DNA of 64,000 bases from Candidatus Omnitrophota bacterium. GTDB taxonomy: Bacteria; Omnitrophota; Gorgyraeia; B26-G9. Below the pieces are notes generated by a model. The model had not been told where the DNA came from. It did not search any database and saw only the letters and a list, made by a program, of their open reading frames with translations. The stretch covers positions 5,758 through 69,757 of the forward strand of contig JBDRPX010000023.1 in the NCBI GenBank assembly GCA_043826565.1, read 5' to 3'. A program made the translations under genes and the position numbers. Position 1 is the stretch's first letter. Every line of letters begins with the position of its first letter. Of this stretch, positions 1 through 64,000 are shown in pieces.

Positions 1-1068
1 TGCATTAACAAGGCTATCAGTATTGCCAGGCTTTATAAGGAATCCGCTTTCATCAGAACAAATAACTTCCGCAATTCCTCCCACATTACTAGCTATCACT
101 GGAGTTCCACAAGAGATACTTTCTAAAACAACATTTGGCAATCCTTCATTTAGGCTTGGTAAACATAGAATATCCGCACCATTCATCAACATAGCTATTT
201 CTTCAGGGGTTTTAACTCCAAGGAATTTTACAGTTTTGTCTAAACGGTTTTTTTTAACAAAATTTTTATATGAATACTCTAATGGCCCTTGCCCTACCAG
301 AAAAAACTTTAGTTTAGGAAAATCAGCTTTTAACTTTTTTGCAGCTTCAAGCAAAAAATCAATACCCTTAATTCTCTTAAAATTACCAACGAAAAGGACA
401 ACCATATCTTCCCCCTCTATTCCTAGTTTCCTTCTTGCGCTATCTTGAGAAATAGGTTTAAAAATAGTTTTATCCACTCCGTTATACAATGTTGTTAATT
501 TAGAGCTATTCACTCCTAATTCAACAACTTTTTCCTTCATATCATCACTCATCACAATAATCTCATCTGCTCTTCTCAGTGCAAATCTAATAAACTTGCC
601 TCTTAAAAATTTTCTCGAGATTATATTCACATCACTACCAAGTAATTTTATGATATGTGGTTTTCTTAGAAATAAGGCCACCAAAGAACCCGCAAAAGCA
701 TCCGGATATCCATACATTGATACAATAGCCTCAATGGAATTTTCCTTATGCAACCGCTGGCACAAGAGAATAATGCTAAAAAAATAAAAGAACCCGTGCA
801 AAAACCTCCCTATTTTGGGAATAGCAAAATACAAAGGGTGATAAACGGGGATATTGCCAATCATTTCTTTTCTCTGAACCCTGCCAGCGTAAGAGAACTC
901 TGCTCTCTTGCCTAATACGGAAATTCCAGGAAACCATGGCAATGGCGCTATTACCTTTATACAACAAAATTTCCCAGCCTCTTCAATTTGATATTTATTA
1001 AAAAGTCCTCCTGTAGGTTCTAAGTGGTTAGGAAAAACATGTGTAATAATTATAACATTTCCTGCCAT
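1..1068 (-). CDS. Glycosyltransferase family 1 (GT-B fold), C-terminally truncated by the window edge
   Basis: Manual minus-strand translation from the ATG at ~1068 gives an uninterrupted reading frame (MAGNVIIITHVFPNHLEPTGG...) that runs past position 1. It contains the classic GT1 C-terminal motif GLPNVVLESISCGTPVIASNVGGIAEVI. The ORF track did not report it because no stop codon lies inside the window. It starts 3 bp downstream of the preceding gene's stop. Confidence 0.8.
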   Translation of the reverse strand, partial: MAGNVIIITHVFPNHLEPTGGLFNKYQIEEAGKFCCIKVIAPLPWFPGISVLGKRAEFSYAGRVQRKEMIGNIPVYHPLYFAIPKIGRFLHGFFYFFSIILLCQRLHKENSIEAIVSMYGYPDAFAGSLVALFLRKPHIIKLLGSDVNIISRKFLRGKFIRFALRRADEIIVMSDDMKEKVVELGVNSSKLTTLYNGVDKTIFKPISQDSARRKLGIEGEDMVVLFVGNFKRIKGIDFLLEAAKKLKADFPKLKFFLVGQGPLEYSYKNFVKKNRLDKTVKFLGVKTPEEIAMLMNGADILCLPSLNEGLPNVVLESISCGTPVIASNVGGIAEVICSDESGFLIKPGNTDSLVNA

Positions 1069-1070
1069 TA

Positions 1071-2195
1071 TTATTTACTCCCCACCTTTAAAATTTGACA
1101 ATAAGCCTTTGTATATTCCAACACCATTTTTTCAATGCCAAAATTTGTTTCTATCATAGCTCTGGCCTCTCTACCAAGCTTGCCAGTTAACTCCTTGCTA
1201 ACCAGCAACTTGCCCATAGCTTCAAATAATTTATTTTCATCTCCCGCAGGAACAAAAACTCCATTAGTATTATCTTCAATAAGTTCTACATTACCTCCTA
1301 CATTAGTCGTAACTATTGCGCAACGAGCAGCCATCGCTTCAAGCAAAGCAATAGAAAATCCCTCACTCATTGAAAATAAGACAAATAAATCTAGAATCGA
1401 CAGAAGTTCAGGGATATCTGCTCTGTTCCCTAAAAACCTGACTTTGTCTTCGATCTTTAATTCATCTCTAAGCACTTCCAACTCATTTTTTAAAAAACCA
1501 TCCCCAATTATTAAAAGTGTAACATTCGGAATTTTCGAAATTACAAACTTAAAAGCACGCAGCAAACCAGCATGATTTTTAACAGGAACAAGTCTTGCAA
1601 CTACACCTACTAGTTTTTCCTCAGGAGCAATATCCAGTTCTTCTTTTTTGCGAATAACATCCACTTTTTTATCAAACCTTTCGCAATCAATACCATTATA
1701 CACAACTCTAAGCTTTTCCTTTGATATTTTCACCACATCAATTAAAAAAGATTCGACATCTCTTGAATCGGCAATGACAAAAGAAAATAAAGATAACAAT
1801 CTTTCTGCCATGATCAGCGCCTTTTTCTTCAAAGGCAGCTTAGAATGTTCCGTATGCACAAGCTTCACAGCAGGAGCCATAATCTTTGCTACCCCCACAT
1901 AAAGCCAAGGAGAAACATTATGTGTGTGCACAAGTCTTATTTTCAACCGCCTTATTAGCCTACCTATCTTTATTGGCAAAGCCCAATCTATTCCCTCTTT
2001 TTTTTCAATAACATAAACCTTTATCCCATTCTCAATAAATTCTTGCTCAAGGTCACACTTTTTTTTAAAAGTGCAAACAAAAGGCTGAAATTTATCCTTA
2101 TCCAATTTTTTAATAAGATTAAGGACGACCATTTCCAATCCCCCCACATCAATTGAATAAGTAACAAATAAAATATTAATTTTTTTATCGTTCAT
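1071..2195 (-). CDS. Glycosyltransferase family 4 / GT1-fold (RfaG-like)
   Basis: 374 aa. C-terminal EGFSIALLEAMAARCAIVTTNVGGNVELIEDNTNGVFVP is the canonical retaining GT-B E-x7-E region. The N-terminal VGGLEMVVLNL also fits the GT4 family. Confidence 0.85.
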   Translation of the reverse strand: MNDKKINILFVTYSIDVGGLEMVVLNLIKKLDKDKFQPFVCTFKKKCDLEQEFIENGIKVYVIEKKEGIDWALPIKIGRLIRRLKIRLVHTHNVSPWLYVGVAKIMAPAVKLVHTEHSKLPLKKKALIMAERLLSLFSFVIADSRDVESFLIDVVKISKEKLRVVYNGIDCERFDKKVDVIRKKEELDIAPEEKLVGVVARLVPVKNHAGLLRAFKFVISKIPNVTLLIIGDGFLKNELEVLRDELKIEDKVRFLGNRADIPELLSILDLFVLFSMSEGFSIALLEAMAARCAIVTTNVGGNVELIEDNTNGVFVPAGDENKLFEAMGKLLVSKELTGKLGREARAMIETNFGIEKMVLEYTKAYCQILKVGSK

Positions 2196-2198
2196 CTT

Positions 2199-3497
2199 CT
2201 AAATTATCTCCTTGACCGCAATTAGCCAGATTAATACAATCACAAAAACAAAGGAAAAAATAATTTTAACCCAGTCTTTTTGGGAAAGAAGGGTGATGTT
2301 TTCATTTATTTGCTCTTTTGCAATTAAAAACACATTAGCACATAGAGCCAAAATTATGAACAGAAGATCATGCTCCATAATCACAAAAAAAGTTGCCATG
2401 AAAAAAGCAGCGGATGCAGTAAAAACAATCAAGGCTAACGTTGTTATCTCTTCATTTTTAACATCATTACGTAAAGCTCTATATGCAATCAAACATCCTT
2501 TCAGAGATAAATAAACAATACTAACATATAAAAAAACACCTAAATACCCCATTTCTGCCATGCTACTAACAAAATTATTATGTGCAATTAACCCCGTGAC
2601 TTCAACAAATTTCCCTTTTCCAATCCCAAAAAGTGGATTATCTTGAGCCATTGACAATCCTTGTTCCCAGAGCCAGGTTCGCTCATGAGCTGAAGACTCT
2701 GCACTGCTCAAGAGTGCCATTCTTCCTTTATTTAAACAGAGAATCCCTAAAAGTGTAGCACCACTTAAAAAAATACATGTTTTTTTATTGAACCTCAAAG
2801 CAAAAAAAAGTAACATTGAACCCATAAAAGCCAACAAAGCCCCCCTTGACCCTGTTGAGAAAATCCCCAAACAAAGCATACATGAAAATAAAAAACAAGA
2901 AATTTTCACCATTGGACTTCTATCTTTTCGAAACAAATTTATGATAAAAAAGGGAATAACAAATAAATAAACTAGAGCTAAAACATTTGGGCCGTCCCAT
3001 AGACCTATCCAAAATGTTCGCCCCTCATCAATTAAAAATCTCTCTTTTATAGCCTCCTCCGAACTAATCTCAACTGAATTGAGAGTTTGCTTCGCCCACC
3101 CAATTCTGTTTTGCTGCTGATATAATCCTTGAAAACAAAGAACAACAGCTAAAACGCCAGAAAGAATAAAAATATTTCTAATTCTTTTTGGAGTATTAGC
3201 AATTAACAGAAAAATCAAGAAAACTATGTAGCGTTTACCAAAAGCTAGCAACTGTTCTATTCCTAAATCCATATTTCCATTCACAAAATTACTCATAAAA
3301 ACCAACAATATCCAAAATATGATAAAATTGTGCTGGGGGATCTTAATATTTCTTTTCATTCGTGATTGATATATAAACGCACTTAATATTCCCCCCACAA
3401 CTATAATATCATTTAAAGGATATCCATAAAAGGGACTCCCCGGAAAATCCTGAGGCCTAAGGAATAAAGTTATTAAGAAAAAGTAAATCCACATCAT
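2199..3497 (-). CDS. O-antigen ligase / Wzy-like polymerase family membrane protein
   Basis: 432 aa with about 10 predicted TM segments. A central periplasmic loop carries a Wzy_C-like segment (GSRGALLAFMGSMLLFFAL). Gene context (Wzx flippase upstream, GT downstream) supports the call. Confidence 0.6.
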   Translation of the reverse strand: MMWIYFFLITLFLRPQDFPGSPFYGYPLNDIIVVGGILSAFIYQSRMKRNIKIPQHNFIIFWILLVFMSNFVNGNMDLGIEQLLAFGKRYIVFLIFLLIANTPKRIRNIFILSGVLAVVLCFQGLYQQQNRIGWAKQTLNSVEISSEEAIKERFLIDEGRTFWIGLWDGPNVLALVYLFVIPFFIINLFRKDRSPMVKISCFLFSCMLCLGIFSTGSRGALLAFMGSMLLFFALRFNKKTCIFLSGATLLGILCLNKGRMALLSSAESSAHERTWLWEQGLSMAQDNPLFGIGKGKFVEVTGLIAHNNFVSSMAEMGYLGVFLYVSIVYLSLKGCLIAYRALRNDVKNEEITTLALIVFTASAAFFMATFFVIMEHDLLFIILALCANVFLIAKEQINENITLLSQKDWVKIIFSFVFVIVLIWLIAVKEII

Positions 3498-4969
3498 TTT
3501 AAAATCCTCATCCTTATTTTTTTAATAACCTGAATAATCATATTTTTTTCCCTTTGCTCAAAGATACCAAAAAAGTAAAGCACAAACGGAAAACTGATCA
3601 GCAAAAGCAGTTTTAATTGTATTATGATCAATAATGTACAATAGCAGAATTTATCAACACTTGCCCCCAGAAAATAAAAAATGACTGCTATTGAACAAAT
3701 TTTAAAAATGCGCAGAAAATCGTAAGGCACAGGATAAATTTTGTTCGAAAAATAAAAGGTCAAAACACAACTTGAAATAGCAACTAACCAATTGGCTACA
3801 GCTGCTCCTTGTGCATCAAAAATAGGGATCATAATTCTATTTAAAACAACTGCTAATATTCCAGTACAAATAGAAATGTAGAAAAGATACTTTGTCTTTT
3901 TCTTTATTAAAATTCCTGTCTGAAGCACATAATTCATCCCCACAGTAATTACTGACAAAAGAATTATCGGAATAACAACACCCGCCCTAAAAAACTCCTC
4001 GGAAGAGATTATTTTTAGCACTTCCTTTGTAAAAATAGCTAACCACAGAGCGCAGTAAAATGTAATGACAATAAAGTAAGTCATAACCTTTGCATAAATT
4101 TCCTTAGCATTTTCCTGATACATGATTGCAAATCTTGATTGGCCAAAGTTCATCGAGAACGGCTCCACTATCATCTCTTTAATTATTAACCCAAAACGCA
4201 GTGATAATGCATATATCCCTACTGACGCCAAGGTCTTATAATTGCTCAATATTACTCTGTCCGCATTTGTAATTAAAATTGCCGAAAAAGTTGAAAATAC
4301 AAATGGAAGACAATACTTTAAAAGAACTCTAAGTTTGGTTAGACTAAAACGGATCCCGCTATACTTCAGTGTAATAGTTATGATCACCGACCATACAACA
4401 ATGGTGCTAATAAGATTCCCCGTCAAGATGCCCTGAACACCCCTCTTTAGATACAATACAAAGAAAAGATTGAATCCAACTTGAGTAACAAGTTGTGTAA
4501 CGGCCAGACTTATATATAATAGAGATTTTTCTTTTGCTCGAAGATATGCAAGTCCAATTTCCTTCATTAATTCAAACAAAACAATAAAAAGGATCAGCTT
4601 TAAACCATCAGTATAACCTCCTATCTTAAAAATCAGAAGTGATAACTGCGGCAGAAAACCCCAGAGGATAAATATTCCAACCAAGGAAAGAGATAGCGAA
4701 GCAATTAGCGCAGTACTAATTATTTCCTTCCTTTCAACTTCATTTTTATATTCAAAGTAAAAACGAAGAGTAGCATGCGCAACCATCAAGCCAAGAAACG
4801 TTCTTAACACATTAGAAAACACATAAAACATTTCTAAGGCTCCATATGCTTCCACTCCTAATGTTTTAGTATATAGCGGAATAAGCATTAACGAACCCAG
4901 CCTATGTATTATATTGCCTACACTATAAATCATGGAATGCTTAATAAAATTCTTAAAATAATCAATCAC
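3494..4969 (-). CDS. Wzx-type oligosaccharide flippase (polysaccharide biosynthesis protein, MOP superfamily)
   Basis: 491 aa, highly hydrophobic (12-14 TM). The N-terminus MIYSVGNIIHRLGSLMLIPLYTKTLGVEAYGALEMFY is typical of the Wzx/RfbX family. Confidence 0.75.
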   Translation of the reverse strand: MIDYFKNFIKHSMIYSVGNIIHRLGSLMLIPLYTKTLGVEAYGALEMFYVFSNVLRTFLGLMVAHATLRFYFEYKNEVERKEIISTALIASLSLSLVGIFILWGFLPQLSLLIFKIGGYTDGLKLILFIVLFELMKEIGLAYLRAKEKSLLYISLAVTQLVTQVGFNLFFVLYLKRGVQGILTGNLISTIVVWSVIITITLKYSGIRFSLTKLRVLLKYCLPFVFSTFSAILITNADRVILSNYKTLASVGIYALSLRFGLIIKEMIVEPFSMNFGQSRFAIMYQENAKEIYAKVMTYFIVITFYCALWLAIFTKEVLKIISSEEFFRAGVVIPIILLSVITVGMNYVLQTGILIKKKTKYLFYISICTGILAVVLNRIMIPIFDAQGAAVANWLVAISSCVLTFYFSNKIYPVPYDFLRIFKICSIAVIFYFLGASVDKFCYCTLLIIIQLKLLLLISFPFVLYFFGIFEQREKNMIIQVIKKIRMRILK

Positions 4970-6446
4970 TAGGTTCCTCTCCTATCTTTAGTGACCCTGC
5001 AAAATAAAAATTATAAATTAATCTCACCCCATTATTAATATTTGTTTGGAACCACTGTTCCTCTTTTACAAGCTGTTGATTTAGACGTCGTGTTATATGA
5101 TTTATCCAAAACAGAATAAATAAAATTTTTATAAGGTTTTTATTTACCCCTATCGTTTTACAGTATCCCGATATTAACTTCTTTTCCCAATCCTCAATAT
5201 TACCATCAAGAAAATCATTTAGAAATAAATTACTAACATCTTCCCCTTTAAAAATTACCTTCCCATAAATAATTAAGTATATAAGATCCATCAATGGCAA
5301 TCCCTCCTTCACCGAAAGATCCCAATCAATAATCCCTTGAATCTTATGCGTCCGTTTATCTACAAGTATATTCTCAATTTTATAATCTCCATGAGACCAT
5401 ACAGATTGAACGGTTTTCCCTATCAGTTCCCTCTTAATTGCATCTGTCAAATCATTCAGCTTTTTTTTGCTATCACCGCTACAATACAAAATTAACCTTT
5501 GGGTGTCTCTAAAAAAAAGCCTTTTCATAATACTCTCATTTAAAACTATGCTATTACTTGTTTTCTTATGGAATCTAGTTAGTAATTCAGCAATAGCTTT
5601 AATAAGTTCATTAAGTTCTTTTCTTGGCAGATTATACGCTATCCCCGGAATCCTTGATTCCAAATAACAAGCCTTTCCGCAAATAATTTTACTATCAATC
5701 GGCTTTGGAACCAGTGAAGCTAGACTACTTCGCTGCAGTTGGTTCAAAATCCTATAATTTATCCTGCCTCTAACTTCGGTCAAATGATTTAAAGGAATTC
5801 TTACTACCCCCTTTTTACCTAAAATTACAGCCGAGAAAGGTTTCCCAATAATAATTTCATTAACCTCATCAAGAGACATTTTCGTTACAACATCATTTAA
5901 AAAATTTGATTGCTCCCTCTGGCCTTTGAATGCGATAACTGCATATGAATTATGAAAATTGGTCATAAATTTTCTACTTAAAAGCCAATTTTTAATACAG
6001 CTTTTCATATCAACCATCCCAGATAAGTCAAAAATATATTTCAGTCTTATCTCTTGCATAGATGCGAGTTCCGGAGTTAATACATAACTATCAAAAGCCT
6101 TAAAACCAATTCTTGTGCAAATTTTAAAAACATCTTTAATGAAAAATTTTCTACTCTTTTTTTTATCCTGTTTCCAAAACAATAAATTTCTATAACTGAA
6201 TTTATTATCAAAAGATATACATAACTTACCATCAGAAGTTAATAGAGAAAACGCCCTGCATGCAATTTTCTCAAGGCTATCTGTTTCAGGAAACTTAAAA
6301 AGATTAAGGATAACCACTTCATAATAAACATGTTGCACACTTACCATGTCTTCAAGACAATTACATGTAATAATATTTTTGTCTTTGCCATTATTTAAAA
6401 AAAGTCCCCAAAGGCTTTTATGCATTCCCCACCCCTTTAAGCTCAT
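4962..6446 (-). CDS. Two-domain protein: unknown N-terminal domain plus C-terminal APH/choline-kinase-like phosphotransferase domain
   Basis: The C-terminal half carries the Brenner motif WSHGDYKIENILV followed by GIIDWDLS (catalytic and Mg-binding Asp). This is the protein-kinase-like fold of the aminoglycoside / choline / ethanolamine kinase family. The N-terminal ~200 aa is not recognisable. Confidence 0.55.
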   Translation of the reverse strand: MSLKGWGMHKSLWGLFLNNGKDKNIITCNCLEDMVSVQHVYYEVVILNLFKFPETDSLEKIACRAFSLLTSDGKLCISFDNKFSYRNLLFWKQDKKKSRKFFIKDVFKICTRIGFKAFDSYVLTPELASMQEIRLKYIFDLSGMVDMKSCIKNWLLSRKFMTNFHNSYAVIAFKGQREQSNFLNDVVTKMSLDEVNEIIIGKPFSAVILGKKGVVRIPLNHLTEVRGRINYRILNQLQRSSLASLVPKPIDSKIICGKACYLESRIPGIAYNLPRKELNELIKAIAELLTRFHKKTSNSIVLNESIMKRLFFRDTQRLILYCSGDSKKKLNDLTDAIKRELIGKTVQSVWSHGDYKIENILVDKRTHKIQGIIDWDLSVKEGLPLMDLIYLIIYGKVIFKGEDVSNLFLNDFLDGNIEDWEKKLISGYCKTIGVNKNLIKILFILFWINHITRRLNQQLVKEEQWFQTNINNGVRLIYNFYFAGSLKIGEEPSD

Positions 6447-8544
6447 ATCGATAATTCATTGCTTCTACCAATCTTTCCGAATCAAATAAGCATTCTCCTG
6501 CCTCCAAAGCCTTTACTATATTTACTAGTTCCCTGGCTGTAACATAATGCAGCTTAAATTTCTCCCCATCATTGCAATGCTCTTCTAATAGATTATATAA
6601 GTTATCTAACCCTCCTTCTAAAAGAAATCTCATGTTTTCTTCTTGACATCCATGCGCGTGTAATTTAATAAACCGAAAATTAGACTCCCCTTCAACATGT
6701 ATGTTTGTATCTATCCATAATTTGAGCCTATGCAGATCGACTGGATCTGTATATCCAATGTTACCGCTTTCAATTGTAGGGCAAAATGCCCCCTTTCTTT
6801 TTTTCCAATTAATTGCCAATGGCCCTTGGATCATCAACAATCTTTTCTTTTCCTTTGTATTAGTCTTAACATTTACCCCCCAGTTATGAGACTTCGGCAA
6901 ATCAGGAATATCTTTAGCGTAATAAATACTATTTACTTTTGCAGTCTGGGTATCACTTGGCACAGACGGAAGAGTGAAATCCGCATAGCAACCCGTATCA
7001 CGCAAAACTTCCAGCTCATTGTTTACCCCGCAGAATTTACCATCTTTTCTAGAGTTTGCAAGCGCCCAATCCCCATGAATAAACCCATATGCAATTTCTC
7101 CTGTTTGCTTGCATCTTGAAAGCATCTTATGATCCCTATTAAGTTTTTCTTTGAAATTTATAAGCTTTTCGGTAAGCATTTCTGGAGTATCATTATCATG
7201 ATGCAAATGAATTTCCACCTCCCCATACCCCTTATTGCAAATATTCCCTAATCCCTCCAATAATTCCGGTGTGTATTCTTCTTCAGGGAAAAAAAATGTA
7301 TATTTGGGGCTCTTTCCTAAAGAATCCTTATGTCTGGAAGCAATATCAGGATAATTTGCTACCCACTGATTAACTCTTTCAAGCCCCTCACTTTTGTTTA
7401 CTCCATTCCACAGAGGCTCAAAATGATCACAGATACAGACAAACAAGTATATAGGTTTTTTTCTGCAGTTTTTTGTAAATTTATTTAACAGTCTCTCAAA
7501 AGCATATCCGAGAAGCCAATATTGAGCGTATCTTATTGATTCGTTAAATTTAAACAGTAAGTTATATATACCCGCAACATGCAAAGCAAATAAAAACAAT
7601 GGCTCATGGTCAAAGCCTATTCTTCCAATTGCAAAATTGTCTACCTGAAAAGGATCATCTGCCGTAGTTACAGCAGATGAGAAACTAAGCTCTCTTACTA
7701 TTGTCTTAATATGATCGTTATAATTACCATTAGGATAGGCGAATGACTCAACTCTACATTTCAATTGCTCCTCAATAGTAGATTTAGATTTTAGAATTTC
7801 CCTTTTCACTTTATCTAGTGGAATTTTAGTTAAGATCGGATGTGTTTCAGTATGCGCCCCGAATTCTACTAATCCAGATTCATGCATTTCTTTAATCTCA
7901 TCCCAATTAAGCATCAGATCCTTGGATTGATTTTCACGATTAGCAGAAAGTAGTTGATCTATGATCTGCTTCAGGATTACTTCTTTCTTTTCCTCATTAA
8001 ATTTCTTCATTTCATTTGAAACGATCTTATAAAAATTAAGTTTTTCATTAAGTGTTGAAATTTTAAAACTCCGATCAAAGATTTCAGGGATCGCCACCTT
8101 AATGTTCTCTGTTTTAGTAAGAGCATGAATTAGTTTATCCGACCATAACATTTTACCTGATCCAATTGTTTCAGTAGTCAGATAAATTATTGCGGGAATT
8201 TTATATTTTTTTAAAATTGGGAATACATTAGAATGAATATTTTTATATCCGTCATCAAAAGTTAGAACAACCAAATTTGCAGACCTATCCTCAGGTCTTA
8301 TATTTAAACACTCTCCCAAAGAAACAAATTTATATTTTTTTAATAAAAACCTGATTTTTGCTTCAAATTCCTCCAGGGTAAGATGCCCCAGCCCCTGGAG
8401 AAATTCATAATAATCATCATCCTGGCTTATAATATTATGTGAAAACAATACCCTCGGAGGATTTTTAAAGATTTTACCAAAAATAAGCCTTACAAAATAA
8501 CCTAATCCGGAATAATAGATCAGTAAAAGCATTAAATTCTTCAA
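6418..8544 (-). CDS. Polysaccharide deacetylase (CE4 / NodB domain) with large C-terminal His-rich domain of unknown function
   Basis: 708 aa. The N-terminal half carries the CE4 motifs LTFDDGY (motif 1), GAHTETHP (motif 3) and FAYPNG. The C-terminal ~370 aa is rich in His/Asp motifs (CDHFEP, HLHHDND, HGDWA, HAHG) and has no obvious family assignment. Confidence 0.7.
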   Translation of the reverse strand: MKNLMLLLIYYSGLGYFVRLIFGKIFKNPPRVLFSHNIISQDDDYYEFLQGLGHLTLEEFEAKIRFLLKKYKFVSLGECLNIRPEDRSANLVVLTFDDGYKNIHSNVFPILKKYKIPAIIYLTTETIGSGKMLWSDKLIHALTKTENIKVAIPEIFDRSFKISTLNEKLNFYKIVSNEMKKFNEEKKEVILKQIIDQLLSANRENQSKDLMLNWDEIKEMHESGLVEFGAHTETHPILTKIPLDKVKREILKSKSTIEEQLKCRVESFAYPNGNYNDHIKTIVRELSFSSAVTTADDPFQVDNFAIGRIGFDHEPLFLFALHVAGIYNLLFKFNESIRYAQYWLLGYAFERLLNKFTKNCRKKPIYLFVCICDHFEPLWNGVNKSEGLERVNQWVANYPDIASRHKDSLGKSPKYTFFFPEEEYTPELLEGLGNICNKGYGEVEIHLHHDNDTPEMLTEKLINFKEKLNRDHKMLSRCKQTGEIAYGFIHGDWALANSRKDGKFCGVNNELEVLRDTGCYADFTLPSVPSDTQTAKVNSIYYAKDIPDLPKSHNWGVNVKTNTKEKKRLLMIQGPLAINWKKRKGAFCPTIESGNIGYTDPVDLHRLKLWIDTNIHVEGESNFRFIKLHAHGCQEENMRFLLEGGLDNLYNLLEEHCNDGEKFKLHYVTARELVNIVKALEAGECLFDSERLVEAMNYRYELKGVGNA

Positions 8545-8572
8545 AACGTTCCCTCCAATTGATGATTAATTT

Positions 8573-9910
8573 TCATTCCTTAAAATCGAATTTTTTAATA
8601 ACCATTTTATTTTCATCCAGCGTGCCGATCCCCTGATTGCAGCATAATTCTAAATATTTTCTAAATGGCCCATCCATATTATCCGGATTATTAAGTTCTC
8701 GAACCAAGCCGCCCAAAGGATAAAGGATATTTTTAGCTCCGTAATAATCAAGCGCGACCGGGTCAGTGCTTACAATAACAGATCTTGTCCTGGCGGCAAG
8801 TTTTGGGTCTGTCCGGGAGGCAAATCCTACCCATTCTGCTGTTACAATATTCAGATCCGCTCTCCGTATTGTATTCATAAAAGTCCCCACTGCTCCGCCT
8901 AGTCCCGGAACACCAATACTATGAAAACTGCAATATCCTTCCGGTACCACATTCCCGCAGGTCATGTCGATAACACCTAGATAATTTTTTACCGAACTGG
9001 TAACTCCGGCAAAATCACTGTGATGGTTTAATCCGGCAAAATTAATAAACTTAACCGGCTGACTAGTATATTTCCCGTTTTTCCAGGCTCCGTTTTTAAA
9101 GTCTATCGTTATTCCGCTAAATCCCGAAGTAAAAACAGGGTAAGACATTTTTGTCTTTTTCCCTTTATATCTGTATTCAATATTCGTCCAAACATATCCA
9201 TCACCCTGTCGAGGATGAACTACTAACTTTCTTTCCCGATATCCTCTAAGCTTCTTAACTGCCTCCTTTATGGGTCGTAAAATTCTGGCTTTTAAAGTAT
9301 CATCTTTTCCAAAAGAACCACCACCTATCCAATGATATTTTGTTACATTAGCATGGCCTTTTTGTCGAAAGTATTTAATAAGTTCATTATAGTTAAACTC
9401 TCCGTTCCTCATCCGGGTATTCCATCCACGGATATTACAATTATTTTTTGGACCGAAACATTGATGATTTTCGGCAATAATTACTTCTCCGGTAAACCCC
9501 GGGATCGCCAGAACCAGCTCAATAAACGCCTTCATAGAATTAGTATTGGTCATCCCCTGGTTCCACCACTGGGCATTCGGTTTTAAAATAACAATATCAT
9601 TCTTCCCGATAATCTTCTCTATCCCGCCGATCATTTCTATAGCTTTAAAAGTATTCTGTTCCGGAGATCCGTTTTTCGCATGATAAATAATCGATTCACC
9701 GCCTTTAGACTTTTCGGAATTCGCCGTCATGTCTACTCCCGCAGATTTACTAAAAGTCTCATCTTGAGCCCGGCTTTTAGATATTTTTAATAGCCAAGCA
9801 ATACCTAAACAGCCGATAAAAGCCATTCCCAGCTTTTTAATCAATTCTCTTCTGGTCATCCGTTTAAACATCATTATCTCCCTCAAAGAAATACCAGTTT
9901 TCACAATCAA
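8573..9910 (-). CDS. Secreted protein with Tat-like signal (MTRRELIKKLGMAFIG...SRAQD), possibly DUF362 family
   Basis: 445 aa with a twin-arginine-like N-terminus and a hydrophobic core ending in AQD. The VILKPN motif resembles DUF362 proteins. The true start is probably an internal Met (~9865), because the first 15 codons overlap the upstream gene. Confidence 0.4.
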   Translation of the reverse strand: MIVKTGISLREIMMFKRMTRRELIKKLGMAFIGCLGIAWLLKISKSRAQDETFSKSAGVDMTANSEKSKGGESIIYHAKNGSPEQNTFKAIEMIGGIEKIIGKNDIVILKPNAQWWNQGMTNTNSMKAFIELVLAIPGFTGEVIIAENHQCFGPKNNCNIRGWNTRMRNGEFNYNELIKYFRQKGHANVTKYHWIGGGSFGKDDTLKARILRPIKEAVKKLRGYRERKLVVHPRQGDGYVWTNIEYRYKGKKTKMSYPVFTSGFSGITIDFKNGAWKNGKYTSQPVKFINFAGLNHHSDFAGVTSSVKNYLGVIDMTCGNVVPEGYCSFHSIGVPGLGGAVGTFMNTIRRADLNIVTAEWVGFASRTDPKLAARTRSVIVSTDPVALDYYGAKNILYPLGGLVRELNNPDNMDGPFRKYLELCCNQGIGTLDENKMVIKKFDFKE

Positions 9911-10907
9911 AAATTTCCTTTTTTACCAATCCCTCATGAGCAAAGACAAGAAATGGGTCATCGGCCTCTCTTAACCAATACCCTATTCTTTTTAATTGTT
10001 TTACTATTTTATTAGTCCCCATAAAACGGATGGCAACAGCCTTGGCATTTACACCTCGTGCATAAATTACAAATTTCCACATCAATGCTTCCCATGTTTT
10101 TTCATTTAAGGCCAATACGTCAACTATATGCATAGTACCATTTTCAAGGTAATACACTAAATAACCTTGAATTTCATTATTCTTCTCTATTGAAAATATT
10201 TTATATTCATTTGCTTGATAACTAAAATATCTCCAATTAAGGTATGCAGTTCCCCTCACCCCCATAATTTTGAACTGATGTTTAGTTTTCTCAAAAAAAG
10301 AATCAAATTTATTATCGAAAGATTCGTGAAATTTCATACTATAGCCGAGAAAATTTTTCGCAAAAGATTCCCTAAAACAAAGACATAAAAACACATCCAG
10401 AAATTTTGCTAGTGCTTTAGGCAATAGATCACCTTTTATCTTTTCCCTCAATTTATGTTCGGTTTTTAAAATTTTTACAAACCTGCAAAAATTGCCGATA
10501 TTTTGATAGCCCGCTTTCTCTAGTAATTTTTTTGAAGATTTATTCGGGATTCCATACAAAAAATTCATTCCTTCCTTAGCACTATTAGTTATAATAGTCT
10601 TTTGCAATTTTAAAGCCGGGCCGAAAACTCTATCCTCTTTATTAACCCCAAAATCACCTGCGACTCCAAAAGTAAATATTTTCCCAGAAACTTCGAACTC
10701 TCTTTTAAAAAGCGCACCTACTCCGGAAACTCTATTTGTATTAATTTCCTTTGCTATCCAAGCAGCAGCTTCTCCAAAAGGGCATTTCTTGTATTTCCAC
10801 TCAAATTTTTCCCTTAATACTTCAGAGTTGAAATTATTGTTTAATATTAATAAAATATCATCAACATCTCTCAGTAGATCTGCTTTTTCAATATAATATT
10901 TTTTCAT
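9864..10907 (-). CDS. GNAT-fold / FemAB-like acyltransferase (short relative of the PF13480-type proteins downstream)
   Basis: 347 aa. The C-terminal segment (NEIQGYLVYYLENGTMHIVDVLALNE...) is GNAT-like. It is the same size class as, and sits next to, the FemAB-like/ATP-grasp pairs. Confidence 0.4.
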   Translation of the reverse strand: MKKYYIEKADLLRDVDDILLILNNNFNSEVLREKFEWKYKKCPFGEAAAWIAKEINTNRVSGVGALFKREFEVSGKIFTFGVAGDFGVNKEDRVFGPALKLQKTIITNSAKEGMNFLYGIPNKSSKKLLEKAGYQNIGNFCRFVKILKTEHKLREKIKGDLLPKALAKFLDVFLCLCFRESFAKNFLGYSMKFHESFDNKFDSFFEKTKHQFKIMGVRGTAYLNWRYFSYQANEYKIFSIEKNNEIQGYLVYYLENGTMHIVDVLALNEKTWEALMWKFVIYARGVNAKAVAIRFMGTNKIVKQLKRIGYWLREADDPFLVFAHEGLVKKEIFDCENWYFFEGDNDV

Positions 10908-10985
10908 TTAAATTCACCTACTAATAATTTTGAACTTATTGAGCATTTTCTTCAGAAATTTTCACAAAAACAGACAACCTGCTAA

Positions 10986-12185
10986 TTAATGAGTTTTCCT
11001 TATTTTAGTAATTACTTTACAAATACAACTGTAGCAAAAAAATAAAAAAGGTTTTATGTCACAAAAGCGAAAATAAACAAAATCCTTTTTAAAGAATATT
11101 ATTTTTTTAATAATCCCCCAATTAAGCGTTTTTTTAAAACCGCTTTTATATAAATTGTTTACTAATCCGTCCTCTTCCAACCAAAGGATACGTCCTTTAC
11201 AGCTTGGTTCCTCTATATATCCCTGTCCGATCATTTCATAATAATATGCTAGAGGAATATTCACCCCGCCTGCGGCAGCAATAGAAGACTGCATATCTAC
11301 ACGCCCGGCAGTTGGCTCAATAATTAAAAATTTCCCGCTTTTTTGATGCCTTTTAAACTCTACAGACCCTATCCCCTGATACCCTACTTTATCAAACAAC
11401 TCTATTGCCTTAGATCTTACTATTTCTGAATAATAATTCTCTGCTATACATGTATTACCGATTTGCGGCAACCATTGCATTAATTTTCTTCCGGTAAAGC
11501 TCAATCTACATCTTGAATTTTTATCATAATACATCAAACAAAAAAATAGATCTGAATCTTCCCCTGGAACCCACTCCTGTATTATTAAAGATACTTTGCA
11601 CTCAATTCCATTTCTTTCAATTATCTCAATCAATTCTTCTTTAGAATTTACGTAATGAGCTTTATTCCCCTGATTATACTTATCCCATTCAAACGTTCTG
11701 TAGCTAGGTTTTACTACACATGGATAAGTAATATTATTAATAAAATCTAAATTCCTTCCCTCATCAAGTATAAAAGATTTAGGAATATTAAATTTTTCTT
11801 TTTGGGCAAATTCAGCAAATAATTCTTTTTTAGAAAAACAATCCATGATTGATCTTGCAGGCATATTAAAAACATAATACTTCTCTAATATATCTTCATT
11901 TTCAGAAACAATTTTTGCATTTTTGTCCCCGGTCGTAAAAAGAACCGGTTTATTTTTCTCTTGAACTGCAATATCTATTAAGGCTTCCACAACCAAATCT
12001 TGTTTATTTATATCCTCGCAAGTTCTCACCTGCCAATATTTACTATGCTTTCCCGGAAAGTCAGAGTCTGAATCCAAGCAGATTACCTTAATCCCTTTTT
12101 GGCCTAACCCCCTCGCTATGCCCAATCCCGCAGGATTTAACCCAATAATAACAGCACTGTGTTGAGAAAATATTTTATCTTTCAT
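10986..12185 (-). CDS. ATP-grasp domain protein (copy 1)
   Basis: 399 aa. Motifs CVVKPSY, IIQEWVPGEDS, FTGRKLMQWLP, GSVEFKR and IIEPTAGR fit the ATP-grasp carboxylate-amine ligase fold. About 45-50% identical by eye to the paralog at 13463-14668. Confidence 0.6.
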   Translation of the reverse strand: MKDKIFSQHSAVIIGLNPAGLGIARGLGQKGIKVICLDSDSDFPGKHSKYWQVRTCEDINKQDLVVEALIDIAVQEKNKPVLFTTGDKNAKIVSENEDILEKYYVFNMPARSIMDCFSKKELFAEFAQKEKFNIPKSFILDEGRNLDFINNITYPCVVKPSYRTFEWDKYNQGNKAHYVNSKEELIEIIERNGIECKVSLIIQEWVPGEDSDLFFCLMYYDKNSRCRLSFTGRKLMQWLPQIGNTCIAENYYSEIVRSKAIELFDKVGYQGIGSVEFKRHQKSGKFLIIEPTAGRVDMQSSIAAAGGVNIPLAYYYEMIGQGYIEEPSCKGRILWLEEDGLVNNLYKSGFKKTLNWGIIKKIIFFKKDFVYFRFCDIKPFLFFCYSCICKVITKIRKTH

Positions 12186-13380
12186 GTAAACTTTTCTTCG
12201 TTTTTTTTATCCTTTTAATATCTTCTTTTTTTATTATTATTTTCCTTAATTTTTTTAAGAAATTATAAATTCCTGCCTTTTTAATTATTCCCTTTAAAAT
12301 CATTTTCCAAATAATCCCAAATCCAAGCACTTTAGATGAAACTGATAGGCTTTTTATGTCATTGCGAAAGATTACTAATCTATAATACAATGGGCACTTT
12401 TTTGTCCAAAGCTGTTTCCACTCATAAAATGGCCCTAAAAAATCATACCTGGTTATTCGACCTGTCTTAAAAATATATTCCAATGTATTTTTTCTAAGCA
12501 ATATTCCCGGGGAATACTTTACGAATTCCGGGTCATAGCCGATTTTCATAGCAAATATTTCATCCCTGAACTCAATTGCTATTTCAAATGCGATCTTACG
12601 ATTATTTAGCTCCAGTAAATATATCCTTAACCAATTATTTTTATATGCTGTTTTTAAATAATCAAAATAAAAATTCTTTATATTTTCCTTGCTTATTACG
12701 GCTGTCCCGGCATCCCCTTTCCAAGCCAAAGACTCAAGCCTAAAACAATCATTAATTATTGCTTCAATATTTTCAGCTTCACTAATAACACTAAATTTTA
12801 ATTCTCCAAGTTTTGCTATTTTCTTTTCTTTTCTTTTTACCGCTCTGGTTAATTCGCGGCTGCGCGCATTCCAATAGGCCTCCCACGTTTCATTAACATC
12901 AATAAACGGGGAACTAAAACTTTCTTCTCCACTAAAAAGCGAATAGTTCTTCCTATGGCCTACTATTGAATGCGCTCTATTTAAAAATTGTGAACTCTGC
13001 GGCAAAGCGTCAAAATCAATATGTATAATTTTATTTTGTTCCATATAATCCAACAGGCACTTTATTACTTCATCCATTTCCTTTCCTGCAACTATATCAA
13101 AAAAAGGAGTATGGTTATTTTGCATCGCGCTTAAGTAAAAATAGTTTTCTCCTAAAAAATCAGCTTTTCTCTTTATCAGAGGTGTAATGCCCTGAATTCT
13201 ACCCTTATCGCTCATAACAAGGATCAATACATCGACTGACTTGCCGAAATTTTTCCACCAATTAAAGAAAAACTCATAAGTTAAAAATGGAGAATGACTT
13301 TCGTTTCTAGAGTGAAAATCATTCCAAACATCTTCAGTTTTTTTAAAATCTTCTAAATTTTTAATTTCCTGGATTATCAT
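12175..13380 (-). CDS. FemAB-like / CelD-like GNAT acyltransferase (PF13480-type, copy 1)
   Basis: 401 aa. The N-terminus (WNDFHSRNESHSPFLTYEFFFNWWKNFGK...VLILVMSDKGRIQGITPLIKRK) is typical of BioF2-like/FemAB-related proteins of PEP-CTERM EPS loci. A paralog lies at 14680-15789. Confidence 0.65.
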   Translation of the reverse strand: MIIQEIKNLEDFKKTEDVWNDFHSRNESHSPFLTYEFFFNWWKNFGKSVDVLILVMSDKGRIQGITPLIKRKADFLGENYFYLSAMQNNHTPFFDIVAGKEMDEVIKCLLDYMEQNKIIHIDFDALPQSSQFLNRAHSIVGHRKNYSLFSGEESFSSPFIDVNETWEAYWNARSRELTRAVKRKEKKIAKLGELKFSVISEAENIEAIINDCFRLESLAWKGDAGTAVISKENIKNFYFDYLKTAYKNNWLRIYLLELNNRKIAFEIAIEFRDEIFAMKIGYDPEFVKYSPGILLRKNTLEYIFKTGRITRYDFLGPFYEWKQLWTKKCPLYYRLVIFRNDIKSLSVSSKVLGFGIIWKMILKGIIKKAGIYNFLKKLRKIIIKKEDIKRIKKTKKSLHER

Positions 13381-13462
13381 TAAAAACCTATTATTTAATT
13401 TTAAATTTTCTATATGTATCCTTCCTAAAAGGAAGTACCAATACCTGAGCCTTTACTTTCTT

Positions 13463-14668
13463 TTACTGTACCTTTTGCAACCATTTTATTTTTTTAGCCC
13501 CTAAACACAGCGCCTGATAAATCATAATTAAAAAAGGCTTAATATCAAATATATTAAAATAAGCAAAGCCTTTTTTAAGAAAAATAGCCTTCCTGAAAAT
13601 TTTATTTTTTCTAAAATCCTTTATTCCATGTTTATAAATATATTTAAGGCAATAATCTTCATTTATCCATATAACCTTTTTTCTCTTGTGGTTCCCCGCA
13701 TAACTACTTTCTCCGATCATCTCGCAGTAATATTCAAAAGGCATATTTATCCCTTGAAGCAAAGCAATCGCTGACTGCAAATTTGACCGACCTACCGTAG
13801 GCTCTGTAATTTTAAACTCCCCGGTTCTATCATCTTTTTTAAACTCAGCAGAACCCAGCCCTCTATATTGCACTTTATCAAATAATTCCACGCTCATTTT
13901 TTTAATAATATCTAAATCAACACTTTCCGCTACACAAGTGCTTCCTGTGCCTGGCAACCATTGCAAAAGTTTTCTCCCGGTGAAATATGTTTTTAATTTT
14001 GAATCTGCGCCGTAGTACATTAGGCAAAAATAAACATTTGAATCATCGCCTGGTATCCACTCCTGCACAATTAAATCATTGCAGTATTTCCTCTTTTCCT
14101 TTAGCAAAACAAACAATTCTTCCTTTTTATTCACGAAATACGCTTTATTCCCCTCAAACCTGTGTTCCCAAGCATGCGTCTTATAACTGGGTTTCACAAT
14201 ACAAGGAAACTGAAAATCATTGATAATCTTTGAGAGTGATTCTATCTCCTTAAAAATAACACTCCTTGGAACTTTTAATTTTTCTTTCTCAGCAAACTTA
14301 GCAAATTTTGTTTTTTCCATTAACATTTCAACAATATCTGCCTCTGGCAAACTAAATTTATAGTATTTTAATAATTCTTTCCTGTTTTTTGAAGCAATCT
14401 GCACATTTTCATCCCCTGTTAAAAAAAGAACTGGCTTCTTGCTTTCCCTTTTTGCGAAACTAATTAGCGTCTCAACTAAAAATTTATCATCATTTATATC
14501 CTGGCAATTTTCAACTTGGCAAAGTCGCGTATAAGCGCCCGGGATATTTCGGTCTGACTCTACCCCAATCACCTTAACCCCCTTATTAACTAAGGAACGG
14601 ATGATCCCAAGACTAGTCGGATACAAACCAATAACTACCGCTTTAAAATCGCTTGCTATTTTCTTCAT
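13463..14668 (-). CDS. ATP-grasp domain protein (copy 2)
   Basis: 401 aa. Motifs CIVKPSY, IVQEWIPGDDS, FTGRKLLQWLP, GSAEFKK and ITEPTVGR match. It is a divergent paralog of 10986-12185. Confidence 0.6.
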   Translation of the reverse strand: MKKIASDFKAVVIGLYPTSLGIIRSLVNKGVKVIGVESDRNIPGAYTRLCQVENCQDINDDKFLVETLISFAKRESKKPVLFLTGDENVQIASKNRKELLKYYKFSLPEADIVEMLMEKTKFAKFAEKEKLKVPRSVIFKEIESLSKIINDFQFPCIVKPSYKTHAWEHRFEGNKAYFVNKKEELFVLLKEKRKYCNDLIVQEWIPGDDSNVYFCLMYYGADSKLKTYFTGRKLLQWLPGTGSTCVAESVDLDIIKKMSVELFDKVQYRGLGSAEFKKDDRTGEFKITEPTVGRSNLQSAIALLQGINMPFEYYCEMIGESSYAGNHKRKKVIWINEDYCLKYIYKHGIKDFRKNKIFRKAIFLKKGFAYFNIFDIKPFLIMIYQALCLGAKKIKWLQKVQ

Positions 14669-14679
14669 TGGAGATATCT

Positions 14680-15789
14680 TTACCTTTTAATTTTTTCTTT
14701 AATTTTCCGAAAAATACAAAAAAGAGCATATCTAAGCTTGTTTTTTAAAATTCTAATTGTTATTATATCCCGTGTTACAGTTGCCCATTCCTTACAATGC
14801 CTTTTATTCTCTCCTTTTAAAAAATCATATTCTGCAGCATTTCCCTCAACCGCTTTTTGTATTGAATACCCTCTTAATATATTTCCAACCCCTAACTTAG
14901 GGTAGCACTCCAGATCAAGTCCAGCCTGATAAAACAACACTTTCCCCTTATAAATGAGATCATAAAAAGCAGCAACTGGCTTTTTATTTACGTCCAGGAA
15001 GATAAGCCTTACTTGTTTTTTATCAAATAAGTTTCTCATAACTTTCCCATGAAACTGCTTAAATTTCTCACTTCTAAAACACCCTTGTTCCCCCTCAGCA
15101 CTCCATCTTTTTTCATGAAGATCAATAAAAATAGAAAACGCCATAGATAAGTCTTCTTTTTTTTCTATAGTTCTCACCTCTACTTGGGCCATACTACTTA
15201 ACCGTTTTCTATCTCGCTTAAGTTTATATCTAAAATTACTGCTTAATCCAGTTACTAATTCATCCCATGTCTTGGGAAGTTCAATATAATAAGCAACCCC
15301 ATCTTTTTCACATTTATTACTTACTCCTGAATTCGTTAGCTGTTGTCTCAAAATCACAGTATTTATATTTTCAGCAAGTAACTCTTTTAAAACTATTTCA
15401 TCCCATGTTTTATTCACTTTAAAATAATCTACTAAACATCCTATAACTTCTTTCTCTTTACCCTTCTTTATAATAAAATTTAAATACTCTGAACATATTT
15501 CATCTCGTTCTTCTTCACCAGAAGCGATAAATTCTAATCTATTATAATTTAAAAGCCTAAAATAACAAATTTTCCTCAAAAGAAGCGGTGCAATACCTAT
15601 GATTTCTTCATTTTCTTTGACTAAAAGAATAAAAAGTTCCCTCTTTTCCTTAAAAACTTCCCACCAGGAATAAAGCCATTCCCATGTTAGAAAAATATTA
15701 TCGTTGTTGCTTTGGCTTAAAAGTTCATTCCATTGATCTTTTAGGCCTATAAAACCATCATCTGTTGTTATCTTATGAATTTTAACCAT
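14680..15789 (-). CDS. FemAB-like / CelD-like GNAT acyltransferase (PF13480-type, copy 2)
   Basis: 369 aa. WNELLSQSNNDNIFLTWEWLYSWWEVFKEKRELFILLVKENEEIIGIAPLLLRK aligns with copy 1 at roughly 35% identity. Confidence 0.65.
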   Translation of the reverse strand: MVKIHKITTDDGFIGLKDQWNELLSQSNNDNIFLTWEWLYSWWEVFKEKRELFILLVKENEEIIGIAPLLLRKICYFRLLNYNRLEFIASGEEERDEICSEYLNFIIKKGKEKEVIGCLVDYFKVNKTWDEIVLKELLAENINTVILRQQLTNSGVSNKCEKDGVAYYIELPKTWDELVTGLSSNFRYKLKRDRKRLSSMAQVEVRTIEKKEDLSMAFSIFIDLHEKRWSAEGEQGCFRSEKFKQFHGKVMRNLFDKKQVRLIFLDVNKKPVAAFYDLIYKGKVLFYQAGLDLECYPKLGVGNILRGYSIQKAVEGNAAEYDFLKGENKRHCKEWATVTRDIITIRILKNKLRYALFCIFRKIKEKIKR

Positions 15790-15923
15790 ACCTTACCTTA
15801 TTACTTTTTGAAAATTTATAAACGTCCCATTTTTAACGATTTGTCACATTTTACCAATTAAAATAATATATTATAAGTTGAATAAACTACTCTATATGAT
15901 TCTAATTAAATATGCTGACTACA

Positions 15924-17948
15924 CTACAAACTCCCTTCAAACATCATTATATTAATATTCTCACTATCTTTCCGAAGAGCCTGGCATTCTTTAAGACGAT
16001 TGTCAAAATTTCTGATAAAATGATTATCCAGCAATAAAGTACTGATAATTCCCACGATAGCCCGGTTATGATGCGCGCTAATAAGGCTGCCTTTTGCATT
16101 TTTACATTTATTTACTAGTTTAGCTACTGCCTGCGGGTCAAAATAACCGGTTTCAGAAATATTTCTTTCCGACAAAATCTCCTCAAGATAAGCCACTGCA
16201 TCTGCGCTCTTATTGTTTGGGGAGAAAAAGCTTAAACTATCCGGAGCCCGGTACCCCTGTTTTTTCCGGTTAATTATCGGTTCCGGCACATAACTCGCGG
16301 CGATTTTTTTAAGAATATATTTTTCATTCATAACTTTCAGCCTTAATGCCGGAGGAATTTTTGCGCAAAACTCCATTACCCGGTGATCCAAGAACGGAAA
16401 TCTTCCTTCTACGGAATTAGCCATCATCATCCTGTCTCCCTGAGATGAAAGCAAATAACCGGAAAGCAAAGTTTGAACTTCGAGATATTGAGCTTGGGAT
16501 AGACTATTCCATTTTTTAAATTCATCCGGGATCGTCTTGCTCAATCCGGCAATACAGTCAAGCCCGGAGATATCCGCTTTTAACTGCGAAGAAAAAAACT
16601 GTTTTATTTGGGATGTTGCCATCCAGCGGGGAATATGAGAATAGCAAAATTTATCCGTTTCCGGCAAATGCACATTATAAAACGCTTCCAGAAAAAGAGA
16701 TGCTTTTTTTGGCCAATTCGGCAAATAATGATAAAGTTTTTTCAACAGCAAAGGCCGGAGTTTCGATTCAGGATTTTGCGCCCAGAACCGGCGGATCTTC
16801 ATTTCCCGGAACAGATCATAGCCGGCCAATACCTCATCCGCTCCCTCTCCGGTCAAAACTACTTTAATATTGTTTTCCCTGACCAATTTAGATAATAACA
16901 TTAACGGAGCCGGAGCTGTCCGCATTATCGGCTTTTCCGTATGCCAGAGTATATCCGGAATGATCTTCCCTATATCAGAATATTGACAAGTTACCTGGCG
17001 ATGATCAGTATGCAGCTGCTGGAGCATTTGCTGTTGATAACCACTCTCATCATAATCTTTATCCGCAAAACTTACGGAAAAAGTCTTCAGGTCATTATTA
17101 AAGTGTTTTTTCACTATAGATGTGATCAAGGAAGAATCCAGGCCGCCGCTTAAATATGACGCTACCGGCACATCCGCGCGCAAACGGATTCGCGTGGAAT
17201 CTTTAAGCAATTCCAATAACTCTTCGGCATACTGCTGCTCACTATATTTTTTGTTCTGCGTTGATCCTTCAGGAAAGCCCCAATCCCAATACCGTTCAAC
17301 ATATATATTACCTTCTTTGGCGATCATATAATGTGCCGGAGGCAGCTCCTGTATATTTTTGAATACTGTCTGCGGCGGTATAGTTGTCCAGAATGTAAAA
17401 ATTTCATCCAGTCCCCGGGGATCAAGCTCCCGCGGCACCCGGTTATCCGCAAAAATTGCTTTGATCTCTGAGGCAAAGATCAAAGATCCGTCGATAATTG
17501 TATAAAAAAGCGGACGTATCCCCACCCGGTCACGCGCCATAAACAGCTGTCTTTTTTTAGTGTCCCATATCGCCAAAGCAAATTGACCGTTTAATTCCTG
17601 CAAACATGCCGGGCCTTTTTCCTCATATAAATGGACAATAACTTCCGTATCTGTATTTGTATAAAAACAGTGTCCTTTCTTTATTAACTGTTCCCTTAAT
17701 TCCGGATAGTTAAAAATTTCACCGTTATAGACTATCCATATTGATCTATCTTCATTATGGATCGGCTGTTGTCCTCCGGCAATATCAATGATGCTCAAAC
17801 GGGCATGAGCTAACCCTACCTTACTATCCTTATATATACCGCATTCATCCGGACCCCGATGATGCATAAGTAAGATCATCTTTTTCAGAACATCAGTATC
17901 AATATTATGATCTTTGGTAAGATTTAAATTTCCGCTTATTCCGCACAT
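15924..17948 (-). CDS. Asparagine synthase (glutamine-hydrolysing) family amidotransferase (AsnB-like)
   Basis: 674 aa. N-terminal MCGISG supplies the class-II glutamine amidotransferase catalytic Cys2. The PP-loop SYLSGGLDSS lies in the synthetase domain. Confidence 0.9.
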   Translation of the reverse strand: MCGISGNLNLTKDHNIDTDVLKKMILLMHHRGPDECGIYKDSKVGLAHARLSIIDIAGGQQPIHNEDRSIWIVYNGEIFNYPELREQLIKKGHCFYTNTDTEVIVHLYEEKGPACLQELNGQFALAIWDTKKRQLFMARDRVGIRPLFYTIIDGSLIFASEIKAIFADNRVPRELDPRGLDEIFTFWTTIPPQTVFKNIQELPPAHYMIAKEGNIYVERYWDWGFPEGSTQNKKYSEQQYAEELLELLKDSTRIRLRADVPVASYLSGGLDSSLITSIVKKHFNNDLKTFSVSFADKDYDESGYQQQMLQQLHTDHRQVTCQYSDIGKIIPDILWHTEKPIMRTAPAPLMLLSKLVRENNIKVVLTGEGADEVLAGYDLFREMKIRRFWAQNPESKLRPLLLKKLYHYLPNWPKKASLFLEAFYNVHLPETDKFCYSHIPRWMATSQIKQFFSSQLKADISGLDCIAGLSKTIPDEFKKWNSLSQAQYLEVQTLLSGYLLSSQGDRMMMANSVEGRFPFLDHRVMEFCAKIPPALRLKVMNEKYILKKIAASYVPEPIINRKKQGYRAPDSLSFFSPNNKSADAVAYLEEILSERNISETGYFDPQAVAKLVNKCKNAKGSLISAHHNRAIVGIISTLLLDNHFIRNFDNRLKECQALRKDSENINIMMFEGSL

Positions 17949-17998
17949 GTGTTCCTTAGAGTTACGCGTTAACGCGTTTTCGCGTTTGCGTGTTTAAT
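17949..17998. repeat. GC-rich repeat flanking four-helix-bundle gene 1 (contains perfect palindrome ACGCGTTAACGCGT)
   Basis: gagttACGCGTTAACGCGTtttcgcgtttgcgtg is an island of CGCG units in an AT-rich genome. It is imperfectly complementary to 18385-18432 and encodes the C-terminal tail of the four-helix-bundle ORF. Confidence 0.6.
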
Positions 17999-18381
17999 TT
18001 TGCACTTTTTAGATATTTTTTTAAAGCTGTTATCATTCTTCTAGTTTTTTCCGACATTTCATATAAAGAATCAAACTCTGGCTTTTTAATATATTTCTGA
18101 TCTAGAGCAACATATAAATTACACTGAACTTCTGAGGCAGATCTTCTCGCATAAGTTAAAAACCTTATAAACTCCGCATTAGAATCGCTATCAAAACCTT
18201 CTGCAATATTATTCATTATTGAAACTGCAGCTCTCTGGATTTGTCCTGTCAAACCAAAATCTTTGCTAAAATCGCCAGTTTTACTTATATTATAAATTTC
18301 TTTTACTAATATACGCGCTTCTTGCCAAACATTAAGGTCTTCAAATCTCTTTACCCCCATTATAAACTCTCCAACACGCAA
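17962..18381 (-). CDS. Four helix bundle protein (TIGR02436 family; formerly '23S rRNA intervening sequence protein'), copy 1
   Basis: Family hallmarks are FEDLNVWQEA, SIMNNIAEGF and FLTYARRSASEVQCNLYVA. The likely true start is the internal MGVKRFEDL (~18360), giving about 132 aa. Confidence 0.8.
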   Translation of the reverse strand: MRVGEFIMGVKRFEDLNVWQEARILVKEIYNISKTGDFSKDFGLTGQIQRAAVSIMNNIAEGFDSDSNAEFIRFLTYARRSASEVQCNLYVALDQKYIKKPEFDSLYEMSEKTRRMITALKKYLKSAKLNTQTRKRVNA

Positions 18382-18432
18382 ACTCCCAACGCGCTAACCC
18401 GTAACTCGTTAACTCGTTAACCCAAGTTTCTT
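18382..18432. repeat. GC-rich repeat flanking four-helix-bundle gene 1 (right arm; tandem AACTCGTTA x2)
   Basis: cacgcaaactcccaacgcgctaacccgtaactcgttaactcgttaaccc. Its reverse complement pairs imperfectly with 17955-17995. Confidence 0.55.
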
Positions 18433-19407
18433 TTTCGCAAAATCAACTATTTCCGCACTTCCCGGCTCATTAATCTTCGCTAAACCAAGTTCTCGGGACA
18501 TAACTCCGCTTCTAACCATTTCCGCGATCTCAAACGCGTATGGATGAAACCCATACTTATCAATATGCACATGGTTAGCAAAAGAATTTAAAAGACAATT
18601 TGTTGAATTTTTATCCACATCTTGCGGGGCACACCACCCAAGCTCTCCGATTTTCTCAACGATCTTTTCTTCATCATAATCCATAAAAGCCAGCGGACTA
18701 ACATTATAAGGGAACAGGTTCTTGTCCTTAAACTGCTCCGCACTTAAAAAATACTTATTCATATCATCACCGGCAATTTCCTGCATTGGTTTTCTTAATA
18801 ATTCCTGTGTCGTTTTAAAAAGCTCCGGGTTTATTTTCATAATCGAGGATCGAATCGGAGCCTGTCCCGGAGACCAACCCCAGGCCATTATCGGAATTCT
18901 TTTTTCCAACGAAATCTTTAAAAATATAAATTTAACCAATCCGATACAAGAGGTACACATCGTACTGGCCCGCTCCAGGGTCTTCGGAGAATACATTGGA
19001 TGAGTTGCCGCATGCTGAAATATTTTCTTTAATAAAGTAAAATCCGGTTTAAAAACAAGGCTATCCACCCCGATATTCTCCGTAACAGTCCGGATATTTT
19101 TAAACGCCTGCTCGGAAATAAACCCATTATCCAAAACCAAAGCCAGGACTTTAAGTTTAAACACCTCTTTCATCATATATAAAGTATATGTGCTATCCTT
19201 ACCTCCGGAATAAGATACGGTGCAGTCATAATCGCCATTACCCTGCACCTGTTTTAATAATTCCTTAAATTTATTAAAATACAAAGCTTTGTCCTCATTC
19301 AGTTTCTCTGCGCCTTTAAAATTCAGACAAAAGTTACAAACCCCCTTATCATCAAAGGTTATTCCGGGAAAACTTTCCGGCAATACACATTTTATACACC
19401 GTTTCAT
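18409..19407 (-). CDS. N-acetyl sugar amidotransferase (WbuX/PseA-like PP-loop ATP pyrophosphatase)
   Basis: 332 aa. The N-terminus carries a CxxC...CxxC cluster (CIKCVLPESFPGITFDDKGVCNFC). The PP-loop VSYSGGKDST follows. This architecture matches the LPS-biosynthesis amidotransferase family (TIGR03573-like). Confidence 0.7.
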   Translation of the reverse strand: MKRCIKCVLPESFPGITFDDKGVCNFCLNFKGAEKLNEDKALYFNKFKELLKQVQGNGDYDCTVSYSGGKDSTYTLYMMKEVFKLKVLALVLDNGFISEQAFKNIRTVTENIGVDSLVFKPDFTLLKKIFQHAATHPMYSPKTLERASTMCTSCIGLVKFIFLKISLEKRIPIMAWGWSPGQAPIRSSIMKINPELFKTTQELLRKPMQEIAGDDMNKYFLSAEQFKDKNLFPYNVSPLAFMDYDEEKIVEKIGELGWCAPQDVDKNSTNCLLNSFANHVHIDKYGFHPYAFEIAEMVRSGVMSRELGLAKINEPGSAEIVDFAKKKLGLTS

Positions 19408-19466
19408 GTTTAAGCTCCTTTTGCACGAACCTTATGGCTACAAGCTTCATGCTACAGGCTACAAGA
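19408..19466. repeat. Repeat flanking four-helix-bundle gene 2 (GCTACAAG/GCTACAGG units)
   Basis: ggctacaagcttcatgctacaggctacaagatc. Its reverse complement (cctgtagc) recurs in the right arm at 19855-19925. Confidence 0.55.
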
Positions 19467-19877
19467 TCATTTTAGATCCTTAGCTACTGTTTTGCGAAAA
19501 TTATATAGTTTTTTGCCTAGTTTCTCTAACTCTTGAATCCAATTTTTATATTTGATCTCATTACTAAAAGACTTTGTATCAAATAATAATTCTAAATGTT
19601 CCTTTGTTTCGTCACAAGAAGCTATTGCATAAGTCAAATAGCGTATAAACTCTTGTTGATACGATTTTCTCCCAAACCCCTCAACTATAGTAGCAACTAT
19701 TGATTTGGATGATCTTCTAATTTGACTACCTTGCTCATACATCTCAAATTTAGGTAAATCCTGCAGCGTCATCTCATGCATCTTTACCGCTAAATCATGA
19801 GCCAATCTATAAATTTCTAAGTCTTTATAACTTTGCATTTTTCCTGCGTCCTGAGTCCTGTAGCCTGAGGCTTTCAT
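19467..19877 (-). CDS. Four helix bundle protein (TIGR02436 family), copy 2
   Basis: 136 aa. YKDLEIYRLAHDLAVKMH...VATIVEGFGRKSYQQEFIRYLTYAIASCDE is the second common sequence type of this family. Confidence 0.8.
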   Translation of the reverse strand: MKASGYRTQDAGKMQSYKDLEIYRLAHDLAVKMHEMTLQDLPKFEMYEQGSQIRRSSKSIVATIVEGFGRKSYQQEFIRYLTYAIASCDETKEHLELLFDTKSFSNEIKYKNWIQELEKLGKKLYNFRKTVAKDLK

Positions 19878-19925
19878 ACCTTTCAGCTTGCATCCTGCGG
19901 CTTGCGGCCTGCAGCCAGGAGAGCT
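19855..19925. repeat. GC-rich repeat flanking four-helix-bundle gene 2 (right arm; overlaps the 3' end of the ligase gene)
   Basis: cctgagtcctgtagcctgagg...cagcttgcatcctgcggcttgcggcctgcagcc. Repeated cctg/gcctg units encode the last ~10 codons (AAGRKPQDAS) of the AMP-ligase. Confidence 0.55.
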
Positions 19926-21454
19926 TTCAACTGCTCTCGCTTTATTTTTCCACTCGCCGTTTTTGGCAGAGATTGCACCATCGCAACTTTTTTCGGCATT
20001 TTAAAAGCGGCTAGGTTCTTTTTACAAAAAATAAGAATATCTTTTTCCGTAACATTCACATCGTCAAGCACAACAAAAAGCTTTATCGCTTCGCCAAGTA
20101 TTTCATCAGGGATACCGACTACCGCACACTCAGCAATTCCTGGCAATTGAGAAACAACTTCTTCTAATTCTAATGGACTGATCCTGTTGGCACCGCTTTT
20201 AATCATATCCTTTTTACGGCTAATCAGATAAATAAACCCATCCGCGTCAATACGCGCAAGATCTCCGGTAAACAAATCCCCCTCACGTAAAACCCCCTTG
20301 GTTTGTTCCGGATCATCCCAATATCCCTGCATAATATTTTTTCCGCGAGCAACAATTTCGCCGATTTCTCCGACTTCCACCGGTTCTCCCGTTTCTCTAA
20401 GCACATCAAGCTGTACTCCGGGAATAGCTTTGCCGATAGAACCAGCTTTTTCCGGAAAATCATCAGGAGAAAGAAAACTCAAACGAGCAGAAGCTTCTGT
20501 CTGCCCATACATCACATAAAACTTTATCTCCGGGATTATTTGCCGGAACTCTTTTATCAAGCCCGCAGACATCGCTCCTCCGGCCTGGGTAACATAACGC
20601 AATTTAGGAAATTGATATTTTCGTATTGCTGATTTCTTTAAAAATATATTAAAATGAGTCGGGACTCCGGCAAAACCGGTAACTTCTTCCGTAGCCATCG
20701 TATCTAAAATCACATTAGGAAATACAAAACGGTTGTCGATAATAAGAGTTCCCCCGGCTCTTATATGCGTAGTTAATAAAGAATTGCCATAGGAATAGTA
20801 AAACGGCAATACGACCATAATTTTGTCTTCTGCTGTAAGCCTCAGATAGCTGATAATAGACTCTGCATTTTCCGCTAAATTTTCATGCGAAAGCATTACT
20901 CCCTTAGGTTTGCCTGTAGTCCCGGAGGTATATATAATCATCGCCAGATCGCTGGCGCTTAGCTGAGGGCTGATGGCTAATGGCTCATAGTTTTCACTAT
21001 AATTAATATCATCTATTTGTAATGCAATAATATCCTGATTGATTAAAACTAAAGCTTCTTCTACAACTTTTTTGTGTTTATTGTCAGTAACTAGTACCCT
21101 AGGGGTGCAATCAGTCAAAAGCAATGCTAACTCTCGGGAAACAAGCTGACTATTTAAAGCTACAACACCCCCCCCGATTTTTAAAATCCCAAAGTAGGCC
21201 ACCAGATAATCAATACTATTATCCAAAAACAAAACTACCCGGTCTCCTTTAGATACCCCCTGGTCTCTTAAATACATAGCCAAGACATCAGACCATGCGC
21301 TAAGCTGCGCATAAGTACAGCTTGATTTCTGATGAACTGCCGCGATTTTATCCGGATATCGCTGAGTACTTTCTCGTAAAAATCCATGAATCATCATATT
21401 AACACCAGACTCCGAGTTATGAATTATTGATTTTAGATTGTATAAAAACCTCAA
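19883..21454 (-). CDS. AMP-dependent synthetase/ligase (acyl- or aminoacyl-AMP forming; adenylation enzyme)
   Basis: 523 aa. The AMP-binding signature IIYTSGTTGKPKGV is present. The C-terminal PKTASGKIKR is the conserved A10 lysine motif. Confidence 0.85.
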   Translation of the reverse strand: MRFLYNLKSIIHNSESGVNMMIHGFLRESTQRYPDKIAAVHQKSSCTYAQLSAWSDVLAMYLRDQGVSKGDRVVLFLDNSIDYLVAYFGILKIGGGVVALNSQLVSRELALLLTDCTPRVLVTDNKHKKVVEEALVLINQDIIALQIDDINYSENYEPLAISPQLSASDLAMIIYTSGTTGKPKGVMLSHENLAENAESIISYLRLTAEDKIMVVLPFYYSYGNSLLTTHIRAGGTLIIDNRFVFPNVILDTMATEEVTGFAGVPTHFNIFLKKSAIRKYQFPKLRYVTQAGGAMSAGLIKEFRQIIPEIKFYVMYGQTEASARLSFLSPDDFPEKAGSIGKAIPGVQLDVLRETGEPVEVGEIGEIVARGKNIMQGYWDDPEQTKGVLREGDLFTGDLARIDADGFIYLISRKKDMIKSGANRISPLELEEVVSQLPGIAECAVVGIPDEILGEAIKLFVVLDDVNVTEKDILIFCKKNLAAFKMPKKVAMVQSLPKTASGKIKREQLKALLAAGRKPQDAS

Positions 21455-21671
21455 TATTCTTCAGCGAATCAAGATTATCCGGTGTCAATTCTTCATCCTC
21501 AACTTTGATTGTGAAGGTTTCCTGTATAAAATCAACGAGTTCCATAATCCCCGTAGAATCAATAATCCCCTGTTCTAAGAAAGAATCCTCATCGTTTATA
21601 CTTCTATCCTCCGCGCCCATTAAAAAACTACTCTTTATAAATTGCCTAACTTTGTCTTTAACATCCATCAC
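21417..21671 (-). CDS. Acyl/aminoacyl carrier protein (DltC/ACP-like)
   Basis: 84 aa. GIIDSTGIMELVDFIQETF has a Ser in a helix-II-like context (phosphopantetheine site). It overlaps the ligase start by 38 nt, which indicates translational coupling. Confidence 0.6.
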   Translation of the reverse strand: MMDVKDKVRQFIKSSFLMGAEDRSINDEDSFLEQGIIDSTGIMELVDFIQETFTIKVEDEELTPDNLDSLKNIEVFIQSKINNS

Positions 21672-21695
21672 GAATAACTCCTATTATATTGAAGT

Positions 21696-22166
21696 CTAGT
21701 CATCAATCACAAATCTTTCATCCGCATTCTCTTCATGTCTAATCTCATCAATCTGATGCTTTTTCCCCGGCCCGGCAAAAAGCTGGTTAGGATAGTTCAG
21801 AACCAGTCCGGGAGCCTTGCCGATATTTTTGTAAGCATGGACAACACCCGGAGGAACCAGGGCGATTACAGGCTCATCTTCGGCAAACACAATTGTTGTT
21901 TTCAACCTAAATGTTTTGCTGTCCTTTCTATTATCCCAAAGAAATAACTTAAACGAAGAAGTGCCTAAAAAACAAAAATAATCAGTTTGATATGTATGTT
22001 CATGCGGCCCCCGCACAACATTCTGATGAGTCATAGACAGATACGACATAACCGGATATATATCCTTAGCCATCTCATCATGACGAAAAATCTCAAAAAG
22101 CCATCCTCGTTCATCGGTAAATTTCTTTACCTTTTTTATCACTACCCCATCAATTCCAACTTCCAT
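21696..22166 (-). CDS. RmlC-like cupin (dTDP-4-dehydrorhamnose 3,5-epimerase family / WxcM-like sugar epimerase)
   Basis: 156 aa. VIKKVKKFTDERGWLFEIFRHDE resembles the RmlC N-terminal substrate-binding motif (F.DERGFF.E.F). The size fits the short cupin epimerases/isomerases. Confidence 0.6.
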   Translation of the reverse strand: MEVGIDGVVIKKVKKFTDERGWLFEIFRHDEMAKDIYPVMSYLSMTHQNVVRGPHEHTYQTDYFCFLGTSSFKLFLWDNRKDSKTFRLKTTIVFAEDEPVIALVPPGVVHAYKNIGKAPGLVLNYPNQLFAGPGKKHQIDEIRHEENADERFVIDD

Positions 22167-22210
22167 ATTTTCTCTAACCTTTTTTATCTTTTAATTTTTT
22201 TATTTTTCTA

Positions 22211-22238
22211 TACGCTAAACGCTATCCGCTCTACGCTA
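22211..22238. repeat. Short intergenic CGCTA-unit repeat (tacgctaaacgctatccgctctacgctat)
   Basis: Three ACGCTA-type units form a GC-rich island between the RmlC-like and GT2-like genes. Its style matches the arms that flank the four-helix-bundle genes. Confidence 0.4.
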
Positions 22239-22253
22239 TTACTTTTATACTCC

Positions 22254-23255
22254 TTAATAATAAAGCTTAAGCAGATCTTTTTTTACCTTTTCCATCTGGA
22301 AAAAATCATATTTATCATCCTGGTTACCGATAACCGGAACCCACGACATCAAGGCGATCATTAACAACTGCGGCACTACTCTATATTTATTTAAATAGTC
22401 CAGCGCCACTTTACGCGCTTTATATTTCTCTTTGTTTTTAATTAAATATTTTGCCCAAAAAAGATAACTGTTTTCTATTTGCCCTTTAAGACAGTCCTCA
22501 TTTTTTTTCTCATTATCCTCCAGAGAATTCAATAAGTGCTCAAAAGAAGCGATTCTATTCTCAACACTACGGCTTATATAGTAAGAGACTTTATACGCGT
22601 CAAAAAACCGGCTAACCAAAACCCTGTTGATACAGCCTACTTGCGCGTGTTTAGCCATATTAAAAAGTAATTCTATATCCTCATAACCATGTGCTTGTTC
22701 TGGAAAGGGCCCGTAGAAAGAATACGATTGATTTCTAATAAGCATTGTTGAAAACAGTTTAAACCTGCTCATGATCAGGTATCTCTGCCCTTGCTCAATC
22801 ACAAAAGCCTCTTGATTTTTCCCTCCCCGAAAAAAATCATTCATCTGGAAAAATGACGAATTTACCAAGCCGTTCTTATCAACAATATCAAAATCACAGC
22901 AAACACCGAAAGCGGTCATATTTCTTTCTAAAAACTTAACTTTTTCTTCTAACACCCCCGGATGCCAGATATCACCGGCCGCGAGGATGGAAAAATATTT
23001 CCCTTCAGTAAGTTTCAAGGTATTGTTCAATATTTTTCCTTTAGAAACCCCTTTTTGCTGGATAACAAGTTTAATCCTGTCACGGTATGCTTCAATAAAT
23101 TGGCTTAACTCTTCGGTAATAGTGTTGACAATCAAAAAAATCTCAACGTTTTTGTATGTCTGATGTAAAACACTATTAAAAGTTTGCGCAAGATTAAGGA
23201 CATCTTCCCGAGATACAATAAGAATACTGACTTTTTCTACCTGATAAAAACTCAT
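22254..23255 (-). CDS. GT2-like (GT-A fold) protein with degenerate catalytic motifs
   Basis: 333 aa. The N-terminal VSILIVSRED...SVLHQTYKNVEIFLIVN is GT2-like. The usual DDGS is missing. The canonical DSDDIWHP 'DXD' segment reads AAGDIWHPGVLEEKV. Confidence 0.45.
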   Translation of the reverse strand: MSFYQVEKVSILIVSREDVLNLAQTFNSVLHQTYKNVEIFLIVNTITEELSQFIEAYRDRIKLVIQQKGVSKGKILNNTLKLTEGKYFSILAAGDIWHPGVLEEKVKFLERNMTAFGVCCDFDIVDKNGLVNSSFFQMNDFFRGGKNQEAFVIEQGQRYLIMSRFKLFSTMLIRNQSYSFYGPFPEQAHGYEDIELLFNMAKHAQVGCINRVLVSRFFDAYKVSYYISRSVENRIASFEHLLNSLEDNEKKNEDCLKGQIENSYLFWAKYLIKNKEKYKARKVALDYLNKYRVVPQLLMIALMSWVPVIGNQDDKYDFFQMEKVKKDLLKLYY

Positions 23256-24205
23256 AAAATTTCCTTAAACCAATCATAAGTAACCTCCAAACCCTTATCA
23301 AAATTTATATCAGGTGTATAATTCATCAGCTGTTTAGCTTTATCAATATTGGCATGGCTTTTAAAAACATCTCCCATGCGGATCGGCAGAAAAGCCGGTT
23401 CAATTGCTTTGCCGGCAAGAGCATTCACAACTTCAACTATCCTTAAAACCGTAACACTATCACCACAGGCCACATTAAATACTTCCTTAGAAATTCCGGG
23501 AACCGTCGCGGCCAAAATATTTGCTTTAACTACGTTCTTTACAAAAGTGAAATCGCGTGACTGCTTGCCGTTTCCAAATATTGGAGGCTGTTTATCTTTT
23601 AAAATACACGCGATAAACTTTGGAATAACTACTGCGTATTCATCATCTAAAGCTTGCCGGGGACCAAAAACATTAAAATAACGCAAGGCTACTGTTTCCA
23701 CTCCGAAATTTTCACTAAAAATACGGCAATAATATTCTCCGGCCAGCTTAGACAATGCATAGGGAGAAATCAGCAATGGGTAATGCGTTTCCGTCTGCGG
23801 AAACTTATCCGTGTCCCCATACACTGAACTTGAGGATGCCAGCACTAGTCTTTTTACGCCGCATTGCTTAGCTGCCCTTAACAAATTAACCGTACCATCA
23901 ATGTTAACTCTATTATACTCATAAGGATTTTTCATCGATTTAGGAACACTTCTTAATGCCGCCTGATGCAAAACATAATCAACCCCCTCACAAGCTTTAA
24001 CACAAGCCTCATAATCGCAAATATCACCTCTAATCAGCGAATAGCGATTAGCGTCTAGCGAATAGTCCGCTACAAACGCGAGATTTTCCTCTTTACCGCT
24101 AAAGAAATTATCCAAAACAACAACAGACTCTCCCTTTTTTAATAATTCTTCCACAATATGGGAACCGATAAATCCCGCCCCGCCGGTAACTAAATATTTG
24201 GACAT
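23252..24205 (-). CDS. NAD-dependent epimerase/dehydratase (UDP-sugar 4-epimerase, WbpP/Cap1J-like extended SDR)
   Basis: 317 aa. The Rossmann motif VTGGAGFIGSH is present. The catalytic YALSKLAGE (YxxxK) also matches. Confidence 0.85.
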   Translation of the reverse strand: MSKYLVTGGAGFIGSHIVEELLKKGESVVVLDNFFSGKEENLAFVADYSLDANRYSLIRGDICDYEACVKACEGVDYVLHQAALRSVPKSMKNPYEYNRVNIDGTVNLLRAAKQCGVKRLVLASSSSVYGDTDKFPQTETHYPLLISPYALSKLAGEYYCRIFSENFGVETVALRYFNVFGPRQALDDEYAVVIPKFIACILKDKQPPIFGNGKQSRDFTFVKNVVKANILAATVPGISKEVFNVACGDSVTVLRIVEVVNALAGKAIEPAFLPIRMGDVFKSHANIDKAKQLMNYTPDINFDKGLEVTYDWFKEIL

Positions 24206-24303
24206 TTTCGTACTCCTTTGTTAGATTGTTAGCCAGTTAGCCAGTTGGCCAGTTGCCAGTCAAGCCGGTTGGCCCGTAAGCTAGTCAAGCCGGTTAAAAA
24301 AAT
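24206..24303. repeat. GC-rich repeat flanking four-helix-bundle gene 3 (AGCCAGT heptamer units; CAAGCCGGTT x2)
   Basis: gttagccagttagccagttggccagttgccagtcaagccggttggcccgtaagctagtcaagccggtt. The segment agttggccagt is the exact reverse complement of actggccaact in the right arm. Confidence 0.6.
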
Positions 24304-24666
24304 TTAATTTGCTTTTAAATATCTAATAAAACCACTTATTAATTTTCTAGTCTCTTCTGTTTGCAAATAAATCTCTTGAAACAATTCTTTATCTACATAA
24401 TTAAGATCTAAAGCTATATACATAATGCATTGCACTTCTGAACATGACCTTTTGGAGTATGAAAGAAATCTACAAAACTCTGTTTTGCTTGAACTATCAA
24501 ACCCCTCTGCTATATTATTCATTATTGACACAGAAGCCCTTTGAATCTGATCTCTTAATCCCCAATCCCTTGCAAATTCTTTTTGAGAAGTTATGTTGTA
24601 TATCTTTTTGTTCAGTTGCCTAGCCATTTTCCAGGATTCAATGTCTTCAAATCTATTTATTTTCAT
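24304..24666 (-). CDS. Four helix bundle protein (TIGR02436 family), copy 3
   Basis: 120 aa. FEDIESWKMARQL, SIMNNIAEGF and FLSYSKRSCSEVQCIMYIA match the family. Confidence 0.8.
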   Translation of the reverse strand: MKINRFEDIESWKMARQLNKKIYNITSQKEFARDWGLRDQIQRASVSIMNNIAEGFDSSSKTEFCRFLSYSKRSCSEVQCIMYIALDLNYVDKELFQEIYLQTEETRKLISGFIRYLKAN

Positions 24667-24720
24667 CTCAAACCCAACTAGTCAACCGGTCAACCGGCTT
24701 ACTGGCCAACTCGATAACTT
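24667..24720. repeat. Repeat flanking four-helix-bundle gene 3 (right arm)
   Basis: caactagtcaaccggtcaaccggcttactggccaactcgataac carries the palindrome aaccggtt-like units. It is complementary to parts of 24206-24303. Confidence 0.55.
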
Positions 24721-26046
24721 TTATAAGCGCCAGTACAAAATTTCAGAATTATTAAAAGTTTTGGAATCAAACATCCCTTTGACATCAACTAATACCCCAG
24801 TAGTATTCTTCCCGCTAATCATATGTTTTTTTAATGCTGAAAGCGTAAAATCTTTCTTAAAAATATCGTGGTTAACCGCGGCGACAATCGCGTCAACTTT
24901 CAGATTCTTGTTATACTTCTTCATCTCTATGCCGTATTCATGTTTTACAGCCTGCGGATCCGCAAGAGGATCAGACACGACAACATCAATCGAATATTCT
25001 TTCAATTCGTTTATAATATCAATAACCCGCGAATTGCGAATGTCTGATATGTTTTCTTTGAAGGTTATCCCGAGAATAAGGACCTTGGCTTTTTTTACCG
25101 TCTTATTCGCCTCGATCAGCAGTTTAACTGTCTGCTCGGCAATATACTTACCCATCCCGTCGTTTATCCTTCTCCCGGCAAGTATTACCTGCGGATGATA
25201 TCCTAAAACTTCGGCCTTAAAAGTAAGATAATACGGATCTACTCCGATGCAATGCCCGCCCACAAGTCCGGGGAACATCTTAATAAAGTTCCATTTAGTT
25301 GCCGCGGCTTTAAGAACCGACAGGGTATCAATACCCATCTCATGGAAAATAATAGCTAATTCATTCATCAAAGCTATATTCAGATCTCTTTGCGTATTTT
25401 CTATAACTTTCGCCGCCTCAGCAACCTTAATCGATTTTGCTTTAAAAACACCCGCCTTAACGATTAACGCATAGGTCTGCGCCACTTCATTCAAAGTTTG
25501 CTGATCACAACCTGAGACTACTTTTATTATGCTCGTAACATCATGTTCTTTATCCCCGGGATTGATCCGTTCCGGAGAATACCCGGCCTTAAAATCCTTT
25601 TTATATTTAAGCCCGGAATATTTTTCCAGGATCGGAACACAAACATCTTCAGTAACTCCCGGATAAACAGTAGATTCATAAACAATGATACTGCCTTTTG
25701 CAAGATTCTTCCCGACTATCTCAGAAGCACTTTCCAAACAGGAAAGATCCGGCTGTTTGTTTTTTGTTATGGGCGTAGGAACAGTAATAATTATAAAATT
25801 AGCTTCTTTTATCTTTTTAGGATCACTTGTAATTTTAAGCAATTTAGCCGCTTTAAGTTCACCCGTAGCTGTTTCATTATTAGTATCCTCAAATCTTTTC
25901 AGATCTTTTACCCGTTTTAAGTTCAGATCAAATCCGATCGTCTTGACAATCTTACCAAATGCCACCGCCAGCGGCAATCCCACATACCCCAGGCCGATTA
26001 CCGCACATTTGACCTTTTTCTTTTTAATCTTATCAACCAATCTCAT
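24721..26046 (-). CDS. Nucleotide-sugar dehydrogenase (UDP-glucose/GDP-mannose dehydrogenase family; UDP-GlcNAc/ManNAc dehydrogenase-like)
   Basis: 441 aa. The N-terminal Rossmann motif is VKCAVIGLGYVGLPLAVAF. The central GGHCIGVDPYY carries the catalytic Cys. Confidence 0.85.
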   Translation of the reverse strand: MRLVDKIKKKKVKCAVIGLGYVGLPLAVAFGKIVKTIGFDLNLKRVKDLKRFEDTNNETATGELKAAKLLKITSDPKKIKEANFIIITVPTPITKNKQPDLSCLESASEIVGKNLAKGSIIVYESTVYPGVTEDVCVPILEKYSGLKYKKDFKAGYSPERINPGDKEHDVTSIIKVVSGCDQQTLNEVAQTYALIVKAGVFKAKSIKVAEAAKVIENTQRDLNIALMNELAIIFHEMGIDTLSVLKAAATKWNFIKMFPGLVGGHCIGVDPYYLTFKAEVLGYHPQVILAGRRINDGMGKYIAEQTVKLLIEANKTVKKAKVLILGITFKENISDIRNSRVIDIINELKEYSIDVVVSDPLADPQAVKHEYGIEMKKYNKNLKVDAIVAAVNHDIFKKDFTLSALKKHMISGKNTTGVLVDVKGMFDSKTFNNSEILYWRL

Positions 26047-26115
26047 ATAATTCCCCTTATTTTAAACTTCTGCCTGTTGATACGTTGCTCCGTTGAATTT
26101 TAGATAGATATACTA

Positions 26116-26901
26116 TTAATACACACTTACGTATTTATAATAGTATTCCGGCATATGATATTCTACATGCGTAAGAATATACCCCAGCATATTGGCATGA
26201 GCTTGCGCTAATAATTCAGTCGCGTGTTTAACCAGATTACGCTGCGTTCTACCCGCGCGCACAACCATAACCACTCCGTCGGCAAGAGAACACACAATTC
26301 CCGCATCAGCAATCGGAACTACCGGAGGTGTATCCAAAATCACATAATCAAATTTTTCCTTTAGACTAGCTAAAAGAATCCCCATTTTTCCCGAAGCTAA
26401 CAATTCTACCGGATTATCCACAATTTTACCCCGGGGGATAATACTTAATTTGTCGATTTTTGTCCGGTAAATAATATTATCAACATCCGCACCAATCAAA
26501 AGATACTCCGACAAACCGACTTTTGAACGTAAATCCAAAGACGCATCAATACTTCCACGCCTTAAATCACAATCAACCAGCAATATTTTTTTACAATCTA
26601 CATCCTTAGCCATCGCAATCGCCAGATTCAAGGAAGTTATTGTTTTTCCCTCGCCCATGATCGAACTTGTTATGGCTACAACTTTAAGTTGATTACGTTT
26701 ACTAAGCTTTTTAATGTTTTCTCTCAATCTTAAATATTGCTCGGAAATCGGTGATTTCGGGTGAAAATGTGTCACAATGTGCGGATTTATATTGGAATCA
26801 CTCACACTTTTTAAGATAAATTCTTTCGGCAAAGACGGTATATTAAAACCACCAATTTTTGATCCCTGTACACCTTTTAATAAATCAAAAAAGTCTCCCA
26901 T
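26116..26901 (-). CDS. BY-kinase cytoplasmic ATPase domain (CpsD/CapB/Wzc C-terminal tyrosine kinase)
   Basis: 261 aa. Walker A is SSIMGEGKTITSLNLA and Walker A' is LLVDCDLRRGS. The C-terminal tyrosine cluster is PEYYYKYVSVY. Confidence 0.8.
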   Translation of the reverse strand: MGDFFDLLKGVQGSKIGGFNIPSLPKEFILKSVSDSNINPHIVTHFHPKSPISEQYLRLRENIKKLSKRNQLKVVAITSSIMGEGKTITSLNLAIAMAKDVDCKKILLVDCDLRRGSIDASLDLRSKVGLSEYLLIGADVDNIIYRTKIDKLSIIPRGKIVDNPVELLASGKMGILLASLKEKFDYVILDTPPVVPIADAGIVCSLADGVVMVVRAGRTQRNLVKHATELLAQAHANMLGYILTHVEYHMPEYYYKYVSVY

Positions 26902-26935
26902 GACACTCTCCTGGTATAATTTAATTAAAATTATA

Positions 26936-26975
26936 CCTGATTACACAGATTATAGTTCCGATTACATAGATTACC
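26936..26975. repeat. Intergenic GATTACA-type direct repeats (cctGATTACAcaGATTATagttccGATTACAtaGATTACc)
   Basis: Four GATTA(C/T)(A/-) units are spaced 9-11 bp apart in the 203-bp gap between the chain-length-determinant and BY-kinase genes. Confidence 0.5.
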
Positions 26976-27062
26976 TAATTAATTAGTAATTGGTTCCTCT
27001 ATGAATCTGTGCCTGGTTAATATTATTTAAAATCACTGTAATCTTTCTTAATCGGCACAATC

Positions 27063-27091
27063 AAGACATCCTGATCTTTATAGGATGTCTT
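27063..27091. other. Perfect 10-bp-stem hairpin (aagacatcct-N9-aggatgtctt) 14 nt after the stop codon of the chain-length-determinant gene
   Basis: Seen directly in the sequence. On the plus strand it is followed by TTATTTACT. On the minus strand it is not followed by a U-tract. Confidence 0.5.
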
Positions 27092-27104
27092 TTATTTACT
27101 GATG

Positions 27105-28382
27105 TTAACGCACAAACGAAACAATTAATACCGTAACCACCATAAGGATAAAAAATATCCCCATTAGCGTATACACAAATCTGGCACTTTGTCTTTTTCT
27201 ATCAAATTCATCTTCCGTTATAATCGCCGAAATTGCTCCCAGAAGAGAAAATTCCAATCCTGCACTCGCATCATGGATATCTTTAAAAGAAGTATCGACC
27301 ATCTCAATTAAATAAACACAGGCATATCCAATCGCCACGCCTAAGGCAATACCCAAGAACAGAAACTGGATCTTATCCGGTTTAACAGGTTTCAGCGGAA
27401 GCCGCGGAGGATCAATAACTGTAAAGCGTGTTCCTTCTTTAAAAGCTTCCAACTGCTGAGTGATGCGGGCAGTTTCCAATCGTTGTAAAAGCATTTCATA
27501 AATATTTTGATTCACGGTAACATCCAAAGGTAATCCCTCGTATTTTTCCGAGTCCATCTCAGAGGCCGCTCCCGGGATATTTATTCCGCTTGACGGCCCA
27601 TCAGCTTCTCTTAATTCTTTCAAAAGTAAATAAGATAACAATTTTTGATCGCCGGACGCAGATTTTTTAGGAATAACCACTTCACTATCTTCACCTTTTT
27701 CTAAAGCCTTTTTAAGCCGGTCAATCCGCTCCTCAAGGTTTTTAACGAGGGGGTGATTTTCCGTAGAATCCACAAGCAGTTTACTTAATTCCTCCTGAAG
27801 AATTTTAATATCATGCTCTTTTATCTTACGCCTATACAACTTCAGCTGTTCCTCCAAAAATTTAACCGCTACTTCTGTCTCCTTTGTTTTAGCTCGGACA
27901 TTCTGCTGTATAAATATATCCGTAAGCGTGCTTACGACCTGCTTAACCTGTTCCGGTTTTTCTCCCAGGTATGCGATTTCTACGACATATTGACCTCTCA
28001 AATTTACCGTTATGTTCTTTTGAATGGTTTTAATCAATTCCTCATAACCAAATGCTGATTTTATTTCACTATCAAGTTTCAGCCGCTTAACAAGTTCCGT
28101 AAGGCTATTCCAGCTTAAGATCTGCTCACGAAGCATCCGCAACCTGTCGGAAACAGGCGTAGAAATCGCCAAACCGGTTATCAGAGGATTTATAACTTCC
28201 TCTTCTTCAACCAGAATAAGCGCCCGCGAAGCAAAGGTTTTCGGCAAAACAAAACTCAAGACAACCATTACAAACACTGTAATTATAAAAGGACATAAGA
28301 AAAATGGTTTTCTTCGGTAAAACACCTGTAAATAATCCATAAAATTTACCTGCATAAATAGCTCCTTAATTTGCTTCAGCAA
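27105..28382 (-). CDS. Polysaccharide chain-length determinant (Wzz/PCP-2 family; Wzc N-terminal periplasmic/TM domain, GumC-like)
   Basis: 425 aa. An N-terminal TM segment is followed by a long coiled-coil periplasmic region and a C-terminal TM segment. It sits directly upstream of a separate BY-kinase gene, which is the split Wzc architecture. Confidence 0.7.
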   Translation of the reverse strand: MLKQIKELFMQVNFMDYLQVFYRRKPFFLCPFIITVFVMVVLSFVLPKTFASRALILVEEEEVINPLITGLAISTPVSDRLRMLREQILSWNSLTELVKRLKLDSEIKSAFGYEELIKTIQKNITVNLRGQYVVEIAYLGEKPEQVKQVVSTLTDIFIQQNVRAKTKETEVAVKFLEEQLKLYRRKIKEHDIKILQEELSKLLVDSTENHPLVKNLEERIDRLKKALEKGEDSEVVIPKKSASGDQKLLSYLLLKELREADGPSSGINIPGAASEMDSEKYEGLPLDVTVNQNIYEMLLQRLETARITQQLEAFKEGTRFTVIDPPRLPLKPVKPDKIQFLFLGIALGVAIGYACVYLIEMVDTSFKDIHDASAGLEFSLLGAISAIITEDEFDRKRQSARFVYTLMGIFFILMVVTVLIVSFVR

Positions 28383-28429
28383 ATTAACCTCGAACCTTTT
28401 ACGGTGAGAGGTCTTTGCTCTTTAGTTAA

Positions 28430-29278
28430 TTAGTCTCTTCTTGGCTGATCTCTGTATAATACATCCTCTTCGTAAACATTATACGCTGCCGAACTTCTTA
28501 TAAACGGCGAAACAATCTGCTCCATTACCGTGCCGATCTTATATAATGTAGTCGAAGGAACATAAACAATATCTCCAGACCTTAAATCATAGTTTATTTC
28601 TAGCTCACCATTATATATAAGATTAAGCAAGTTAACTTTTTTAACTATCGGCTTACTGCCCTCTACCGGACGGACAATCATCGCCCGGCGTAAAGCAGCA
28701 ATATTTTCCCGCGGTAATCCTGCTTCCAAAAGGGCATCTCTTACCGGCATATATTCTGAGTGCATGCTGTATCGCCCCGGCCGCCCGACTTGACCGATAA
28801 CATAAACAACTTTACTATTGTATCCGATGATCGTAATATCTAATTCCGCATTAGCCACATATTTGGAAATAATGCTGGTCAATTTGCCAACTGCCTCTGT
28901 TTTCGTAAGATCCGCCAATGATATATCCCCCACAAACGGATATTGAATTTTCCCATTCGGGCCAATCGTAAAACGCCCGCTAAACTCTGGGTGACGGCGT
29001 ACATTTACATCAATAATATCATCTTTTCCCAGTGTATATTCCCCGGTATATTCTTCTTTTTTAATGTTATGGCGCCGTGTGTCCACCTTCTTTTCCAGAT
29101 AATCCATTGATTTTTCGCTATTATCTAAACCATCATCAATATTTTGCACAAAAGAAATCTCCTGTGCATAAATATTATTTACCATAACTAATCCGGCGGC
29201 GATCATCCCGGATAAAAAAAACAAAATAATTAATCCAATAAAAAACATTTTAGCCTGTTTTAATTTATCTCTTTTCAT
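28430..29278 (-). CDS. Polysaccharide export outer-membrane protein (Wza-like; Poly_export + SLBB domains)
   Basis: 282 aa with an N-terminal signal/TM. GPNGKIQYPFVGDISLADLTKTEAVGKL is the Poly_export (PF02563) core. Confidence 0.75.
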   Translation of the reverse strand: MKRDKLKQAKMFFIGLIILFFLSGMIAAGLVMVNNIYAQEISFVQNIDDGLDNSEKSMDYLEKKVDTRRHNIKKEEYTGEYTLGKDDIIDVNVRRHPEFSGRFTIGPNGKIQYPFVGDISLADLTKTEAVGKLTSIISKYVANAELDITIIGYNSKVVYVIGQVGRPGRYSMHSEYMPVRDALLEAGLPRENIAALRRAMIVRPVEGSKPIVKKVNLLNLIYNGELEINYDLRSGDIVYVPSTTLYKIGTVMEQIVSPFIRSSAAYNVYEEDVLYRDQPRRD

Positions 29279-29279
29279 T

Positions 29280-29486
29280 TTATTTCCCCCTTATATCAGA
29301 TTCGCAAAATACTGCTTCTTTAAAATTTCTGAGAACTTCCATATCTTCAATAGTATAGAACCGCCAGCTTCTCCAATCTCTCTTGGCTTTTTTAACCTTA
29401 CCTGATTTCTCCCAGCGCATAATTGTTTTAGGAGTGACTCCGATCCGCTGGGCGGCCTCGGTAATACTCATTCTCTCATTCATCAT
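29280..29486 (-). CDS. Small helix-turn-helix DNA-binding protein (MerR/excisionase-like HTH_17)
   Basis: 68 aa. MSITEAAQRIGVTPKTIMRWEKSGKV is a helix-turn-helix motif. It is the first gene of the ~29 kb minus-strand operon, and its stop overlaps the wza-like start. Confidence 0.5.
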   Translation of the reverse strand: MMNERMSITEAAQRIGVTPKTIMRWEKSGKVKKAKRDWRSWRFYTIEDMEVLRNFKEAVFCESDIRGK

Positions 29487-29720
29487 ATCATTACCCCTTT
29501 GTATTTCTTTCTTAACGTATTATTTTAACACTTTTTATATAGCATGTCCAAGACTGTCTATTACTAACCAATAAGTAGATAGTTGTTCTGTGAAGGTTAT
29601 AAAGTAGCAAGTATACCCTATAAATAGGAATTTGCAAGACTTGGAAGATTTTGCTGGAAATTAATATAAATATTTAACATTAGCTTATTGATTGCAGCAT
29701 GTTAGATGTTCTTATATTTG
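29487..29720 (-). promoter_or_regulatory. Intergenic region expected to hold the promoter of the export/assembly operon and the terminator of the upstream isoprenoid/glycosylation operon
   Basis: This is the only gap longer than 210 bp in 58 kb of co-directional genes. A GGGG-containing RBS lies about 8 nt before the HTH ATG, and a TTGGAC -35-like hexamer lies upstream on the minus strand. No clean -10 or terminator hairpin was identified. Confidence 0.3.
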
Positions 29721-30182
29721 TTATTTTATTGGCCTTGCCCGTTTATCTGTATCAATAAGCTCGATATTCATACCGTGTTTAGCAAAGATAAAAGCAATAT
29801 TCTCATTATCAAACGCTTCTCCCGGCTGCGGGGCAGCCAATACTCTTAGCCCCAGTTCTTTCTCTCTATCTATCTCTTTTTCAAGATCAGCACATTTAAA
29901 ACATAAATGATGCAGGCCTCCGCCTCGCTGCGTAAATATATAAATTGGCGATGTAGAGTCTGTTGGTTCAATCAGCTTTACAGGAAGTGACCCCTCCTTA
30001 GAAAGAAATACAACCTTAACCTTCTGGCGCGTATTCATAACAATCTCTGTCATCTGTTCATATCCAAATACATTTTTCCAGTGTTCAATACCAGTTTCCA
30101 GTGATCTTACCGCAATTCCTATATGGTCAATAATCATATCCGCTATTCCTTTCACAATAATAAACTGAGATTCTGCTATCAA
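29721..30182 (-). CDS. VOC-family protein (glyoxalase / methylmalonyl-CoA epimerase-like)
   Basis: 153 aa. HIGIAVRSLETGIEHWKNVFGY is a VOC βαβββ start. The C-terminal metal-binding His/Glu pattern is that of the epimerase/glyoxalase fold. Confidence 0.6.
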   Translation of the reverse strand: MIAESQFIIVKGIADMIIDHIGIAVRSLETGIEHWKNVFGYEQMTEIVMNTRQKVKVVFLSKEGSLPVKLIEPTDSTSPIYIFTQRGGGLHHLCFKCADLEKEIDREKELGLRVLAAPQPGEAFDNENIAFIFAKHGMNIELIDTDKRARPIK

Positions 30183-30748
30183 TCATATAACTCATTGATA
30201 TTGGCAAGATACTGCTCAGAGATACGTTTCCATTCGATTTTAAACCAAGGAGTATAGGCAAACGGGTTTTCCCGGACATCTCTGTTGAGCTCTTCTATCT
30301 CTACATATTTCCATTCGGCAATTTCCCGGGAATTCGCTTTAACAATTTGCGTAGCCTTACCCAGATAAACAGAACATAGCTCATACTCGGATCCCAGATC
30401 ATTAAATTGCGCTTGGTATTTAAATTTAAATAAAAACTTCAGCGGTAAGGTCAATCCCAGTTCTTCCTGCAATCGTCTCTGCAGAGCTTCCTCGCAGCTT
30501 TCTCCCTCCCGGGGATGACTGCAAACACCATTTGACCAAAATAGCGGCCAAAGAGGCTTCTCCGCGCTTCTCTTCTGCAGTAATACTTGTTTCTGTTCAT
30601 TAAAAATAAATATAGAAAAAGCCCGATGTAAAACCCCTTTGCCGGCATGGCTTTTTATCTTACTCGCATATCCGATAATATTATCTTCGTCGTCAACAAG
30701 AATTAATTTTTCATCCGGAGATGAGACCTTATTGCTATCAAATTCCAT
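30179..30748 (-). CDS. idi: Isopentenyl-diphosphate delta-isomerase, type 1 (Nudix)
   Basis: 189 aa. HRAFSIFIFNEQKQVLLQKRSAEKPLWPLFWSNGVCSHP...ALQRRLQEELG closely matches the IDI-1 active-site region (C in CSHP, the Nudix E-E-L-G motif). Confidence 0.85.
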   Translation of the reverse strand: MEFDSNKVSSPDEKLILVDDEDNIIGYASKIKSHAGKGVLHRAFSIFIFNEQKQVLLQKRSAEKPLWPLFWSNGVCSHPREGESCEEALQRRLQEELGLTLPLKFLFKFKYQAQFNDLGSEYELCSVYLGKATQIVKANSREIAEWKYVEIEELNRDVRENPFAYTPWFKIEWKRISEQYLANINELYD

Positions 30749-30766
30749 TTATATTACTCCTTTTTT

Positions 30767-32635
30767 CTATTTACCGATAAGTTCCCGGGCTACGGCAACA
30801 ATGTTTTCACAATCCAAACCGCAATCTTTGCGCAGCTGGTTTTGATCTCCATGTTCAATAAATCTATCCGGGATCCCGATAAGCCTTATATCCGCCTTGA
30901 TATTTTTGACCTGACACAACTCCAGCACTGAACTGCCAAACCCGCCTTTGAGAGAATTATCTTCAACAATCACCGCTTTTCCCGAATTATGAATAAATTC
31001 GGCAATTTCTTCATCCAGAGGCTTGGCAAATCTCGCATTAATAAGGGTAACCTTAAGCCCTTGCTGTTCTAAAATATCACAAGCTTTTAGGGCTTCGCAA
31101 AAAACTGTGCCGATGGAAACAATTGTAAGATTTTCACCATCTTTGACTAACTCACTTTTACCTATAGTAAGTTGTTGAACCGCTCGATCATTAAGATCAT
31201 CTCCGCATCCCCGAGGATAACGAATCGCTACCGGCTTACCTATCTGTGTGGCTGTAAAGAGCATGTCCCGCAGTTCCGAAGCATCTTTGGGAGCCATAAT
31301 AACCATATTTGGCACATGCCTGAGATAGGAAAGATCGAAACAACCATGATGCGTCGGTCCATCATTACCGACAAGTCCAGCCCGGTCAATAGCAAAAATT
31401 ACCGGAAGATTTTGTAAACAAACATCATGAATAATTGCATCATAAGCACGCTGTAGGAATGAAGAATAAATAGCCACCACCGGTTTTATTCCCTGTTTTG
31501 CCAACCCGGCAGCAAAAACTACCGCGTGCTGCTCCGCGATGCCGACATCAAAAAACCGGTCAGGAAACCGTTCCTTAAAAAGAGACAAGCCTGTTCCTTC
31601 CGGCATAGCCGCAGTTATTCCCACAATCTTCGAATCACTTTCAGCCAGTTCCACCAGTGACTTCGCAAAAATTTCTGTATAGGCAGGCACCCCCTGACAA
31701 TGCAAATGCTCTCCGCTTTCAACGTCAAAAGCATTGATCCCATGAAATTTTATCTTATTTTCCTCCGCATGAGAATACCCTTTACCTTTAACAGTTCTTA
31801 AATGTATCAGCGAAGCACCTTGAACGTCCCGAGCTTTTTTAAAAGCATCAAGCATAGCGTTAATATCATGTCCGTCAACCGAACCAATATAGTTAAACCC
31901 TAATTTTTCAAAAAGCAACCCCGGGGACCCCACTTCTTTTAAATGCCTTTTTAGTTCTAACAATTGGCTTTTTAATCCTTCCCCTTGATCAATAAGTTCA
32001 CCCAATGTCTTTTTTAGATTTTTATATATATCTGTATGCTCTATGCGATGAGCATATTTCGAAAGAGCTCCCACATTTTCAGAAATTGACATCCTGTTGT
32101 CATTAAGGATCACAATAATTTTAGTATTTAAATAACCAGCCTGATTAATTGCTTCTAAAGCATTCCCTCCGGTCATCGCCCCATCCCCGATTACCGCAAT
32201 AACCTCATAATCCTGATGCTGCAGATCCCGCGCTTTAGCCATGCCTAAAGCCGCGGATATTGACGTAGACGCATGCCCCGTACCAAAAGCATCATGCTCA
32301 CTTTCAAAAATTTTAGGAAATCCGCTCAATCCTTTATACTGACGTAAAGTATGGAATCTATCTTTTCTTCCGGTAAGGATCTTATGCGCATAAGCCTGAT
32401 GCCCCACATCCCAGATAATTTTATCCTTAGGGCTACTAAACACATAATGTAAAGCAACCGTCATCTCAACTACCCCCAAAGATGCCCCCAAATGCCCACC
32501 GGTCCGGGAAACAGTATCAATAATAAATTGCCGTATTTCTTCCGCTAATTCCGGTAATTGCTCCGGATTTATTTTCTTAAGTTCATCGGGATTACTAACT
32601 TTTTCCAATCGTTCAAATTTACTTTTTTCTTTCAT
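30767..32635 (-). CDS. dxs: 1-deoxy-D-xylulose-5-phosphate synthase
   Basis: 622 aa. The ThDP-binding GGHLGASLGVVEMTVALHYVF and GDGAMTGG motifs are present, as is the transketolase-like C-terminal domain. Confidence 0.95.
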   Translation of the reverse strand: MKEKSKFERLEKVSNPDELKKINPEQLPELAEEIRQFIIDTVSRTGGHLGASLGVVEMTVALHYVFSSPKDKIIWDVGHQAYAHKILTGRKDRFHTLRQYKGLSGFPKIFESEHDAFGTGHASTSISAALGMAKARDLQHQDYEVIAVIGDGAMTGGNALEAINQAGYLNTKIIVILNDNRMSISENVGALSKYAHRIEHTDIYKNLKKTLGELIDQGEGLKSQLLELKRHLKEVGSPGLLFEKLGFNYIGSVDGHDINAMLDAFKKARDVQGASLIHLRTVKGKGYSHAEENKIKFHGINAFDVESGEHLHCQGVPAYTEIFAKSLVELAESDSKIVGITAAMPEGTGLSLFKERFPDRFFDVGIAEQHAVVFAAGLAKQGIKPVVAIYSSFLQRAYDAIIHDVCLQNLPVIFAIDRAGLVGNDGPTHHGCFDLSYLRHVPNMVIMAPKDASELRDMLFTATQIGKPVAIRYPRGCGDDLNDRAVQQLTIGKSELVKDGENLTIVSIGTVFCEALKACDILEQQGLKVTLINARFAKPLDEEIAEFIHNSGKAVIVEDNSLKGGFGSSVLELCQVKNIKADIRLIGIPDRFIEHGDQNQLRKDCGLDCENIVAVARELIGK

Positions 32636-32680
32636 CTCTATATTCCTTTCGAAAAATACATAAATCAGAATCCTAAGAAT

Positions 32681-32989
32681 TTATTCCTGCTTCTTTTTCC
32701 TTTTAATCAATACCATATTACGAGCATAAATAATAATACCCGCGCCCTGGCCAACGATAAATACCGGATCCTGACGTTTTATGGCATATATGAACAGTAA
32801 GATCCCTCCGCACAAACTAAGCCCCCAAAAAGAATTCGGGATAACACTTTCTTTCCGCCTTTCCGACACAAGCCACTGCACTAAAAAACGCGCCGAAAAC
32901 ATCAACTGCGCTGAAAAACCAAGAACTAACCACCAATCAATAGTCTGAAGTAATTTTTCCAATTTATTTCTCCTTTGTTTCCACAGCAT
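32681..32989 (-). CDS. Small membrane protein, lipid-A-biosynthesis N-terminal (LAB_N, PF07578-like) domain
   Basis: 102 aa with 3 TM segments. WWLVLGFSAQLMFSARFLVQWLVSER matches the LAB_N consensus. Its position beside a GtrB-like GT2 is typical. Confidence 0.5.
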   Translation of the reverse strand: MLWKQRRNKLEKLLQTIDWWLVLGFSAQLMFSARFLVQWLVSERRKESVIPNSFWGLSLCGGILLFIYAIKRQDPVFIVGQGAGIIIYARNMVLIKRKKKQE

Positions 32990-33698
32990 TATCCAGCCAA
33001 TTTTTCATCATCCATCTTACGGCAAACATACTTTTAATCCCTATCCACAACCGATTAGAAATCCCATATTTGCTTTTCCCGGCGATGCGGGGATAATGGG
33101 CTACATCAACCTCAATCACCTTAAAACCCTGCATTTTGATCAACACAGGTATAAACCGATGAAAAGTATCATAAAAAGTTAAATTTGCAACACATTCTTT
33201 TTTAAAAACCTTCATCGGAGATCCAATATCATAAAAATCATCTGATAAAAATTTCTGCCTTATTTTGCGGGCAAAGGCGGTGGAAAAACGTTTACTAAAT
33301 ACATCATTACGCTTTCTCCGGCACCCGGTCACACAATCATACCCTTGCACTAATTTGTCCAATAAAACCTGAATATCCCGGGGATGAGATTGCAAATCAG
33401 CATCCATTAGCCCTAAAATTTCATATTTTGCCTGTTTAATACCTGCGGCCAGGGCCGCGGTTTGCCCACCGTGTTTTTTTACTCTAAAAACTCGAAAAGC
33501 ATCTGTTTCCAGTTGCCGAAGCTGTGCATAAGTATCATCTGAGGAAGCATCATCAATATAGATAACTTCATATTTATCCAAATGACGATTATCCGATAAT
33601 GCCGTCGTGATTTCAGAAAACAGACGTTGAACATTTTCTGATTCATTATATAAGGGTATTATTAAAGAGAAATTCATCGCATTACTCCTTGGTTTCAC
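32964..33698 (-). CDS. Polyprenyl-phosphate glycosyltransferase (GT2; GtrB/ArnC/DPM1-like)
   Basis: 244 aa. FSLIIPLYNESENV...YEVIYIDDASSDDT...GLMDADLQSHP are the GT2 DXD/D motifs of bactoprenol-P sugar synthases. Confidence 0.8.
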   Translation of the reverse strand: MKPRSNAMNFSLIIPLYNESENVQRLFSEITTALSDNRHLDKYEVIYIDDASSDDTYAQLRQLETDAFRVFRVKKHGGQTAALAAGIKQAKYEILGLMDADLQSHPRDIQVLLDKLVQGYDCVTGCRRKRNDVFSKRFSTAFARKIRQKFLSDDFYDIGSPMKVFKKECVANLTFYDTFHRFIPVLIKMQGFKVIEVDVAHYPRIAGKSKYGISNRLWIGIKSMFAVRWMMKNWLDNAVETKEK

Positions 33699-35166
33699 TT
33701 ATATTAATTATTCGTATTGTCGGATTACTAAACGCGAAAGATTTATAAGCAGGTGAGATCTCCTCATACGGCAATTTAAATAATTCCCGATATGTTTTAG
33801 CCGCTTCATATACATTCTCATATTGATCCTTTAAGCTGCTACCAAAAATATATCGATCATATACAAAACTGCTCACCACAAGACAATCCACTCCATTTTT
33901 CCGAACTAAAGGAATATCCGCCTCAACAAGAGAAAACATGTCTTTATGGATAGATGCATATTCTTCATACAGAGCATTTTTATTCCTTTCCTTTATCCAT
34001 TTCTCTGCCTGCATTCGGGTATCTTTATTCAGGTTATTAACCAACTGTAATGAGTCATGAAATGGAATGCCCAACGTTAAAAGCAGTAATGGGTAAACTA
34101 AAACGCGCAATCTCGTACGAATTAAATAATTATTAATTACTAATATTATTTTAACAGCAAAAAAGTCCATTACCGGTATTATCGGAATCATATAGCGTAT
34201 AAAGTCTGGAAATGGCTTTAAAGGCACAATTTCATGTAAAAGATATAGATACCCGGCATAAAACAAAAGAACCTTTTCTATCCATTTTATTTGCCGCCAT
34301 CGAAAGATAGAATAAACAATTCCGGAAACCGCCAATACAGCTATAAGCAATGTCATCCCGGGGATTAAGCTGTTAAAAAAATGGAATCCAAAGCACTGGG
34401 AAAGTGCCGATATTTTAATAGCATGTCCCTGCAAAGCATGATTTTTCTCCAATAAAAAACCATGCCTAAATGTTGAGAAGTTAAAAACAATTGGATAATT
34501 CACTAACAAAAACGTAAAGCCGGAAACACAAAAAGCAGATATAATACTTCTATAATAACGCCATTTTTCTTTAACCTCGATAACGATAGGCATTACAAAA
34601 TAAAAAGGTATGAGTAAAAATCCTTTATACTGCGCGGAAATAGCCAGTCCCAGTCCTACGCCAAACAATAAAGCACGCCGCAGATCCCGATAGCGGATAA
34701 ACTCGATAAACAACAACAAGGAAAGCAAAGCAGAACAGGTAAATATTATATCCTCCTTCAGATAATGGGAATGAATTACCATACTCGGAGACATGGCAAC
34801 TGTTAAAGCTGCGAATAAGGCATAGCGTTTGGGTATGCTTTGGCGAAAAATCAAATAGGCAAACAAAACAGCTAAAGCCCCATAAAAAGCCGTAGATGCC
34901 CGTCCTAATTCAACAACAGATTGATCCGGAGTATAACAAAAAAAGACATTCAATAGCCGAACTGACTGCAGCATAAGTATCGGATGACGAAAATCCTGTT
35001 TATGCGTTTTTATAAAATCAACTTTTTTAATCTCATCGGGGTGGTACCCCAAGAGAAAATTATTATTAAACAGATTAAAACACAATGCAAAAACCAGGAT
35101 TAAAAGCAACCCTGCAATTTCTGCTTTTGTAAATTTCACTCTCTTGATTATTATCGACTCCGGCAT
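33682..35166 (-). CDS. GT-C fold membrane glycosyltransferase (ArnT/PMT_2-like)
   Basis: 494 aa with about 11 TM segments. The first periplasmic loop carries YHPDE, the GT-C 'DE' catalytic motif. Confidence 0.65.
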   Translation of the reverse strand: MPESIIIKRVKFTKAEIAGLLLILVFALCFNLFNNNFLLGYHPDEIKKVDFIKTHKQDFRHPILMLQSVRLLNVFFCYTPDQSVVELGRASTAFYGALAVLFAYLIFRQSIPKRYALFAALTVAMSPSMVIHSHYLKEDIIFTCSALLSLLLFIEFIRYRDLRRALLFGVGLGLAISAQYKGFLLIPFYFVMPIVIEVKEKWRYYRSIISAFCVSGFTFLLVNYPIVFNFSTFRHGFLLEKNHALQGHAIKISALSQCFGFHFFNSLIPGMTLLIAVLAVSGIVYSIFRWRQIKWIEKVLLFYAGYLYLLHEIVPLKPFPDFIRYMIPIIPVMDFFAVKIILVINNYLIRTRLRVLVYPLLLLTLGIPFHDSLQLVNNLNKDTRMQAEKWIKERNKNALYEEYASIHKDMFSLVEADIPLVRKNGVDCLVVSSFVYDRYIFGSSLKDQYENVYEAAKTYRELFKLPYEEISPAYKSFAFSNPTIRIINISETKE

Positions 35167-35212
35167 ACCACTCTCTCTTGTTAAATTACTTAATTTTCAA
35201 TTCGCCCGTAAT

Positions 35213-36526
35213 TTAACCCTTAAAAAAACCCTCAATTAAGCTTAACGCTTCCTTAGCTTGCGCATATTGGCTGATTTTATTCTTTAATATTTCAGAATTT
35301 TTTTTATACTTTTCCTCAATAAGTATTTTTTTTACAGCTGCCGACAGATCTGAAGGATCAAGATCATAGTGATTTTGCACTAAAAAAGCATATTTTCCAT
35401 AAGACCATTTGCAATTAATAATTTTAAAGTCTTCCTTGCTTAATTTTAAAACAATAGCGCAGCCAAGCTGTTCTAAACGCCTACCGTTACCTTCTTGTTC
35501 TGAATGAAAAGGGATTATAATCATTGGCTTACCACAAGAAACTGCTTCCATCATTGTTCCATATCCTCCGTGAAAAATCACTAGATCCGCTTGAGGAATT
35601 ATTTCTTGTGCCGGCACCCAATCAAAAAATCTTACATTATCCGGAATGTCGGTCAACTCTGACAAAGTAAATTTACCCGCTGTGGAAACGATCACATTTA
35701 CATCCAGATTGCGCAGTGCTTCAATTACCGTGAGAAAAAAATTCCGGCTGCCAACCAACCCGGCACCTCCGCCGATTGTAATATAAATCAGAGGCTTATT
35801 TCCTTTAACAAAAGAACCCCATCCTTTGTTTTTTTCCTTTTCCCTTTTAAAAATTAATGGCCCAACATATTTCAGATTTTTTTGGTCCATAATTGGCTCG
35901 ATCTCCGGGATGCTGGGAACGATATATAAATCGCCCTTTAGTAATTCTTCGGCTTTGATGATTTGCGGCATATTTAATTTAGTAAGCAGCGGATTAAATA
36001 AAGCAGCAGTATTCGGAGCACTACATTCATAATCCGCAGTTTTCCACCAAATAATACCCTTTGTCTCCGGATGTGAAGCATAGCGTACAACCTGCACCAC
36101 AGGCAAGTCTAATTTTTTGCCAACCAGGCCCGCAAGCATATGAGTATCCGCGATTAAAATATCCGGTTTAATTTTTCTGATAACTGCCTCATATTGCTTT
36201 AAACGATAATTCACAATTCTTAAGCTACCTAGCCCATCACGTAAAACCTGGTAATCAAGACCACTGAACTCAGTAAACAAAGATGTGGCTGGATTATTAA
36301 TCTTTGGTTTTTTTTGTAGAAATTTTTCTTTAATACTTTGAACTAGTGGCTTCTGATCTATCAAAAAAGTCGTAAATTGAGATTTAAGTTTAGGGAAAAA
36401 TTTTTTATCACTTAAAATAAAAACAGGCTCATGGCCTTTATTTCGCGCTTCTTGCGCCAAACAAATACAGCGGCTAATATGCCCGAATCCGCCACCACTA
36501 TCACTAGGAAAAAACACAATCTTCAT
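35213..36526 (-). CDS. UDP-glycosyltransferase, GT1 family (MGT/MurG-like GT-B)
   Basis: 437 aa. The N-terminal GGGFGHISRC is present. The C-terminal FHGGYGTMMEAVSCGKPMIIIPFHSEQEGNGRRLEQLG is a UDPGT-like donor-binding signature. Confidence 0.7.
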   Translation of the reverse strand: MKIVFFPSDSGGGFGHISRCICLAQEARNKGHEPVFILSDKKFFPKLKSQFTTFLIDQKPLVQSIKEKFLQKKPKINNPATSLFTEFSGLDYQVLRDGLGSLRIVNYRLKQYEAVIRKIKPDILIADTHMLAGLVGKKLDLPVVQVVRYASHPETKGIIWWKTADYECSAPNTAALFNPLLTKLNMPQIIKAEELLKGDLYIVPSIPEIEPIMDQKNLKYVGPLIFKREKEKNKGWGSFVKGNKPLIYITIGGGAGLVGSRNFFLTVIEALRNLDVNVIVSTAGKFTLSELTDIPDNVRFFDWVPAQEIIPQADLVIFHGGYGTMMEAVSCGKPMIIIPFHSEQEGNGRRLEQLGCAIVLKLSKEDFKIINCKWSYGKYAFLVQNHYDLDPSDLSAAVKKILIEEKYKKNSEILKNKISQYAQAKEALSLIEGFFKG

Positions 36527-36592
36527 TTCTGCTTATCCTTTTTATTTTTAAGAAAAATTTTATAGCAACCTATTCCCTTGATTTATCATGCC

Positions 36593-38059
36593 CTATATTT
36601 TTTTCCAATACCACCTAAATATAAAAGAATCAAAAAACATGAAAACTGGTTTTACTAATAATATTTTTAATATCCACTCAGGAGATCCGCCTGTAAACAA
36701 TTTTAACCACATTTTAACAAAAGTCGGAGCAATCTCCGTAAATTCCTCCATATAGATCTTTTTTTCTTTTTCAAGAAATCCGTCTTTTATTGCCTTATTA
36801 TAAATTTCCGAACCAGGATACATGATTAAATGAAAGCAAGTAATACTAGTTCTGACTGGTAAGCGCAAAATAAATTTCAAAGTTGATATTATATCATCAG
36901 TATTTTCGTAGGGGTTATCAAATATAAACTGATAGTTTATTAACGGCGGTATGGATTTTTTATAAAATAAATTTCGGTATTTTTCAACAACAGAGATTGC
37001 CGCAAACGCCTGCTCCGGAGTTTCTCGACGGTTATAAATTTTCAAAATCCGTGCACTTGCTGATTCTACGCCAATACCGAATTTATACAGCAACCCGGTT
37101 TCAGCTAGAAGTGAAAATTTCTCATCTTTAATTGTCGAAGGGCTGCCGCTTGTGCCAAAAGGGATCCCTACTTCTTTTCTCCAGCGGTCACAAAATTCTT
37201 TTAAAATCGGTAATGGCAAAGCTGTAATATTATCATCTGCTAAGAAAACCGCACCTACCACTTTTATGTTTTCAATTGCCAACTTGATTTCTTTAAATAA
37301 ATGGTCTAAAGACCTGAATCGGAAATATTGTTGTCCATTATATATCCGTTTTAGATAGGAATTATTACAATAACTACAACTATTCGGACACCCGCGGCTT
37401 AATGCGGTAAGATAAATTATTTTATCCGGAACCGGACGTTTATAAATCCGGTCAATATCCACAATTAATTCCGGAGTTAATATTTGCAATTTCCCTTCCA
37501 AAAAAACTTTTTGCCGATAAATTCCCGTATCTAAAACCGGCAAGGAATTTAAATCCCCGATCAAAGGCCGCAACGGATTTAAAACACATTTGCCTTCCTT
37601 AAGGTAAGCCAGGTTCGGAATATTATAAATATCTTTCCCGCTGACTAATTTTTGCGCTAATTCCACTGCGGTTTTATCCCCTTCTCCGAGACAGACAAAA
37701 TCCGTAAAACTAACTGAATCCTCAAAAGAGGCCGTCGGATGCGGCCCGCCCCAAATGACCGGAATATCCAGTTTTTCTTTCAGCGCTTTCGTAAAATCAC
37801 TAGCCGCGCAAAACTCACTGGCTGCCAGCGATATCCCAACATACAATGAGCCGCGAATATCATCAATGATTTCATCCATAATCTTTTCCGTAGGAACAAA
37901 ACTTTTTAGCGACGGTGCGCGTGAGCCCCGGAGATACCCAGTATAGCCTAAATGCAAATAATTAACTTTAAATCCGGCATCCTGCAAACAAGCCCCGATT
38001 TGCCGCAAGTTTAAACCAAAAAATCCCGGGTAAAATGATATTAACGTAACTTTTTCCAT
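36593..38059 (-). CDS. B12-binding radical SAM protein (class B)
   Basis: 488 aa. An N-terminal cobalamin-binding Rossmann-like domain (DIPVIWGGPHPT) is present. It is followed by the radical SAM cluster LSRGCPNSCSYCNN (CxxxCxxC). Confidence 0.75.
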   Translation of the reverse strand: MEKVTLISFYPGFFGLNLRQIGACLQDAGFKVNYLHLGYTGYLRGSRAPSLKSFVPTEKIMDEIIDDIRGSLYVGISLAASEFCAASDFTKALKEKLDIPVIWGGPHPTASFEDSVSFTDFVCLGEGDKTAVELAQKLVSGKDIYNIPNLAYLKEGKCVLNPLRPLIGDLNSLPVLDTGIYRQKVFLEGKLQILTPELIVDIDRIYKRPVPDKIIYLTALSRGCPNSCSYCNNSYLKRIYNGQQYFRFRSLDHLFKEIKLAIENIKVVGAVFLADDNITALPLPILKEFCDRWRKEVGIPFGTSGSPSTIKDEKFSLLAETGLLYKFGIGVESASARILKIYNRRETPEQAFAAISVVEKYRNLFYKKSIPPLINYQFIFDNPYENTDDIISTLKFILRLPVRTSITCFHLIMYPGSEIYNKAIKDGFLEKEKKIYMEEFTEIAPTFVKMWLKLFTGGSPEWILKILLVKPVFMFFDSFIFRWYWKKI

Positions 38060-38066
38060 GTTTTTT

Positions 38067-39785
38067 CTATTCCCCTGAACGCTTTAACATTAATTTTAAT
38101 TGATTTAGTTTAGCCTGCCGGATTTTCCTTTTCGCAAACCAGGAAATATCAGAAAGCTCATTTTTAACTAATTCGGTTTTAATTTTAAAAAATTTCACAA
38201 TATCTTCGTTGTCGTATCCTTTTAAATAAAAAGGAAAAAAAGCATACATCGGAGAATAATTATAAATCAACCCCGCTTTTTCAATTCGGAGAATAAATTC
38301 CTTAAGCTTCTCCGAAGCACTCAACGAATCTATCGTCGGAGTTTTCCAAAGGCAATAATCATATTTGTCCCCAAAATAGGTCACATTATGTTCGGCTTGC
38401 TCGTCAAAAATTATTGAACCCGGCAGCATATAAAATACATAAATTTTGTATAACTGCAATGGTGAATTATTTATCCAGTTAATCGTATTATTAATGCTTT
38501 CCTCAGTTTCTCCGGGAAAACCGATCATAAAACTGCCATAAGCGATAATCTTATTTTTATCCAGGATTTCTAAACAACGCTGGTTATCCGCAATTGTAGT
38601 TTTCTTATCCATAAGCTTTAACATCCGGTCATCGCCGCTTTCTAATCCCACACAAAGCACTTTACATCCCGATTCTCTTAAAAGTATCGCATTTTCCTCT
38701 GTAATGGAATTAGAACGGATCCCGGCAAACCAGTTAAAATAAAATTTTTCATCAATCATCATCTGACAAATTTGTTCAATACGCTTGGGATGTACAGCAA
38801 AATGATCATCAGTAAAAGCAACATTCTTTATTCCGGCTTTTTTTATTTCTCTTAATTCATTACGGACACTTTCCATCGACCGCTGGTAAATCTTTACTGT
38901 AGCTTTAGGAAAATTACAGAACTTACAGCGAAAAGCACATCCTTGGCTAGCCCGCACAAATGCGATGTCTTTAGTAATTCCCGCTATCTTTGCCCAATCC
39001 GGAAAATCATTATTTAAATCTAATGGATCTGCACCCCGCCGAGAATAGTTTATGCTCCCCTTACGTTTATAAACCAGATTGTTTAAAAGATTAATATCTG
39101 TATTCTTTTTTAAAGCCTCAAGCAATTTATGCAAACTCGGCAAGCCGTTCTCTTCCAGGATAAAATAAATATTTTCATCAATTAATAGATTCTCATAATC
39201 CGGTAGCAGCTTTCCTTGGTCGGTTAATTTAGTTAATATCACGTTACTGCCCATAATAATCGGAATGCTTTTATTTAAGCCCCTAATCAGTAAAATAATT
39301 GCCATTATCTCTTGCGGACTCACAAAATAAGTCGCGGAAATCGCGACTGACAAAGGATTGTTTTTTAAAATTGCTTTCAATTCGTCTTTACATTCAGCAA
39401 CATTATCCATATTAACCGGAGAATAGCCTTTTTTTAATAAAAAATCATAAATATGCAAAGATGTGATAGTCGGAATTCCTGTGGGATTGAAAAACTTTTT
39501 ATCTTTTTGCGGTTCGTAGACATATTTATTATTATTTAATGCAAAATTAAGTAACTCAAATATTCCAAAACGCCAGAAACCAATCCATTCCGGAGCGATA
39601 ATATTATAAAGAATTCGTTCTTTAATTTTTTTGACATTATTTATTTTTGAAATATTTTTCAAGAAGAGCTTGTTTTTAATATACGATAAAACCACTCGCC
39701 CCCTCTTTAAAAATGTTTCTTTTGCAGTTATTGCCGGGATCCGGTTACGGCAGATTATAATTACCTGTTCATTTTTCATTTTCAA
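38067..39785 (-). CDS. B12-binding radical SAM protein (class B), second copy
   Basis: 572 aa. The B12-binding region IPIIMGSNVIL is present. The CxxxCxxC cluster is ASQGCAFRCKFCNF. It is clearly a paralog of the neighbour but strongly diverged. Confidence 0.75.
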   Translation of the reverse strand: MKMKNEQVIIICRNRIPAITAKETFLKRGRVVLSYIKNKLFLKNISKINNVKKIKERILYNIIAPEWIGFWRFGIFELLNFALNNNKYVYEPQKDKKFFNPTGIPTITSLHIYDFLLKKGYSPVNMDNVAECKDELKAILKNNPLSVAISATYFVSPQEIMAIILLIRGLNKSIPIIMGSNVILTKLTDQGKLLPDYENLLIDENIYFILEENGLPSLHKLLEALKKNTDINLLNNLVYKRKGSINYSRRGADPLDLNNDFPDWAKIAGITKDIAFVRASQGCAFRCKFCNFPKATVKIYQRSMESVRNELREIKKAGIKNVAFTDDHFAVHPKRIEQICQMMIDEKFYFNWFAGIRSNSITEENAILLRESGCKVLCVGLESGDDRMLKLMDKKTTIADNQRCLEILDKNKIIAYGSFMIGFPGETEESINNTINWINNSPLQLYKIYVFYMLPGSIIFDEQAEHNVTYFGDKYDYCLWKTPTIDSLSASEKLKEFILRIEKAGLIYNYSPMYAFFPFYLKGYDNEDIVKFFKIKTELVKNELSDISWFAKRKIRQAKLNQLKLMLKRSGE

Positions 39786-42180
39786 CTCCCTCTAAAACAT
39801 GAATCATTCCATTATCGGCATCGACAAATATTTTTTGGCCGGTTTTAATTTTCCGGGTTGCTGTAAATAAATTGCCTACAGCCGGAATACCTATTTCCCG
39901 GGCAACAATTGCTCCATGCGATAAATAATTACCCATATCCGTTACAATTGCGCCCGCAATTGCAAACAATGGCGTCCAACTTGGGTTAGTTGAAGCTGCC
40001 ACTAAAATCTCACCTGCCTTTAAAAGACCCATATCTTTTTTGCTCTTTATCACTCTGGCAATGCCCGTATAATTCCCACTGCTTAAGGCTAATCCCTGCA
40101 GGCTTAATCCCGGAGACTGTTTATGAGAAATTTTTTCTTCCCGGCCACTTTTGTAAATCCTGATCTGTTCAAAAGGTTCCTGCAAACATAAACGTTCCCA
40201 ATCCAGTTTTCTTTGATCGATACAATTCTGTTCTATTTGGGAATCTTTTGTGCAAGCTTCGTCTAATGTCATAAAAAAAATATCATTTAAAGTCTCAAGT
40301 TTCTTTTTTTGAGAAAGTGAAAGGGCCTGTTTTCGAATCTGAAACATTATTTTAACAATATTTTGCTTTATTGCCTCTCTCCAGATACTGCATTTCTGAA
40401 TATGCCGGATAAAAAACTTAGTTGGAAAACGAAATAATAAAGGGATGCTTTTCAATACAAGATTTTCCGTTTTAACTCGTCTCTGGACACGCGAATCTCT
40501 TTCTTGCTCAAAATTAATCTCTGTTTTCTGTGCAATATAATGCTTAAGTGTTATCTCGACAAAACTAGGATCTTCAGCCCAACGAGGATAAAACAACTCA
40601 AATTCCTTTAAAGATTGATGCCCGAATTTTCCCAGAAAGTCATCCCACTTTCTCGCAGAATCCGCTCCATACTTAGAAATAATACCGTGAAAAGAACCTG
40701 AGGAATTTTCTATTTTTTCTAATAAATGTTTTTCCTTGCGTATCGAAGAAGCCAGTTCCCATAAAGCTTCGCTGGCAGCGGTACTCTCGATTTTTCCAAG
40801 CCCGGTAACTAATCCATCCATTATAACCGATACTTTTTCATTCGGCATATTTTTTTTAATTAAACCGCCTAGAATTGCAGTGCCTAATTCAAAGGAAATA
40901 GCGACTTTAACATGTATTTTCATATTTTGTTCTAAAAATTCTCTTAAATCCTTTAACGCTTCTTTTTCTTCCAAAATCATGCTTTGGCTCAATCTTTCAG
41001 GGAATCGCTTTTGCGCCACATGCACAAGAAAAGGTAACCTTATAAGAGATATAAAATAAAAAAATAAGATTTTAAACAAGATAAAGGGATTATGCTTTTT
41101 AATATCCTGAACATTATAAATCTGTTTGAACACCGTTTGATTACAATAAGCTCTGCCGTCAAAAAGAGAAAACAGATCCTGCTCAATGGGGGGTAGTCCT
41201 AAGCTTGCTACCGCATTTTTAAAACCTTGATTTGTGGCCTTATTCACAACTGACCAGGTAAATGGAGTTACAACATCAGGAATAACATCTGCCACATTAT
41301 CCCGGGTCCACAAAATATATTCATCTTGTTTGGTCTTACCTATTGTGATAGGCCTTACCTGCAAAACAAATAATTTATTTTCTTGATATGCCCATTCAAT
41401 ATCTACCGGATATTTAAACAACTCTTTTATCTTTTGCGCTAATCGGGAGATCTCTTCTATTTGCTTCAAGTTTAAAACAGGATGATCCGATAATTTATCC
41501 GGCAGTTCGCTTAATTGTTGCGGATTCTCCGGAGAACGCCAATGTCTTTGCTTTCCGGTAATAACCTTATTTACATTCTCATTATCTATATCAATCTCAT
41601 ATTGATCTGCTACCGCTTCCCCGCTTACTAATGCCTCGGCCAAACCATAAACCGCATTAATAATAATGTTTTTACTTTCGGGGTGGTTAGGATCTTGTGA
41701 AAAACATACTCCTGAACTAATCGGAGAAAGTACTTTTTGAATAAGCAAAGCCATCCTTCTAGGCTTATCCATTTTATTCACTGAAATCTCCTGTTCATAA
41801 CATTTAACATTCTGAGAGTCACCCGATTTCCAACAAGCCTGACACGCATTCTTAATCTCAGAAGTCTCATTCTGACAAATTAAAGACAGATACTGGCCCG
41901 CATAAGAAGCTTGAGCGCTATCCTCGGATTCTCCTGATGACCGGACAATCAGCAAACAATTATCAGGAAAACACTTTTTTATATCCGAATAAAGCTGTTC
42001 TAAGTTTTCTTTGTTTTTAAAAGCAGTATACGCTTGAAAATTTAAAATTACCCCATCAGGCACGGAAAACCCCGTTTTATAGCAAATCGCGCAATTAAAC
42101 GCCTTTGCCCCTGTAAAGGGTAAACCTTCAGCATAAGCTTCATCATATGTGTAAATAAATTTGTTAGGCACCAAAAACAA
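39769..42180 (-). CDS. PEP-utilising phosphotransferase (PEP synthase / rifampin-phosphotransferase-like: PPDK_N ATP-grasp + phosphohistidine swivelling domain)
   Basis: 803 aa. The N-terminal PPDK_N-like domain carries GAKAFNCAI...VIVRSS. The C-terminal GNYLSHGAIVAREIGIPAVGN is the PEP-utilizers mobile-domain signature with the phospho-His. Confidence 0.7.
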   Translation of the reverse strand: MFLVPNKFIYTYDEAYAEGLPFTGAKAFNCAICYKTGFSVPDGVILNFQAYTAFKNKENLEQLYSDIKKCFPDNCLLIVRSSGESEDSAQASYAGQYLSLICQNETSEIKNACQACWKSGDSQNVKCYEQEISVNKMDKPRRMALLIQKVLSPISSGVCFSQDPNHPESKNIIINAVYGLAEALVSGEAVADQYEIDIDNENVNKVITGKQRHWRSPENPQQLSELPDKLSDHPVLNLKQIEEISRLAQKIKELFKYPVDIEWAYQENKLFVLQVRPITIGKTKQDEYILWTRDNVADVIPDVVTPFTWSVVNKATNQGFKNAVASLGLPPIEQDLFSLFDGRAYCNQTVFKQIYNVQDIKKHNPFILFKILFFYFISLIRLPFLVHVAQKRFPERLSQSMILEEKEALKDLREFLEQNMKIHVKVAISFELGTAILGGLIKKNMPNEKVSVIMDGLVTGLGKIESTAASEALWELASSIRKEKHLLEKIENSSGSFHGIISKYGADSARKWDDFLGKFGHQSLKEFELFYPRWAEDPSFVEITLKHYIAQKTEINFEQERDSRVQRRVKTENLVLKSIPLLFRFPTKFFIRHIQKCSIWREAIKQNIVKIMFQIRKQALSLSQKKKLETLNDIFFMTLDEACTKDSQIEQNCIDQRKLDWERLCLQEPFEQIRIYKSGREEKISHKQSPGLSLQGLALSSGNYTGIARVIKSKKDMGLLKAGEILVAASTNPSWTPLFAIAGAIVTDMGNYLSHGAIVAREIGIPAVGNLFTATRKIKTGQKIFVDADNGMIHVLEGVENEK

Positions 42181-43219
42181 ACCTCTCTAATTTCCCGCAT
42201 TCTTTATCTTGGATTTCTCCATTAATTGACAATTGAGCGTTAACAACTGTTTGTAAATATTGCCCCTTGCCTAAGTGTGACTTTAACCATTTCGGATATG
42301 ATTTTAACTTTAATAAATAAAACATAATCACTAATAGTGTATTTAACCGGTTATTATTTGTCATCCCTAAAGGAAACTCCTGAGACACATAATTACAATC
42401 AGAGATTAAGCTAATCTCATACTGTTTATCAGCATTAAAACTAAGTTTCATACTGTACGGCACTCCACTTTCTGTGATATCATTCTCTGCTCCGGATTTC
42501 TCACTGACCTTCAAATCAATAGCGTTGATTTGTTTACCGCTTTTATCCAGCAAACATAAAATCCTAAGTTTTTCTTTTTTTCCTTTTATCTCTATTTCAG
42601 AAAATATAAATGTAAAGTCCTTAAAAAACACTCGGGTCCAAACCCACCCTTTAAACTCTCGCGCGATATTGAGATTACCCCAATTATGATCGTGATACGC
42701 AATCCCCTCGATATTTATAGTTCTCCGGTCAATTTCAATCTTTCCTTTTGCTTGCGCCCGAGGTAAAGGAACGATCCAATTAAACCACTCATTGTTTGTT
42801 TTATTTTTATAGATACACTCACTGTTGTTACAAAAAAATGGCAATTGACGTTTTAGCGTTACATCAACCGTAATGTCCTTTTCCTTAACAAAAATTTTAT
42901 AATCCCCGTTATTTTCTTCTATCCGCCCACCCGGGAAAATAATTTTACAAAAATTTTTATCCTGGGTAATCTTTGCCCGCGAATAGCGTAAAACCCGTAC
43001 TGTAGATTGACCCTGATCATGATTATTTTTATTAAAATTTTCATATATCCGGATAATTAAAAGGCATAAATTATTTCTCAGGCTAAAGACCGGGGACTGC
43101 CACTCTATATATACATTCCTCCCATCTTTTAAATCAAAATCAAAATACCACCACTCGAAAAACTTACTCGGATTTTCTATGTGAGACCCATCATGCCGCA
43201 AAGATTTAGATTGATCCAT
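42164..43219 (-). CDS. Putative CrtC/AttH-family protein (hydroxyneurosporene-synthase-like hydratase + lipocalin-like domain); low confidence
   Basis: 351 aa. FFEWWYFDFDL was recalled as characteristic of the PF07143 family. The size fits. The call is supported mainly by its position next to a CrtI/CrtD-like gene. Confidence 0.4.
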   Translation of the reverse strand: MDQSKSLRHDGSHIENPSKFFEWWYFDFDLKDGRNVYIEWQSPVFSLRNNLCLLIIRIYENFNKNNHDQGQSTVRVLRYSRAKITQDKNFCKIIFPGGRIEENNGDYKIFVKEKDITVDVTLKRQLPFFCNNSECIYKNKTNNEWFNWIVPLPRAQAKGKIEIDRRTINIEGIAYHDHNWGNLNIAREFKGWVWTRVFFKDFTFIFSEIEIKGKKEKLRILCLLDKSGKQINAIDLKVSEKSGAENDITESGVPYSMKLSFNADKQYEISLISDCNYVSQEFPLGMTNNNRLNTLLVIMFYLLKLKSYPKWLKSHLGKGQYLQTVVNAQLSINGEIQDKECGKLERFVFGA

Positions 43220-43238
43220 AAACTACCTTTTCTAAAAA

Positions 43239-44600
43239 TTATAACTTATTTTGTTTAGCAATTAACCGCCCGCATTGAATTCCTGATTCCATTGCCTGAG
43301 GCACACATGGGCCTTCCGGAGACACGGAATCTCCCACTAAAAATAATCCATGAATATCCGTTTCGACAGGAACACGTGGAGATTGAATTTGCGGCTCTAC
43401 TCCAAAAACATAAGCCGGCAACCCAAATTCTTTTTCATACATTTTTGGATTATAAATAGTATAATTTGTCACTGCACCAGCTAACCCGGGGAACAAATCA
43501 TTAAGCCCCTGGTTTAAAACTAAATGAGCCTGTTTTTCAACCAGATCCGGGTTCACATTTCCTCGGGGATGATAAAACTGCAATGTTGCTCGGTGACAAT
43601 CTTTTACATCATATTCCATATTTGAGGGTATATGCATTATAAACATTGACTTGGCCGGGAATTCCCCCCGTTCTAATAAATCAAACTCGGAAGACACATC
43701 GTAAGGCATAAAAAAAACACCATATCCTTTAGGCAATCTAAACGATTTACGGAATCTAATAAAGATATTAACAACGCTTAATGTTTCTTTCATCTGGCTC
43801 ACTGCATTATAAAAATCTTTTTTCCAATTTTCGCGTCGTGTTAAATTCAAAACTGTCTGTCGCAAACCAACATTGCTGATTATAGTTTCCGCGAATAGAT
43901 TTTCGCCGTCAGCTTCAACTCCGACAACACGCTCCTTTTCAATAATTATTTTTTTTATTGTTTTATTCATGATTATTTTGCATTTCTTTTCGGCTACTTC
44001 CATTAGTTTTGCCGCAATTTGGCCATTTCCTCCGGCAATATACTCAGGGTTAAGTCCTTTATACTCTGCTATTGCACTTTCTTGAGAAAAATATCTTGAA
44101 GGTAATCCATAGGGGCTAACCCCAGAAACTGCTACTATGGTATCCCAGAATCTTCTTAGTTTTTCATTCGATATCAATTGATCGTATAATTCCCCTACAG
44201 ATTTGAACTTTTCAAAAGTATCCGAATCACTCAAAATCTTTGCTTTAGCTCTAAACCTTAACAACTCTGTAAACGGAATACCAGAAAAAATGAATTCTAT
44301 CAGCGTTCTTTTCCCTAAAGGAAATGAAGCCATTCCTTTACCAATCTTTATGCCACAACGCATCGGAAAAGTTGTAAGATTAAGCCCAAAAGTATCTCTT
44401 AAATGATCAAATGCCGCTCCTCCAACGTAAATAGCCCCGATTTCATAGCTTAATCCATCAATACTTCTCGTTGCACACCGCCCTCCCAACAGACTATTTT
44501 GTTCGATCAAAATCGAATTGATTCCGTTCTTACTTAAGTAAGCCGCAGCAGTTAGCCCTCCGACACCTCCTCCGATAATAATTACAGGCACCTTACTCAT
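43239..44600 (-). CDS. Phytoene-desaturase-family FAD oxidoreductase (CrtI/CrtD/CrtN-like)
   Basis: 453 aa. The N-terminal VIIIGGGVGGLTAAAYLSKNGINSILIEQNSLLGGRCAT is the FAD-binding motif. The C-terminal GLFLVGDSVSPEGPCVPQAMESG is CrtI-typical. Confidence 0.75.
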   Translation of the reverse strand: MSKVPVIIIGGGVGGLTAAAYLSKNGINSILIEQNSLLGGRCATRSIDGLSYEIGAIYVGGAAFDHLRDTFGLNLTTFPMRCGIKIGKGMASFPLGKRTLIEFIFSGIPFTELLRFRAKAKILSDSDTFEKFKSVGELYDQLISNEKLRRFWDTIVAVSGVSPYGLPSRYFSQESAIAEYKGLNPEYIAGGNGQIAAKLMEVAEKKCKIIMNKTIKKIIIEKERVVGVEADGENLFAETIISNVGLRQTVLNLTRRENWKKDFYNAVSQMKETLSVVNIFIRFRKSFRLPKGYGVFFMPYDVSSEFDLLERGEFPAKSMFIMHIPSNMEYDVKDCHRATLQFYHPRGNVNPDLVEKQAHLVLNQGLNDLFPGLAGAVTNYTIYNPKMYEKEFGLPAYVFGVEPQIQSPRVPVETDIHGLFLVGDSVSPEGPCVPQAMESGIQCGRLIAKQNKL

Positions 44601-45601
44601 CAGACTGCTCCCACTATTTTTAAGCGATTATTTAATAATACCAATAAAGGGAAAAATGTTTTTTTATAAGGAGTTTTTGCAGACATATACTGTAGGAATT
44701 TTTTAGTATAAAAATTTTTCGTCATTCTGGAAAATTCCTTTCGGGCAATCTTCTCATTCATGAAATAATCTGCCGCAATTTTCCCAGACAAAAGCGCTCC
44801 GGAAATCCCGTTTAAGTAAAAGGGGTCGATCATTCCGCTCATCGTTCCAGCTAAAGCAATTCCCTCTTTTTCGATATTTTTATTAAGCGGAATACTGCCG
44901 GAGGAAAATGTCCATGATTTAAAAGCAATTTTTTCTTTTTCCCAAATAAAATCCTCAAATCTTTTCAGCTTATCGCTACTCATTGAATTACGGGAAAACA
45001 AAAGGCCGAAAACACAATCTTCATATGAAGCAAGATAAGCAAACTCCCCATTTGTATAATCACCAAAACATGAAACCGCCATATTTTTGTTTTGCGTAAT
45101 TCCCGAAGCCCTAAACCCCTGGATCATCTTATATTTGATGCCGCATATTTGATAAGCCGGAAGCTCTAATCCGCAAGCAATTATAGCTTTTGATCTGTCT
45201 TTTTTGAGAGAATTTAAAGTTTCTTGATCAAGCGGCTGGTTAAAAATAAATTTCACTCCTAACCCGCAAGCAATTTTATAAAGGTAATTTTCAATTGAAT
45301 TTTCATGGCCGCCTTTTAAACACAAAAAAGCGTGAAGAGGGTTCACAGCATGAGTTTTTTTGTCATAAAAATATATCGAATGTCTTACCGCACGGCGAAA
45401 ACACCGCGACATATCGATACCGATGTATTCCGAGGTGCGTTCAAGGTCCATATATTGCAGATGAACAGACGGATGCCATTTAGGATCGCCCCCTACTGTT
45501 TTTCTGTTTTCAATGATTTCCGCTTCAAAACCGGCCTTAGCCAAATTTATGCCGGCAACCAACCCGGAAATGCCTGCTCCGTAAATTCTAATTTTTTCCA
45601 T
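44600..45601 (-). CDS. Geranylgeranyl-reductase-family flavoprotein (GGR-like FAD-dependent oxidoreductase)
   Basis: 333 aa. The N-terminal IYGAGISGLVAGINLAKAG is a Rossmann motif. The C-terminal LAGTMSGMIDPFYLNGISGALLSG resembles the GGR GDAAG..P..GEGI motif. Confidence 0.55.
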   Translation of the reverse strand: MEKIRIYGAGISGLVAGINLAKAGFEAEIIENRKTVGGDPKWHPSVHLQYMDLERTSEYIGIDMSRCFRRAVRHSIYFYDKKTHAVNPLHAFLCLKGGHENSIENYLYKIACGLGVKFIFNQPLDQETLNSLKKDRSKAIIACGLELPAYQICGIKYKMIQGFRASGITQNKNMAVSCFGDYTNGEFAYLASYEDCVFGLLFSRNSMSSDKLKRFEDFIWEKEKIAFKSWTFSSGSIPLNKNIEKEGIALAGTMSGMIDPFYLNGISGALLSGKIAADYFMNEKIARKEFSRMTKNFYTKKFLQYMSAKTPYKKTFFPLLVLLNNRLKIVGAV

Positions 45602-45621
45602 TCTTTGAATCCTTATTAATT

Positions 45622-47067
45622 TTAAGATGATTTTAAAAAACTTAAAATTTCGGAAATTTTTTTCATTTTTAATTCACCAAGCACGATCAGAAAAATAGTA
45701 TAACAAAATAGTCCGACAAAAAACGGGATCAGGAAAAACATATCTTTCATAAAGAAGATTATTCCTCCTGTCAAAATAGCAGCAAAAATCGGCTTATATC
45801 CTAAACTGATCAAAGTAGGACTATTTTTAAACGACTCCCTGAATAAACGCGATTTCATTACAAGCACTAGGAAACCACAAAAAACAGTTGCCGCACTTGC
45901 ACCCAGGTATCCATATTGGGGAATCAAAATAAGATTTAACACGAAATTTGCACAGATTATAATCAATGAGCCAACCATTAAGATTTTAAGTTTTTCTTTC
46001 TGCACAATCAAAAACAGCCCCATTGGCCCGGCAAAATGATTCAACAAGAAAGACCAGATTAAAATCCTGAAAACCTGAGAACTAAGGGCAAATTCCTTTC
46101 CAAAAACAAATGGCACAATTTGCCCAGAAAGCAAAAACAGTGCTACCGTAAAAAAACTGGAAAAAATTATCATTACTCTCATTGATTTAAGATATATTGG
46201 GTATGTATTTTCTAAAGAGCTCTTACTTTGGGATGATATAAATGGCAGCATCGCACCCATAAAACAACCAGTTACCACACCTAAAGCTTCATTCAGTTGA
46301 ACCGCCACCCCATATATTCCTACATCCTGCATAGTTTTCATTTTAGAAAGCATGACAATATCCATTCTTCTTAATAAAATGCTTAAACCAATAAGAGAAA
46401 AAAGAGGAAAAGCCTGCTTTAAAAGACTATTTACTATCTTCAGATCAAATCTGGGTTTAAATTTGACAAAATCCTTTTGAACAATGTAAAAAAGCACAAG
46501 GGAAGTAATTCCTGTGCCTAAGATCATCAGCAATATCATTCCCCCAAGATTTAAACCTAACCGAAGAAATAAAATACCCAATATCGTAAAAAAAGCGGAA
46601 AGAACGACCCCAACAACAGAAAAGATTTCCATCTTCTCAAATCCGCTTAAAACCGCGGTTAACCGGCTAATTGCCGAATTAAAAAAGATCGTGCTGCCCG
46701 CTAAAACAATTAAAAAAATCAATTGTTTAGGGTAACCTAAATACACTGCGAAAAGTACCATCCCTATCCAGGCCAGCAATGAAAAACCCATGGATAAAAA
46801 TATGGAATTACCATAAAGCTCCTGAGCTTTTGTCTTGTCTTTGGCGATTTCCCGGGTGATGACAGTTGATAAACCAAAATCCGCAAAAATATTAGCAAAA
46901 GTAAGAAAAGCTAAAATAGTGGAAAACATGCCGAAGCCGTCCCGAGAAAGATATCGGGCTACGTACGAGATAAAAATTAAATTTATGACCCCCGTAAATA
47001 CTTTATTACCGAAAAGAGCAATCGTATTTTTAATTACTCTGAATAGGTCCGTTTTTTTATGTTCCAT
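45622..47067 (-). CDS. Wzx-type flippase (polysaccharide biosynthesis protein, MOP superfamily), second copy
   Basis: 481 aa with 12-14 TM segments. N-terminus: IKNTIALFGNKVFTGVINLIFISYVARYLSRDGFGMFSTILAF. Confidence 0.75.
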   Translation of the reverse strand: MEHKKTDLFRVIKNTIALFGNKVFTGVINLIFISYVARYLSRDGFGMFSTILAFLTFANIFADFGLSTVITREIAKDKTKAQELYGNSIFLSMGFSLLAWIGMVLFAVYLGYPKQLIFLIVLAGSTIFFNSAISRLTAVLSGFEKMEIFSVVGVVLSAFFTILGILFLRLGLNLGGMILLMILGTGITSLVLFYIVQKDFVKFKPRFDLKIVNSLLKQAFPLFSLIGLSILLRRMDIVMLSKMKTMQDVGIYGVAVQLNEALGVVTGCFMGAMLPFISSQSKSSLENTYPIYLKSMRVMIIFSSFFTVALFLLSGQIVPFVFGKEFALSSQVFRILIWSFLLNHFAGPMGLFLIVQKEKLKILMVGSLIIICANFVLNLILIPQYGYLGASAATVFCGFLVLVMKSRLFRESFKNSPTLISLGYKPIFAAILTGGIIFFMKDMFFLIPFFVGLFCYTIFLIVLGELKMKKISEILSFLKSS

Positions 47068-47070
47068 TTA

Positions 47071-47847
47071 TTATCTCTTTATCTTTTCTGTTTTCAAACC
47101 ACCCTGCGCTTTTTTTGAACAACTTTTCTCCGTCTTAAAAAAATTCACACGTTTCTTTTTATGAATTATTTTATGTAAAAATTTTCTAATTCTAGGCTTT
47201 GAAGTGTAAAAATCTTCAAAATGATCCCAAGGCCTGTCATCACGGCTATTCTTTTGAAATAAAATTAGATTTGCCTGAGGAGTTTTAACTAAACTATAGT
47301 CTTTACGATTGGTTTTTATCCAGGAGGAAATACTCTGTAATGCCGGCATCCAAGAATCATGAAACAGAATATAACTACCCTGATTTAATAATAAGTCAGC
47401 AAAGAAAAAATCCACAAACGCGAAATCAAATTTATGATCTCCATCTATAAAAATAAAATCAAATTTCATGCCATCATCAAGAAACTGCGGCAAAATATTA
47501 TATGAGAAATCATTTTTAAAAGTAAGATACTTATCAAACCCCAGATTCTTCAAATTTTTCAATCCCAGATTTTTAAATTTTTCCTGAAAAGGGTCAATGG
47601 CGTAATGCCGGCTTTCTGTTGCCGAAATAATATGTGCAGCCGAACACCCAAAGGCCAAACCAATTTCTAGAGTTTTTTTTATATTTTTTTCCTTTAAAAA
47701 AAAGTGGATGTATTCCGCTTCATCTTTTGAAATTGAGATTAAAGAATATTTTTCAGGAATTACTAAGTTCTCATATATATTCTGTGTCATATTATTCTCC
47801 GGCAATTGGATTATCCTCAATCTTTTAAAATTACTTACTCTTTCCAC
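47071..47847 (-). CDS. Class I SAM-dependent methyltransferase (Methyltransf_24 / O-MT family 3-like)
   Basis: 258 aa. LEIGLAFGCSAAHI is a glycine-rich SAM motif. FIFIDGDHKF...GSYILFHD matches the family. Confidence 0.55.
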   Translation of the reverse strand: MERVSNFKRLRIIQLPENNMTQNIYENLVIPEKYSLISISKDEAEYIHFFLKEKNIKKTLEIGLAFGCSAAHIISATESRHYAIDPFQEKFKNLGLKNLKNLGFDKYLTFKNDFSYNILPQFLDDGMKFDFIFIDGDHKFDFAFVDFFFADLLLNQGSYILFHDSWMPALQSISSWIKTNRKDYSLVKTPQANLILFQKNSRDDRPWDHFEDFYTSKPRIRKFLHKIIHKKKRVNFFKTEKSCSKKAQGGLKTEKIKR

Positions 47848-47855
47848 AGCTCCAT

Positions 47856-49001
47856 CTATTTCTCATCTTTCTGTTCCGATGTTTTTTTCTGGAGAAATTG
47901 AGAATGCAGAATTTTTTTCTTTAACAAGTTAAATATCCTCAGGTTGCTGCCTTTTTGGTAAAAAATTACAAACAGGGAAAATAAATGATCCTTTAAGCTA
48001 AGATCAGAAAAATTAAAATTAATAAAGAACAACAACCCCGCGAAAACAATTAAAAATAGAGGGTATTTTAAAGTAATAATTAAAGCGAGAGATATCGGTA
48101 AAATTACATTGGGAAAATAAATATGTAAAAGATTATACGGACTCGTCCATTGTCTTGATTCCCACTGATAATAAGGATCGTAGAAATCTTTGTTTTTCAT
48201 ATTAGCAATATCTAAATAAACAGTCTGTAAAAAGAGCACGGCGAATAAAAAGACAACCGGTAAAACAAACCACGGCACTTTTATTAAGATAATCATCATA
48301 AAAACAAGCCAGGCTATTCTTTCGACGACAAGTGCTTTCCGGTAAAGTTTTGTCATTTTTTCCATGCCGATTTTAGACCCCATAGTCGCGGTTCCGGATT
48401 TAACATCATTAACCGCATCAAAAGCCTGGTGGCCGATTTCCTTGCCCAGCCCAATCACAATGGCACAGCAGGCAATGGACCACATATCCCATCCTCCGAA
48501 TACTCCGAAAGCGGAAAATAGAAGCATAATCGGCAAAGGAGACTGGGCAAAACAAGCCGCGGCTATTCCCACCCCGCCCCGTTCTTTGAACCGGATTGGT
48601 TTTAGAGAATAAAACGTTGATAAAAATATTTGAATTACCCATAAAAAAATAAAATAGTCTTCTTTAATAAATTTGATTCCGGTTAAGATTACTAATAAAA
48701 AAAGAATGCTTACAACAGCTACAGCTTTGGCATTGCTAATATTTAAAAAAGTGTTGCTCTTCCCCTCTTGCCGATCCGGCTCTTTATCTCCGAATTCATT
48801 AATTAAGTAACCATACAGGCTGGACACCGAAGCAAAGGCAATAAATATAAAAAAATCCCTTATAAATACCAGTGAGTACTTAGAATATGCTAAGCAAACA
48901 TAAAAACAGGTAATCACCAAAAAAGGCAATTTATCCGTAGCCCAATCTGTCCAGCGAAGAGTCTTAAGAATTTTTGCTTTTTCCCACATATTCACTTCCA
49001 T
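47856..49001 (-). CDS. UbiA-superfamily membrane prenyltransferase
   Basis: 381 aa, polytopic. The first Asp-rich motif is YLINEFGDKEPD (N-x-x-x-D-x-x-x-D). The second is HQAFDAVNDVKSG (D-x-x-x-D). Confidence 0.55.
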   Translation of the reverse strand: MEVNMWEKAKILKTLRWTDWATDKLPFLVITCFYVCLAYSKYSLVFIRDFFIFIAFASVSSLYGYLINEFGDKEPDRQEGKSNTFLNISNAKAVAVVSILFLLVILTGIKFIKEDYFIFLWVIQIFLSTFYSLKPIRFKERGGVGIAAACFAQSPLPIMLLFSAFGVFGGWDMWSIACCAIVIGLGKEIGHQAFDAVNDVKSGTATMGSKIGMEKMTKLYRKALVVERIAWLVFMMIILIKVPWFVLPVVFLFAVLFLQTVYLDIANMKNKDFYDPYYQWESRQWTSPYNLLHIYFPNVILPISLALIITLKYPLFLIVFAGLLFFINFNFSDLSLKDHLFSLFVIFYQKGSNLRIFNLLKKKILHSQFLQKKTSEQKDEK

Positions 49002-49909
49002 TCCAGATTTTTAATGTTCACTTCTCTCAATAAAAACCCATCCCGCAGTCCTCTCATCTTCGCAAAAATAGGTTTTTTGTAACCAATAAGTATTTTCTTC
49101 AGAATAACCCAAACACATTCCGCAATTGAAAAAAACATGAATTTTAAAAAATTCCCCCAAGAAGCATTCTTGCGCACAAACATCGCCGCGCCTCTGCCCA
49201 TCAGATAATACCAGCGGGGATTACGGTCTCCTCCGGTGCTAGCGGCAACACTGTGCCAGATCCTTGCTAAGGGCACATAAACCACCTTATATCCTTTAGC
49301 CTTTGCGCGTACGCACCAATCCACATCTTCGAAATAGGAAAAATATACGGGATCAAGCAGGCCTATTTCATCAATAACTTTTTTCTTAATCAGCAATCCG
49401 CACCCGATGATAAAATCAACTTCCCGCATGTTGTTAAACTGCCCAAAATCAAGACAGTTACACCCTATAGAATTAATCACATATTCATGAAAATTAATTT
49501 TACCTCCGATTGAATACAAATACCCGGGATGCAGTTCTAAGTGATACATTTTAGGGCCTAATATCCCGGCCTGCGCATTCTGTTCTCCGGCATCAACAAG
49601 ATGATTTAACACGTCACTGTCTACCATGGTATCATTATTGAGTAAAAATATATATTCTGCCCCTGCTTTTAGAGCCAAACGCATCCCGACATTATTACCT
49701 TCACAAAACCCCAGGTTTTTTTTATTCTTAATTATCCGGATATCCGGATAATTTTCCGAAATACAAAATGCCGACCCGTCAGTAGAACCATTATCCACAA
49801 AAAACACTTCGTAATTAGGATACTTTAACTGGCTTACGCTATAAAGACATTTCAGGCTATCTTGTTTACCATTCCAATTTAATATAATAATCGCTACTTT
49901 AGGATACAT
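48992..49909 (-). CDS. Glycosyltransferase family 2
   Basis: 305 aa. VAIIILNWNGKQDS...YEVFFVDNGSTDGS and the later NND (DXD equivalent) match GT2. Confidence 0.8.
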   Translation of the reverse strand: MYPKVAIIILNWNGKQDSLKCLYSVSQLKYPNYEVFFVDNGSTDGSAFCISENYPDIRIIKNKKNLGFCEGNNVGMRLALKAGAEYIFLLNNDTMVDSDVLNHLVDAGEQNAQAGILGPKMYHLELHPGYLYSIGGKINFHEYVINSIGCNCLDFGQFNNMREVDFIIGCGLLIKKKVIDEIGLLDPVYFSYFEDVDWCVRAKAKGYKVVYVPLARIWHSVAASTGGDRNPRWYYLMGRGAAMFVRKNASWGNFLKFMFFSIAECVWVILKKILIGYKKPIFAKMRGLRDGFLLREVNIKNLEWK

Positions 49910-50873
49910 CTCGCCCTTTTCGTTTATTTTTGAGCTTCATTAAATATTTTTGAGACCGAAATCCCTCTTTTTGAGCCTGCGCCATAAGATGGGAGTAAAT
50001 ATACCATTGCAAAGATTCCTTCTTTATGAATTTAGAAATAATCCAAATCCATAAAGGTAAAACTTTACTGTTAAAAAACAATTCCCGAAGCACCTCTCTG
50101 ATGATTTTTTCCAATGAGGAATAATCACGCAAGCCAAATTCAAATAGAACATTTTTTTCATCAGGCAGCTTTGATTCCCATATGGCCAGTGCCGCGCCCA
50201 GGTTTTTATTATGCAAAATAAAAGGTTCAGGATCCTGAAAAATATGATAATGATAGACACAAGCATCAGGATTATACATAATACGCAGCCCTTTTTTACC
50301 CAGGCGATGCCCTAATTCTCTATCCTCGTGAGCAGCATAGGGAAAATCTTCATCAAAAAGTCCGTTCTCTACTAAAAAATCTTTCTTAACCGAGATATTG
50401 CAGGTTATAAAATCAATCGGCCGGGCCTCCGCTAACCCTTTTATTTTATTAAACTCACCAATTAAATAGTGACTTGCGAATATAGGGACGGAAATACCTT
50501 CAGCCCATGTAGCATACCCCAGAACTGCCACATTTTCCTCCGGCCATTTTTGATGGCAAGCAATATGTTGCTCCAGGAAATCATCAGCCGGGATAGTATC
50601 ATCATTTATAAAAAGAACCAATGGGTATTTTGCCTCTTTAATGCCTAAATTTCTTGCTACAGCAGGGCCTTTATTTTTCTGATAGAAGTATCTGATATTA
50701 AGGCGACCTGACTTGGAAAATTTCAAAACACTCTCTTGCGTGCCGTCCCGAGAACCATCATCGACAATAATTATTTCAAAATTTGCAACGGAAAAAGTTT
50801 GCCGGTCAAAAGCTTCCAAAACGCGGATTAATACATCTTTTCGATTATATGTCGGAATAATAACTGTAAGCAT
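49899..50873 (-). CDS. Glycosyltransferase family 2
   Basis: 324 aa. LTVIIPTYNRKDVL...FEIIIVDDGSRDGT...INDDT match GT2. Confidence 0.8.
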   Translation of the reverse strand: MLTVIIPTYNRKDVLIRVLEAFDRQTFSVANFEIIIVDDGSRDGTQESVLKFSKSGRLNIRYFYQKNKGPAVARNLGIKEAKYPLVLFINDDTIPADDFLEQHIACHQKWPEENVAVLGYATWAEGISVPIFASHYLIGEFNKIKGLAEARPIDFITCNISVKKDFLVENGLFDEDFPYAAHEDRELGHRLGKKGLRIMYNPDACVYHYHIFQDPEPFILHNKNLGAALAIWESKLPDEKNVLFEFGLRDYSSLEKIIREVLRELFFNSKVLPLWIWIISKFIKKESLQWYIYSHLMAQAQKEGFRSQKYLMKLKNKRKGRDVS

Positions 50874-50920
50874 CTTAAGTTCTCACTTTTAATGTTTTAT
50901 CGAAAAACTTTTATTTCAGA

Positions 50921-51799
50921 TTAAACCGGTAAGGACATATCCGCAATACAATCTGCTAATTGGCAAAGCAAATCCGGGGATTCTAGAACACGCAGACAAT
51001 CCTTCGCCCGGGATATGTGTTTCCGTGCCATTTCACGGGATTTCCGCTGGCCATAGACTCCAACATAAGTCATCTTTTGCGGCACGATATTTCCATCAAT
51101 AGATTTACTAGTTTTCTTCTTATTTTCAGCATCGCGCAGATCATTAAATATGTGCAAAGCCTGTCCGATGTTTTTAGAATAATTTACCAGAACTTCTAAT
51201 TCCTTTTCTTTTGCCCCCGCAACAATCGCTCCGGTTCTAACCGCGGCATTGATTAATTCTCCGGTTTTATGCATGCAAATGTATGCCAAAACATCCTTAT
51301 CCATTGATTTGCCCCGAGAAAACATATCCACTACTTGACCGGCAACCATACCGGTCATACCAATTGATTTAGAAAGTTCCTGGATCAAAGACAACGCCAA
51401 TTTCGGTTCATTATAATCTCTACTCAAAATTGAAAAAGCAGCAGTTAGAAAGCAATCCCCGGCAGTAATCGCCATGTTTTCTCCAAACACTTTATGATTG
51501 CTTAGTTTTCCACAACAATAATCTTCATTCCCGGTTGCTGCCAATCCGGCATGGATCATAAAACCGGTATAAATGAATTCAATAGCACAGGCAACCGGCA
51601 TAAGCGCTTCGGCCTTGCCGCCAATTGTCTCTCCGCTGGCAATACAAAATAAAGCTCTCCAGTGTTCTCCGCCATTAAATATGCTATAACGCATTGCTTC
51701 AATCAGATTTTTGGGAATTTCTGCTTCCGGCTGAAAATATCCGTTTAAAGCCTGATCAATAAGCTTTTGCATATTATTCTTATATGCTAATATATCCAT
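50921..51799 (-). CDS. Polyprenyl-synthetase (trans-isoprenyl diphosphate synthase) homolog with both aspartate-rich motifs degenerate
   Basis: 292 aa. It aligns by eye along its length to FPP/GGPP synthases (GGEHWRALF..; KVFGENMAITAGDCFLTAAFSIL; HKTGELINAAVRTGAIVAG). The first motif (FARM) position reads HAGLAATGNEDYCCG instead of DDxxD. The second (SARM) reads FNDLRD instead of DDxxD. Confidence 0.65.
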   Translation of the reverse strand: MDILAYKNNMQKLIDQALNGYFQPEAEIPKNLIEAMRYSIFNGGEHWRALFCIASGETIGGKAEALMPVACAIEFIYTGFMIHAGLAATGNEDYCCGKLSNHKVFGENMAITAGDCFLTAAFSILSRDYNEPKLALSLIQELSKSIGMTGMVAGQVVDMFSRGKSMDKDVLAYICMHKTGELINAAVRTGAIVAGAKEKELEVLVNYSKNIGQALHIFNDLRDAENKKKTSKSIDGNIVPQKMTYVGVYGQRKSREMARKHISRAKDCLRVLESPDLLCQLADCIADMSLPV

Positions 51800-51832
51800 T
51801 TTAAAATATTTTCCTTCTTTTTTATTGAAAAA

Positions 51833-52768
51833 TTAACTCCGCGTATATATGCCAGAAACAAAACCAATTACCCAATACACTAACCCGATGGCAAACAATA
51901 CCAATACCAAAGGCCTTTTTGTGATCGCTTGTGGCTGATATCTTAAAAAAGCCATAACTGTTCTGATAAATTTTACTACCGGTAAAAGTGGAATCAGCAC
52001 TAATCCGGGCACAGGATTGCGCACGATGAACGAACCTTCCAGGTTAATCACTTTCATCACTTTCGCGGTTATTTTCCCAATTTTCCGCTGATGAACAAAA
52101 AATTCTTTTAAATTGGACCGGTGCTGATGCCTAACCTGAATTTCTGGCAAAAAGAGTATTTTCTCCCCCTTCTGCCGCAAATTATAATTAAAAACCAGAT
52201 CTTCTTGAGGATAGTACTTTCCGTCAAAAGATCCAAACTTATCAAATATGCCTTTCTTACAGGAAATATTACACGTTGGTATATGACCTGCTTCATGCCT
52301 AGGTACGCCGGGAAGAAACTCACGAAATTCCGCAATATACCCGGCCCAGCCGATCAAATCATTTTCCTCATTAGCAATATCTACCGCACCCCCCACAACA
52401 TTATACCCTTGTTTATGAGCAGTTTCTATATTTTTCAGCCAATCGCGACCGGCAATACAATCCGAATCAATAAATGCGATGATTTCCCCTTTAGCTTTCT
52501 TTATTCCCAAATTGCGAGCAGTCCCCGGATCTGTTTTTTCTTCTAAATAAGTAAATTTAATATCCGGGTATTCTTGTCTAACAATATTCGGAGTATTATC
52601 CGCGGAACTATCCACGAGAATTATTTCATACTCGCTTTCATATGATTGGTTTTTAAGAGAATCAATACATTTTCCAATCGTCTGTTCAGAATTATATGAT
52701 GGGATAACTATCGAGATCACTTTTATAACTCCTTGGGAGCAAAAATTAAATACTGATGATGTGCCCAT
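51833..52768 (-). CDS. Glycosyltransferase family 2
   Basis: 311 aa. ISIVIPSYNSEQTI...YEIILVDSSADNT...IDSDC match GT2. Confidence 0.75.
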   Translation of the reverse strand: MGTSSVFNFCSQGVIKVISIVIPSYNSEQTIGKCIDSLKNQSYESEYEIILVDSSADNTPNIVRQEYPDIKFTYLEEKTDPGTARNLGIKKAKGEIIAFIDSDCIAGRDWLKNIETAHKQGYNVVGGAVDIANEENDLIGWAGYIAEFREFLPGVPRHEAGHIPTCNISCKKGIFDKFGSFDGKYYPQEDLVFNYNLRQKGEKILFLPEIQVRHQHRSNLKEFFVHQRKIGKITAKVMKVINLEGSFIVRNPVPGLVLIPLLPVVKFIRTVMAFLRYQPQAITKRPLVLVLFAIGLVYWVIGFVSGIYTRS

Positions 52769-53616
52769 AGTTTTCGGATAAGATACGGCGAATTTTCCAG
52801 CCAGGAATGTTTCATTATTTCTACTTCCAATTGCGGGTTTTTTCCGGTAAAATAATCAAGAATACACAAGCAATCATTCTGCTCTAAGCTATCCGGCTTA
52901 GGGTTAATCCCGATCTTAGCTAAAAGCTCCTCTTTCTTCATTGCAATATCCGGCCACCAGGGAGTATCTAAATACCCCTGTTTTTGCAAATTCCAGCCTA
53001 AGCTCTTTAAAAAACTTTTTATCTTATTCGCATCGATATGCTCTGGATAGGGGATGCCTTCTTTCCGGGCACCTTTCATCCTCATTTTACAAAACACATT
53101 GGCCCGGTTAGGGATACAAATAAAAATAACCTTTCGGCTTACCCGGCTCAACTCCCCTAAAAAATTATCAAGCTTCGGGATATACCACAAAGCCGCAAAA
53201 TTCCAGCTTAGATCAAATGCTTTATCTGCAAAAGGCAACATCTTAACATTATCTAAGCAATGTTCAATATTCACATCTAAAGATGTTTGCCGCCAAACTT
53301 CTTTAATTTTTAAAATCCTCTCTTTGTCAAAATCAGTAATTGTAACCGGCACGTTTTTTGCCGCCCACCACATACTGTTAATACCGGAAATTCCGGTCAT
53401 CCCGAAACTCGGAGCTTCCAGGACATTTTTAATATTATATTCAATTTTCATCTTTTCAAAATAACCATGCAGAATAAAACGTTCATATGTCGTCCCTAAT
53501 CCTTCATGATTATTTTTAAAATATTCCGGCCAAACATTGTTAATCGCCATCGTTCCTCCGAGCATCCATTGTTTCCTCGACAATCCGGTATACCGGGCAT
53601 AAAGGCGAATCCACAA
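52723..53616 (-). CDS. Putative class I SAM-dependent methyltransferase-like protein
   Basis: 297 aa. VLEAPSFGMTGISGI resembles a glycine-rich motif I. KVIFICIPN resembles a motif-IV region. The evidence is weak. Confidence 0.35.
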   Translation of the reverse strand: MWIRLYARYTGLSRKQWMLGGTMAINNVWPEYFKNNHEGLGTTYERFILHGYFEKMKIEYNIKNVLEAPSFGMTGISGINSMWWAAKNVPVTITDFDKERILKIKEVWRQTSLDVNIEHCLDNVKMLPFADKAFDLSWNFAALWYIPKLDNFLGELSRVSRKVIFICIPNRANVFCKMRMKGARKEGIPYPEHIDANKIKSFLKSLGWNLQKQGYLDTPWWPDIAMKKEELLAKIGINPKPDSLEQNDCLCILDYFTGKNPQLEVEIMKHSWLENSPYLIRKLWAHHQYLIFAPKEL

Positions 53617-55114
53617 TTTTTTTAAATTCTATTTTTTTATTGAACATTTTTTCCCATATTTTCTTCATTTTAAGCCTATTTGATCGGTCATCAACAATGT
53701 CTGTATTTTTTAGTCCCTGAGATAATTTTTGCTTAAATGATTCCGGCCAGGATTTTTTCTCCACATAATATATTACTCTGTTTTCGAGAATAGATTTTTT
53801 ATTTTTTATCAATTTTAAAAAATCAATCATATTTGATGAAAAATTCAACCAGAAACTTTCCTTTAATCTATTCATTACCTGTTCATCAGTATACCGGCTG
53901 TCCCGGATAAGCATATTCGGCCGTCCGCTAAGAATAAAAATATTTTCTTTTTCATTAACTGAATACCAGTAGCAAACGCCAAAATTATATTCCGAAAACA
54001 TTATCGCTCTAGGTTCATATATTTTATCCAGCTCTAACACGACTCTCTGTATTTCTAAAGCCCTTCTTTTTTCCGAAGATACCCCCATATTCCATGAAAT
54101 CACTAAATAAAGAATCAGCACAACTGAAATTATGACTTTTTTTTGCTCCATTTTTTTAAAAACTTCAATACACCCTACTGACGCAAAAAAACTGACCGGG
54201 ATAAATGTTATTATAAGATGGTCCCCGGAAAGGAGTCCTAAGTTAAAAATATAAAGTAAGAATGGTAAGAACCAACAACCAAAACAAATTAAAACTTTTC
54301 TGTTTTCTTTTAACAAAATAACCACTCCCCATAAAGCAAACAAGAAAATCATGTTAAAAGAAGCACCATAAATCTTCGCCAACTCAAAAAAAACATATCC
54401 GCTAACCTTAAAAAAAGTAAACTGTTCCACAAAAAGTTCCGGAGCGAAAACTGCTGCTGAAAAAACCTCGATAACTTTTTCCGTTTTAAACAGCAATAAA
54501 ACTGCTAAAGCCAGAAAAGGCAGTAAGAACTTTAACAGCCCATTCTTGCCTGCTTTTTTTTGAACCACAAGACATCCCAAAGGAAACAATGCCAACAAGG
54601 AAGTGGGAGTTATCGAACAAGCGATCACTTCAAGAAATCCGGCCGCCAGATACCGCCCCCTAATGATTAAAATCGCTGCCAACATTACAAAGGCCAACTG
54701 CGGAACATAAACCTCCCCATGCAAAGAAAATACCATAAATGTTCCGGAAAACAATAAGATAAGCGCGGCGATCAGACTTTGCCAACGATCACCCGTAAAA
54801 TCAAGCGTCAATAGATACATACAAACAACACAAATAGCCGAAGCCCATACGGAAAAATATCCCAGAGTAAGTAAGGGGCCGGCACCAAAAATTCCCATTA
54901 AAAAATGCAGGATGGCCCCGATAACATAATAACCAAAATGGATCACCGGAGCGTCAAAACTCGACAAACTGCGGGCATATGTATAGGGATCACCATTTGC
55001 CGGCGGATAAATCATAAAAAACGGCAAAACAACAATTACCCCTAAAAAAAGAGATATCTCTATCTTGTTTTTTCCCCAGATTGTTTTAAAAAAATCAAAA
55101 ATTTTATTTTTCAT
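53540..55114 (-). CDS. Polytopic membrane protein with C-terminal soluble domain; possible GT-C-type glycosyltransferase
   Basis: 524 aa with about 11 TM segments. An acidic/aromatic motif (PPANGDPYTYAR) lies in the first loop. Context (DPM1-like synthase nearby) supports the guess. Confidence 0.35.
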   Translation of the reverse strand: MKNKIFDFFKTIWGKNKIEISLFLGVIVVLPFFMIYPPANGDPYTYARSLSSFDAPVIHFGYYVIGAILHFLMGIFGAGPLLTLGYFSVWASAICVVCMYLLTLDFTGDRWQSLIAALILLFSGTFMVFSLHGEVYVPQLAFVMLAAILIIRGRYLAAGFLEVIACSITPTSLLALFPLGCLVVQKKAGKNGLLKFLLPFLALAVLLLFKTEKVIEVFSAAVFAPELFVEQFTFFKVSGYVFFELAKIYGASFNMIFLFALWGVVILLKENRKVLICFGCWFLPFLLYIFNLGLLSGDHLIITFIPVSFFASVGCIEVFKKMEQKKVIISVVLILYLVISWNMGVSSEKRRALEIQRVVLELDKIYEPRAIMFSEYNFGVCYWYSVNEKENIFILSGRPNMLIRDSRYTDEQVMNRLKESFWLNFSSNMIDFLKLIKNKKSILENRVIYYVEKKSWPESFKQKLSQGLKNTDIVDDRSNRLKMKKIWEKMFNKKIEFKKIVDSPLCPVYRIVEETMDARRNDGD

Positions 55115-56087
55115 CAGTAATCGCCTCTAAATATGCACTGAACTTTTTTTCTGTATCGGAAAAATCAAAACTATTTCCGGAATCCGGCTGGGTCGGCAAG
55201 TAATACCAATCTTTTGACAACAACTGCATCCGCACACTCCACTTTTCATTTTTTATAAATTTAAAAATTAAATTAGCGGCATCAAAACATACCCCGGGGA
55301 TCTTTAATATCCGGGGATATTTCTTCTTATAAAAATAAAAATGGATCAAATCCGCTAACCTGCTTAAAGATATAGATTTTCTGTCGGCAATAATAAATAC
55401 ATTATTTTTCTTAATATCCGCAGTTAAAAAAAAGTTAAAGACCTCCGCCAACTTGTCCACATCAAGCAGATGAATCTTCACATCCCGAAAAGGCAAGACA
55501 AGCCTTTTTTTTCTTACTAAATCAACTAAGATCTTGGAAAAACCGTTATCTCCCTTACCGTAGACAATCGTCGGGCGGATAATAACGGCGTCCCGGCCTC
55601 TCTCTATATATTCCCGGACCTTTTGTTCTGCCAGCACCTTTGATTGATGGTACAAATTGTCCGGATTCAATGGGGTATTAATATCCGCCGGTACTACCGC
55701 AGGAATTGTTCCAAAAACTCCGACCGAACTGCAAAAAACAAATTTTTTCACCTTATGCTTATCTGCAGCTTCTAAAAGAAGCTGCGTACCGCGGACATTC
55801 ACCCGGTTATAATCATCCGGCCCCCCGGCTCCGGCGCCGCGCAATGCCGCGCAATGAATAATTGAAGAAAATGTGAACTTTTCAAAAATATCTTCAATTA
55901 CATCAGCCTCATAAAAGTTGCCTTCGCAAAGTATTACTCCGCTATTTTTGAGCGAATCAACATTCTTGTAATTTTCACTTTCCCTGACAATCGCCACCAC
56001 CGATTGCCCTTGAATAAGCAATCTTTCCACAACAGCAGACCCGATAAAACCAGTAGCTCCGGTAACTAAAATATGTTCCCTATCCAT
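55104..56087 (-). CDS. NAD-dependent epimerase/dehydratase family (extended SDR)
   Basis: 327 aa. VTGATGFIGSAVVERLL is the Rossmann motif. YHQSKVLAE is the YxxxK catalytic motif. Confidence 0.8.
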   Translation of the reverse strand: MDREHILVTGATGFIGSAVVERLLIQGQSVVAIVRESENYKNVDSLKNSGVILCEGNFYEADVIEDIFEKFTFSSIIHCAALRGAGAGGPDDYNRVNVRGTQLLLEAADKHKVKKFVFCSSVGVFGTIPAVVPADINTPLNPDNLYHQSKVLAEQKVREYIERGRDAVIIRPTIVYGKGDNGFSKILVDLVRKKRLVLPFRDVKIHLLDVDKLAEVFNFFLTADIKKNNVFIIADRKSISLSRLADLIHFYFYKKKYPRILKIPGVCFDAANLIFKFIKNEKWSVRMQLLSKDWYYLPTQPDSGNSFDFSDTEKKFSAYLEAITDEK

Positions 56088-56088
56088 G

Positions 56089-57177
56089 CTATTTCAACCT
56101 CAAAAAATTCCATCCCACACGGCCCAAAGTTCTCAGGTGATGTAAAATATTCGTGTAGCTGGCATTAGCTAAAGGACAATAACATTCTCTGTTTTTAATC
56201 CCCTGGCGCGCTTTATCGGCTTTTTCTGAAAACCATATCCTTTTAAAATCATAATCAACTGCTCTTAAATTACCTATAGGCTTAGCCGTTATACAACACA
56301 TCCAGACATCCCCATTAGGAGCAATTTGTGCCGAAGCAAAACCGGCAAAACACGGTATCACCTGAGAAGATTCCCGTAATATACGTTTTACTATTTGATA
56401 ATACTCTATACGAAATGCCCGGGTGATTTTCCCGACCTTACTAAAGTTACCGGTTTTTAATCTATGAATCAAAAAATCAACAGCTTTTACATAATCTTCA
56501 TAGTCCGGAGTTATGCCCAGGCCCATTGTCCCCAGTTCTTCCCGCTCTTCGGCAATTTCCGTTATATAGGAATCGGGATTAAGGGTACTTAGGTGATTAT
56601 ATATTTCCGGTATACGTAAAACATTAAACCGGGAAATAACAGTATGAATACCCACGGAAAGATTTGGCAAGTCCATCTTTTTCAATTCCGTAAATGTTTT
56701 TACCGCCTTTTCATAGCTTCCCGGAATTCCCCGGATAATATCATGCTTTCCCCCAATATCATCAATGGAGACATTGATCACTATCTGTGATTTCTTACAA
56801 TATTTAGCGATATTTCTGACTAACTCCGGGATCTTATCTACTAACAAACCATTTGTCGGGATATTGATTATTGCCGGAGAACAGTTATCGTACAAAGAAT
56901 AAACTATCTCTTCTACATCCTTCCGCAGAAACGGTTCCCCTCCGCTTATTGTCGCCCAAACAACAGTATTACCTATTTTTTTAAAAAGTTTTTCCCATTC
57001 CGGTGATGAAAATTCTTCACAATCTTTATTATAAATATTGCAGGTTTGGCAGCGGGAATTACATTTATAACTGACACTGAGGGTAAGATTCAGGGGAAGC
57101 TTACGCGGCCGGTTAAACAAACGAAAAAAATAGTATCCCGGAATTTTTGAAATTACTTTCAGCATATTTATTTCCAC
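56089..57177 (-). CDS. Radical SAM protein with C-terminal SPASM/twitch-like cysteine-rich domain
   Basis: 362 aa. The radical SAM cluster is YKCNSRCQTCNIY. The SAM-binding motif ISGGEPF is present. The C-terminus carries CFAGF...GDVWMCC...ECYCPLAN auxiliary-cluster cysteines. Confidence 0.7.
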   Translation of the reverse strand: MEINMLKVISKIPGYYFFRLFNRPRKLPLNLTLSVSYKCNSRCQTCNIYNKDCEEFSSPEWEKLFKKIGNTVVWATISGGEPFLRKDVEEIVYSLYDNCSPAIINIPTNGLLVDKIPELVRNIAKYCKKSQIVINVSIDDIGGKHDIIRGIPGSYEKAVKTFTELKKMDLPNLSVGIHTVISRFNVLRIPEIYNHLSTLNPDSYITEIAEEREELGTMGLGITPDYEDYVKAVDFLIHRLKTGNFSKVGKITRAFRIEYYQIVKRILRESSQVIPCFAGFASAQIAPNGDVWMCCITAKPIGNLRAVDYDFKRIWFSEKADKARQGIKNRECYCPLANASYTNILHHLRTLGRVGWNFLRLK

Positions 57178-58055
57178 TTCTTAGTTGAAGGGGAAATTTC
57201 CCAGATGAAGGGATTGTTCTTACGAATATAGAAATCATAATATCCAAGAAACCGGCTATAAATCTCTAAACATATAGCTCCCACAGCCCACATATTCTTT
57301 TTCATATCCCTCCAATATTTTTTCTTCAAGATAAGTTCAAACATGCTTCTTGTCGGATTCTGGGTGCTTACTTTGTAGTGTTGTGTCTTCATCAAATATT
57401 TATGTCCGGCGGCAATTCTTCTTCTTTGTCTAACAAAATCACGGATTGTCTCCGGTCCTTTATTATGAACAATAGCGTCCGCGACATAAGCTAGGGTATA
57501 TCCTTTATTCCTTACAATAGCTTCAATACTTGCTTCATCTACTGCCGTGTCATAAGGTATAGCCTTGACAAAACTTCTAAACGCCACCAATTCGCCTAAC
57601 TTTGGGGTTATCAGGGCTACTTGATGATGTTTCAACCAAAGGAAATGAACCGTAAAACCGATAAATGTATCCGGAGAATTCACCGGGATAGGATGGGCGC
57701 CGGTCATCCCTATAGAAGGATCTTTAAACGGCGCAACCAGTTTATTATAAGTTTCCGGATCCGGGATTGTATCGGCACTTTCCAAAATAAATATTTCACC
57801 GGCAGCTTCCGCAAGGAAAAGATTTATTGCCGATGCTTTTCCCTGCCTTGTGGTCTGAGAAATCAATCTGATGCGATTGTCTTTTTCCATAAAAGTACGG
57901 ACAATATTTTCAGTATTGTCTGTGCATCCGGAAGCTACAACAATAATTTCCGCAAAAAAAACATCAGTAAATTCCTGGGCTAATACTGCCTCCAGCAAGC
58001 GGCCGATATTGCCTTCCTCATTATAAGCCATTATTCCTAAAGATACTTTAGTCAT
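57168..58055 (-). CDS. Glycosyltransferase family 2
   Basis: 295 aa. VSLGIMAYNEEGNI...EIIVVASGCTDNT...LESADTIP match GT2. Confidence 0.7.
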   Translation of the reverse strand: MTKVSLGIMAYNEEGNIGRLLEAVLAQEFTDVFFAEIIVVASGCTDNTENIVRTFMEKDNRIRLISQTTRQGKASAINLFLAEAAGEIFILESADTIPDPETYNKLVAPFKDPSIGMTGAHPIPVNSPDTFIGFTVHFLWLKHHQVALITPKLGELVAFRSFVKAIPYDTAVDEASIEAIVRNKGYTLAYVADAIVHNKGPETIRDFVRQRRRIAAGHKYLMKTQHYKVSTQNPTRSMFELILKKKYWRDMKKNMWAVGAICLEIYSRFLGYYDFYIRKNNPFIWEISPSTKKWK

Positions 58056-58834
58056 TATTCGTCTGAATTTTGCGAACTATTGGATACAAACTCGTCATAA
58101 TCTTTAAAGAAATACGACAAATGCTTAATAATTTTTGTAATTGGCGCACGAAAGCGTAAAGTAATCCAGAACGCTTCCCTGACAACTTTGCGCGATATTT
58201 TAGAATAACCGTGTTTTCTCTCTTTAAAAATAATCGGTATTTCGTGAACACTGAATTTATTTTTAAATGTCAAATAGATCATCTCTATCTGAAAAGCATA
58301 TCCGTCTGATTTTATACTATCAAGATCAATAGTTTCCAATACCTTACGACGATAACATCTATAGCCGGCAGTAAAATCCCAAACCGGACGAACCATTATA
58401 TAGGAAACATACATGTTCGCAAATTTACTAAGCAAAAGCCTCCGGAATTTCCACCCCTCTACCCTTACACCGTCTACATACCTGCTGCCGATAACTAAAT
58501 CATACTTCTTGGCTGCCTCGAGGAAATCCTCCAAATACTTAGGATCATGGGAAAAATCCGCGTCTATCTCAAAAATCAGGTCAGCGCCCTTTGCCAAGGC
58601 TTCCTTAAACCCCCGAACATAAGCCGTACCTAATCCCATTTTTTCAGAACGATGCACCACATTTATTCGGGAATCCTGTTTTGCCAGTTCATCAGCAATA
58701 TCTCCTGTACCATCAGGAGAACTATCATCAACTATAATTAGATTAAATTCAGGCTGAAGTGTAAAAATCTGTTTAATAAGCTCCTCGAGATTTTTAGCTT
58801 CATTATATGTAGGGATAACCGCAAATACTTTCAT
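58055..58834 (-). CDS. Polyprenol-monophosphate (dolichyl-phosphate-type) sugar synthase, DPM1/Ppm1-like GT2
   Basis: 259 aa. KVFAVIPTYNEAKNLEELI...LIIVDDSSPDGTGDIADELAKQ...EIDADFSHDP is the DPM1 signature set. Confidence 0.85.
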   Translation of the reverse strand: MKVFAVIPTYNEAKNLEELIKQIFTLQPEFNLIIVDDSSPDGTGDIADELAKQDSRINVVHRSEKMGLGTAYVRGFKEALAKGADLIFEIDADFSHDPKYLEDFLEAAKKYDLVIGSRYVDGVRVEGWKFRRLLLSKFANMYVSYIMVRPVWDFTAGYRCYRRKVLETIDLDSIKSDGYAFQIEMIYLTFKNKFSVHEIPIIFKERKHGYSKISRKVVREAFWITLRFRAPITKIIKHLSYFFKDYDEFVSNSSQNSDE

Positions 58835-59060
58835 ATAAAATTCTCACTTTTTTTTATTAACATATTGCAAGTATTTATCTTAACTATTTTACCGCACATC
58901 CCGCAACGGGACAAGTAGTTTTAAAATATATCATAATTTCCCATAAGTTGCAAATATGCCCTCAATTTATCTTACGATTTTTTCACCAATTTTCACTATT
59001 TAAATCGCAACATATTAATAATAAAGTAGTTACAGATAAATCATCTCCTAATCAATAATC

Positions 59061-59088
59061 GTTGAAATTACTCCGGAATATGCTATAA
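59061..59088 (+). promoter_or_regulatory. Candidate sigma70-type promoter for the plus-strand gene (TTGAAA-16nt-TATAAT)
   Basis: TTGAAA and TATAAT hexamers have a 16-nt spacer. A GGAG RBS lies about 6 nt before the ATG of the 59109 ORF. Confidence 0.4.
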
Positions 59089-59108
59089 TTCTTGAAGATG
59101 GAGATACG

Positions 59109-59468
59109 ATGAGGAAAGTTAAAAAAATAAAATTTTTAGTGATAACAATAATCATATTTTTTTGCTGCAAATTGACGACTTGTTATAGTCAAACTTGTAC
59201 CAAGACTTCTCTTCCTGATACAACTGAAGATTATCTCAGTAATCATAGTGACACTGACAAAGAAGAACTCGACTTTTTCACAGACAGCATTACCGACAAG
59301 CCCAAAGAAATTCCTGTGTCCGAGACAAGCAAACAAGACTGGGATATCATGCCGGAAATTATCGGCAGAGATATAATAAAACAAGAATTAGGCAGCAATG
59401 ACGTTAATACAGAGAAACACGAACTATTCCTAAAAAAGTGGAACCTTCGTAACCGGTATAGAAAATAG
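59109..59468 (+). CDS. Small hypothetical secreted/lipoprotein-like protein
   Basis: 119 aa. The N-terminal positively charged region and hydrophobic stretch (VITIIIFFCCKLTTC) suggest a signal/lipobox-like sequence. It is the only convincing plus-strand gene. It has its own promoter-like hexamers and RBS. Confidence 0.35.
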   Translation: MRKVKKIKFLVITIIIFFCCKLTTCYSQTCTKTSLPDTTEDYLSNHSDTDKEELDFFTDSITDKPKEIPVSETSKQDWDIMPEIIGRDIIKQELGSNDVNTEKHELFLKKWNLRNRYRK

Positions 59469-59473
59469 CCTAA

Positions 59474-60868
59474 TCAAGCCAATAAGTCATCAACAATACT
59501 TTTACTAATAAGACCTTTTTCAAACAGCTCTTCCGCGGAGCGGTGTATTGAGCGCATTCCATACTCAGTATCTTCTTTAATAATCGAATTCAGTTTTTCT
59601 AAAAACCCCTCTTTTATCGCCTGGGAAACTTTCGGGCTGTTGATCAAAATTTCCGCTGCCGGCACACGCTGATCTTTATTAATTTTTTGCGGCAATAATG
59701 CCTGTGTAATAACACCCTGTAAACATTCCGCGATCATCCCCCTTATATCGGCACGCTTGCCCTCCGGGAACAAGTCAATCATCCTTCTCAAAGCATTGCC
59801 CGAATCAGAAGCACAAACAATGACAAAAACCAGGCATCCGTTTAATGCCGCATCTAATATTGATTTGGCTGTCTGCCAATCCGGCATTTGGCTGACCACA
59901 ATTACATCAGCATCTTGCCGTAAGGATTGTTTTATTGCTGAAGAAAAAGATTCCCCGTTAGTTATTTCCTTCTGCCGCACTACCGCTTGATTTGAAGCAT
60001 ACATATGTTCAATCGGCTGCTCAAAAGACATGATCACACATGAACGCTGCGCACTAATTTTATTTATTAAAGAAGAAGCAGTAGTTGATTTTCCCGAACC
60101 GGGAATGCCGGAAATTATAACAAGCCCGGATTTTCTCTCGGTAAATCTCGTCACAACATCAGGTAATAACAGTTCCGGCAAATCAGGAATTGACGACGAA
60201 ATCAAATGCAGGACTGCTTCTACTCCATTTTTTGAATTAAAAACACTTAATCGAAAACGAAACATATCCGCGATACTAACTACTACAACTAAAAAAGAAT
60301 CCTTAATGAACTGTTTTTTTTGCTCTTTACTCAAGACACTGTAGATCATTTTTTCAATATCTTCTTTGCCCAAAGCCTCCCCCTTAGATGCGATAAGCTC
60401 GGAGCCTTTTCTAAACAAAGGAGGATGTCCAAAAGAAAAATGAATATCGGAAGCTTTCTGATCAAATGCCTCTTTCAACAAACTACTTATATCTATTTGC
60501 TCAATTGCGTGTTGAAGCAAAACTCTTTGATTATCCGCAATTTGCGTAATTGCCGCAGCTACTCCATAAATCTCTCCCACCTGAATTTCTTCAGCTCGGA
60601 CAATCCTGGCTTTAAGTAATACCGGCGAGGGAAAAGACGACGCATTTAACTTAACTTCCAGGATTGTATTTAACCCGAGCGGATAATATGTCTCAAAATA
60701 AATACCGGCAGCACTTATATTTTTGGTCAGAGACTTATTCCATTCTGTATCACTGCCGTCTTCCTGAACCGCTCTGTATTCCATTGTCAGCTCACTAGCT
60801 ACACGATAATGACGCCGTCGGTCATCCCAACTCTTGTGATTATCTGTTTCCTTTTTAAACATCCGCAT
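59474..60868 (-). CDS. PilT/PilU-family type IV pilus retraction-like ATPase with N-terminal PilZ domain
   Basis: 464 aa. PilZ motifs are RRRHYR...NISAAGIYF. The PilT-like core carries ASDIHFSFGHPPLFRKG, Walker A GIPGSGKSTT and the Asp box/His box region. Confidence 0.7.
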   Translation of the reverse strand: MRMFKKETDNHKSWDDRRRHYRVASELTMEYRAVQEDGSDTEWNKSLTKNISAAGIYFETYYPLGLNTILEVKLNASSFPSPVLLKARIVRAEEIQVGEIYGVAAAITQIADNQRVLLQHAIEQIDISSLLKEAFDQKASDIHFSFGHPPLFRKGSELIASKGEALGKEDIEKMIYSVLSKEQKKQFIKDSFLVVVVSIADMFRFRLSVFNSKNGVEAVLHLISSSIPDLPELLLPDVVTRFTERKSGLVIISGIPGSGKSTTASSLINKISAQRSCVIMSFEQPIEHMYASNQAVVRQKEITNGESFSSAIKQSLRQDADVIVVSQMPDWQTAKSILDAALNGCLVFVIVCASDSGNALRRMIDLFPEGKRADIRGMIAECLQGVITQALLPQKINKDQRVPAAEILINSPKVSQAIKEGFLEKLNSIIKEDTEYGMRSIHRSAEELFEKGLISKSIVDDLLA

Positions 60869-61196
60869 GCCTCCTCATGAAAAACGTTTTCTCAAAATCC
60901 AGTAATTCCTTTTTGAATTGTGTTCCCAAAGAGTATCCTCCCAAATTACCTCCGCAAGCTACCACCCGATGGCAGGGAATCAATAATGGTAAGGGGTTTT
61001 TCTTAAGTGCTTGTCCCACAGCACGCTGCGCATTCGGATGTCCAATACGTTCAGCCACCCATTTGTAGGTTCTAACTTGTCCGGGCTTTATTTCACAAGC
61101 CGCTTTTAATACTGCTTTTTCAAAAGGTGTACAGCTATTTAATATGATATCAATACTTTTTCCAATATTCAACGATATTCTTTGCGGTTTTTGCAT
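60855..61196 (-). CDS. Methylated-DNA-[protein]-cysteine S-methyltransferase family (MGMT/Ogt DNA-binding domain)
   Basis: 113 aa. The PCHRV active-site motif appears in LIPCHRVVACGGNLGGYSLG. Confidence 0.8.
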   Translation of the reverse strand: MQKPQRISLNIGKSIDIILNSCTPFEKAVLKAACEIKPGQVRTYKWVAERIGHPNAQRAVGQALKKNPLPLLIPCHRVVACGGNLGGYSLGTQFKKELLDFEKTFFMRRHADV

Positions 61197-62553
61197 CGAT
61201 TCCCCTTATTTGGGTTAGCTTTACTGTCGTAAGCCTCTTTAACGCAGTAGGATTATTAAAAAACTCGCGTAATAATTTTCGCTTTTTGGGACCTATACCG
61301 GGGATTTGATCAAGCGCAGAAAGGAGCATTTCTCTTTTTCTTAAGACCCGATGATATGATACCGCAAAGCGATGCGCCTCATCACGGATTCTCATTATTA
61401 ATAATAATGCTTTAGAGCGCCTTGCCAGCGCCAGCGGCTTACCCTGCCACTGCACATAAATATGCTCAAATCGTTTAGCAATACTAATAATCGGGATAGA
61501 AACTCCGGATTTTAAAAGAGCGCTGCCGGCACATTCTAAATGCCCTTTTCCCCCATCGATAAGAATTAAATCCGGTAATTCAAGATCATCCCGAAGCCGT
61601 CCCTGATATCGTCTGGTTACCACTTCTTTGATCATCGCATAATCATTAATTCCCCGAACTGTTTTTATTCTAAACCGGCGATATTTATCTTTTTGTGCGT
61701 ATCCATTTTTAAACCGAACCATCGAACCGACTGCTTCAGCCCCGGATACATTAGAAATATCAAATCCTTCAATAATGTCCGGTAATCGTTTAAGCCGGAG
61801 GATATTCTGCAACTCCTCAAGCGGAGATCCACCGGCAATACGCGAATGGGGAAACCTACTCACTGAACTTAAACTCTCAATCTCATCACGCAACCGGGCC
61901 GCTTCTTCAAAGTTATGAAGTTGAGAAGCCTGAGACATCTCCTGAAGCAGTTTCTTCATTAATATCGCTTTTTTCCCTTGTAAAAAAAGCAAAACATTAT
62001 CAACAACCCGATCGTATTCTTTCTTAGTAACACTGCCAATACACGGGCCTAAACACTGCTTAAGATGATAATTTAAGCAAAGTGAACCCGGCATAACTTT
62101 ACACGTTCGCAAGGGAAATATTCTTCTCATAAAGGCCAGCGCCTGGTGCAAAAGACGCGCCGAAGTATACGGCCCGAAATAACGTGCCCCGTCATTCTTC
62201 TTTCTCCGAACAACAAGCAATCGTGGAAAATTTTCACGGATAGTCAATTTTAACAGCGGATAAGATTTGTCATCCTTAATTGCGGTATTATATTTAGGTC
62301 TATGCTCTTTAATCAATCCGGCTTCTAAGATCAGCGCTTCGGCCTCAGAACAAGTAGTAACAAAATCCAAATCATTGATTTTACAAACCAGCGCTTGCTG
62401 CTTAATAGTTTTTACCGAAGAAGTAAAATATGAGCTAACCCGCTTTTTTAATGAAGAAGCCTTCCCGATATAAATTATTTTATCGGAAACATCTTTCATT
62501 AAATATACACCCGGCCCATCCGGAAGTGTTTTAATCTTTTCTTTCAAATTCAT
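61150..62553 (-). CDS. uvrC: Excinuclease ABC subunit C (compact form)
   Basis: 467 aa. The GIY-YIG N-terminus is PGVYLMKDVSDKIIYIGKASSLKKRVSSYF. A UVR domain (EEAARLRDEIESL) follows. The C-terminus has (HhH)2 (IPGIGPKKRKLL...IRGIDAKTAKNIVEY). Confidence 0.8.
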   Translation of the reverse strand: MNLKEKIKTLPDGPGVYLMKDVSDKIIYIGKASSLKKRVSSYFTSSVKTIKQQALVCKINDLDFVTTCSEAEALILEAGLIKEHRPKYNTAIKDDKSYPLLKLTIRENFPRLLVVRRKKNDGARYFGPYTSARLLHQALAFMRRIFPLRTCKVMPGSLCLNYHLKQCLGPCIGSVTKKEYDRVVDNVLLFLQGKKAILMKKLLQEMSQASQLHNFEEAARLRDEIESLSSVSRFPHSRIAGGSPLEELQNILRLKRLPDIIEGFDISNVSGAEAVGSMVRFKNGYAQKDKYRRFRIKTVRGINDYAMIKEVVTRRYQGRLRDDLELPDLILIDGGKGHLECAGSALLKSGVSIPIISIAKRFEHIYVQWQGKPLALARRSKALLLIMRIRDEAHRFAVSYHRVLRKREMLLSALDQIPGIGPKKRKLLREFFNNPTALKRLTTVKLTQIRGIDAKTAKNIVEYWKKY

Positions 62554-64000
62554 ATTTTAAATGTAATTCTTGAAATATTCCGAGAAACCAGCCAAACAGC
62601 ATATAAAATATTACCCCCAGAGCAATGGCCATAACCAACCCCACCCAGTCCTTCAGAAAACCGGCAAAAAAATTATAGCTATACCAGCAAATGACGCCCA
62701 TAATTACAGACAGGCTAACCGTAATAACCGCACTTCGTGTCAGTCTTTTAAACCTGATTCTTCCAATCTTTTTCTGCAAACAAGATAAAAGTATGAAAAA
62801 ATTAACAATTGAAGAAACCGATGTCGCTAAAGCCAGCCCTCCGGCTTTTAGCGGTCCCATAAAAGCAATGTTTAGAACTATGTTTAGCAACAAACATACC
62901 AGAGTAATCTTTACCGGAGTAAACGTATCTTTCAAAGCATAAAAACAAGTTGTTATAACCTTTACTCCGCTATAGGCAAATAGACCAACGCAATAAAAAA
63001 GAAGTGCCTCCGCCGTCATCTGCGCGGCAATATTATCAAATTGCCCGCGCTTAAAAACAATATTAATGATCGGCGCTGATAAAACCATAAGTCCCATAGC
63101 TGAAGGAACAAGAAAAATCATCATCGCTCGTAAGGAAAAAACCAGGGTCTTTTTTAAATTATCAAAATCATTTGCTGCTGCCTGATGCGACATCGTCGGC
63201 AAACAGACTGTCGCCATAGATGTCCCGAATATTCCGGTAGGAAACTGGATCAACCGCGTACCCAAATATAGCGCCACCACTGCCCCTTCACCGACAATAT
63301 ATCCTAAACTGGCAAACATTGTATCCACAAAAATACTGAGCTGATAAATACTGGATCCCACCATCCTCGGGACAAGCAAAGTTCCAATTTTTTTAGCCGC
63401 CGGATGGAATAATGTAGCCGGTAAATGCAATCTAAAACCTTTTTTAATAAGTACGGGTATTTGCACCGCCAACTGAAAGAACCCGCCGATCAATACGGCA
63501 TAGGCCATTCCGAGAATCGGCTCATCCATTCGCCGACAAACCGTCAGCCCGAAAATGATCATAATAATATTCAAAAAACAAGAAGACGCCGCGGATATAG
63601 CAAAATGCTTTAAAGTATGCAAGACCCCCATTACATATGCCGCCAAGCCGATAAAAACAATAAATGAAAACATTATTCTGGTAAGTTTTACCGTAAGCGC
63701 AAATTTTGCCGCATCATGGACAAACCCAAAAGCAATTATTCTCACAATAAACGGAGACAGGACAACACCTAAAATCGCAATAGCGGTAAGCACGATTGAA
63801 AAAATCACAAACAAGAGACTAGTCAGTTCCCATAATTCCTTTTTATCTTTTTTCACCGCGAATTCGCTTAATACCGGAATAACCGCGGCATTCGTTGCCC
63901 CCTCTCCAACCAAATTTCGCAAGGTATTAGGAATACGAAAAGCAACGACAAATGCCTGCGCCGCCATTTTCGTTCCAAACAGGTAGGCTATAATAATATC
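62531..64000 (-). CDS. murJ: Lipid II flippase MurJ (MviN), N-terminus beyond window end
   Basis: The ORF continues upstream of the listed Met. The minus-strand translation of 63968-64000 reads ...DIIIAYLFGTK. FVVAFRIPNTLRNLVGEGATNAAVIPVLSE is the MurJ signature. Confidence 0.85.
   Translation of the reverse strand, partial: DIIIAYLFGTKMAAQAFVVAFRIPNTLRNLVGEGATNAAVIPVLSEFAVKKDKKELWELTSLLFVIFSIVLTAIAILGVVLSPFIVRIIAFGFVHDAAKFALTVKLTRIMFSFIVFIGLAAYVMGVLHTLKHFAISAASSCFLNIIMIIFGLTVCRRMDEPILGMAYAVLIGGFFQLAVQIPVLIKKGFRLHLPATLFHPAAKKIGTLLVPRMVGSSIYQLSIFVDTMFASLGYIVGEGAVVALYLGTRLIQFPTGIFGTSMATVCLPTMSHQAAANDFDNLKKTLVFSLRAMMIFLVPSAMGLMVLSAPIINIVFKRGQFDNIAAQMTAEALLFYCVGLFAYSGVKVITTCFYALKDTFTPVKITLVCLLLNIVLNIAFMGPLKAGGLALATSVSSIVNFFILLSCLQKKIGRIRFKRLTRSAVITVSLSVIMGVICWYSYNFFAGFLKDWVGLVMAIALGVIFYMLFGWFLGIFQELHLKYEFERKD

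Follow-up and report, generated by a model that had tools for sequence, protein, structure and literature searches.

Precedents for class B radical SAM chemistry on isoprenoid lipids or their sugars include GrsA/GrsB, Gmm, HpnP/HpnR, HpnJ and MoeK5, and these enzymes, together with Cds, act on unactivated isoprenoid carbons or on a lipid-linked sugar (PMC13459092, PMC9204698, PMC11214058). Enzymes of the PhpK/BcpD type are class B P-methyltransferases that are represented by the NCBIfam model TIGR04479. Rifampin phosphotransferase (RPH) and the prodiginine ligases PigC, HapC and RedH share a three-part architecture, and the roles of the catalytic His825 and of the substrate-site Arg666 have been described for RPH (PMC13534948, PMC4844700).

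The locus described here lies in a Candidatus Omnitrophota genome, in a window (the whole stretch of DNA that was analysed) of 64,000 nucleotides. Two radical SAM enzymes and an RPH-type kinase are encoded side by side within an array of 26 tightly packed, co-directional genes of ~29 kb (29721-58834, minus strand) that also includes DXP synthase (DXS), IPP isomerase (IDI), a prenyl-diphosphate synthase homologue, UbiA, AttH/CrtC-like, geranylgeranyl-reductase (GGR)-like and CrtI-like proteins, a natural-product-type GT1, Wzx and many glycosyltransferases. The three genes are real and are the tailoring core of a conserved, uncharacterised cluster in uncultured, mostly anaerobic bacteria, on which no paper was found in the literature. 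That they serve a dedicated isoprenoid-glycolipid biosynthetic operon is the reading we favour, at somewhat better than even chances. The trio and its predicted catalytic motifs are as follows; the ORFs coincide with the positions first given for them.

36593..38059, minus strand: rSAM488, a class B (B12-binding) radical SAM enzyme of 488 aa whose C-terminal helix is hydrophobic and rich in aromatic residues
37367..37390, minus strand: CxxxCxxC motif of the 488-aa protein (C224/C228/C231, from the translation), invariant in 25 homologues
38067..39785, minus strand: 572-aa radical SAM enzyme (rSAM572), from a rare sister family of PhpK-type class B enzymes; its ORF shares 17 nt with that of the kinase
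38916..38939, minus strand: CxxxCxxC cluster motif of the 572-aa protein (C283/C287/C290, from the translation), invariant in 15 orthologues
39769..42180, minus strand: RPH/PigC-type ATP-dependent dikinase (803-aa ORF, 800 aa as deposited) with ATP-grasp, central substrate domain and C-terminal phospho-His swivel
39916..39918, minus strand: codon of His755 (motif NYLSHGAIVARE), which is predicted to carry the phosphoryl group

The 803-aa protein carries a PPDK_N domain at residues 57-287 (Pfam, E 2e-45), and its residues 721-791 match the mobile PEP-utilizers domain (E 6e-21); a Pfam search of the protein found no PEP-utilizers_C domain, the PEP/pyruvate TIM barrel. Because this barrel is absent the enzyme is not PpsA, an identity that we reject also on the C-terminal position of its His domain. 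The preliminary description had left the choice between PpsA-like and RPH-like relatives to be made; the RPH alternative is the one that stands, in that Listeria RPH leads the PDB matches (5FBS/5HV1, E 7e-51), His755 and Arg601 fall in the alignment on the catalytic His825 and on Arg666 of RPH-Lm, and orthologues carry the Rph_4th domain (PF27448). From this architecture and the conserved histidine and substrate-site arginine, the enzyme is expected to transfer phosphate in the dikinase manner, from ATP to histidine and then to an oxygen of the substrate (PMC4844700, PMC13534948). The scores against NCBIfam models are all far under the cutoffs (PigC 301 bits, RedH 263, Rph 239 and PpsA 210, with cutoffs of 999 for Rph and 1300 for PigC), and the enzyme has its own orthologue family at 39-48% identity, below which identity falls to 28%.

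For the 572-aa protein, Radical_SAM was the only significant Pfam match (E 6e-27). The B12-binding HMM, which the preliminary description had named as the test of a cobalamin domain, failed with a sub-threshold 12.9 bits (E 0.1), and weak matches to it were found in 13 of 15 orthologues (best E 6e-4). Structural evidence nonetheless favours the domain: in an AF2 model the N-terminal Rossmann-like domain and the whole chain resemble TsrM, MgmA and CysS, and the model and a full-length PhpK-family match together support a predicted cobalamin domain. AprD4 is also a close structural match that shares the fold, yet it is a 1,2-diol dehydratase and not a methylase, and it is not known to need cobalamin.

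The PhpK match raises the possibility of a phosphonate or phosphinate natural product. In that case the 572-aa protein would act as a P-methyltransferase of the PhpK type, and a C-P compound would be supplied or altered by the PEP-utilising enzyme. TIGR04479 is by far the best NCBIfam match of the protein (288 bits, near full-length), and several orthologues bear the JGI label 'p-methyltransferase'. The score is, however, less than half of the cutoff of 600, identity to PhpK-like proteins is ~27%, and the protein family forms a separate tight clade. Moreover, a domain search of the window ORFs of 100 aa or longer found no PEP mutase; C-P genes, those for PEP mutase and phosphonopyruvate decarboxylase among them, are missing from the window and from all nine neighbourhoods; and the 803-aa enzyme has no domain for PEP binding. 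We therefore consider such a product very improbable and reject phosphonate chemistry for the cluster on the missing C-P genes and the sub-cutoff PhpK score; the phosphonate-like substituent that had been suggested for this locus finds no support.

The 488-aa protein has both Radical_SAM (E 4e-15) and B12-binding domains, the latter at 39.1 bits against a Pfam cutoff of 32.1, in agreement with its first assignment. The two radical SAM proteins had been called paralogous copies, which overstates their relation, as they share 24% identity across 213 core residues and related loci hold either gene without the other. None of the three trio proteins reaches the NCBIfam cutoff of any characterised family, and the radical SAM proteins stand outside BchE, HemN and every other curated family, in line with the preliminary description. 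Labels on database homologues ('pyruvate, water dikinase', 'rifampicin phosphotransferase', 'anaerobic Mg-protoporphyrin IX monomethyl ester cyclase') could be taken to mean that housekeeping or resistance genes, namely a PEP synthase or rifampin resistance enzyme and BchE/HemN-like anaerobic tetrapyrrole enzymes, are adjacent by accident. This is the least probable of the explanations weighed here, with hardly any likelihood left to it, given an 803-aa enzyme that has a C-terminal His domain and no PEP-utilizers_C, PpsA, Rph, BchE and HemN-type models that score far under their cutoffs, and isoprenoid and glycosyltransferase gene synteny that is kept across phyla. A housekeeping role was rejected for the cluster on those scores and on that synteny.

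The cluster family also occurs in the PVC group, in Syntrophotaleaceae and in unclassified metagenome contigs, and synteny was counted over eight related loci with DNA (L numbers below denote individual loci). The kinase and the AttH-like protein are an invariant core, present in all eight and adjoining in most; the GT1 (44-84% identity) and the UbiA homologue are each found in six of the eight, rSAM572 in five and rSAM488 in four. The MOP flippase (Wzx) recurs in related clusters, and DXS, IDI or HMGR-MVK lie close by. GT1 and Wzx belong with the kinase and the AttH-like protein to the core of the cluster, and the rSAM572 and rSAM488 genes are optional, separable tailoring modules. An overlap of 4-17 nt between the kinase and rSAM572 ORFs is seen in the window and in L001, L083 and L090. 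Judged by sequence comparison, the trio arrangement is far beyond chance, being kept at 41-57% protein identity in unrelated lineages.

The remaining genes of the array are given below.

29721..30182, minus strand: glyoxalase/VOC-fold protein, with which the array ends
30179..30748, minus strand: type 1 IDI, Nudix fold (NF002995 169.8 bits, cutoff 127; TIGR02150 152.5, cutoff 105.8); also clustered in L001, L002 and L086
30767..32635, minus strand: DXS (DXP_synthase_N 391 bits); also clustered in L001 and L002
32681..35166, minus strand: window-specific periplasmic-glycosylation set, not found in related loci (LAB_N small membrane protein, 32681-32989; ArnC/PgfS-like polyprenyl-phosphate GT2, 32964-33698; PMT/ArnT-like GT-C, 33682-35166)
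35213..36526, minus strand: natural-product-type GT1 (GT-B) glycosyltransferase (EryCIII-like_C, Glyco_tran_28_C, UDPGT; MGT subfamily 126 bits vs 260), with PDB relatives YjiC, CalG1, OleD and sterol glucosyltransferase
42164..43219, minus strand: 351-aa AttH/CrtC-like lipocalin-domain protein (PF07143 33.1 bits, cutoff 22.5; PDB AttH 2ICH E 0.011) with conserved EWWYFD, YHDHNWGN and WxWxR motifs
43239..44600, minus strand: CrtI/CrtD-family flavin oxidoreductase, accessory (Amino_oxidase E 2e-16; all NCBIfam carotenoid models under cutoff)
44600..45601, minus strand: GGR-like flavoprotein, accessory (NAD_binding_8; GG-red-SF 33.8 bits vs 158.8); also in L001 and L084
45622..47067, minus strand: Wzx/MOP-family flippase (Polysacc_synt E 2e-26)
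47071..47847, minus strand: SAM-dependent O-methyltransferase-like protein (Methyltransf_24, Methyltransf_3), window-specific, with no homologue in related loci
47856..49001, minus strand: UbiA-superfamily membrane prenyltransferase (PF01040 41.7 bits, cutoff 34.2; weak NCBIfam matches) with NExxDxxxD (residues 67-75), DxxxD (196-200) and multiple TM-like hydrophobic segments
48992..50873, minus strand: two GT2 glycosyltransferases (48992-49909; 49899-50873)
50921..51799, minus strand: short-chain prenyl-diphosphate synthase homologue (polyprenyl_synt E 3e-27; FPPsyn 229 bits vs 275; CrtE 223 vs 460)
51833..58834, minus strand: upstream sub-module of a GT2, a methyltransferase, a 524-aa polytopic membrane protein without family, an HpnA-like SDR, a radical SAM/SPASM protein and two GT2s; co-conserved in L002, L083, L085 and L089

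Pfam and NCBIfam bear out the flanks first described for the trio, with GT1, GT-C and GT2 genes downstream and CrtC-like, CrtI-like and GGR-like genes upstream. The co-occurrence of UbiA, CrtC-domain, CrtI/CrtD-family and GT1 genes would also suit a pathway to carotenoid-type pigments like the C45/C50 carotenoids or bacterioruberin, in which UbiA would be a lycopene elongase, the CrtC-like protein a 1,2-hydratase, the CrtI-like protein a desaturase and GT1 a CrtX-like glucosyltransferase, with the radical SAM enzymes replacing O2-dependent tailoring, a logic that resembles LyeJ/CrtD/CruF. Against this, no phytoene/squalene synthase (SQS_PSY) domain is present in window ORFs of at least 100 aa, the CrtI-like gene is missing from most related clusters (it was found only in the window and L084), and the NCBIfam carotenoid models are far under their cutoffs (CrtC 21 of 400 bits, CrtD 65 of 580). 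The host lineages are non-phototrophic anaerobes, and the scheme leaves the invariant kinase unexplained. A pigment pathway is thus improbable.

The most likely product of the cluster is an isoprenoid lipid that bears phosphate and sugars. The unusual sugar or isoprenoid-lipid tailoring proposed in the preliminary description fits a trio that is embedded among, and co-conserved with, isoprenoid-supply and glycosylation genes. DXS and IDI, as their family membership shows, raise the supply of IPP and DMAPP, from which a short-chain prenyl-diphosphate synthase and the UbiA prenyltransferase may assemble a membrane-bound isoprenoid scaffold. The AttH/CrtC-like protein, as its family suggests, might hydrate an isoprenoid double bond to give a hydroxyl, or present the lipid. 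The kinase would then pass phosphate from ATP in its ATP-grasp domain to His755 on the C-terminal swivel and on to a substrate oxygen, in the manner of rifampin phosphotransferase or PigC, so that a presumed lipid substrate would gain either an ester-linked phosphate or an activated leaving group. After the kinase, the kinase-coupled rSAM572 and rSAM488 would, as class B members, modify unactivated carbons, in the lipid or in its first sugar, by radical chemistry; the most likely reaction is a C-methylation that depends on methylcobalamin, cyclisation or ring contraction being the alternative, and cobalamin dependence is probable. GT1 would place a sugar from an NDP-sugar on the lipophilic acceptor, the GT2s would extend it, and Wzx would flip the product outward. 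We infer all of these chemical steps from superfamily membership. No cobalamin riboswitch is present at the cluster.

Both Asp-rich motifs of the window's prenyl-diphosphate synthase homologue are degenerate (FARM HAGLAATGNED vs MDDLPHMDD in orthologues; SARM FNDLRD vs FDDLLD), which counts against the glycolipid reading; with these motifs lost, a housekeeping enzyme may substitute for the clustered synthase.

The surroundings of the array suggest a different product. Directly after it in the window and in L001 lie wza, wzz, a BY-kinase gene and sugar-nucleotide genes, with 442 nt between the VOC-fold gene and wza in the window. Because the array abuts this ordinary Wza/Wzz/EPS locus in the Omnitrophota and PVC genomes, some of the glycosyltransferases may serve polysaccharide synthesis and not a discrete lipid. 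The array might accordingly make a specialised lipid that carries or anchors the neighbouring exopolysaccharide or capsule, with a kinase-made prenyl-type phosphate primer replacing the missing phosphoglycosyl-transferase step, so that the product would be a polymer anchor and not a free glycolipid. The window holds two Wzx genes, one Wzy gene and more than 10 glycosyltransferases, yet no phosphoglycosyl transferase (Bac_transf or Glycos_transf_4 domain) is found in its ORFs of at least 100 aa, and Wzx is conserved across the cluster family. On the other hand, the Syntrophotaleaceae (L002) and L083 clusters have no adjoining Wza/Wzz export genes, YjiC/OleD-type GT1 enzymes normally glycosylate small lipophilic acceptors, and a phosphoglycosyl transferase may simply sit elsewhere in the genome. 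An anchor is the strongest of the competing explanations and still an unlikely one. For the glycolipid reading, too, the window's ORFs of that size offer no phosphoglycosyl transferase to account for the Wzx substrate.

Set beside known systems, the glycolipid reading draws on several without matching any. The kinase has the N-terminal ATP-grasp, central substrate domain (Rph_4th in orthologues) and C-terminal swivel of RPH-Lm and PigC/HapC/RedH, and conserves the catalytic histidine and substrate-site arginine of RPH; it differs in an estimated low identity to solved RPH proteins, in its model scores (239/999 and 301/1300 bits) and in a context of isoprenoid and glycosylation genes instead of rifamycin exposure or pyrrole biosynthesis. 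PhpK/BcpD is the nearest curated family to the 572-aa protein, with an alignment that takes in the radical SAM core as well as the N-terminal domain, whereas the phosphonate context of that family is absent here. The AttH/CrtC-like protein passes the Pfam threshold of PF07143 (2ICH) through its N-terminal lipocalin domain but falls far short of the CrtC equivalog model, and carotenoid backbone genes are absent. By description, GrsA/GrsB, Gmm, HpnP/HpnR, HpnJ, Cds and MoeK5 also join a Rossmann-like B12 domain to a radical SAM barrel and are encoded beside lipid-biosynthesis genes (PMC13459092, PMC9204698, PMC11214058), and a hydrophobic C-terminal helix such as that of the 488-aa protein is described in Grs models. 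These systems have no RPH-type kinase or AttH-like partner, unlike the cluster here, and the trio's radical SAM proteins score far under the cutoffs of the HpnJ, HpnR and BchE models. In overall logic the cluster is like the moenomycin-type phosphoglycolipid pathway, with prenyltransferases, several glycosyltransferases and cobalamin radical SAM tailoring by MoeK5 (PMC9204698, PMC11214058). A phosphate that joins lipid and glycan, as in moenomycin, would be a further point in common. The differences are that a MoeO5-type prenyl-3-phosphoglycerate synthase is absent here and the prenyltransferase belongs to the UbiA family, that moenomycin uses a pre-phosphorylated glycerate whereas this cluster has a kinase, and that the hosts are uncultured Gram-negative anaerobes.

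The kinase and the two radical SAM genes lie within an array of 26 co-directional genes, running from 58834 to 29721, in which neighbouring genes overlap or stand less than about 70 nt apart. Gaps of 639 nt upstream and 442 nt downstream set the array off from its surroundings, and its members, in transcription order, are the following.

Genes 1 and 2, minus strand: two GT2 glycosyltransferases
Gene 3, minus strand: radical SAM/SPASM enzyme
Gene 4, minus strand: HpnA-like SDR
Gene 5, 53540-55114, minus strand: 524-aa polytopic membrane protein of no family
Gene 6, minus strand: methyltransferase
Gene 7, minus strand: GT2
Gene 8, 50921-51799, minus strand: prenyl-diphosphate synthase homologue
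Genes 9 and 10, minus strand: two GT2s
Gene 11, minus strand: UbiA prenyltransferase
Gene 12, minus strand: O-methyltransferase
Gene 13, minus strand: Wzx
Gene 14, minus strand: GGR-like flavoprotein
Gene 15, minus strand: CrtI/CrtD-like flavoprotein
Gene 16, minus strand: AttH/CrtC-like protein
Gene 17, 39769-42180, minus strand: kinase (803 aa)
Gene 18, 38067-39785, minus strand: rSAM572 (572 aa)
Gene 19, 36593-38059, minus strand: rSAM488 (488 aa)
Gene 20, minus strand: GT1
Gene 21, minus strand: PMT/ArnT-like GT-C
Gene 22, minus strand: ArnC-like GT2
Gene 23, minus strand: LAB_N
Gene 24, minus strand: DXS
Gene 25, minus strand: IDI, passing both curated IDI cutoffs
Gene 26, minus strand: glyoxalase-fold protein

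ORF calling reproduced exactly the positions that the preliminary description had given for the trio. The kinase and rSAM572 ORFs overlap by 17 nt as listed (about 11 nt with the deposited start codons), and 7 nt separate the rSAM572 and rSAM488 genes. The kinase and rSAM572 ORFs share such an overlap in four genomes, an arrangement that indicates coupled expression of the two proteins. The precursor-supply enzymes DXS and IDI belong to the same operon. The window comes from a Candidatus Omnitrophota metagenome-assembled genome, and rSAM572 and the kinase match that organism's NCBI entries at 100% identity. Its G+C content is about 36%, every substantial gene is on the minus strand, and the GC skew stays negative throughout the 64 kb (about -0.1 to -0.37). 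No cobalamin riboswitch or other RNA element was matched in the window by Rfam at gathering thresholds.

The kinase combines a PPDK_N (ATP-grasp nucleotide) domain at residues 57-287 with a PEP-utilizers mobile phospho-His domain at the extreme C-terminus (residues 721-791 of 803), and in the precomputed Pfam set for its orthologues the Rph_4th domain (PF27448) sits between the two. A Pfam search of the kinase for the PEP-utilizers_C/PEP-pyruvate TIM barrel (PF02896) found none. The closest solved structures are those of the Listeria rifampin phosphotransferase (RPH; 5FBS and 5HV1, E 7e-51), and their alignment spans the ATP-grasp domain and residues 502-796, placing His755 on the catalytic RPH His825 and Arg601 on RPH Arg666. 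The nucleotide-site motif VRSSGESED...SYAGQ is kept. The RPH order of ATP-grasp, substrate-binding and C-terminal His-swivel domains is thus present together with the catalytic His and Arg, and on these grounds the architecture is RPH/PigC-like. Of the two relatives that had been proposed, PpsA can be set aside, as the His domain is C-terminal rather than mid-chain, no C-terminal TIM barrel is present, and the PpsA models give 203-211 bits against cutoffs of 598-740. Scores are also far below the cutoffs for the Rph equivalog NF041857 (238.7 bits; cutoff 999), PigC (301 bits; 1300) and RedH (263 bits; 1350), and the window contains neither pig nor red genes. As the PigC, Rph and PpsA scores fall so short, the kinase is not orthologous to any characterised member; its own family comprises about 30 sequences at 39-48% identity, and the next relatives drop to 28%.

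Judged from its sequence, the kinase carries all the catalytic hallmarks of a dikinase that transfers phosphate from ATP to His to a substrate oxygen. In RPH, ATP and substrate are converted to AMP, Pi and phospho-substrate via the swivelling phospho-His (PMC4844700), and in PigC/HapC the same machinery phosphorylates an aldehyde oxygen, thereby driving condensation (PMC13534948). A hydrophobic stretch of the kinase (residues 364-390) was considered as a conserved membrane anchor and dropped, as it is not conserved in orthologues. Two distant homologues of the kinase (P0142 and P0161) are RPH-like dikinases fused to a PlsY domain (PF02660), PlsY being the acyl-phosphate:glycerol-3-phosphate acyltransferase, and these fusions hint that acyl phosphates for lipid synthesis are the product of some members of the RPH-like family.

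Both radical SAM proteins match PF04055 (E 4e-15 for rSAM488, 6e-27 for rSAM572) and contain a CxxxCxxC motif that is invariant in orthologues (C224/C228/C231 and C283/C287/C290, respectively). The cobalamin dependence that had been proposed for them agrees with the N-terminal Rossmann-like cobalamin-binding domain (PF02310) of rSAM488; the class B fold is established for this protein and is predicted by the structural model for rSAM572. The two had also been described as paralogous copies, but at 24% identity across the core they are not recent paralogues. Membership of a BchE- or HemN-like housekeeping family was checked and not found, with neither protein reaching an NCBIfam cutoff for BchE (rSAM488 66 bits, rSAM572 75; cutoff 481), HpnJ (86 and 94; 578), HpnR (24 and 35; 650), TsrM-type enzymes, KedN5 or HemN/HemW/HemZ (HemW, hemN_rel model: 26 bits; cutoff 205). 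That the trio represents housekeeping PpsA/BchE functions or rifampin resistance is barely credible, domain content, curated cutoffs and synteny excluding it.

Against the PhpK/BcpD model TIGR04479, rSAM572 scores 288.4 bits, below the curated cutoff of 600. When 1.84 billion representatives were searched exhaustively with a profile, one full-length cluster (at 50% identity) came out at 988 bits and the full-length protein ranked after it at 333 bits, so the rSAM572 family is rare and tight. A contig scan with the rSAM572 alignment, which used promiscuous peptide patterns, gave no true orthologues among the matches listed, all of which are at most 28% identical (Acidobacteriota and others), and the gene neighbourhoods of the nearest PhpK-like relatives (P0031 and P0040) were uninformative. 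A methylthiotransferase assignment for rSAM572 was ruled out by the lack of conserved N-terminal cysteines. The preliminary description had included a phosphonate-like substituent among the candidate products; this idea has lost its footing, as no PEP mutase domain or other phosphonate/phosphinate (C-P) gene occurs in window ORFs of at least 100 aa or in nine related neighbourhoods. A phosphonate pathway, to which the sub-threshold PhpK score of rSAM572 also speaks poorly, is accordingly highly improbable.

The neighbourhoods of nine places encoding orthologues were read, and a tblastn matrix of window proteins covers the eight for which DNA is available. L001 is a MAG of the PVC group and L002 a MAG of the Syntrophotaleaceae; the others (L083-L086, L089, L090, and the one place without DNA) are unclassified contigs, of metagenomes or MAGs, taken from JGI, ENA and NCBI. 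Homologues of the kinase and of the AttH/CrtC-like protein were detected at all eight loci, those of GT1 and UbiA at six, and those of rSAM572 and rSAM488 at five and four of the eight, respectively. A MOP flippase is found in most of the related neighbourhoods, and a DXS, IDI or HMG-CoA-reductase/mevalonate-kinase gene is near in several. From these counts and neighbourhoods, the conserved unit is therefore the kinase with the AttH-like protein, joined in most loci by GT1 and Wzx in an isoprenoid context. All three genes of the trio lie side by side in the window, L001, L002 and L083; rSAM572 occurs without rSAM488 in L090 and rSAM488 without rSAM572 in L089, and in L085 and L086 neither radical SAM gene is present and an RtcB module is found instead. 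The two radical SAM proteins are separable tailoring modules.

In four of the related loci (L084, L085, L086 and L090) an RtcB-family protein is encoded between the kinase/radical SAM genes and Wzx/GT1, preceded in the last three by a protein of about 350 aa that is weakly ScmC-like in L085 and L090. RtcB activates a phosphomonoester by guanylylation, after which it is joined to a hydroxyl; the placement of RtcB next to a dikinase suggests phosphodiester formation on a non-RNA substrate.

Probably, though by no means securely, the trio would supply the central tailoring steps in a pathway to an isoprenoid glycoconjugate; confidence in any single chemical step is much less than in this general statement. 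The prenyl-diphosphate synthase and UbiA would make an isoprenoid scaffold that the AttH/CrtC-like protein, a 351-aa lipocalin-domain protein adjoining the kinase, might hydrate or bind. This protein scores 33.1 bits against the Pfam CrtC lipocalin domain (threshold 22.5) and 21 bits against the CrtC equivalog (400). The kinase would then phosphorylate a hydroxyl, giving a phosphate ester or, as in PigC, an activated leaving group, and rSAM572, genetically coupled to the kinase, would act with rSAM488 on unactivated carbons. The presumed radical SAM reaction is C-methylation, the commonest class B reaction, with Grs-like cyclisation or HpnJ-like ring contraction as alternatives (PMC13459092, PMC9204698). 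GT1, which is of the YjiC/OleD/CalG/sterol-glucosyltransferase type whose members act on small lipophilic acceptors, would glycosylate the lipid, other glycosyltransferases would extend the glycan, and Wzx would flip the product.

A C45/C50-carotenoid-like pathway is quite improbable, since window ORFs of at least 100 aa include no phytoene/squalene synthase domain and most related clusters lack the CrtI-like gene. A hopanoid cluster was rejected because the Hpn scores are all under their cutoffs (HpnA 111 bits vs 368, HpnH 52 vs 225, HpnJ 86 vs 578, HpnE 47 vs 283) and no squalene-hopene cyclase is present.

Both catalytic Asp-rich motifs of the prenyl-diphosphate synthase homologue are degenerate. 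The FARM reads HAGLAATGNED in the window and MDDLPHMDD in the L002, L083 and L085 orthologues, with an intermediate form (HEDLPATGNRD) in the PVC-group relative L001, and the SARM reads FNDLRD as against FDDLLD in the same three orthologues. No other proteins differ as much between the window and L001 as this synthase and rSAM572 do (67% and 70% identity; others 77-91%). Because the clustered synthase has lost both motifs, the pathway in this genome may depend on another synthase or be partly decayed. The 524-aa membrane protein has many hydrophobic segments and no Pfam or NCBIfam match, and may be a GT-C-like enzyme or polymerase; the equivalent position in L083 holds a family-less 528-aa protein to which tblastn found no similarity.

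Downstream of the array are wza, wzz and a BY-kinase gene, together with an ordinary Wzx/Wzy exopolysaccharide locus. That the array makes a lipid carrier or anchor for this exopolysaccharide is unlikely: the two adjoin each other in Omnitrophota and PVC genomes, and no phosphoglycosyl transferase domain (Bac_transf, Glycos_transf_4) is found in window ORFs of at least 100 aa, but other lineages carry no export genes beside the cluster. In total the window encodes two Wzx flippases, one Wzy, Wza, Wzz and BY-kinase, and more than ten glycosyltransferases. The exopolysaccharide locus (1-26000, minus strand) includes several ATP-grasp, FemAB-like GNAT (Acetyltransf_6), asparagine-synthase, AMP-binding and APH-kinase genes, suggesting an amino-acid-decorated and possibly phosphorylated polymer. 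Among its genes are three paralogues encoding '23S rRNA-intervening sequence proteins' (PF05635), a family of four-helix-bundle proteins:

24304-24666, minus strand
19467-19877, minus strand
17962-18381, minus strand

Directly upstream of the array, past the 639-nt gap, is a fusion of a PilZ-domain protein with a T2SSE-type secretion ATPase (59474-60868, minus strand), through which the surface-polymer loci may come under c-di-GMP-responsive control.

A more specific form of the isoprenoid glycoconjugate pathway, put forward tentatively and rather doubtful as a whole, is a new lipid class made by dikinase-dependent phosphorylation and radical SAM methylation or cyclisation of an isoprenoid chain. 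Taken jointly, its elements would be a bacterial surface or membrane lipid made by an undescribed route from a kinase/AttH-like/GT1/Wzx core, to which class B radical SAM and RtcB-like modules are optionally added. A swivelling-His dikinase, in place of an enzyme of the DgkA or dolichol-kinase type, would phosphorylate an isoprenoid alcohol arising by hydration, and glycosylation and flipping would follow. The cobalamin radical SAM enzymes, as counterparts in bacteria to the archaeal Grs and Gmm, would put methyls or rings on the unactivated chain, and methylated or cyclised isoprenoids that are orphan biomarkers in anoxic sediments could possibly stem from such enzymes. If true, the lipid or glycolipid class would be new to Omnitrophota and other PVC-group bacteria (candidate phyla without cultured representatives) and equally undescribed from anaerobic Desulfuromonadota, and an RPH-type dikinase would have, in lipid metabolism, its first physiological role outside resistance and pigments. 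Enzymology would gain as tractable targets two new class B radical SAM subfamilies of defined genomic context, one of them rare and sister to the family of the P-methylase PhpK. Geochemical proxies such as GDGT rings and methylhopanes rest on radical SAM modification of isoprenoid chains, and bacterial analogues would therefore matter for biomarker interpretation. In practical terms, the cluster is compact, with about 8-10 core genes, and lends itself to testing by heterologous expression.

Every enzyme falls in a known superfamily, and an isoprenoid/glycolipid cluster with class B radical SAM tailoring is of a known kind; full-text literature searches turned up no description of the gene combination. 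Reference accessions for the GrsA/GrsB, Gmm, Cds and MoeK5 group are available for comparison (saci_1585, WP_062369928.1 and WP_026084738.1; PMC11214058). The known lipid-modifying radical SAM enzymes covered by a 2026 review (PMC13459092) are Tes, Mss, Gms, GrsA/B, Gmm, Cds, HpnH, HpnJ, HpnP/R, Jaw5 and the ladderane enzymes; none of them has an RPH-type kinase or an AttH-like protein as its partner. The nearest precedent, by analogy and at the conceptual level only, would be moenomycin-type phosphoglycolipid synthesis with its B12-radical SAM methylase MoeK5 (PMC9204698, PMC11214058).

Follow-up and report, generated by a model that had tools for sequence, protein, structure and literature searches.

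Regulation or relocation of an active trans-prenyl synthase by a dead paralog is best characterized in plants, the bacterial examples HexA and HepS being far more divergent. The latter are very divergent small proteins encoded beside their large subunit, and HepS has its own Pfam family. Plant GPPS small subunits of type I (SSU-I; mint, snapdragon/hop) are derived from GGPPS, lack both Asp-rich motifs and are non-catalytic, working as the dimer partner of a catalytic large subunit (PMC7839719, PMC9863795). Rice OsGRP/SSU-II is an inactive GGPPS homolog that forms heterodimers with GGPPS and brings the enzyme into a membrane complex with GGR and the UbiA-family chlorophyll synthase (PMC9863795). 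SSU-II proteins retain the first Asp-rich motif (FARM), with the second (SARM) also detected in NtSSU II, and carry two CxxxC motifs (PMC9863795). Micrococcus luteus HexA and Bacillus subtilis HepS are likewise non-catalytic, lack Asp-rich motifs and pair with a catalytic PF00348 subunit, tuning chain length (PMC7839719), and NgBR/Nus1 is the inactive partner of the cis-prenyltransferase DHDDS (cited in PMC7839719). For the catalytic enzymes, the structure paper on Synechococcus CrtE (SeCrtE), from which the roles of D90, D91, D96, R101 and R102 were drawn, describes Asp90 and Asp96 as directly coordinating Mg(A)/Mg(B), Arg101 as binding the diphosphate of bound IPP, Arg102 and Lys51 as contacting a sulfate where the IPP phosphate is proposed to sit, and Asp229 as a direct Mg(C) ligand (PMC9796789).

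The 64-kb window, i.e. the whole stretch of DNA analyzed here, encodes P0001, a full-length homolog of short-chain trans-isoprenyl diphosphate synthases (IDS) of the IspA/CrtE type, whose ORF starts with ATG and has an AGGA ~14 nt upstream (Table 1). PF00348 is its sole Pfam match (E=2.7e-27, 96 bits, residues 30–263), and among solved FPP/GGPP synthases SeCrtE (7MY6) matches residues 2–285 at ~36% identity (E=3.9e-51), bearing out the first-pass annotation, which had seen homology to FPP/GGPP synthases along the length of the protein. All curated NCBIfam cutoffs are nevertheless missed (FPPsyn, 229.5 vs 275; CrtE, 222.6 vs 460; IspA, 142 vs 321). The AF2 model (pLDDT 92.5) predicts an intact fold and core, and Foldseek places it at TM 0.85–0.9 to CrtE/GGPPS/FPPS. 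The PF00348 and PDB matches, AF2 and Foldseek thus all point to the all-alpha trans-IDS fold.

Table 1 Features of the P0001 locus in window coordinates.
Feature	Position	Strand	Basis or detail
Co-directional isoprenoid/glycolipid-type gene array holding P0001	32964..58834	(-)	genes listed in the text
idi (type 1 IPP isomerase) and dxs, downstream end of array	30179..32635	(-)	above NCBIfam curated cutoffs
UbiA-family prenyltransferase, same cluster	47856..49001	(-)	motifs NExxDxxxD and DxxxD
Degenerate short-chain trans-isoprenyl diphosphate synthase homolog P0001	50921-51799	(-)	292 aa, NCBI MFH2138177.1
GGKRxRP IPP-diphosphate-binding motif to GGEHWRA	51653-51673	(-)	K45E, R46H, P49A
Chain-length-determination block HTYSL to YTGFM	51557..51571	(-)	H77Y, Y79G, S80F, L81M
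FARM/RRG segment IHDDLPxMDNDDxRRG to IHAGLAATGNEDYCCG	51509-51553	(-)	residue-by-residue alignments
HDDLPxMDNDDxRRG to HAGLAATGNEDYCCG	51509..51553	(-)	D84A, D85G, D90G, D92E, RR to CC
HKTG, conserved	51260-51271	(-)	K178, T179
SARM DDxxD to NDLRD	51131-51145	(-)	D219N only; D220, D223 kept
GKxxGxD lid loop to SKSIDGN	51089-51109	(-)	low pLDDT

Alignment confirms that FARM is replaced, as noted at first pass: 3/3 aspartates are gone, at columns that are Asp in 118/118 homologs. The accompanying claim that SARM is replaced as well holds for its first position, which is Asp in all 118 homologs and Asn in P0001; the full DDxxD is thereby broken, with the other two aspartates in place. HKTG was correctly read as conserved, and GQxxD, AGD and KxTY are also retained. 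The chain-length region, described as conserved, is not: its four substitutions fall at columns that are 97–100% invariant in the 118 homologs, with Y77-T78-G79-F80 common to P0001 and its closest relative P0002 and position 81 being F in P0002. Two further losses, at GGKRLRP and at the lid loop, had not been listed. The GGKRxR Lys and Arg are invariant in 118/118 homologs, and P0002 keeps GGKRLRP; the lid loop is the segment least conserved between P0001 and P0002 (29% identity).

The equivalents of SeCrtE Asp90 and Asp96 are Ala and Gly in P0001, and those of Arg101, Arg102 and Lys51 are Cys, Cys and Glu, whereas that of Asp229, D220, is kept. The basic diphosphate-binding set is changed by K45E, R46H, R95C, R96C and G231S, leaving only R48, K178, K232 and K242. 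A prenyl-diphosphate-binding or scaffolding role for the neighboring UbiA or GT2 enzymes, put forward at first pass, is thus far conjectural, and with four basic residues and Mg ligands lost, diphosphate binding by P0001 is itself doubtful. To judge from these substituted Mg and diphosphate ligand positions, IDS activity is probably absent, and the first-pass view of a probably non-catalytic protein is well supported. At the dimer-interface positions H89, D121, L124, T125, A127, F128 and I147, P0001 has the same residues as SeCrtE, a retention that gives indirect evidence for a possible heteromer. Cysteines number nine (52, 71, 95, 96, 116, 175, 268, 279, 284) vs a family mean of three; Cys116 and Cys175 occur in both P0001 and P0002 and in 0/118 homologs.

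Taking as family-invariant the 70 columns that are at least 90% conserved in the 118 homologs, P0001 deviates at 28, far beyond chance; the homologs themselves deviate at 1.4 on average and at eight at most. P0002, which is MCP4650147.1 of the sister MAG GCA_024231215.1, is the only close relative (66% identity) and is intermediate, with 18/70 columns lost. Fourteen lost columns are common to both proteins, including D90G, H77Y, Y79G, S80F and H175C. The next relatives, P0003–P0006 (43–50% identity to P0001), have canonical motifs and lie within the same cluster type, which indicates a catalytic ancestral state. The ~268 nearest relatives were collected from 5.8 billion clusters, by a word-indexed search, and from 1.84 billion representatives scanned exhaustively with HMMER. 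Among them FARM is missing only in P0001 and P0002, a rare condition limited to two of the nearest relatives in ~15 billion proteins, and neither search returned a degenerate-clade member beyond P0002. P0140, P0189 and P0191, flagged as FARM-less by a regular expression, were rejected as RRN/RRS/RHG variants with DDLPxxD intact.

The array around P0001 encodes six GT2 proteins, a GT1, a GT-C-like protein and Wzx, along with two B12-rSAM and one rSAM-SPASM protein, an SDR, GGR-like, CrtI-like, AttH/CrtC-like and Rph/PEP-synthase-like proteins and two methyltransferases. Synteny was assessed for its 39769–58834 part, which is syntenic in locus L001 and partly so in L002 and L003. No minus-strand terminator-like site flanks the P0001 ORF. 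Orthologous GT2, UbiA, AttH-like, rSAM-SPASM and Rph-like genes are found in the clusters of P0003–P0006; the conserved cluster core consists of IDS, UbiA and GT2, and most relatives add GGR-like, rSAM-SPASM and Rph-like genes. UbiA orthologs adjoin a canonical IDS in L002 and lie within a related cluster in L003, and the UbiA of the P0001 lineage carries an ND to NE change in its Mg/diphosphate motif. This UbiA has no sequence-level match in the PDB and only weak NCBIfam matches, which give no pointer to its substrate. In the Omnitrophota isoprenoid literature we found nothing on this cluster.

A catalytic partner paralog, a search for which was suggested at first pass, does not occur in the 64-kb window: phmmer searches of all six-frame ORFs, with three canonical IDS as queries, recovered only P0001, which counts against a partner reading. 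Matches listed in a genome-contig scan for IDS were distant canonical IspA/CrtE loci; P0082 and P0084, matched in NCBI and Logan data, were set aside as Firmicutes xseB-ispA-dxs loci. The absence of a CxxxC motif from all 292 residues of P0001 points in the same direction, since such motifs mediate small-subunit interactions in plants, and it led us to reject membership of P0001 among the plant-type small subunits.

Compared with the described systems, P0001 shares fold and length with the catalytic IspA/CrtE (type II GGPPS/FPPS) group, for example SeCrtE, but is without FARM, RRG, GGKR, the first SARM Asp and the lid loop, and without catalytic-site constraint. Like plant SSU-I it is an IDS homolog without functional Asp-rich motifs, yet it is bacterial and much closer to catalytic enzymes (E=3e-14 to mint 3KRA_B), and its degeneration is very young, with an intermediate sister form. 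OsGRP (5XN6_C) is matched at E=3e-22; P0001 differs from SSU-II proteins in lacking FARM and CxxxC, and the likeness to the OsGRP complex would lie in the presence of genes for a UbiA enzyme and for a GGR-like flavoprotein in the P0001 cluster. In contrast to HexA and HepS, it is a full-length PF00348 member, with no large subunit in the window. NgBR/Nus1 offers a likeness of concept, namely a dead paralog retained as the obligatory partner of an active prenyl chain-elongating enzyme, in a eukaryotic protein of unrelated fold (cis-prenyltransferase family). The plant small subunits, already invoked in the first-pass annotation, are apt analogies (PMC7839719, PMC9863795).

Selection was estimated from the single pair P0001/P0002 of a clade with two known members, giving a dN/dS of 0.23 (NG86) or 0.16 (ML) at a dS of ~0.9–1.3, within the range of 14 neighboring genes (0.05–0.27). 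Frameshifts, stops and an omega near 1, as expected of a decaying pseudogene, are not seen in P0001, which by these codon estimates is still under purifying selection. P0001 and P0002 agree at 64% of the 70 family-conserved columns, compared with 98% (minimum 94%) for 128 canonical pairs matched in overall divergence; the catalytic-site constraint is gone. Helices 132–146 and 276–287 are 73–75% identical between P0001 and P0002 and only 13–27% to the family consensus, and are conserved surfaces specific to the lineage. The terminal branches are nearly equal (~0.23 vs 0.19). In the canonical pair L002/L003, IDS is the most conserved of three cluster genes compared (64%, vs 46% for GT2 and 37% for UbiA), whereas between the window and L001 it is the least conserved (66%, vs 77% for UbiA and 86% for GT2). 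The IDS thus moves from slowest- to fastest-evolving, a 3.5–5-fold acceleration relative to canonical lineages, and among 15 syntenic genes P0001 shows the lowest identity (66% vs 69–90%).

An artefact of sequencing, assembly or alignment, with the motifs really intact, has a negligible probability. At first pass it was argued that canonical orthologs would imply a sequencing error, and the more distant orthologs are indeed canonical; the 66% relative, however, shares 14 of the losses, and 1101 bp from an independent Logan assembly (SRR26275510) match at 100% identity, so that the degeneration is evolutionary rather than technical and sequencing error was rejected. Realignment does not restore DDxxD motifs either, as HMMER, MAFFT and BLAST agree on the substitutions, and 28 independent substitutions come with zero frameshifts. 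A real but functionless gene is harder to dismiss. Another source of prenyl diphosphate may have taken over, leaving the cluster copy dispensable and eroding, a relic that is merely uninterrupted so far. The top divergence and the accelerated rate would equally suit a gene being lost, constraint has vanished at all former catalytic columns, and the damage is progressive, being greater in P0001 than in P0002 (28 vs 18 of 70 columns), in a clade with only two known members. Against such decay stand the low dN/dS and the intact reading frame: at ~1 neutral substitution per site, we estimate that 876 nt should have acquired dozens of stops and indels, yet both ORFs are full-length, and neither the window copy nor that of L006 nor the L001 ortholog is interrupted. 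The P0001 branch is, moreover, only ~20% longer than that of P0002, the highly confident model predicts an intact core, the interface residues are kept, and position and operon context are preserved. We therefore regard a decaying relic as unlikely.

Distinctly less plausible still is an enzyme with altered chemistry, whose remodeled pocket would bind or convert something outside Mg3-dependent chain elongation, such as a non-phosphorylated polyprenol, or perform a metal- or thiol-dependent step. The pocket does retain D220/D223, Q155/D158, K178/T179, R48 and E92/D93 and has gained Cys95, Cys96, Cys116 and Cys175, in a protein unusually rich in Cys; Y79G and S80F are conserved in P0001 and P0002, and the ND to NE change in UbiA hints that the substrate regime of the cluster has shifted. 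Cys95 and Cys96 are nonetheless R and Y in P0002, at half of the derived positions that they share the two proteins carry different residues, which speaks against strong constraint on a new site, and the lid loop is unconstrained. We also know of no enzyme of trans-IDS fold that works without FARM. The more radical version, in which cysteines (C95, C96, C116, C175) have refitted the emptied Mg/diphosphate site to a new chemistry with a ligand or metal, appears very improbable.

On balance, we lean towards P0001 being a retained pseudoenzyme, structurally intact and catalytically dead, that possibly serves as a non-catalytic dimer partner, regulator or channeling subunit. A short-chain IspA/CrtE-type synthase would have been an ancestral member of an envelope isoprenoid-glycolipid cluster, and its Mg2+/diphosphate machinery would have been lost stepwise in the lineage of the P0001 MAG and one sister MAG. 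The last FARM Asp, one RRG Arg and the chain-length block would have gone in the common ancestor, and the other FARM Asp, the second Arg, the GGKRxR Lys/Arg and the first SARM Asp in the P0001 genome alone. The gene has stayed in place and in frame under purifying selection, with the hydrophobic core and dimer-interface residues preserved. As a non-catalytic dimerizing subunit, its product could form a homodimer or associate with an active IDS whose gene lies elsewhere, and it may regulate or channel prenyl chains toward the UbiA prenyltransferase of the cluster; this inferred partner or channeling role would resemble the action of plant GPPS/GGPPS small subunits and of the rice GGPPS-recruiting protein. 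More tentatively, and with the balance tilting against it, P0001 might be the first bacterial "small-subunit-like" regulator to have arisen from a full-length IspA/CrtE-type synthase, forming a heterodimer with an active FPP/GGPP synthase and channeling prenyl diphosphate to the UbiA enzyme of a glycolipid cluster containing dxs and idi, with an intermediate in the sister genome and convergent with plant GPPS.SSU/GGPPS-recruiting proteins. If the pseudoenzyme does act as a channeling subunit, it would suggest metabolon-type control of an uncharacterized isoprenoid-glycolipid pathway in an uncultured phylum.

Three states of a bacterial IspA/CrtE-type enzyme, canonical, half-degenerate and fully degenerate, are present in one conserved cluster and form a natural series for the order in which catalytic residues are lost and for what maintains selection on such proteins. 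The locus also poses an annotation problem, as P0001 would count as an FPP/GGPP synthase in Omnitrophota pathway reconstructions while, judging by its ligand residues, it almost certainly cannot make FPP or GGPP. Its name at NCBI is "polyprenyl synthetase family protein".

The open reading frame of P0001, a degenerate short-chain trans-isoprenyl diphosphate synthase (IDS) homolog, encodes a protein identical to MFH2138177.1, annotated [quoted passage not shown]. Pfam PF00348 covers residues 30-263 (E=2.7e-27) and, as the first-pass annotation had proposed, solved FPP/GGPP synthases align over the full length, with Synechococcus CrtE (SeCrtE, 7MY6) as top match (E=3.9e-51, residues 2-285). All curated NCBIfam cutoffs are missed (FPPsyn, 229.5 versus 275; CrtE, 222.6 versus 460). 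An AlphaFold2 model (pLDDT 92.5, pTM 0.91; input alignment of 120 sequences) was superposed on CrtE, GGPPS and FPPS structures with TM values of 0.85-0.9; this confidence and superposition predict an intact all-alpha trans-IDS fold.

Motif coordinates were checked by translation, and residue roles were transferred via the P0001-SeCrtE alignment. Replacement of the first Asp-rich motif (FARM) was borne out by concordant HMMER, MAFFT and BLAST alignments. SeCrtE Asp90 and Asp96, direct Mg(A)/Mg(B) ligands, correspond to Ala84 and Gly90, and the water-bridging Asp91 and Asp98 to Gly85 and Glu92; Arg101, contacting the bound IPP diphosphate, is Cys95, and the three residues in contact with a sulfate where the IPP phosphate is proposed to sit, Arg102, Lys51 and His83, are Cys96, Glu45 and Tyr77, respectively (PMC9796789). 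The claimed loss of the second motif (SARM) is only partial: Asp228 alone is changed, to Asn219, and Asp229 (= Asp220), a direct Mg(C) ligand in SeCrtE (PMC9796789), and Asp232 (= Asp223) are kept. HKTG is conserved as claimed, whereas the chain-length block, also described as conserved, reads YTGFM instead of HTYSL at columns that are 97-100% invariant. Losses in GGKRLRP and the lid loop had gone unlisted. Overall, P0001 deviates at 28 of the 70 columns conserved at ≥90% in 118 homologs, which themselves deviate at a mean of 1.4 and a maximum of 8. Established structure-function knowledge of the family strongly argues that P0001 would lack isoprenyl-diphosphate synthase activity, and even its ability to bind diphosphate is doubtful, since the Mg ligands and four basic residues have gone.

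Coordinates of P0001, its motifs and surrounding genes in the window
Feature	Position	Strand	Detail
P0001 ORF	50921-51799	minus	292 aa
IHDDLPxMDNDDxRRG	51509-51553	minus	IHAGLAATGNEDYCCG
SARM DDxxD	51131-51145	minus	NDLRD
GGKRLRP	51653-51673	minus	GGEHWRA
Lid loop GKxxGxD	51089-51109	minus	SKSIDGN
HKTG	51260-51271	minus	unchanged
Array	30179-58834	minus	~28 kb
Array, 5' part			GT2, GT2, rSAM-SPASM, HpnA-like SDR, 524-aa membrane protein, methyltransferase, GT2, degenerate IDS (transcription order)
Array, after IDS			GT2, GT2, UbiA, O-methyltransferase, Wzx flippase, GGR-like flavoprotein, CrtI/CrtD-like oxidase, AttH/CrtC-like protein
Array, next			Rph/PEP-synthase-like phosphotransferase, two B12-radical-SAM enzymes, GT1, GT-C/PMT-like protein, GT2
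Array, 3' end			dxs, then type-1 idi; both above curated cutoffs
dxs	30767-32635	minus	
idi	30179-30748	minus	
Rph/PEP-synthase-like phosphotransferase	39769-42180	minus	
CrtI/CrtD-like flavin oxidase	43239-44600	minus	
O-methyltransferase	47071-47847	minus	
UbiA	47856-49001	minus	L001 12815-13972
Methyltransferase	52723-53616	minus	public calls: L006 8250-9077, L001 8249-9082
Membrane protein	53540-55114	minus	524 aa, polytopic
Exopolysaccharide/envelope island	1-29300	minus	GT4, Wzy-like, second Wzx, APH-like kinase, polysaccharide deacetylase, Asn-synthase-like, AMP-ligase, UDP-Glc dehydrogenase, Wzz/GNVR, tyrosine-kinase-like ATPase, Wza
Island ATP-grasp and FemAB-like (Acetyltransf_6) paralogs	10986-15789	minus	tandem

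A sequencing, assembly or misalignment artefact was excluded on the basis of the concordant alignments, the number of deviating columns and a Logan assembly of SRR26275510, 100% identical over 1101 bp of ORF and flanks, which also disposes of the sequencing error raised earlier as an alternative for the missing motifs. Among ~268 nearest relatives, drawn from a word-indexed search (5.8 billion clusters) and an exhaustive HMMER scan (1.84 billion representatives), FARM is absent only from P0001 and P0002 (MCP4650147.1, 'PVC group bacterium', GCA_024231215.1, on a 497-kb contig), 66% identical to each other; the type is thus rare, with two sequences. P0002 is intermediate: its FARM already reads EDLPATG, and it retains GGKRLRP, a complete SARM, the second Asp of the FARM and a single Arg (RYG). 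Of the 70 columns, 18 are altered in P0002, 14 of them in common with P0001 and seven of these with the same residue, including H77Y, Y79G, S80F, D90G, P99L and H175C. P0003-P0006, which follow at 43-50% identity, are canonical throughout; motif loss therefore began in the common ancestor of both MAGs and advanced further in the P0001 genome.

The P0001 gene is part of a long array of genes that point the same way and either overlap or are separated by short spacers; the gene itself is not flanked by any terminator-like site on the minus strand. The array combines isoprenoid precursor genes with UbiA, GGR-like, CrtI/D-like and AttH/CrtC-like genes and eight glycosyltransferases, and resembles an as yet uncharacterised pathway for an isoprenoid-glycolipid or lipid carrier. 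Its core recurs in four related loci, L001-L004. Gene order in L001, the P0002 locus, matches the window; canonical P0003 sits in GT2-dxr-IDS-UbiA-AttH-like (L002) and canonical P0005 in GT2-rSAM-SPASM-SDR-GT2-IDS-...-flippase-UbiA-GGR-Rph-like (L003/L004), the orthology relations being confirmed by BLAST. These canonical members of related clusters mark a catalytic IDS as the ancestral component of this isoprenoid-flavoured envelope glycolipid cluster, its motifs lost only in the P0001/P0002 lineage.

P0001 and its L001 ortholog differ by dN=0.20-0.22 and dS=0.92-1.26 (dN/dS=0.16-0.23), compared with dN/dS of 0.05-0.27 for 14 neighbouring ortholog pairs. By our estimate, a neutral 876-nt ORF would have gathered many stops and indels at ~1 synonymous change per site; both ORFs are intact. 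Three-point branch lengths are nearly equal (P0001 ~0.23, P0002 ~0.19), so the P0001 gene has not been in free drift for long. Constraint has clearly been relaxed and redistributed. The pair is the most diverged of 15 syntenic proteins (66% versus 69-90%), and identity at the 70 formerly invariant columns is 64%, compared with 98% in 128 canonical pairs of equal overall divergence. The rate order is inverted: between canonical L002 and L003, IDS (64%) exceeds GT2 (46%) and UbiA (37%), whereas between window and L001 it falls below UbiA (77%) and GT2 (86%). The least constrained segment is the lid loop (29% identity); P0001 and P0002 agree at 73-75% across helices 132-146 and 276-287, which are dissimilar to the family consensus. 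All dimer-interface residues named for SeCrtE (H89, D121, L124, T125, A127, F128, I147) are kept.

The intact predicted fold, kept interface, conserved operon position and omega of ~0.2 favour a pseudoenzyme that has been retained rather than a gene that is dying. A slowly decaying relic would fit the accelerated rate, the stepwise progressive residue loss and a clade of only two members, but is disfavoured by the omega and the integrity of the ORF. The shared derived Cys116 and Cys175, together with Cys95/96 of P0001, suggest a site rebuilt for new chemistry, but precedent is lacking and the derived sites are poorly conserved. As a retained pseudoenzyme, P0001 would most economically act as a non-catalytic dimerising subunit, and might regulate or channel prenyl chains for the UbiA enzyme of the cluster; no catalytic IDS partner gene is encoded within the 64-kb window. 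Such a role is proposed by analogy with M. luteus HexA, the rice GGPPS-recruiting protein and the small subunit of mint GPPS (PMC7839719; PMC9863795). P0001 has none of the CxxxC motifs seen in small subunits from plants. Current annotation would wrongly assign an FPP/GGPP synthase to this genome. Partner proteins that are dead homologs of IDS are already known from plants and, in far more divergent form, from bacteria (HexA/HepS), and P0001 would be a neat case rather than a surprise to a specialist; the literature searched gave no account of a bacterial IspA/CrtE-type protein of full length that has an intermediate stage preserved and lies in a glycolipid cluster with dxs, idi and UbiA.

P0001 contains nine cysteines (family mean, three), of which those at residues 95, 96, 116 and 175 are derived and occupy former active-site columns. 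Position 116 is Ala/Gly in 118/118 homologs and position 175 His in 116/118; cysteine occurs at neither in any homolog and at both in P0001 and P0002. Cys95 and Cys96 replace the RRG arginines in the P0001 genome only.

Both Asp motifs of UbiA are kept, but NDxxDxxxD reads NExxDxxxD exclusively in the two degenerate-IDS genomes (ND in canonical-IDS L002 and L003), which may reflect a co-ordinated change in prenyl-donor handling. The 524-aa membrane protein, without Pfam or NCBIfam match, may be a novel GT-C-like enzyme; together with the adjoining methyltransferase it is kept in L001 (70% identity), and it is missing from the L003 cluster. That methyltransferase was called mechanically as a 297-aa TTG-start ORF overlapping the upstream gene; public calls, including L006, another locus carrying the intact P0001 ORF, give 275-277 aa, and translation therefore probably starts at an ATG further downstream. 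Neither the CrtI/CrtD-like oxidase nor the O-methyltransferase has a counterpart in L001, which is collinear in other respects; both are lineage-specific accessories of the cluster. One of the two B12-radical-SAM enzymes matches the PhpK family at 288 bits, below cutoff. Across adjacent orthologs (window 39769-58834, L001 2972-20059), dS ranges six-fold, from 0.29 to 1.77, which suggests that the cluster is a recombination mosaic or that its codon constraint is very uneven. Strand co-orientation over the 64 kb is extreme: there are 50 ORFs that reach 150 aa or more, and 49 lie on the minus strand, the exception (24593-25198) overlapping a minus-strand gene, and GC skew is negative in all 2-kb bins (-0.11 to -0.37).
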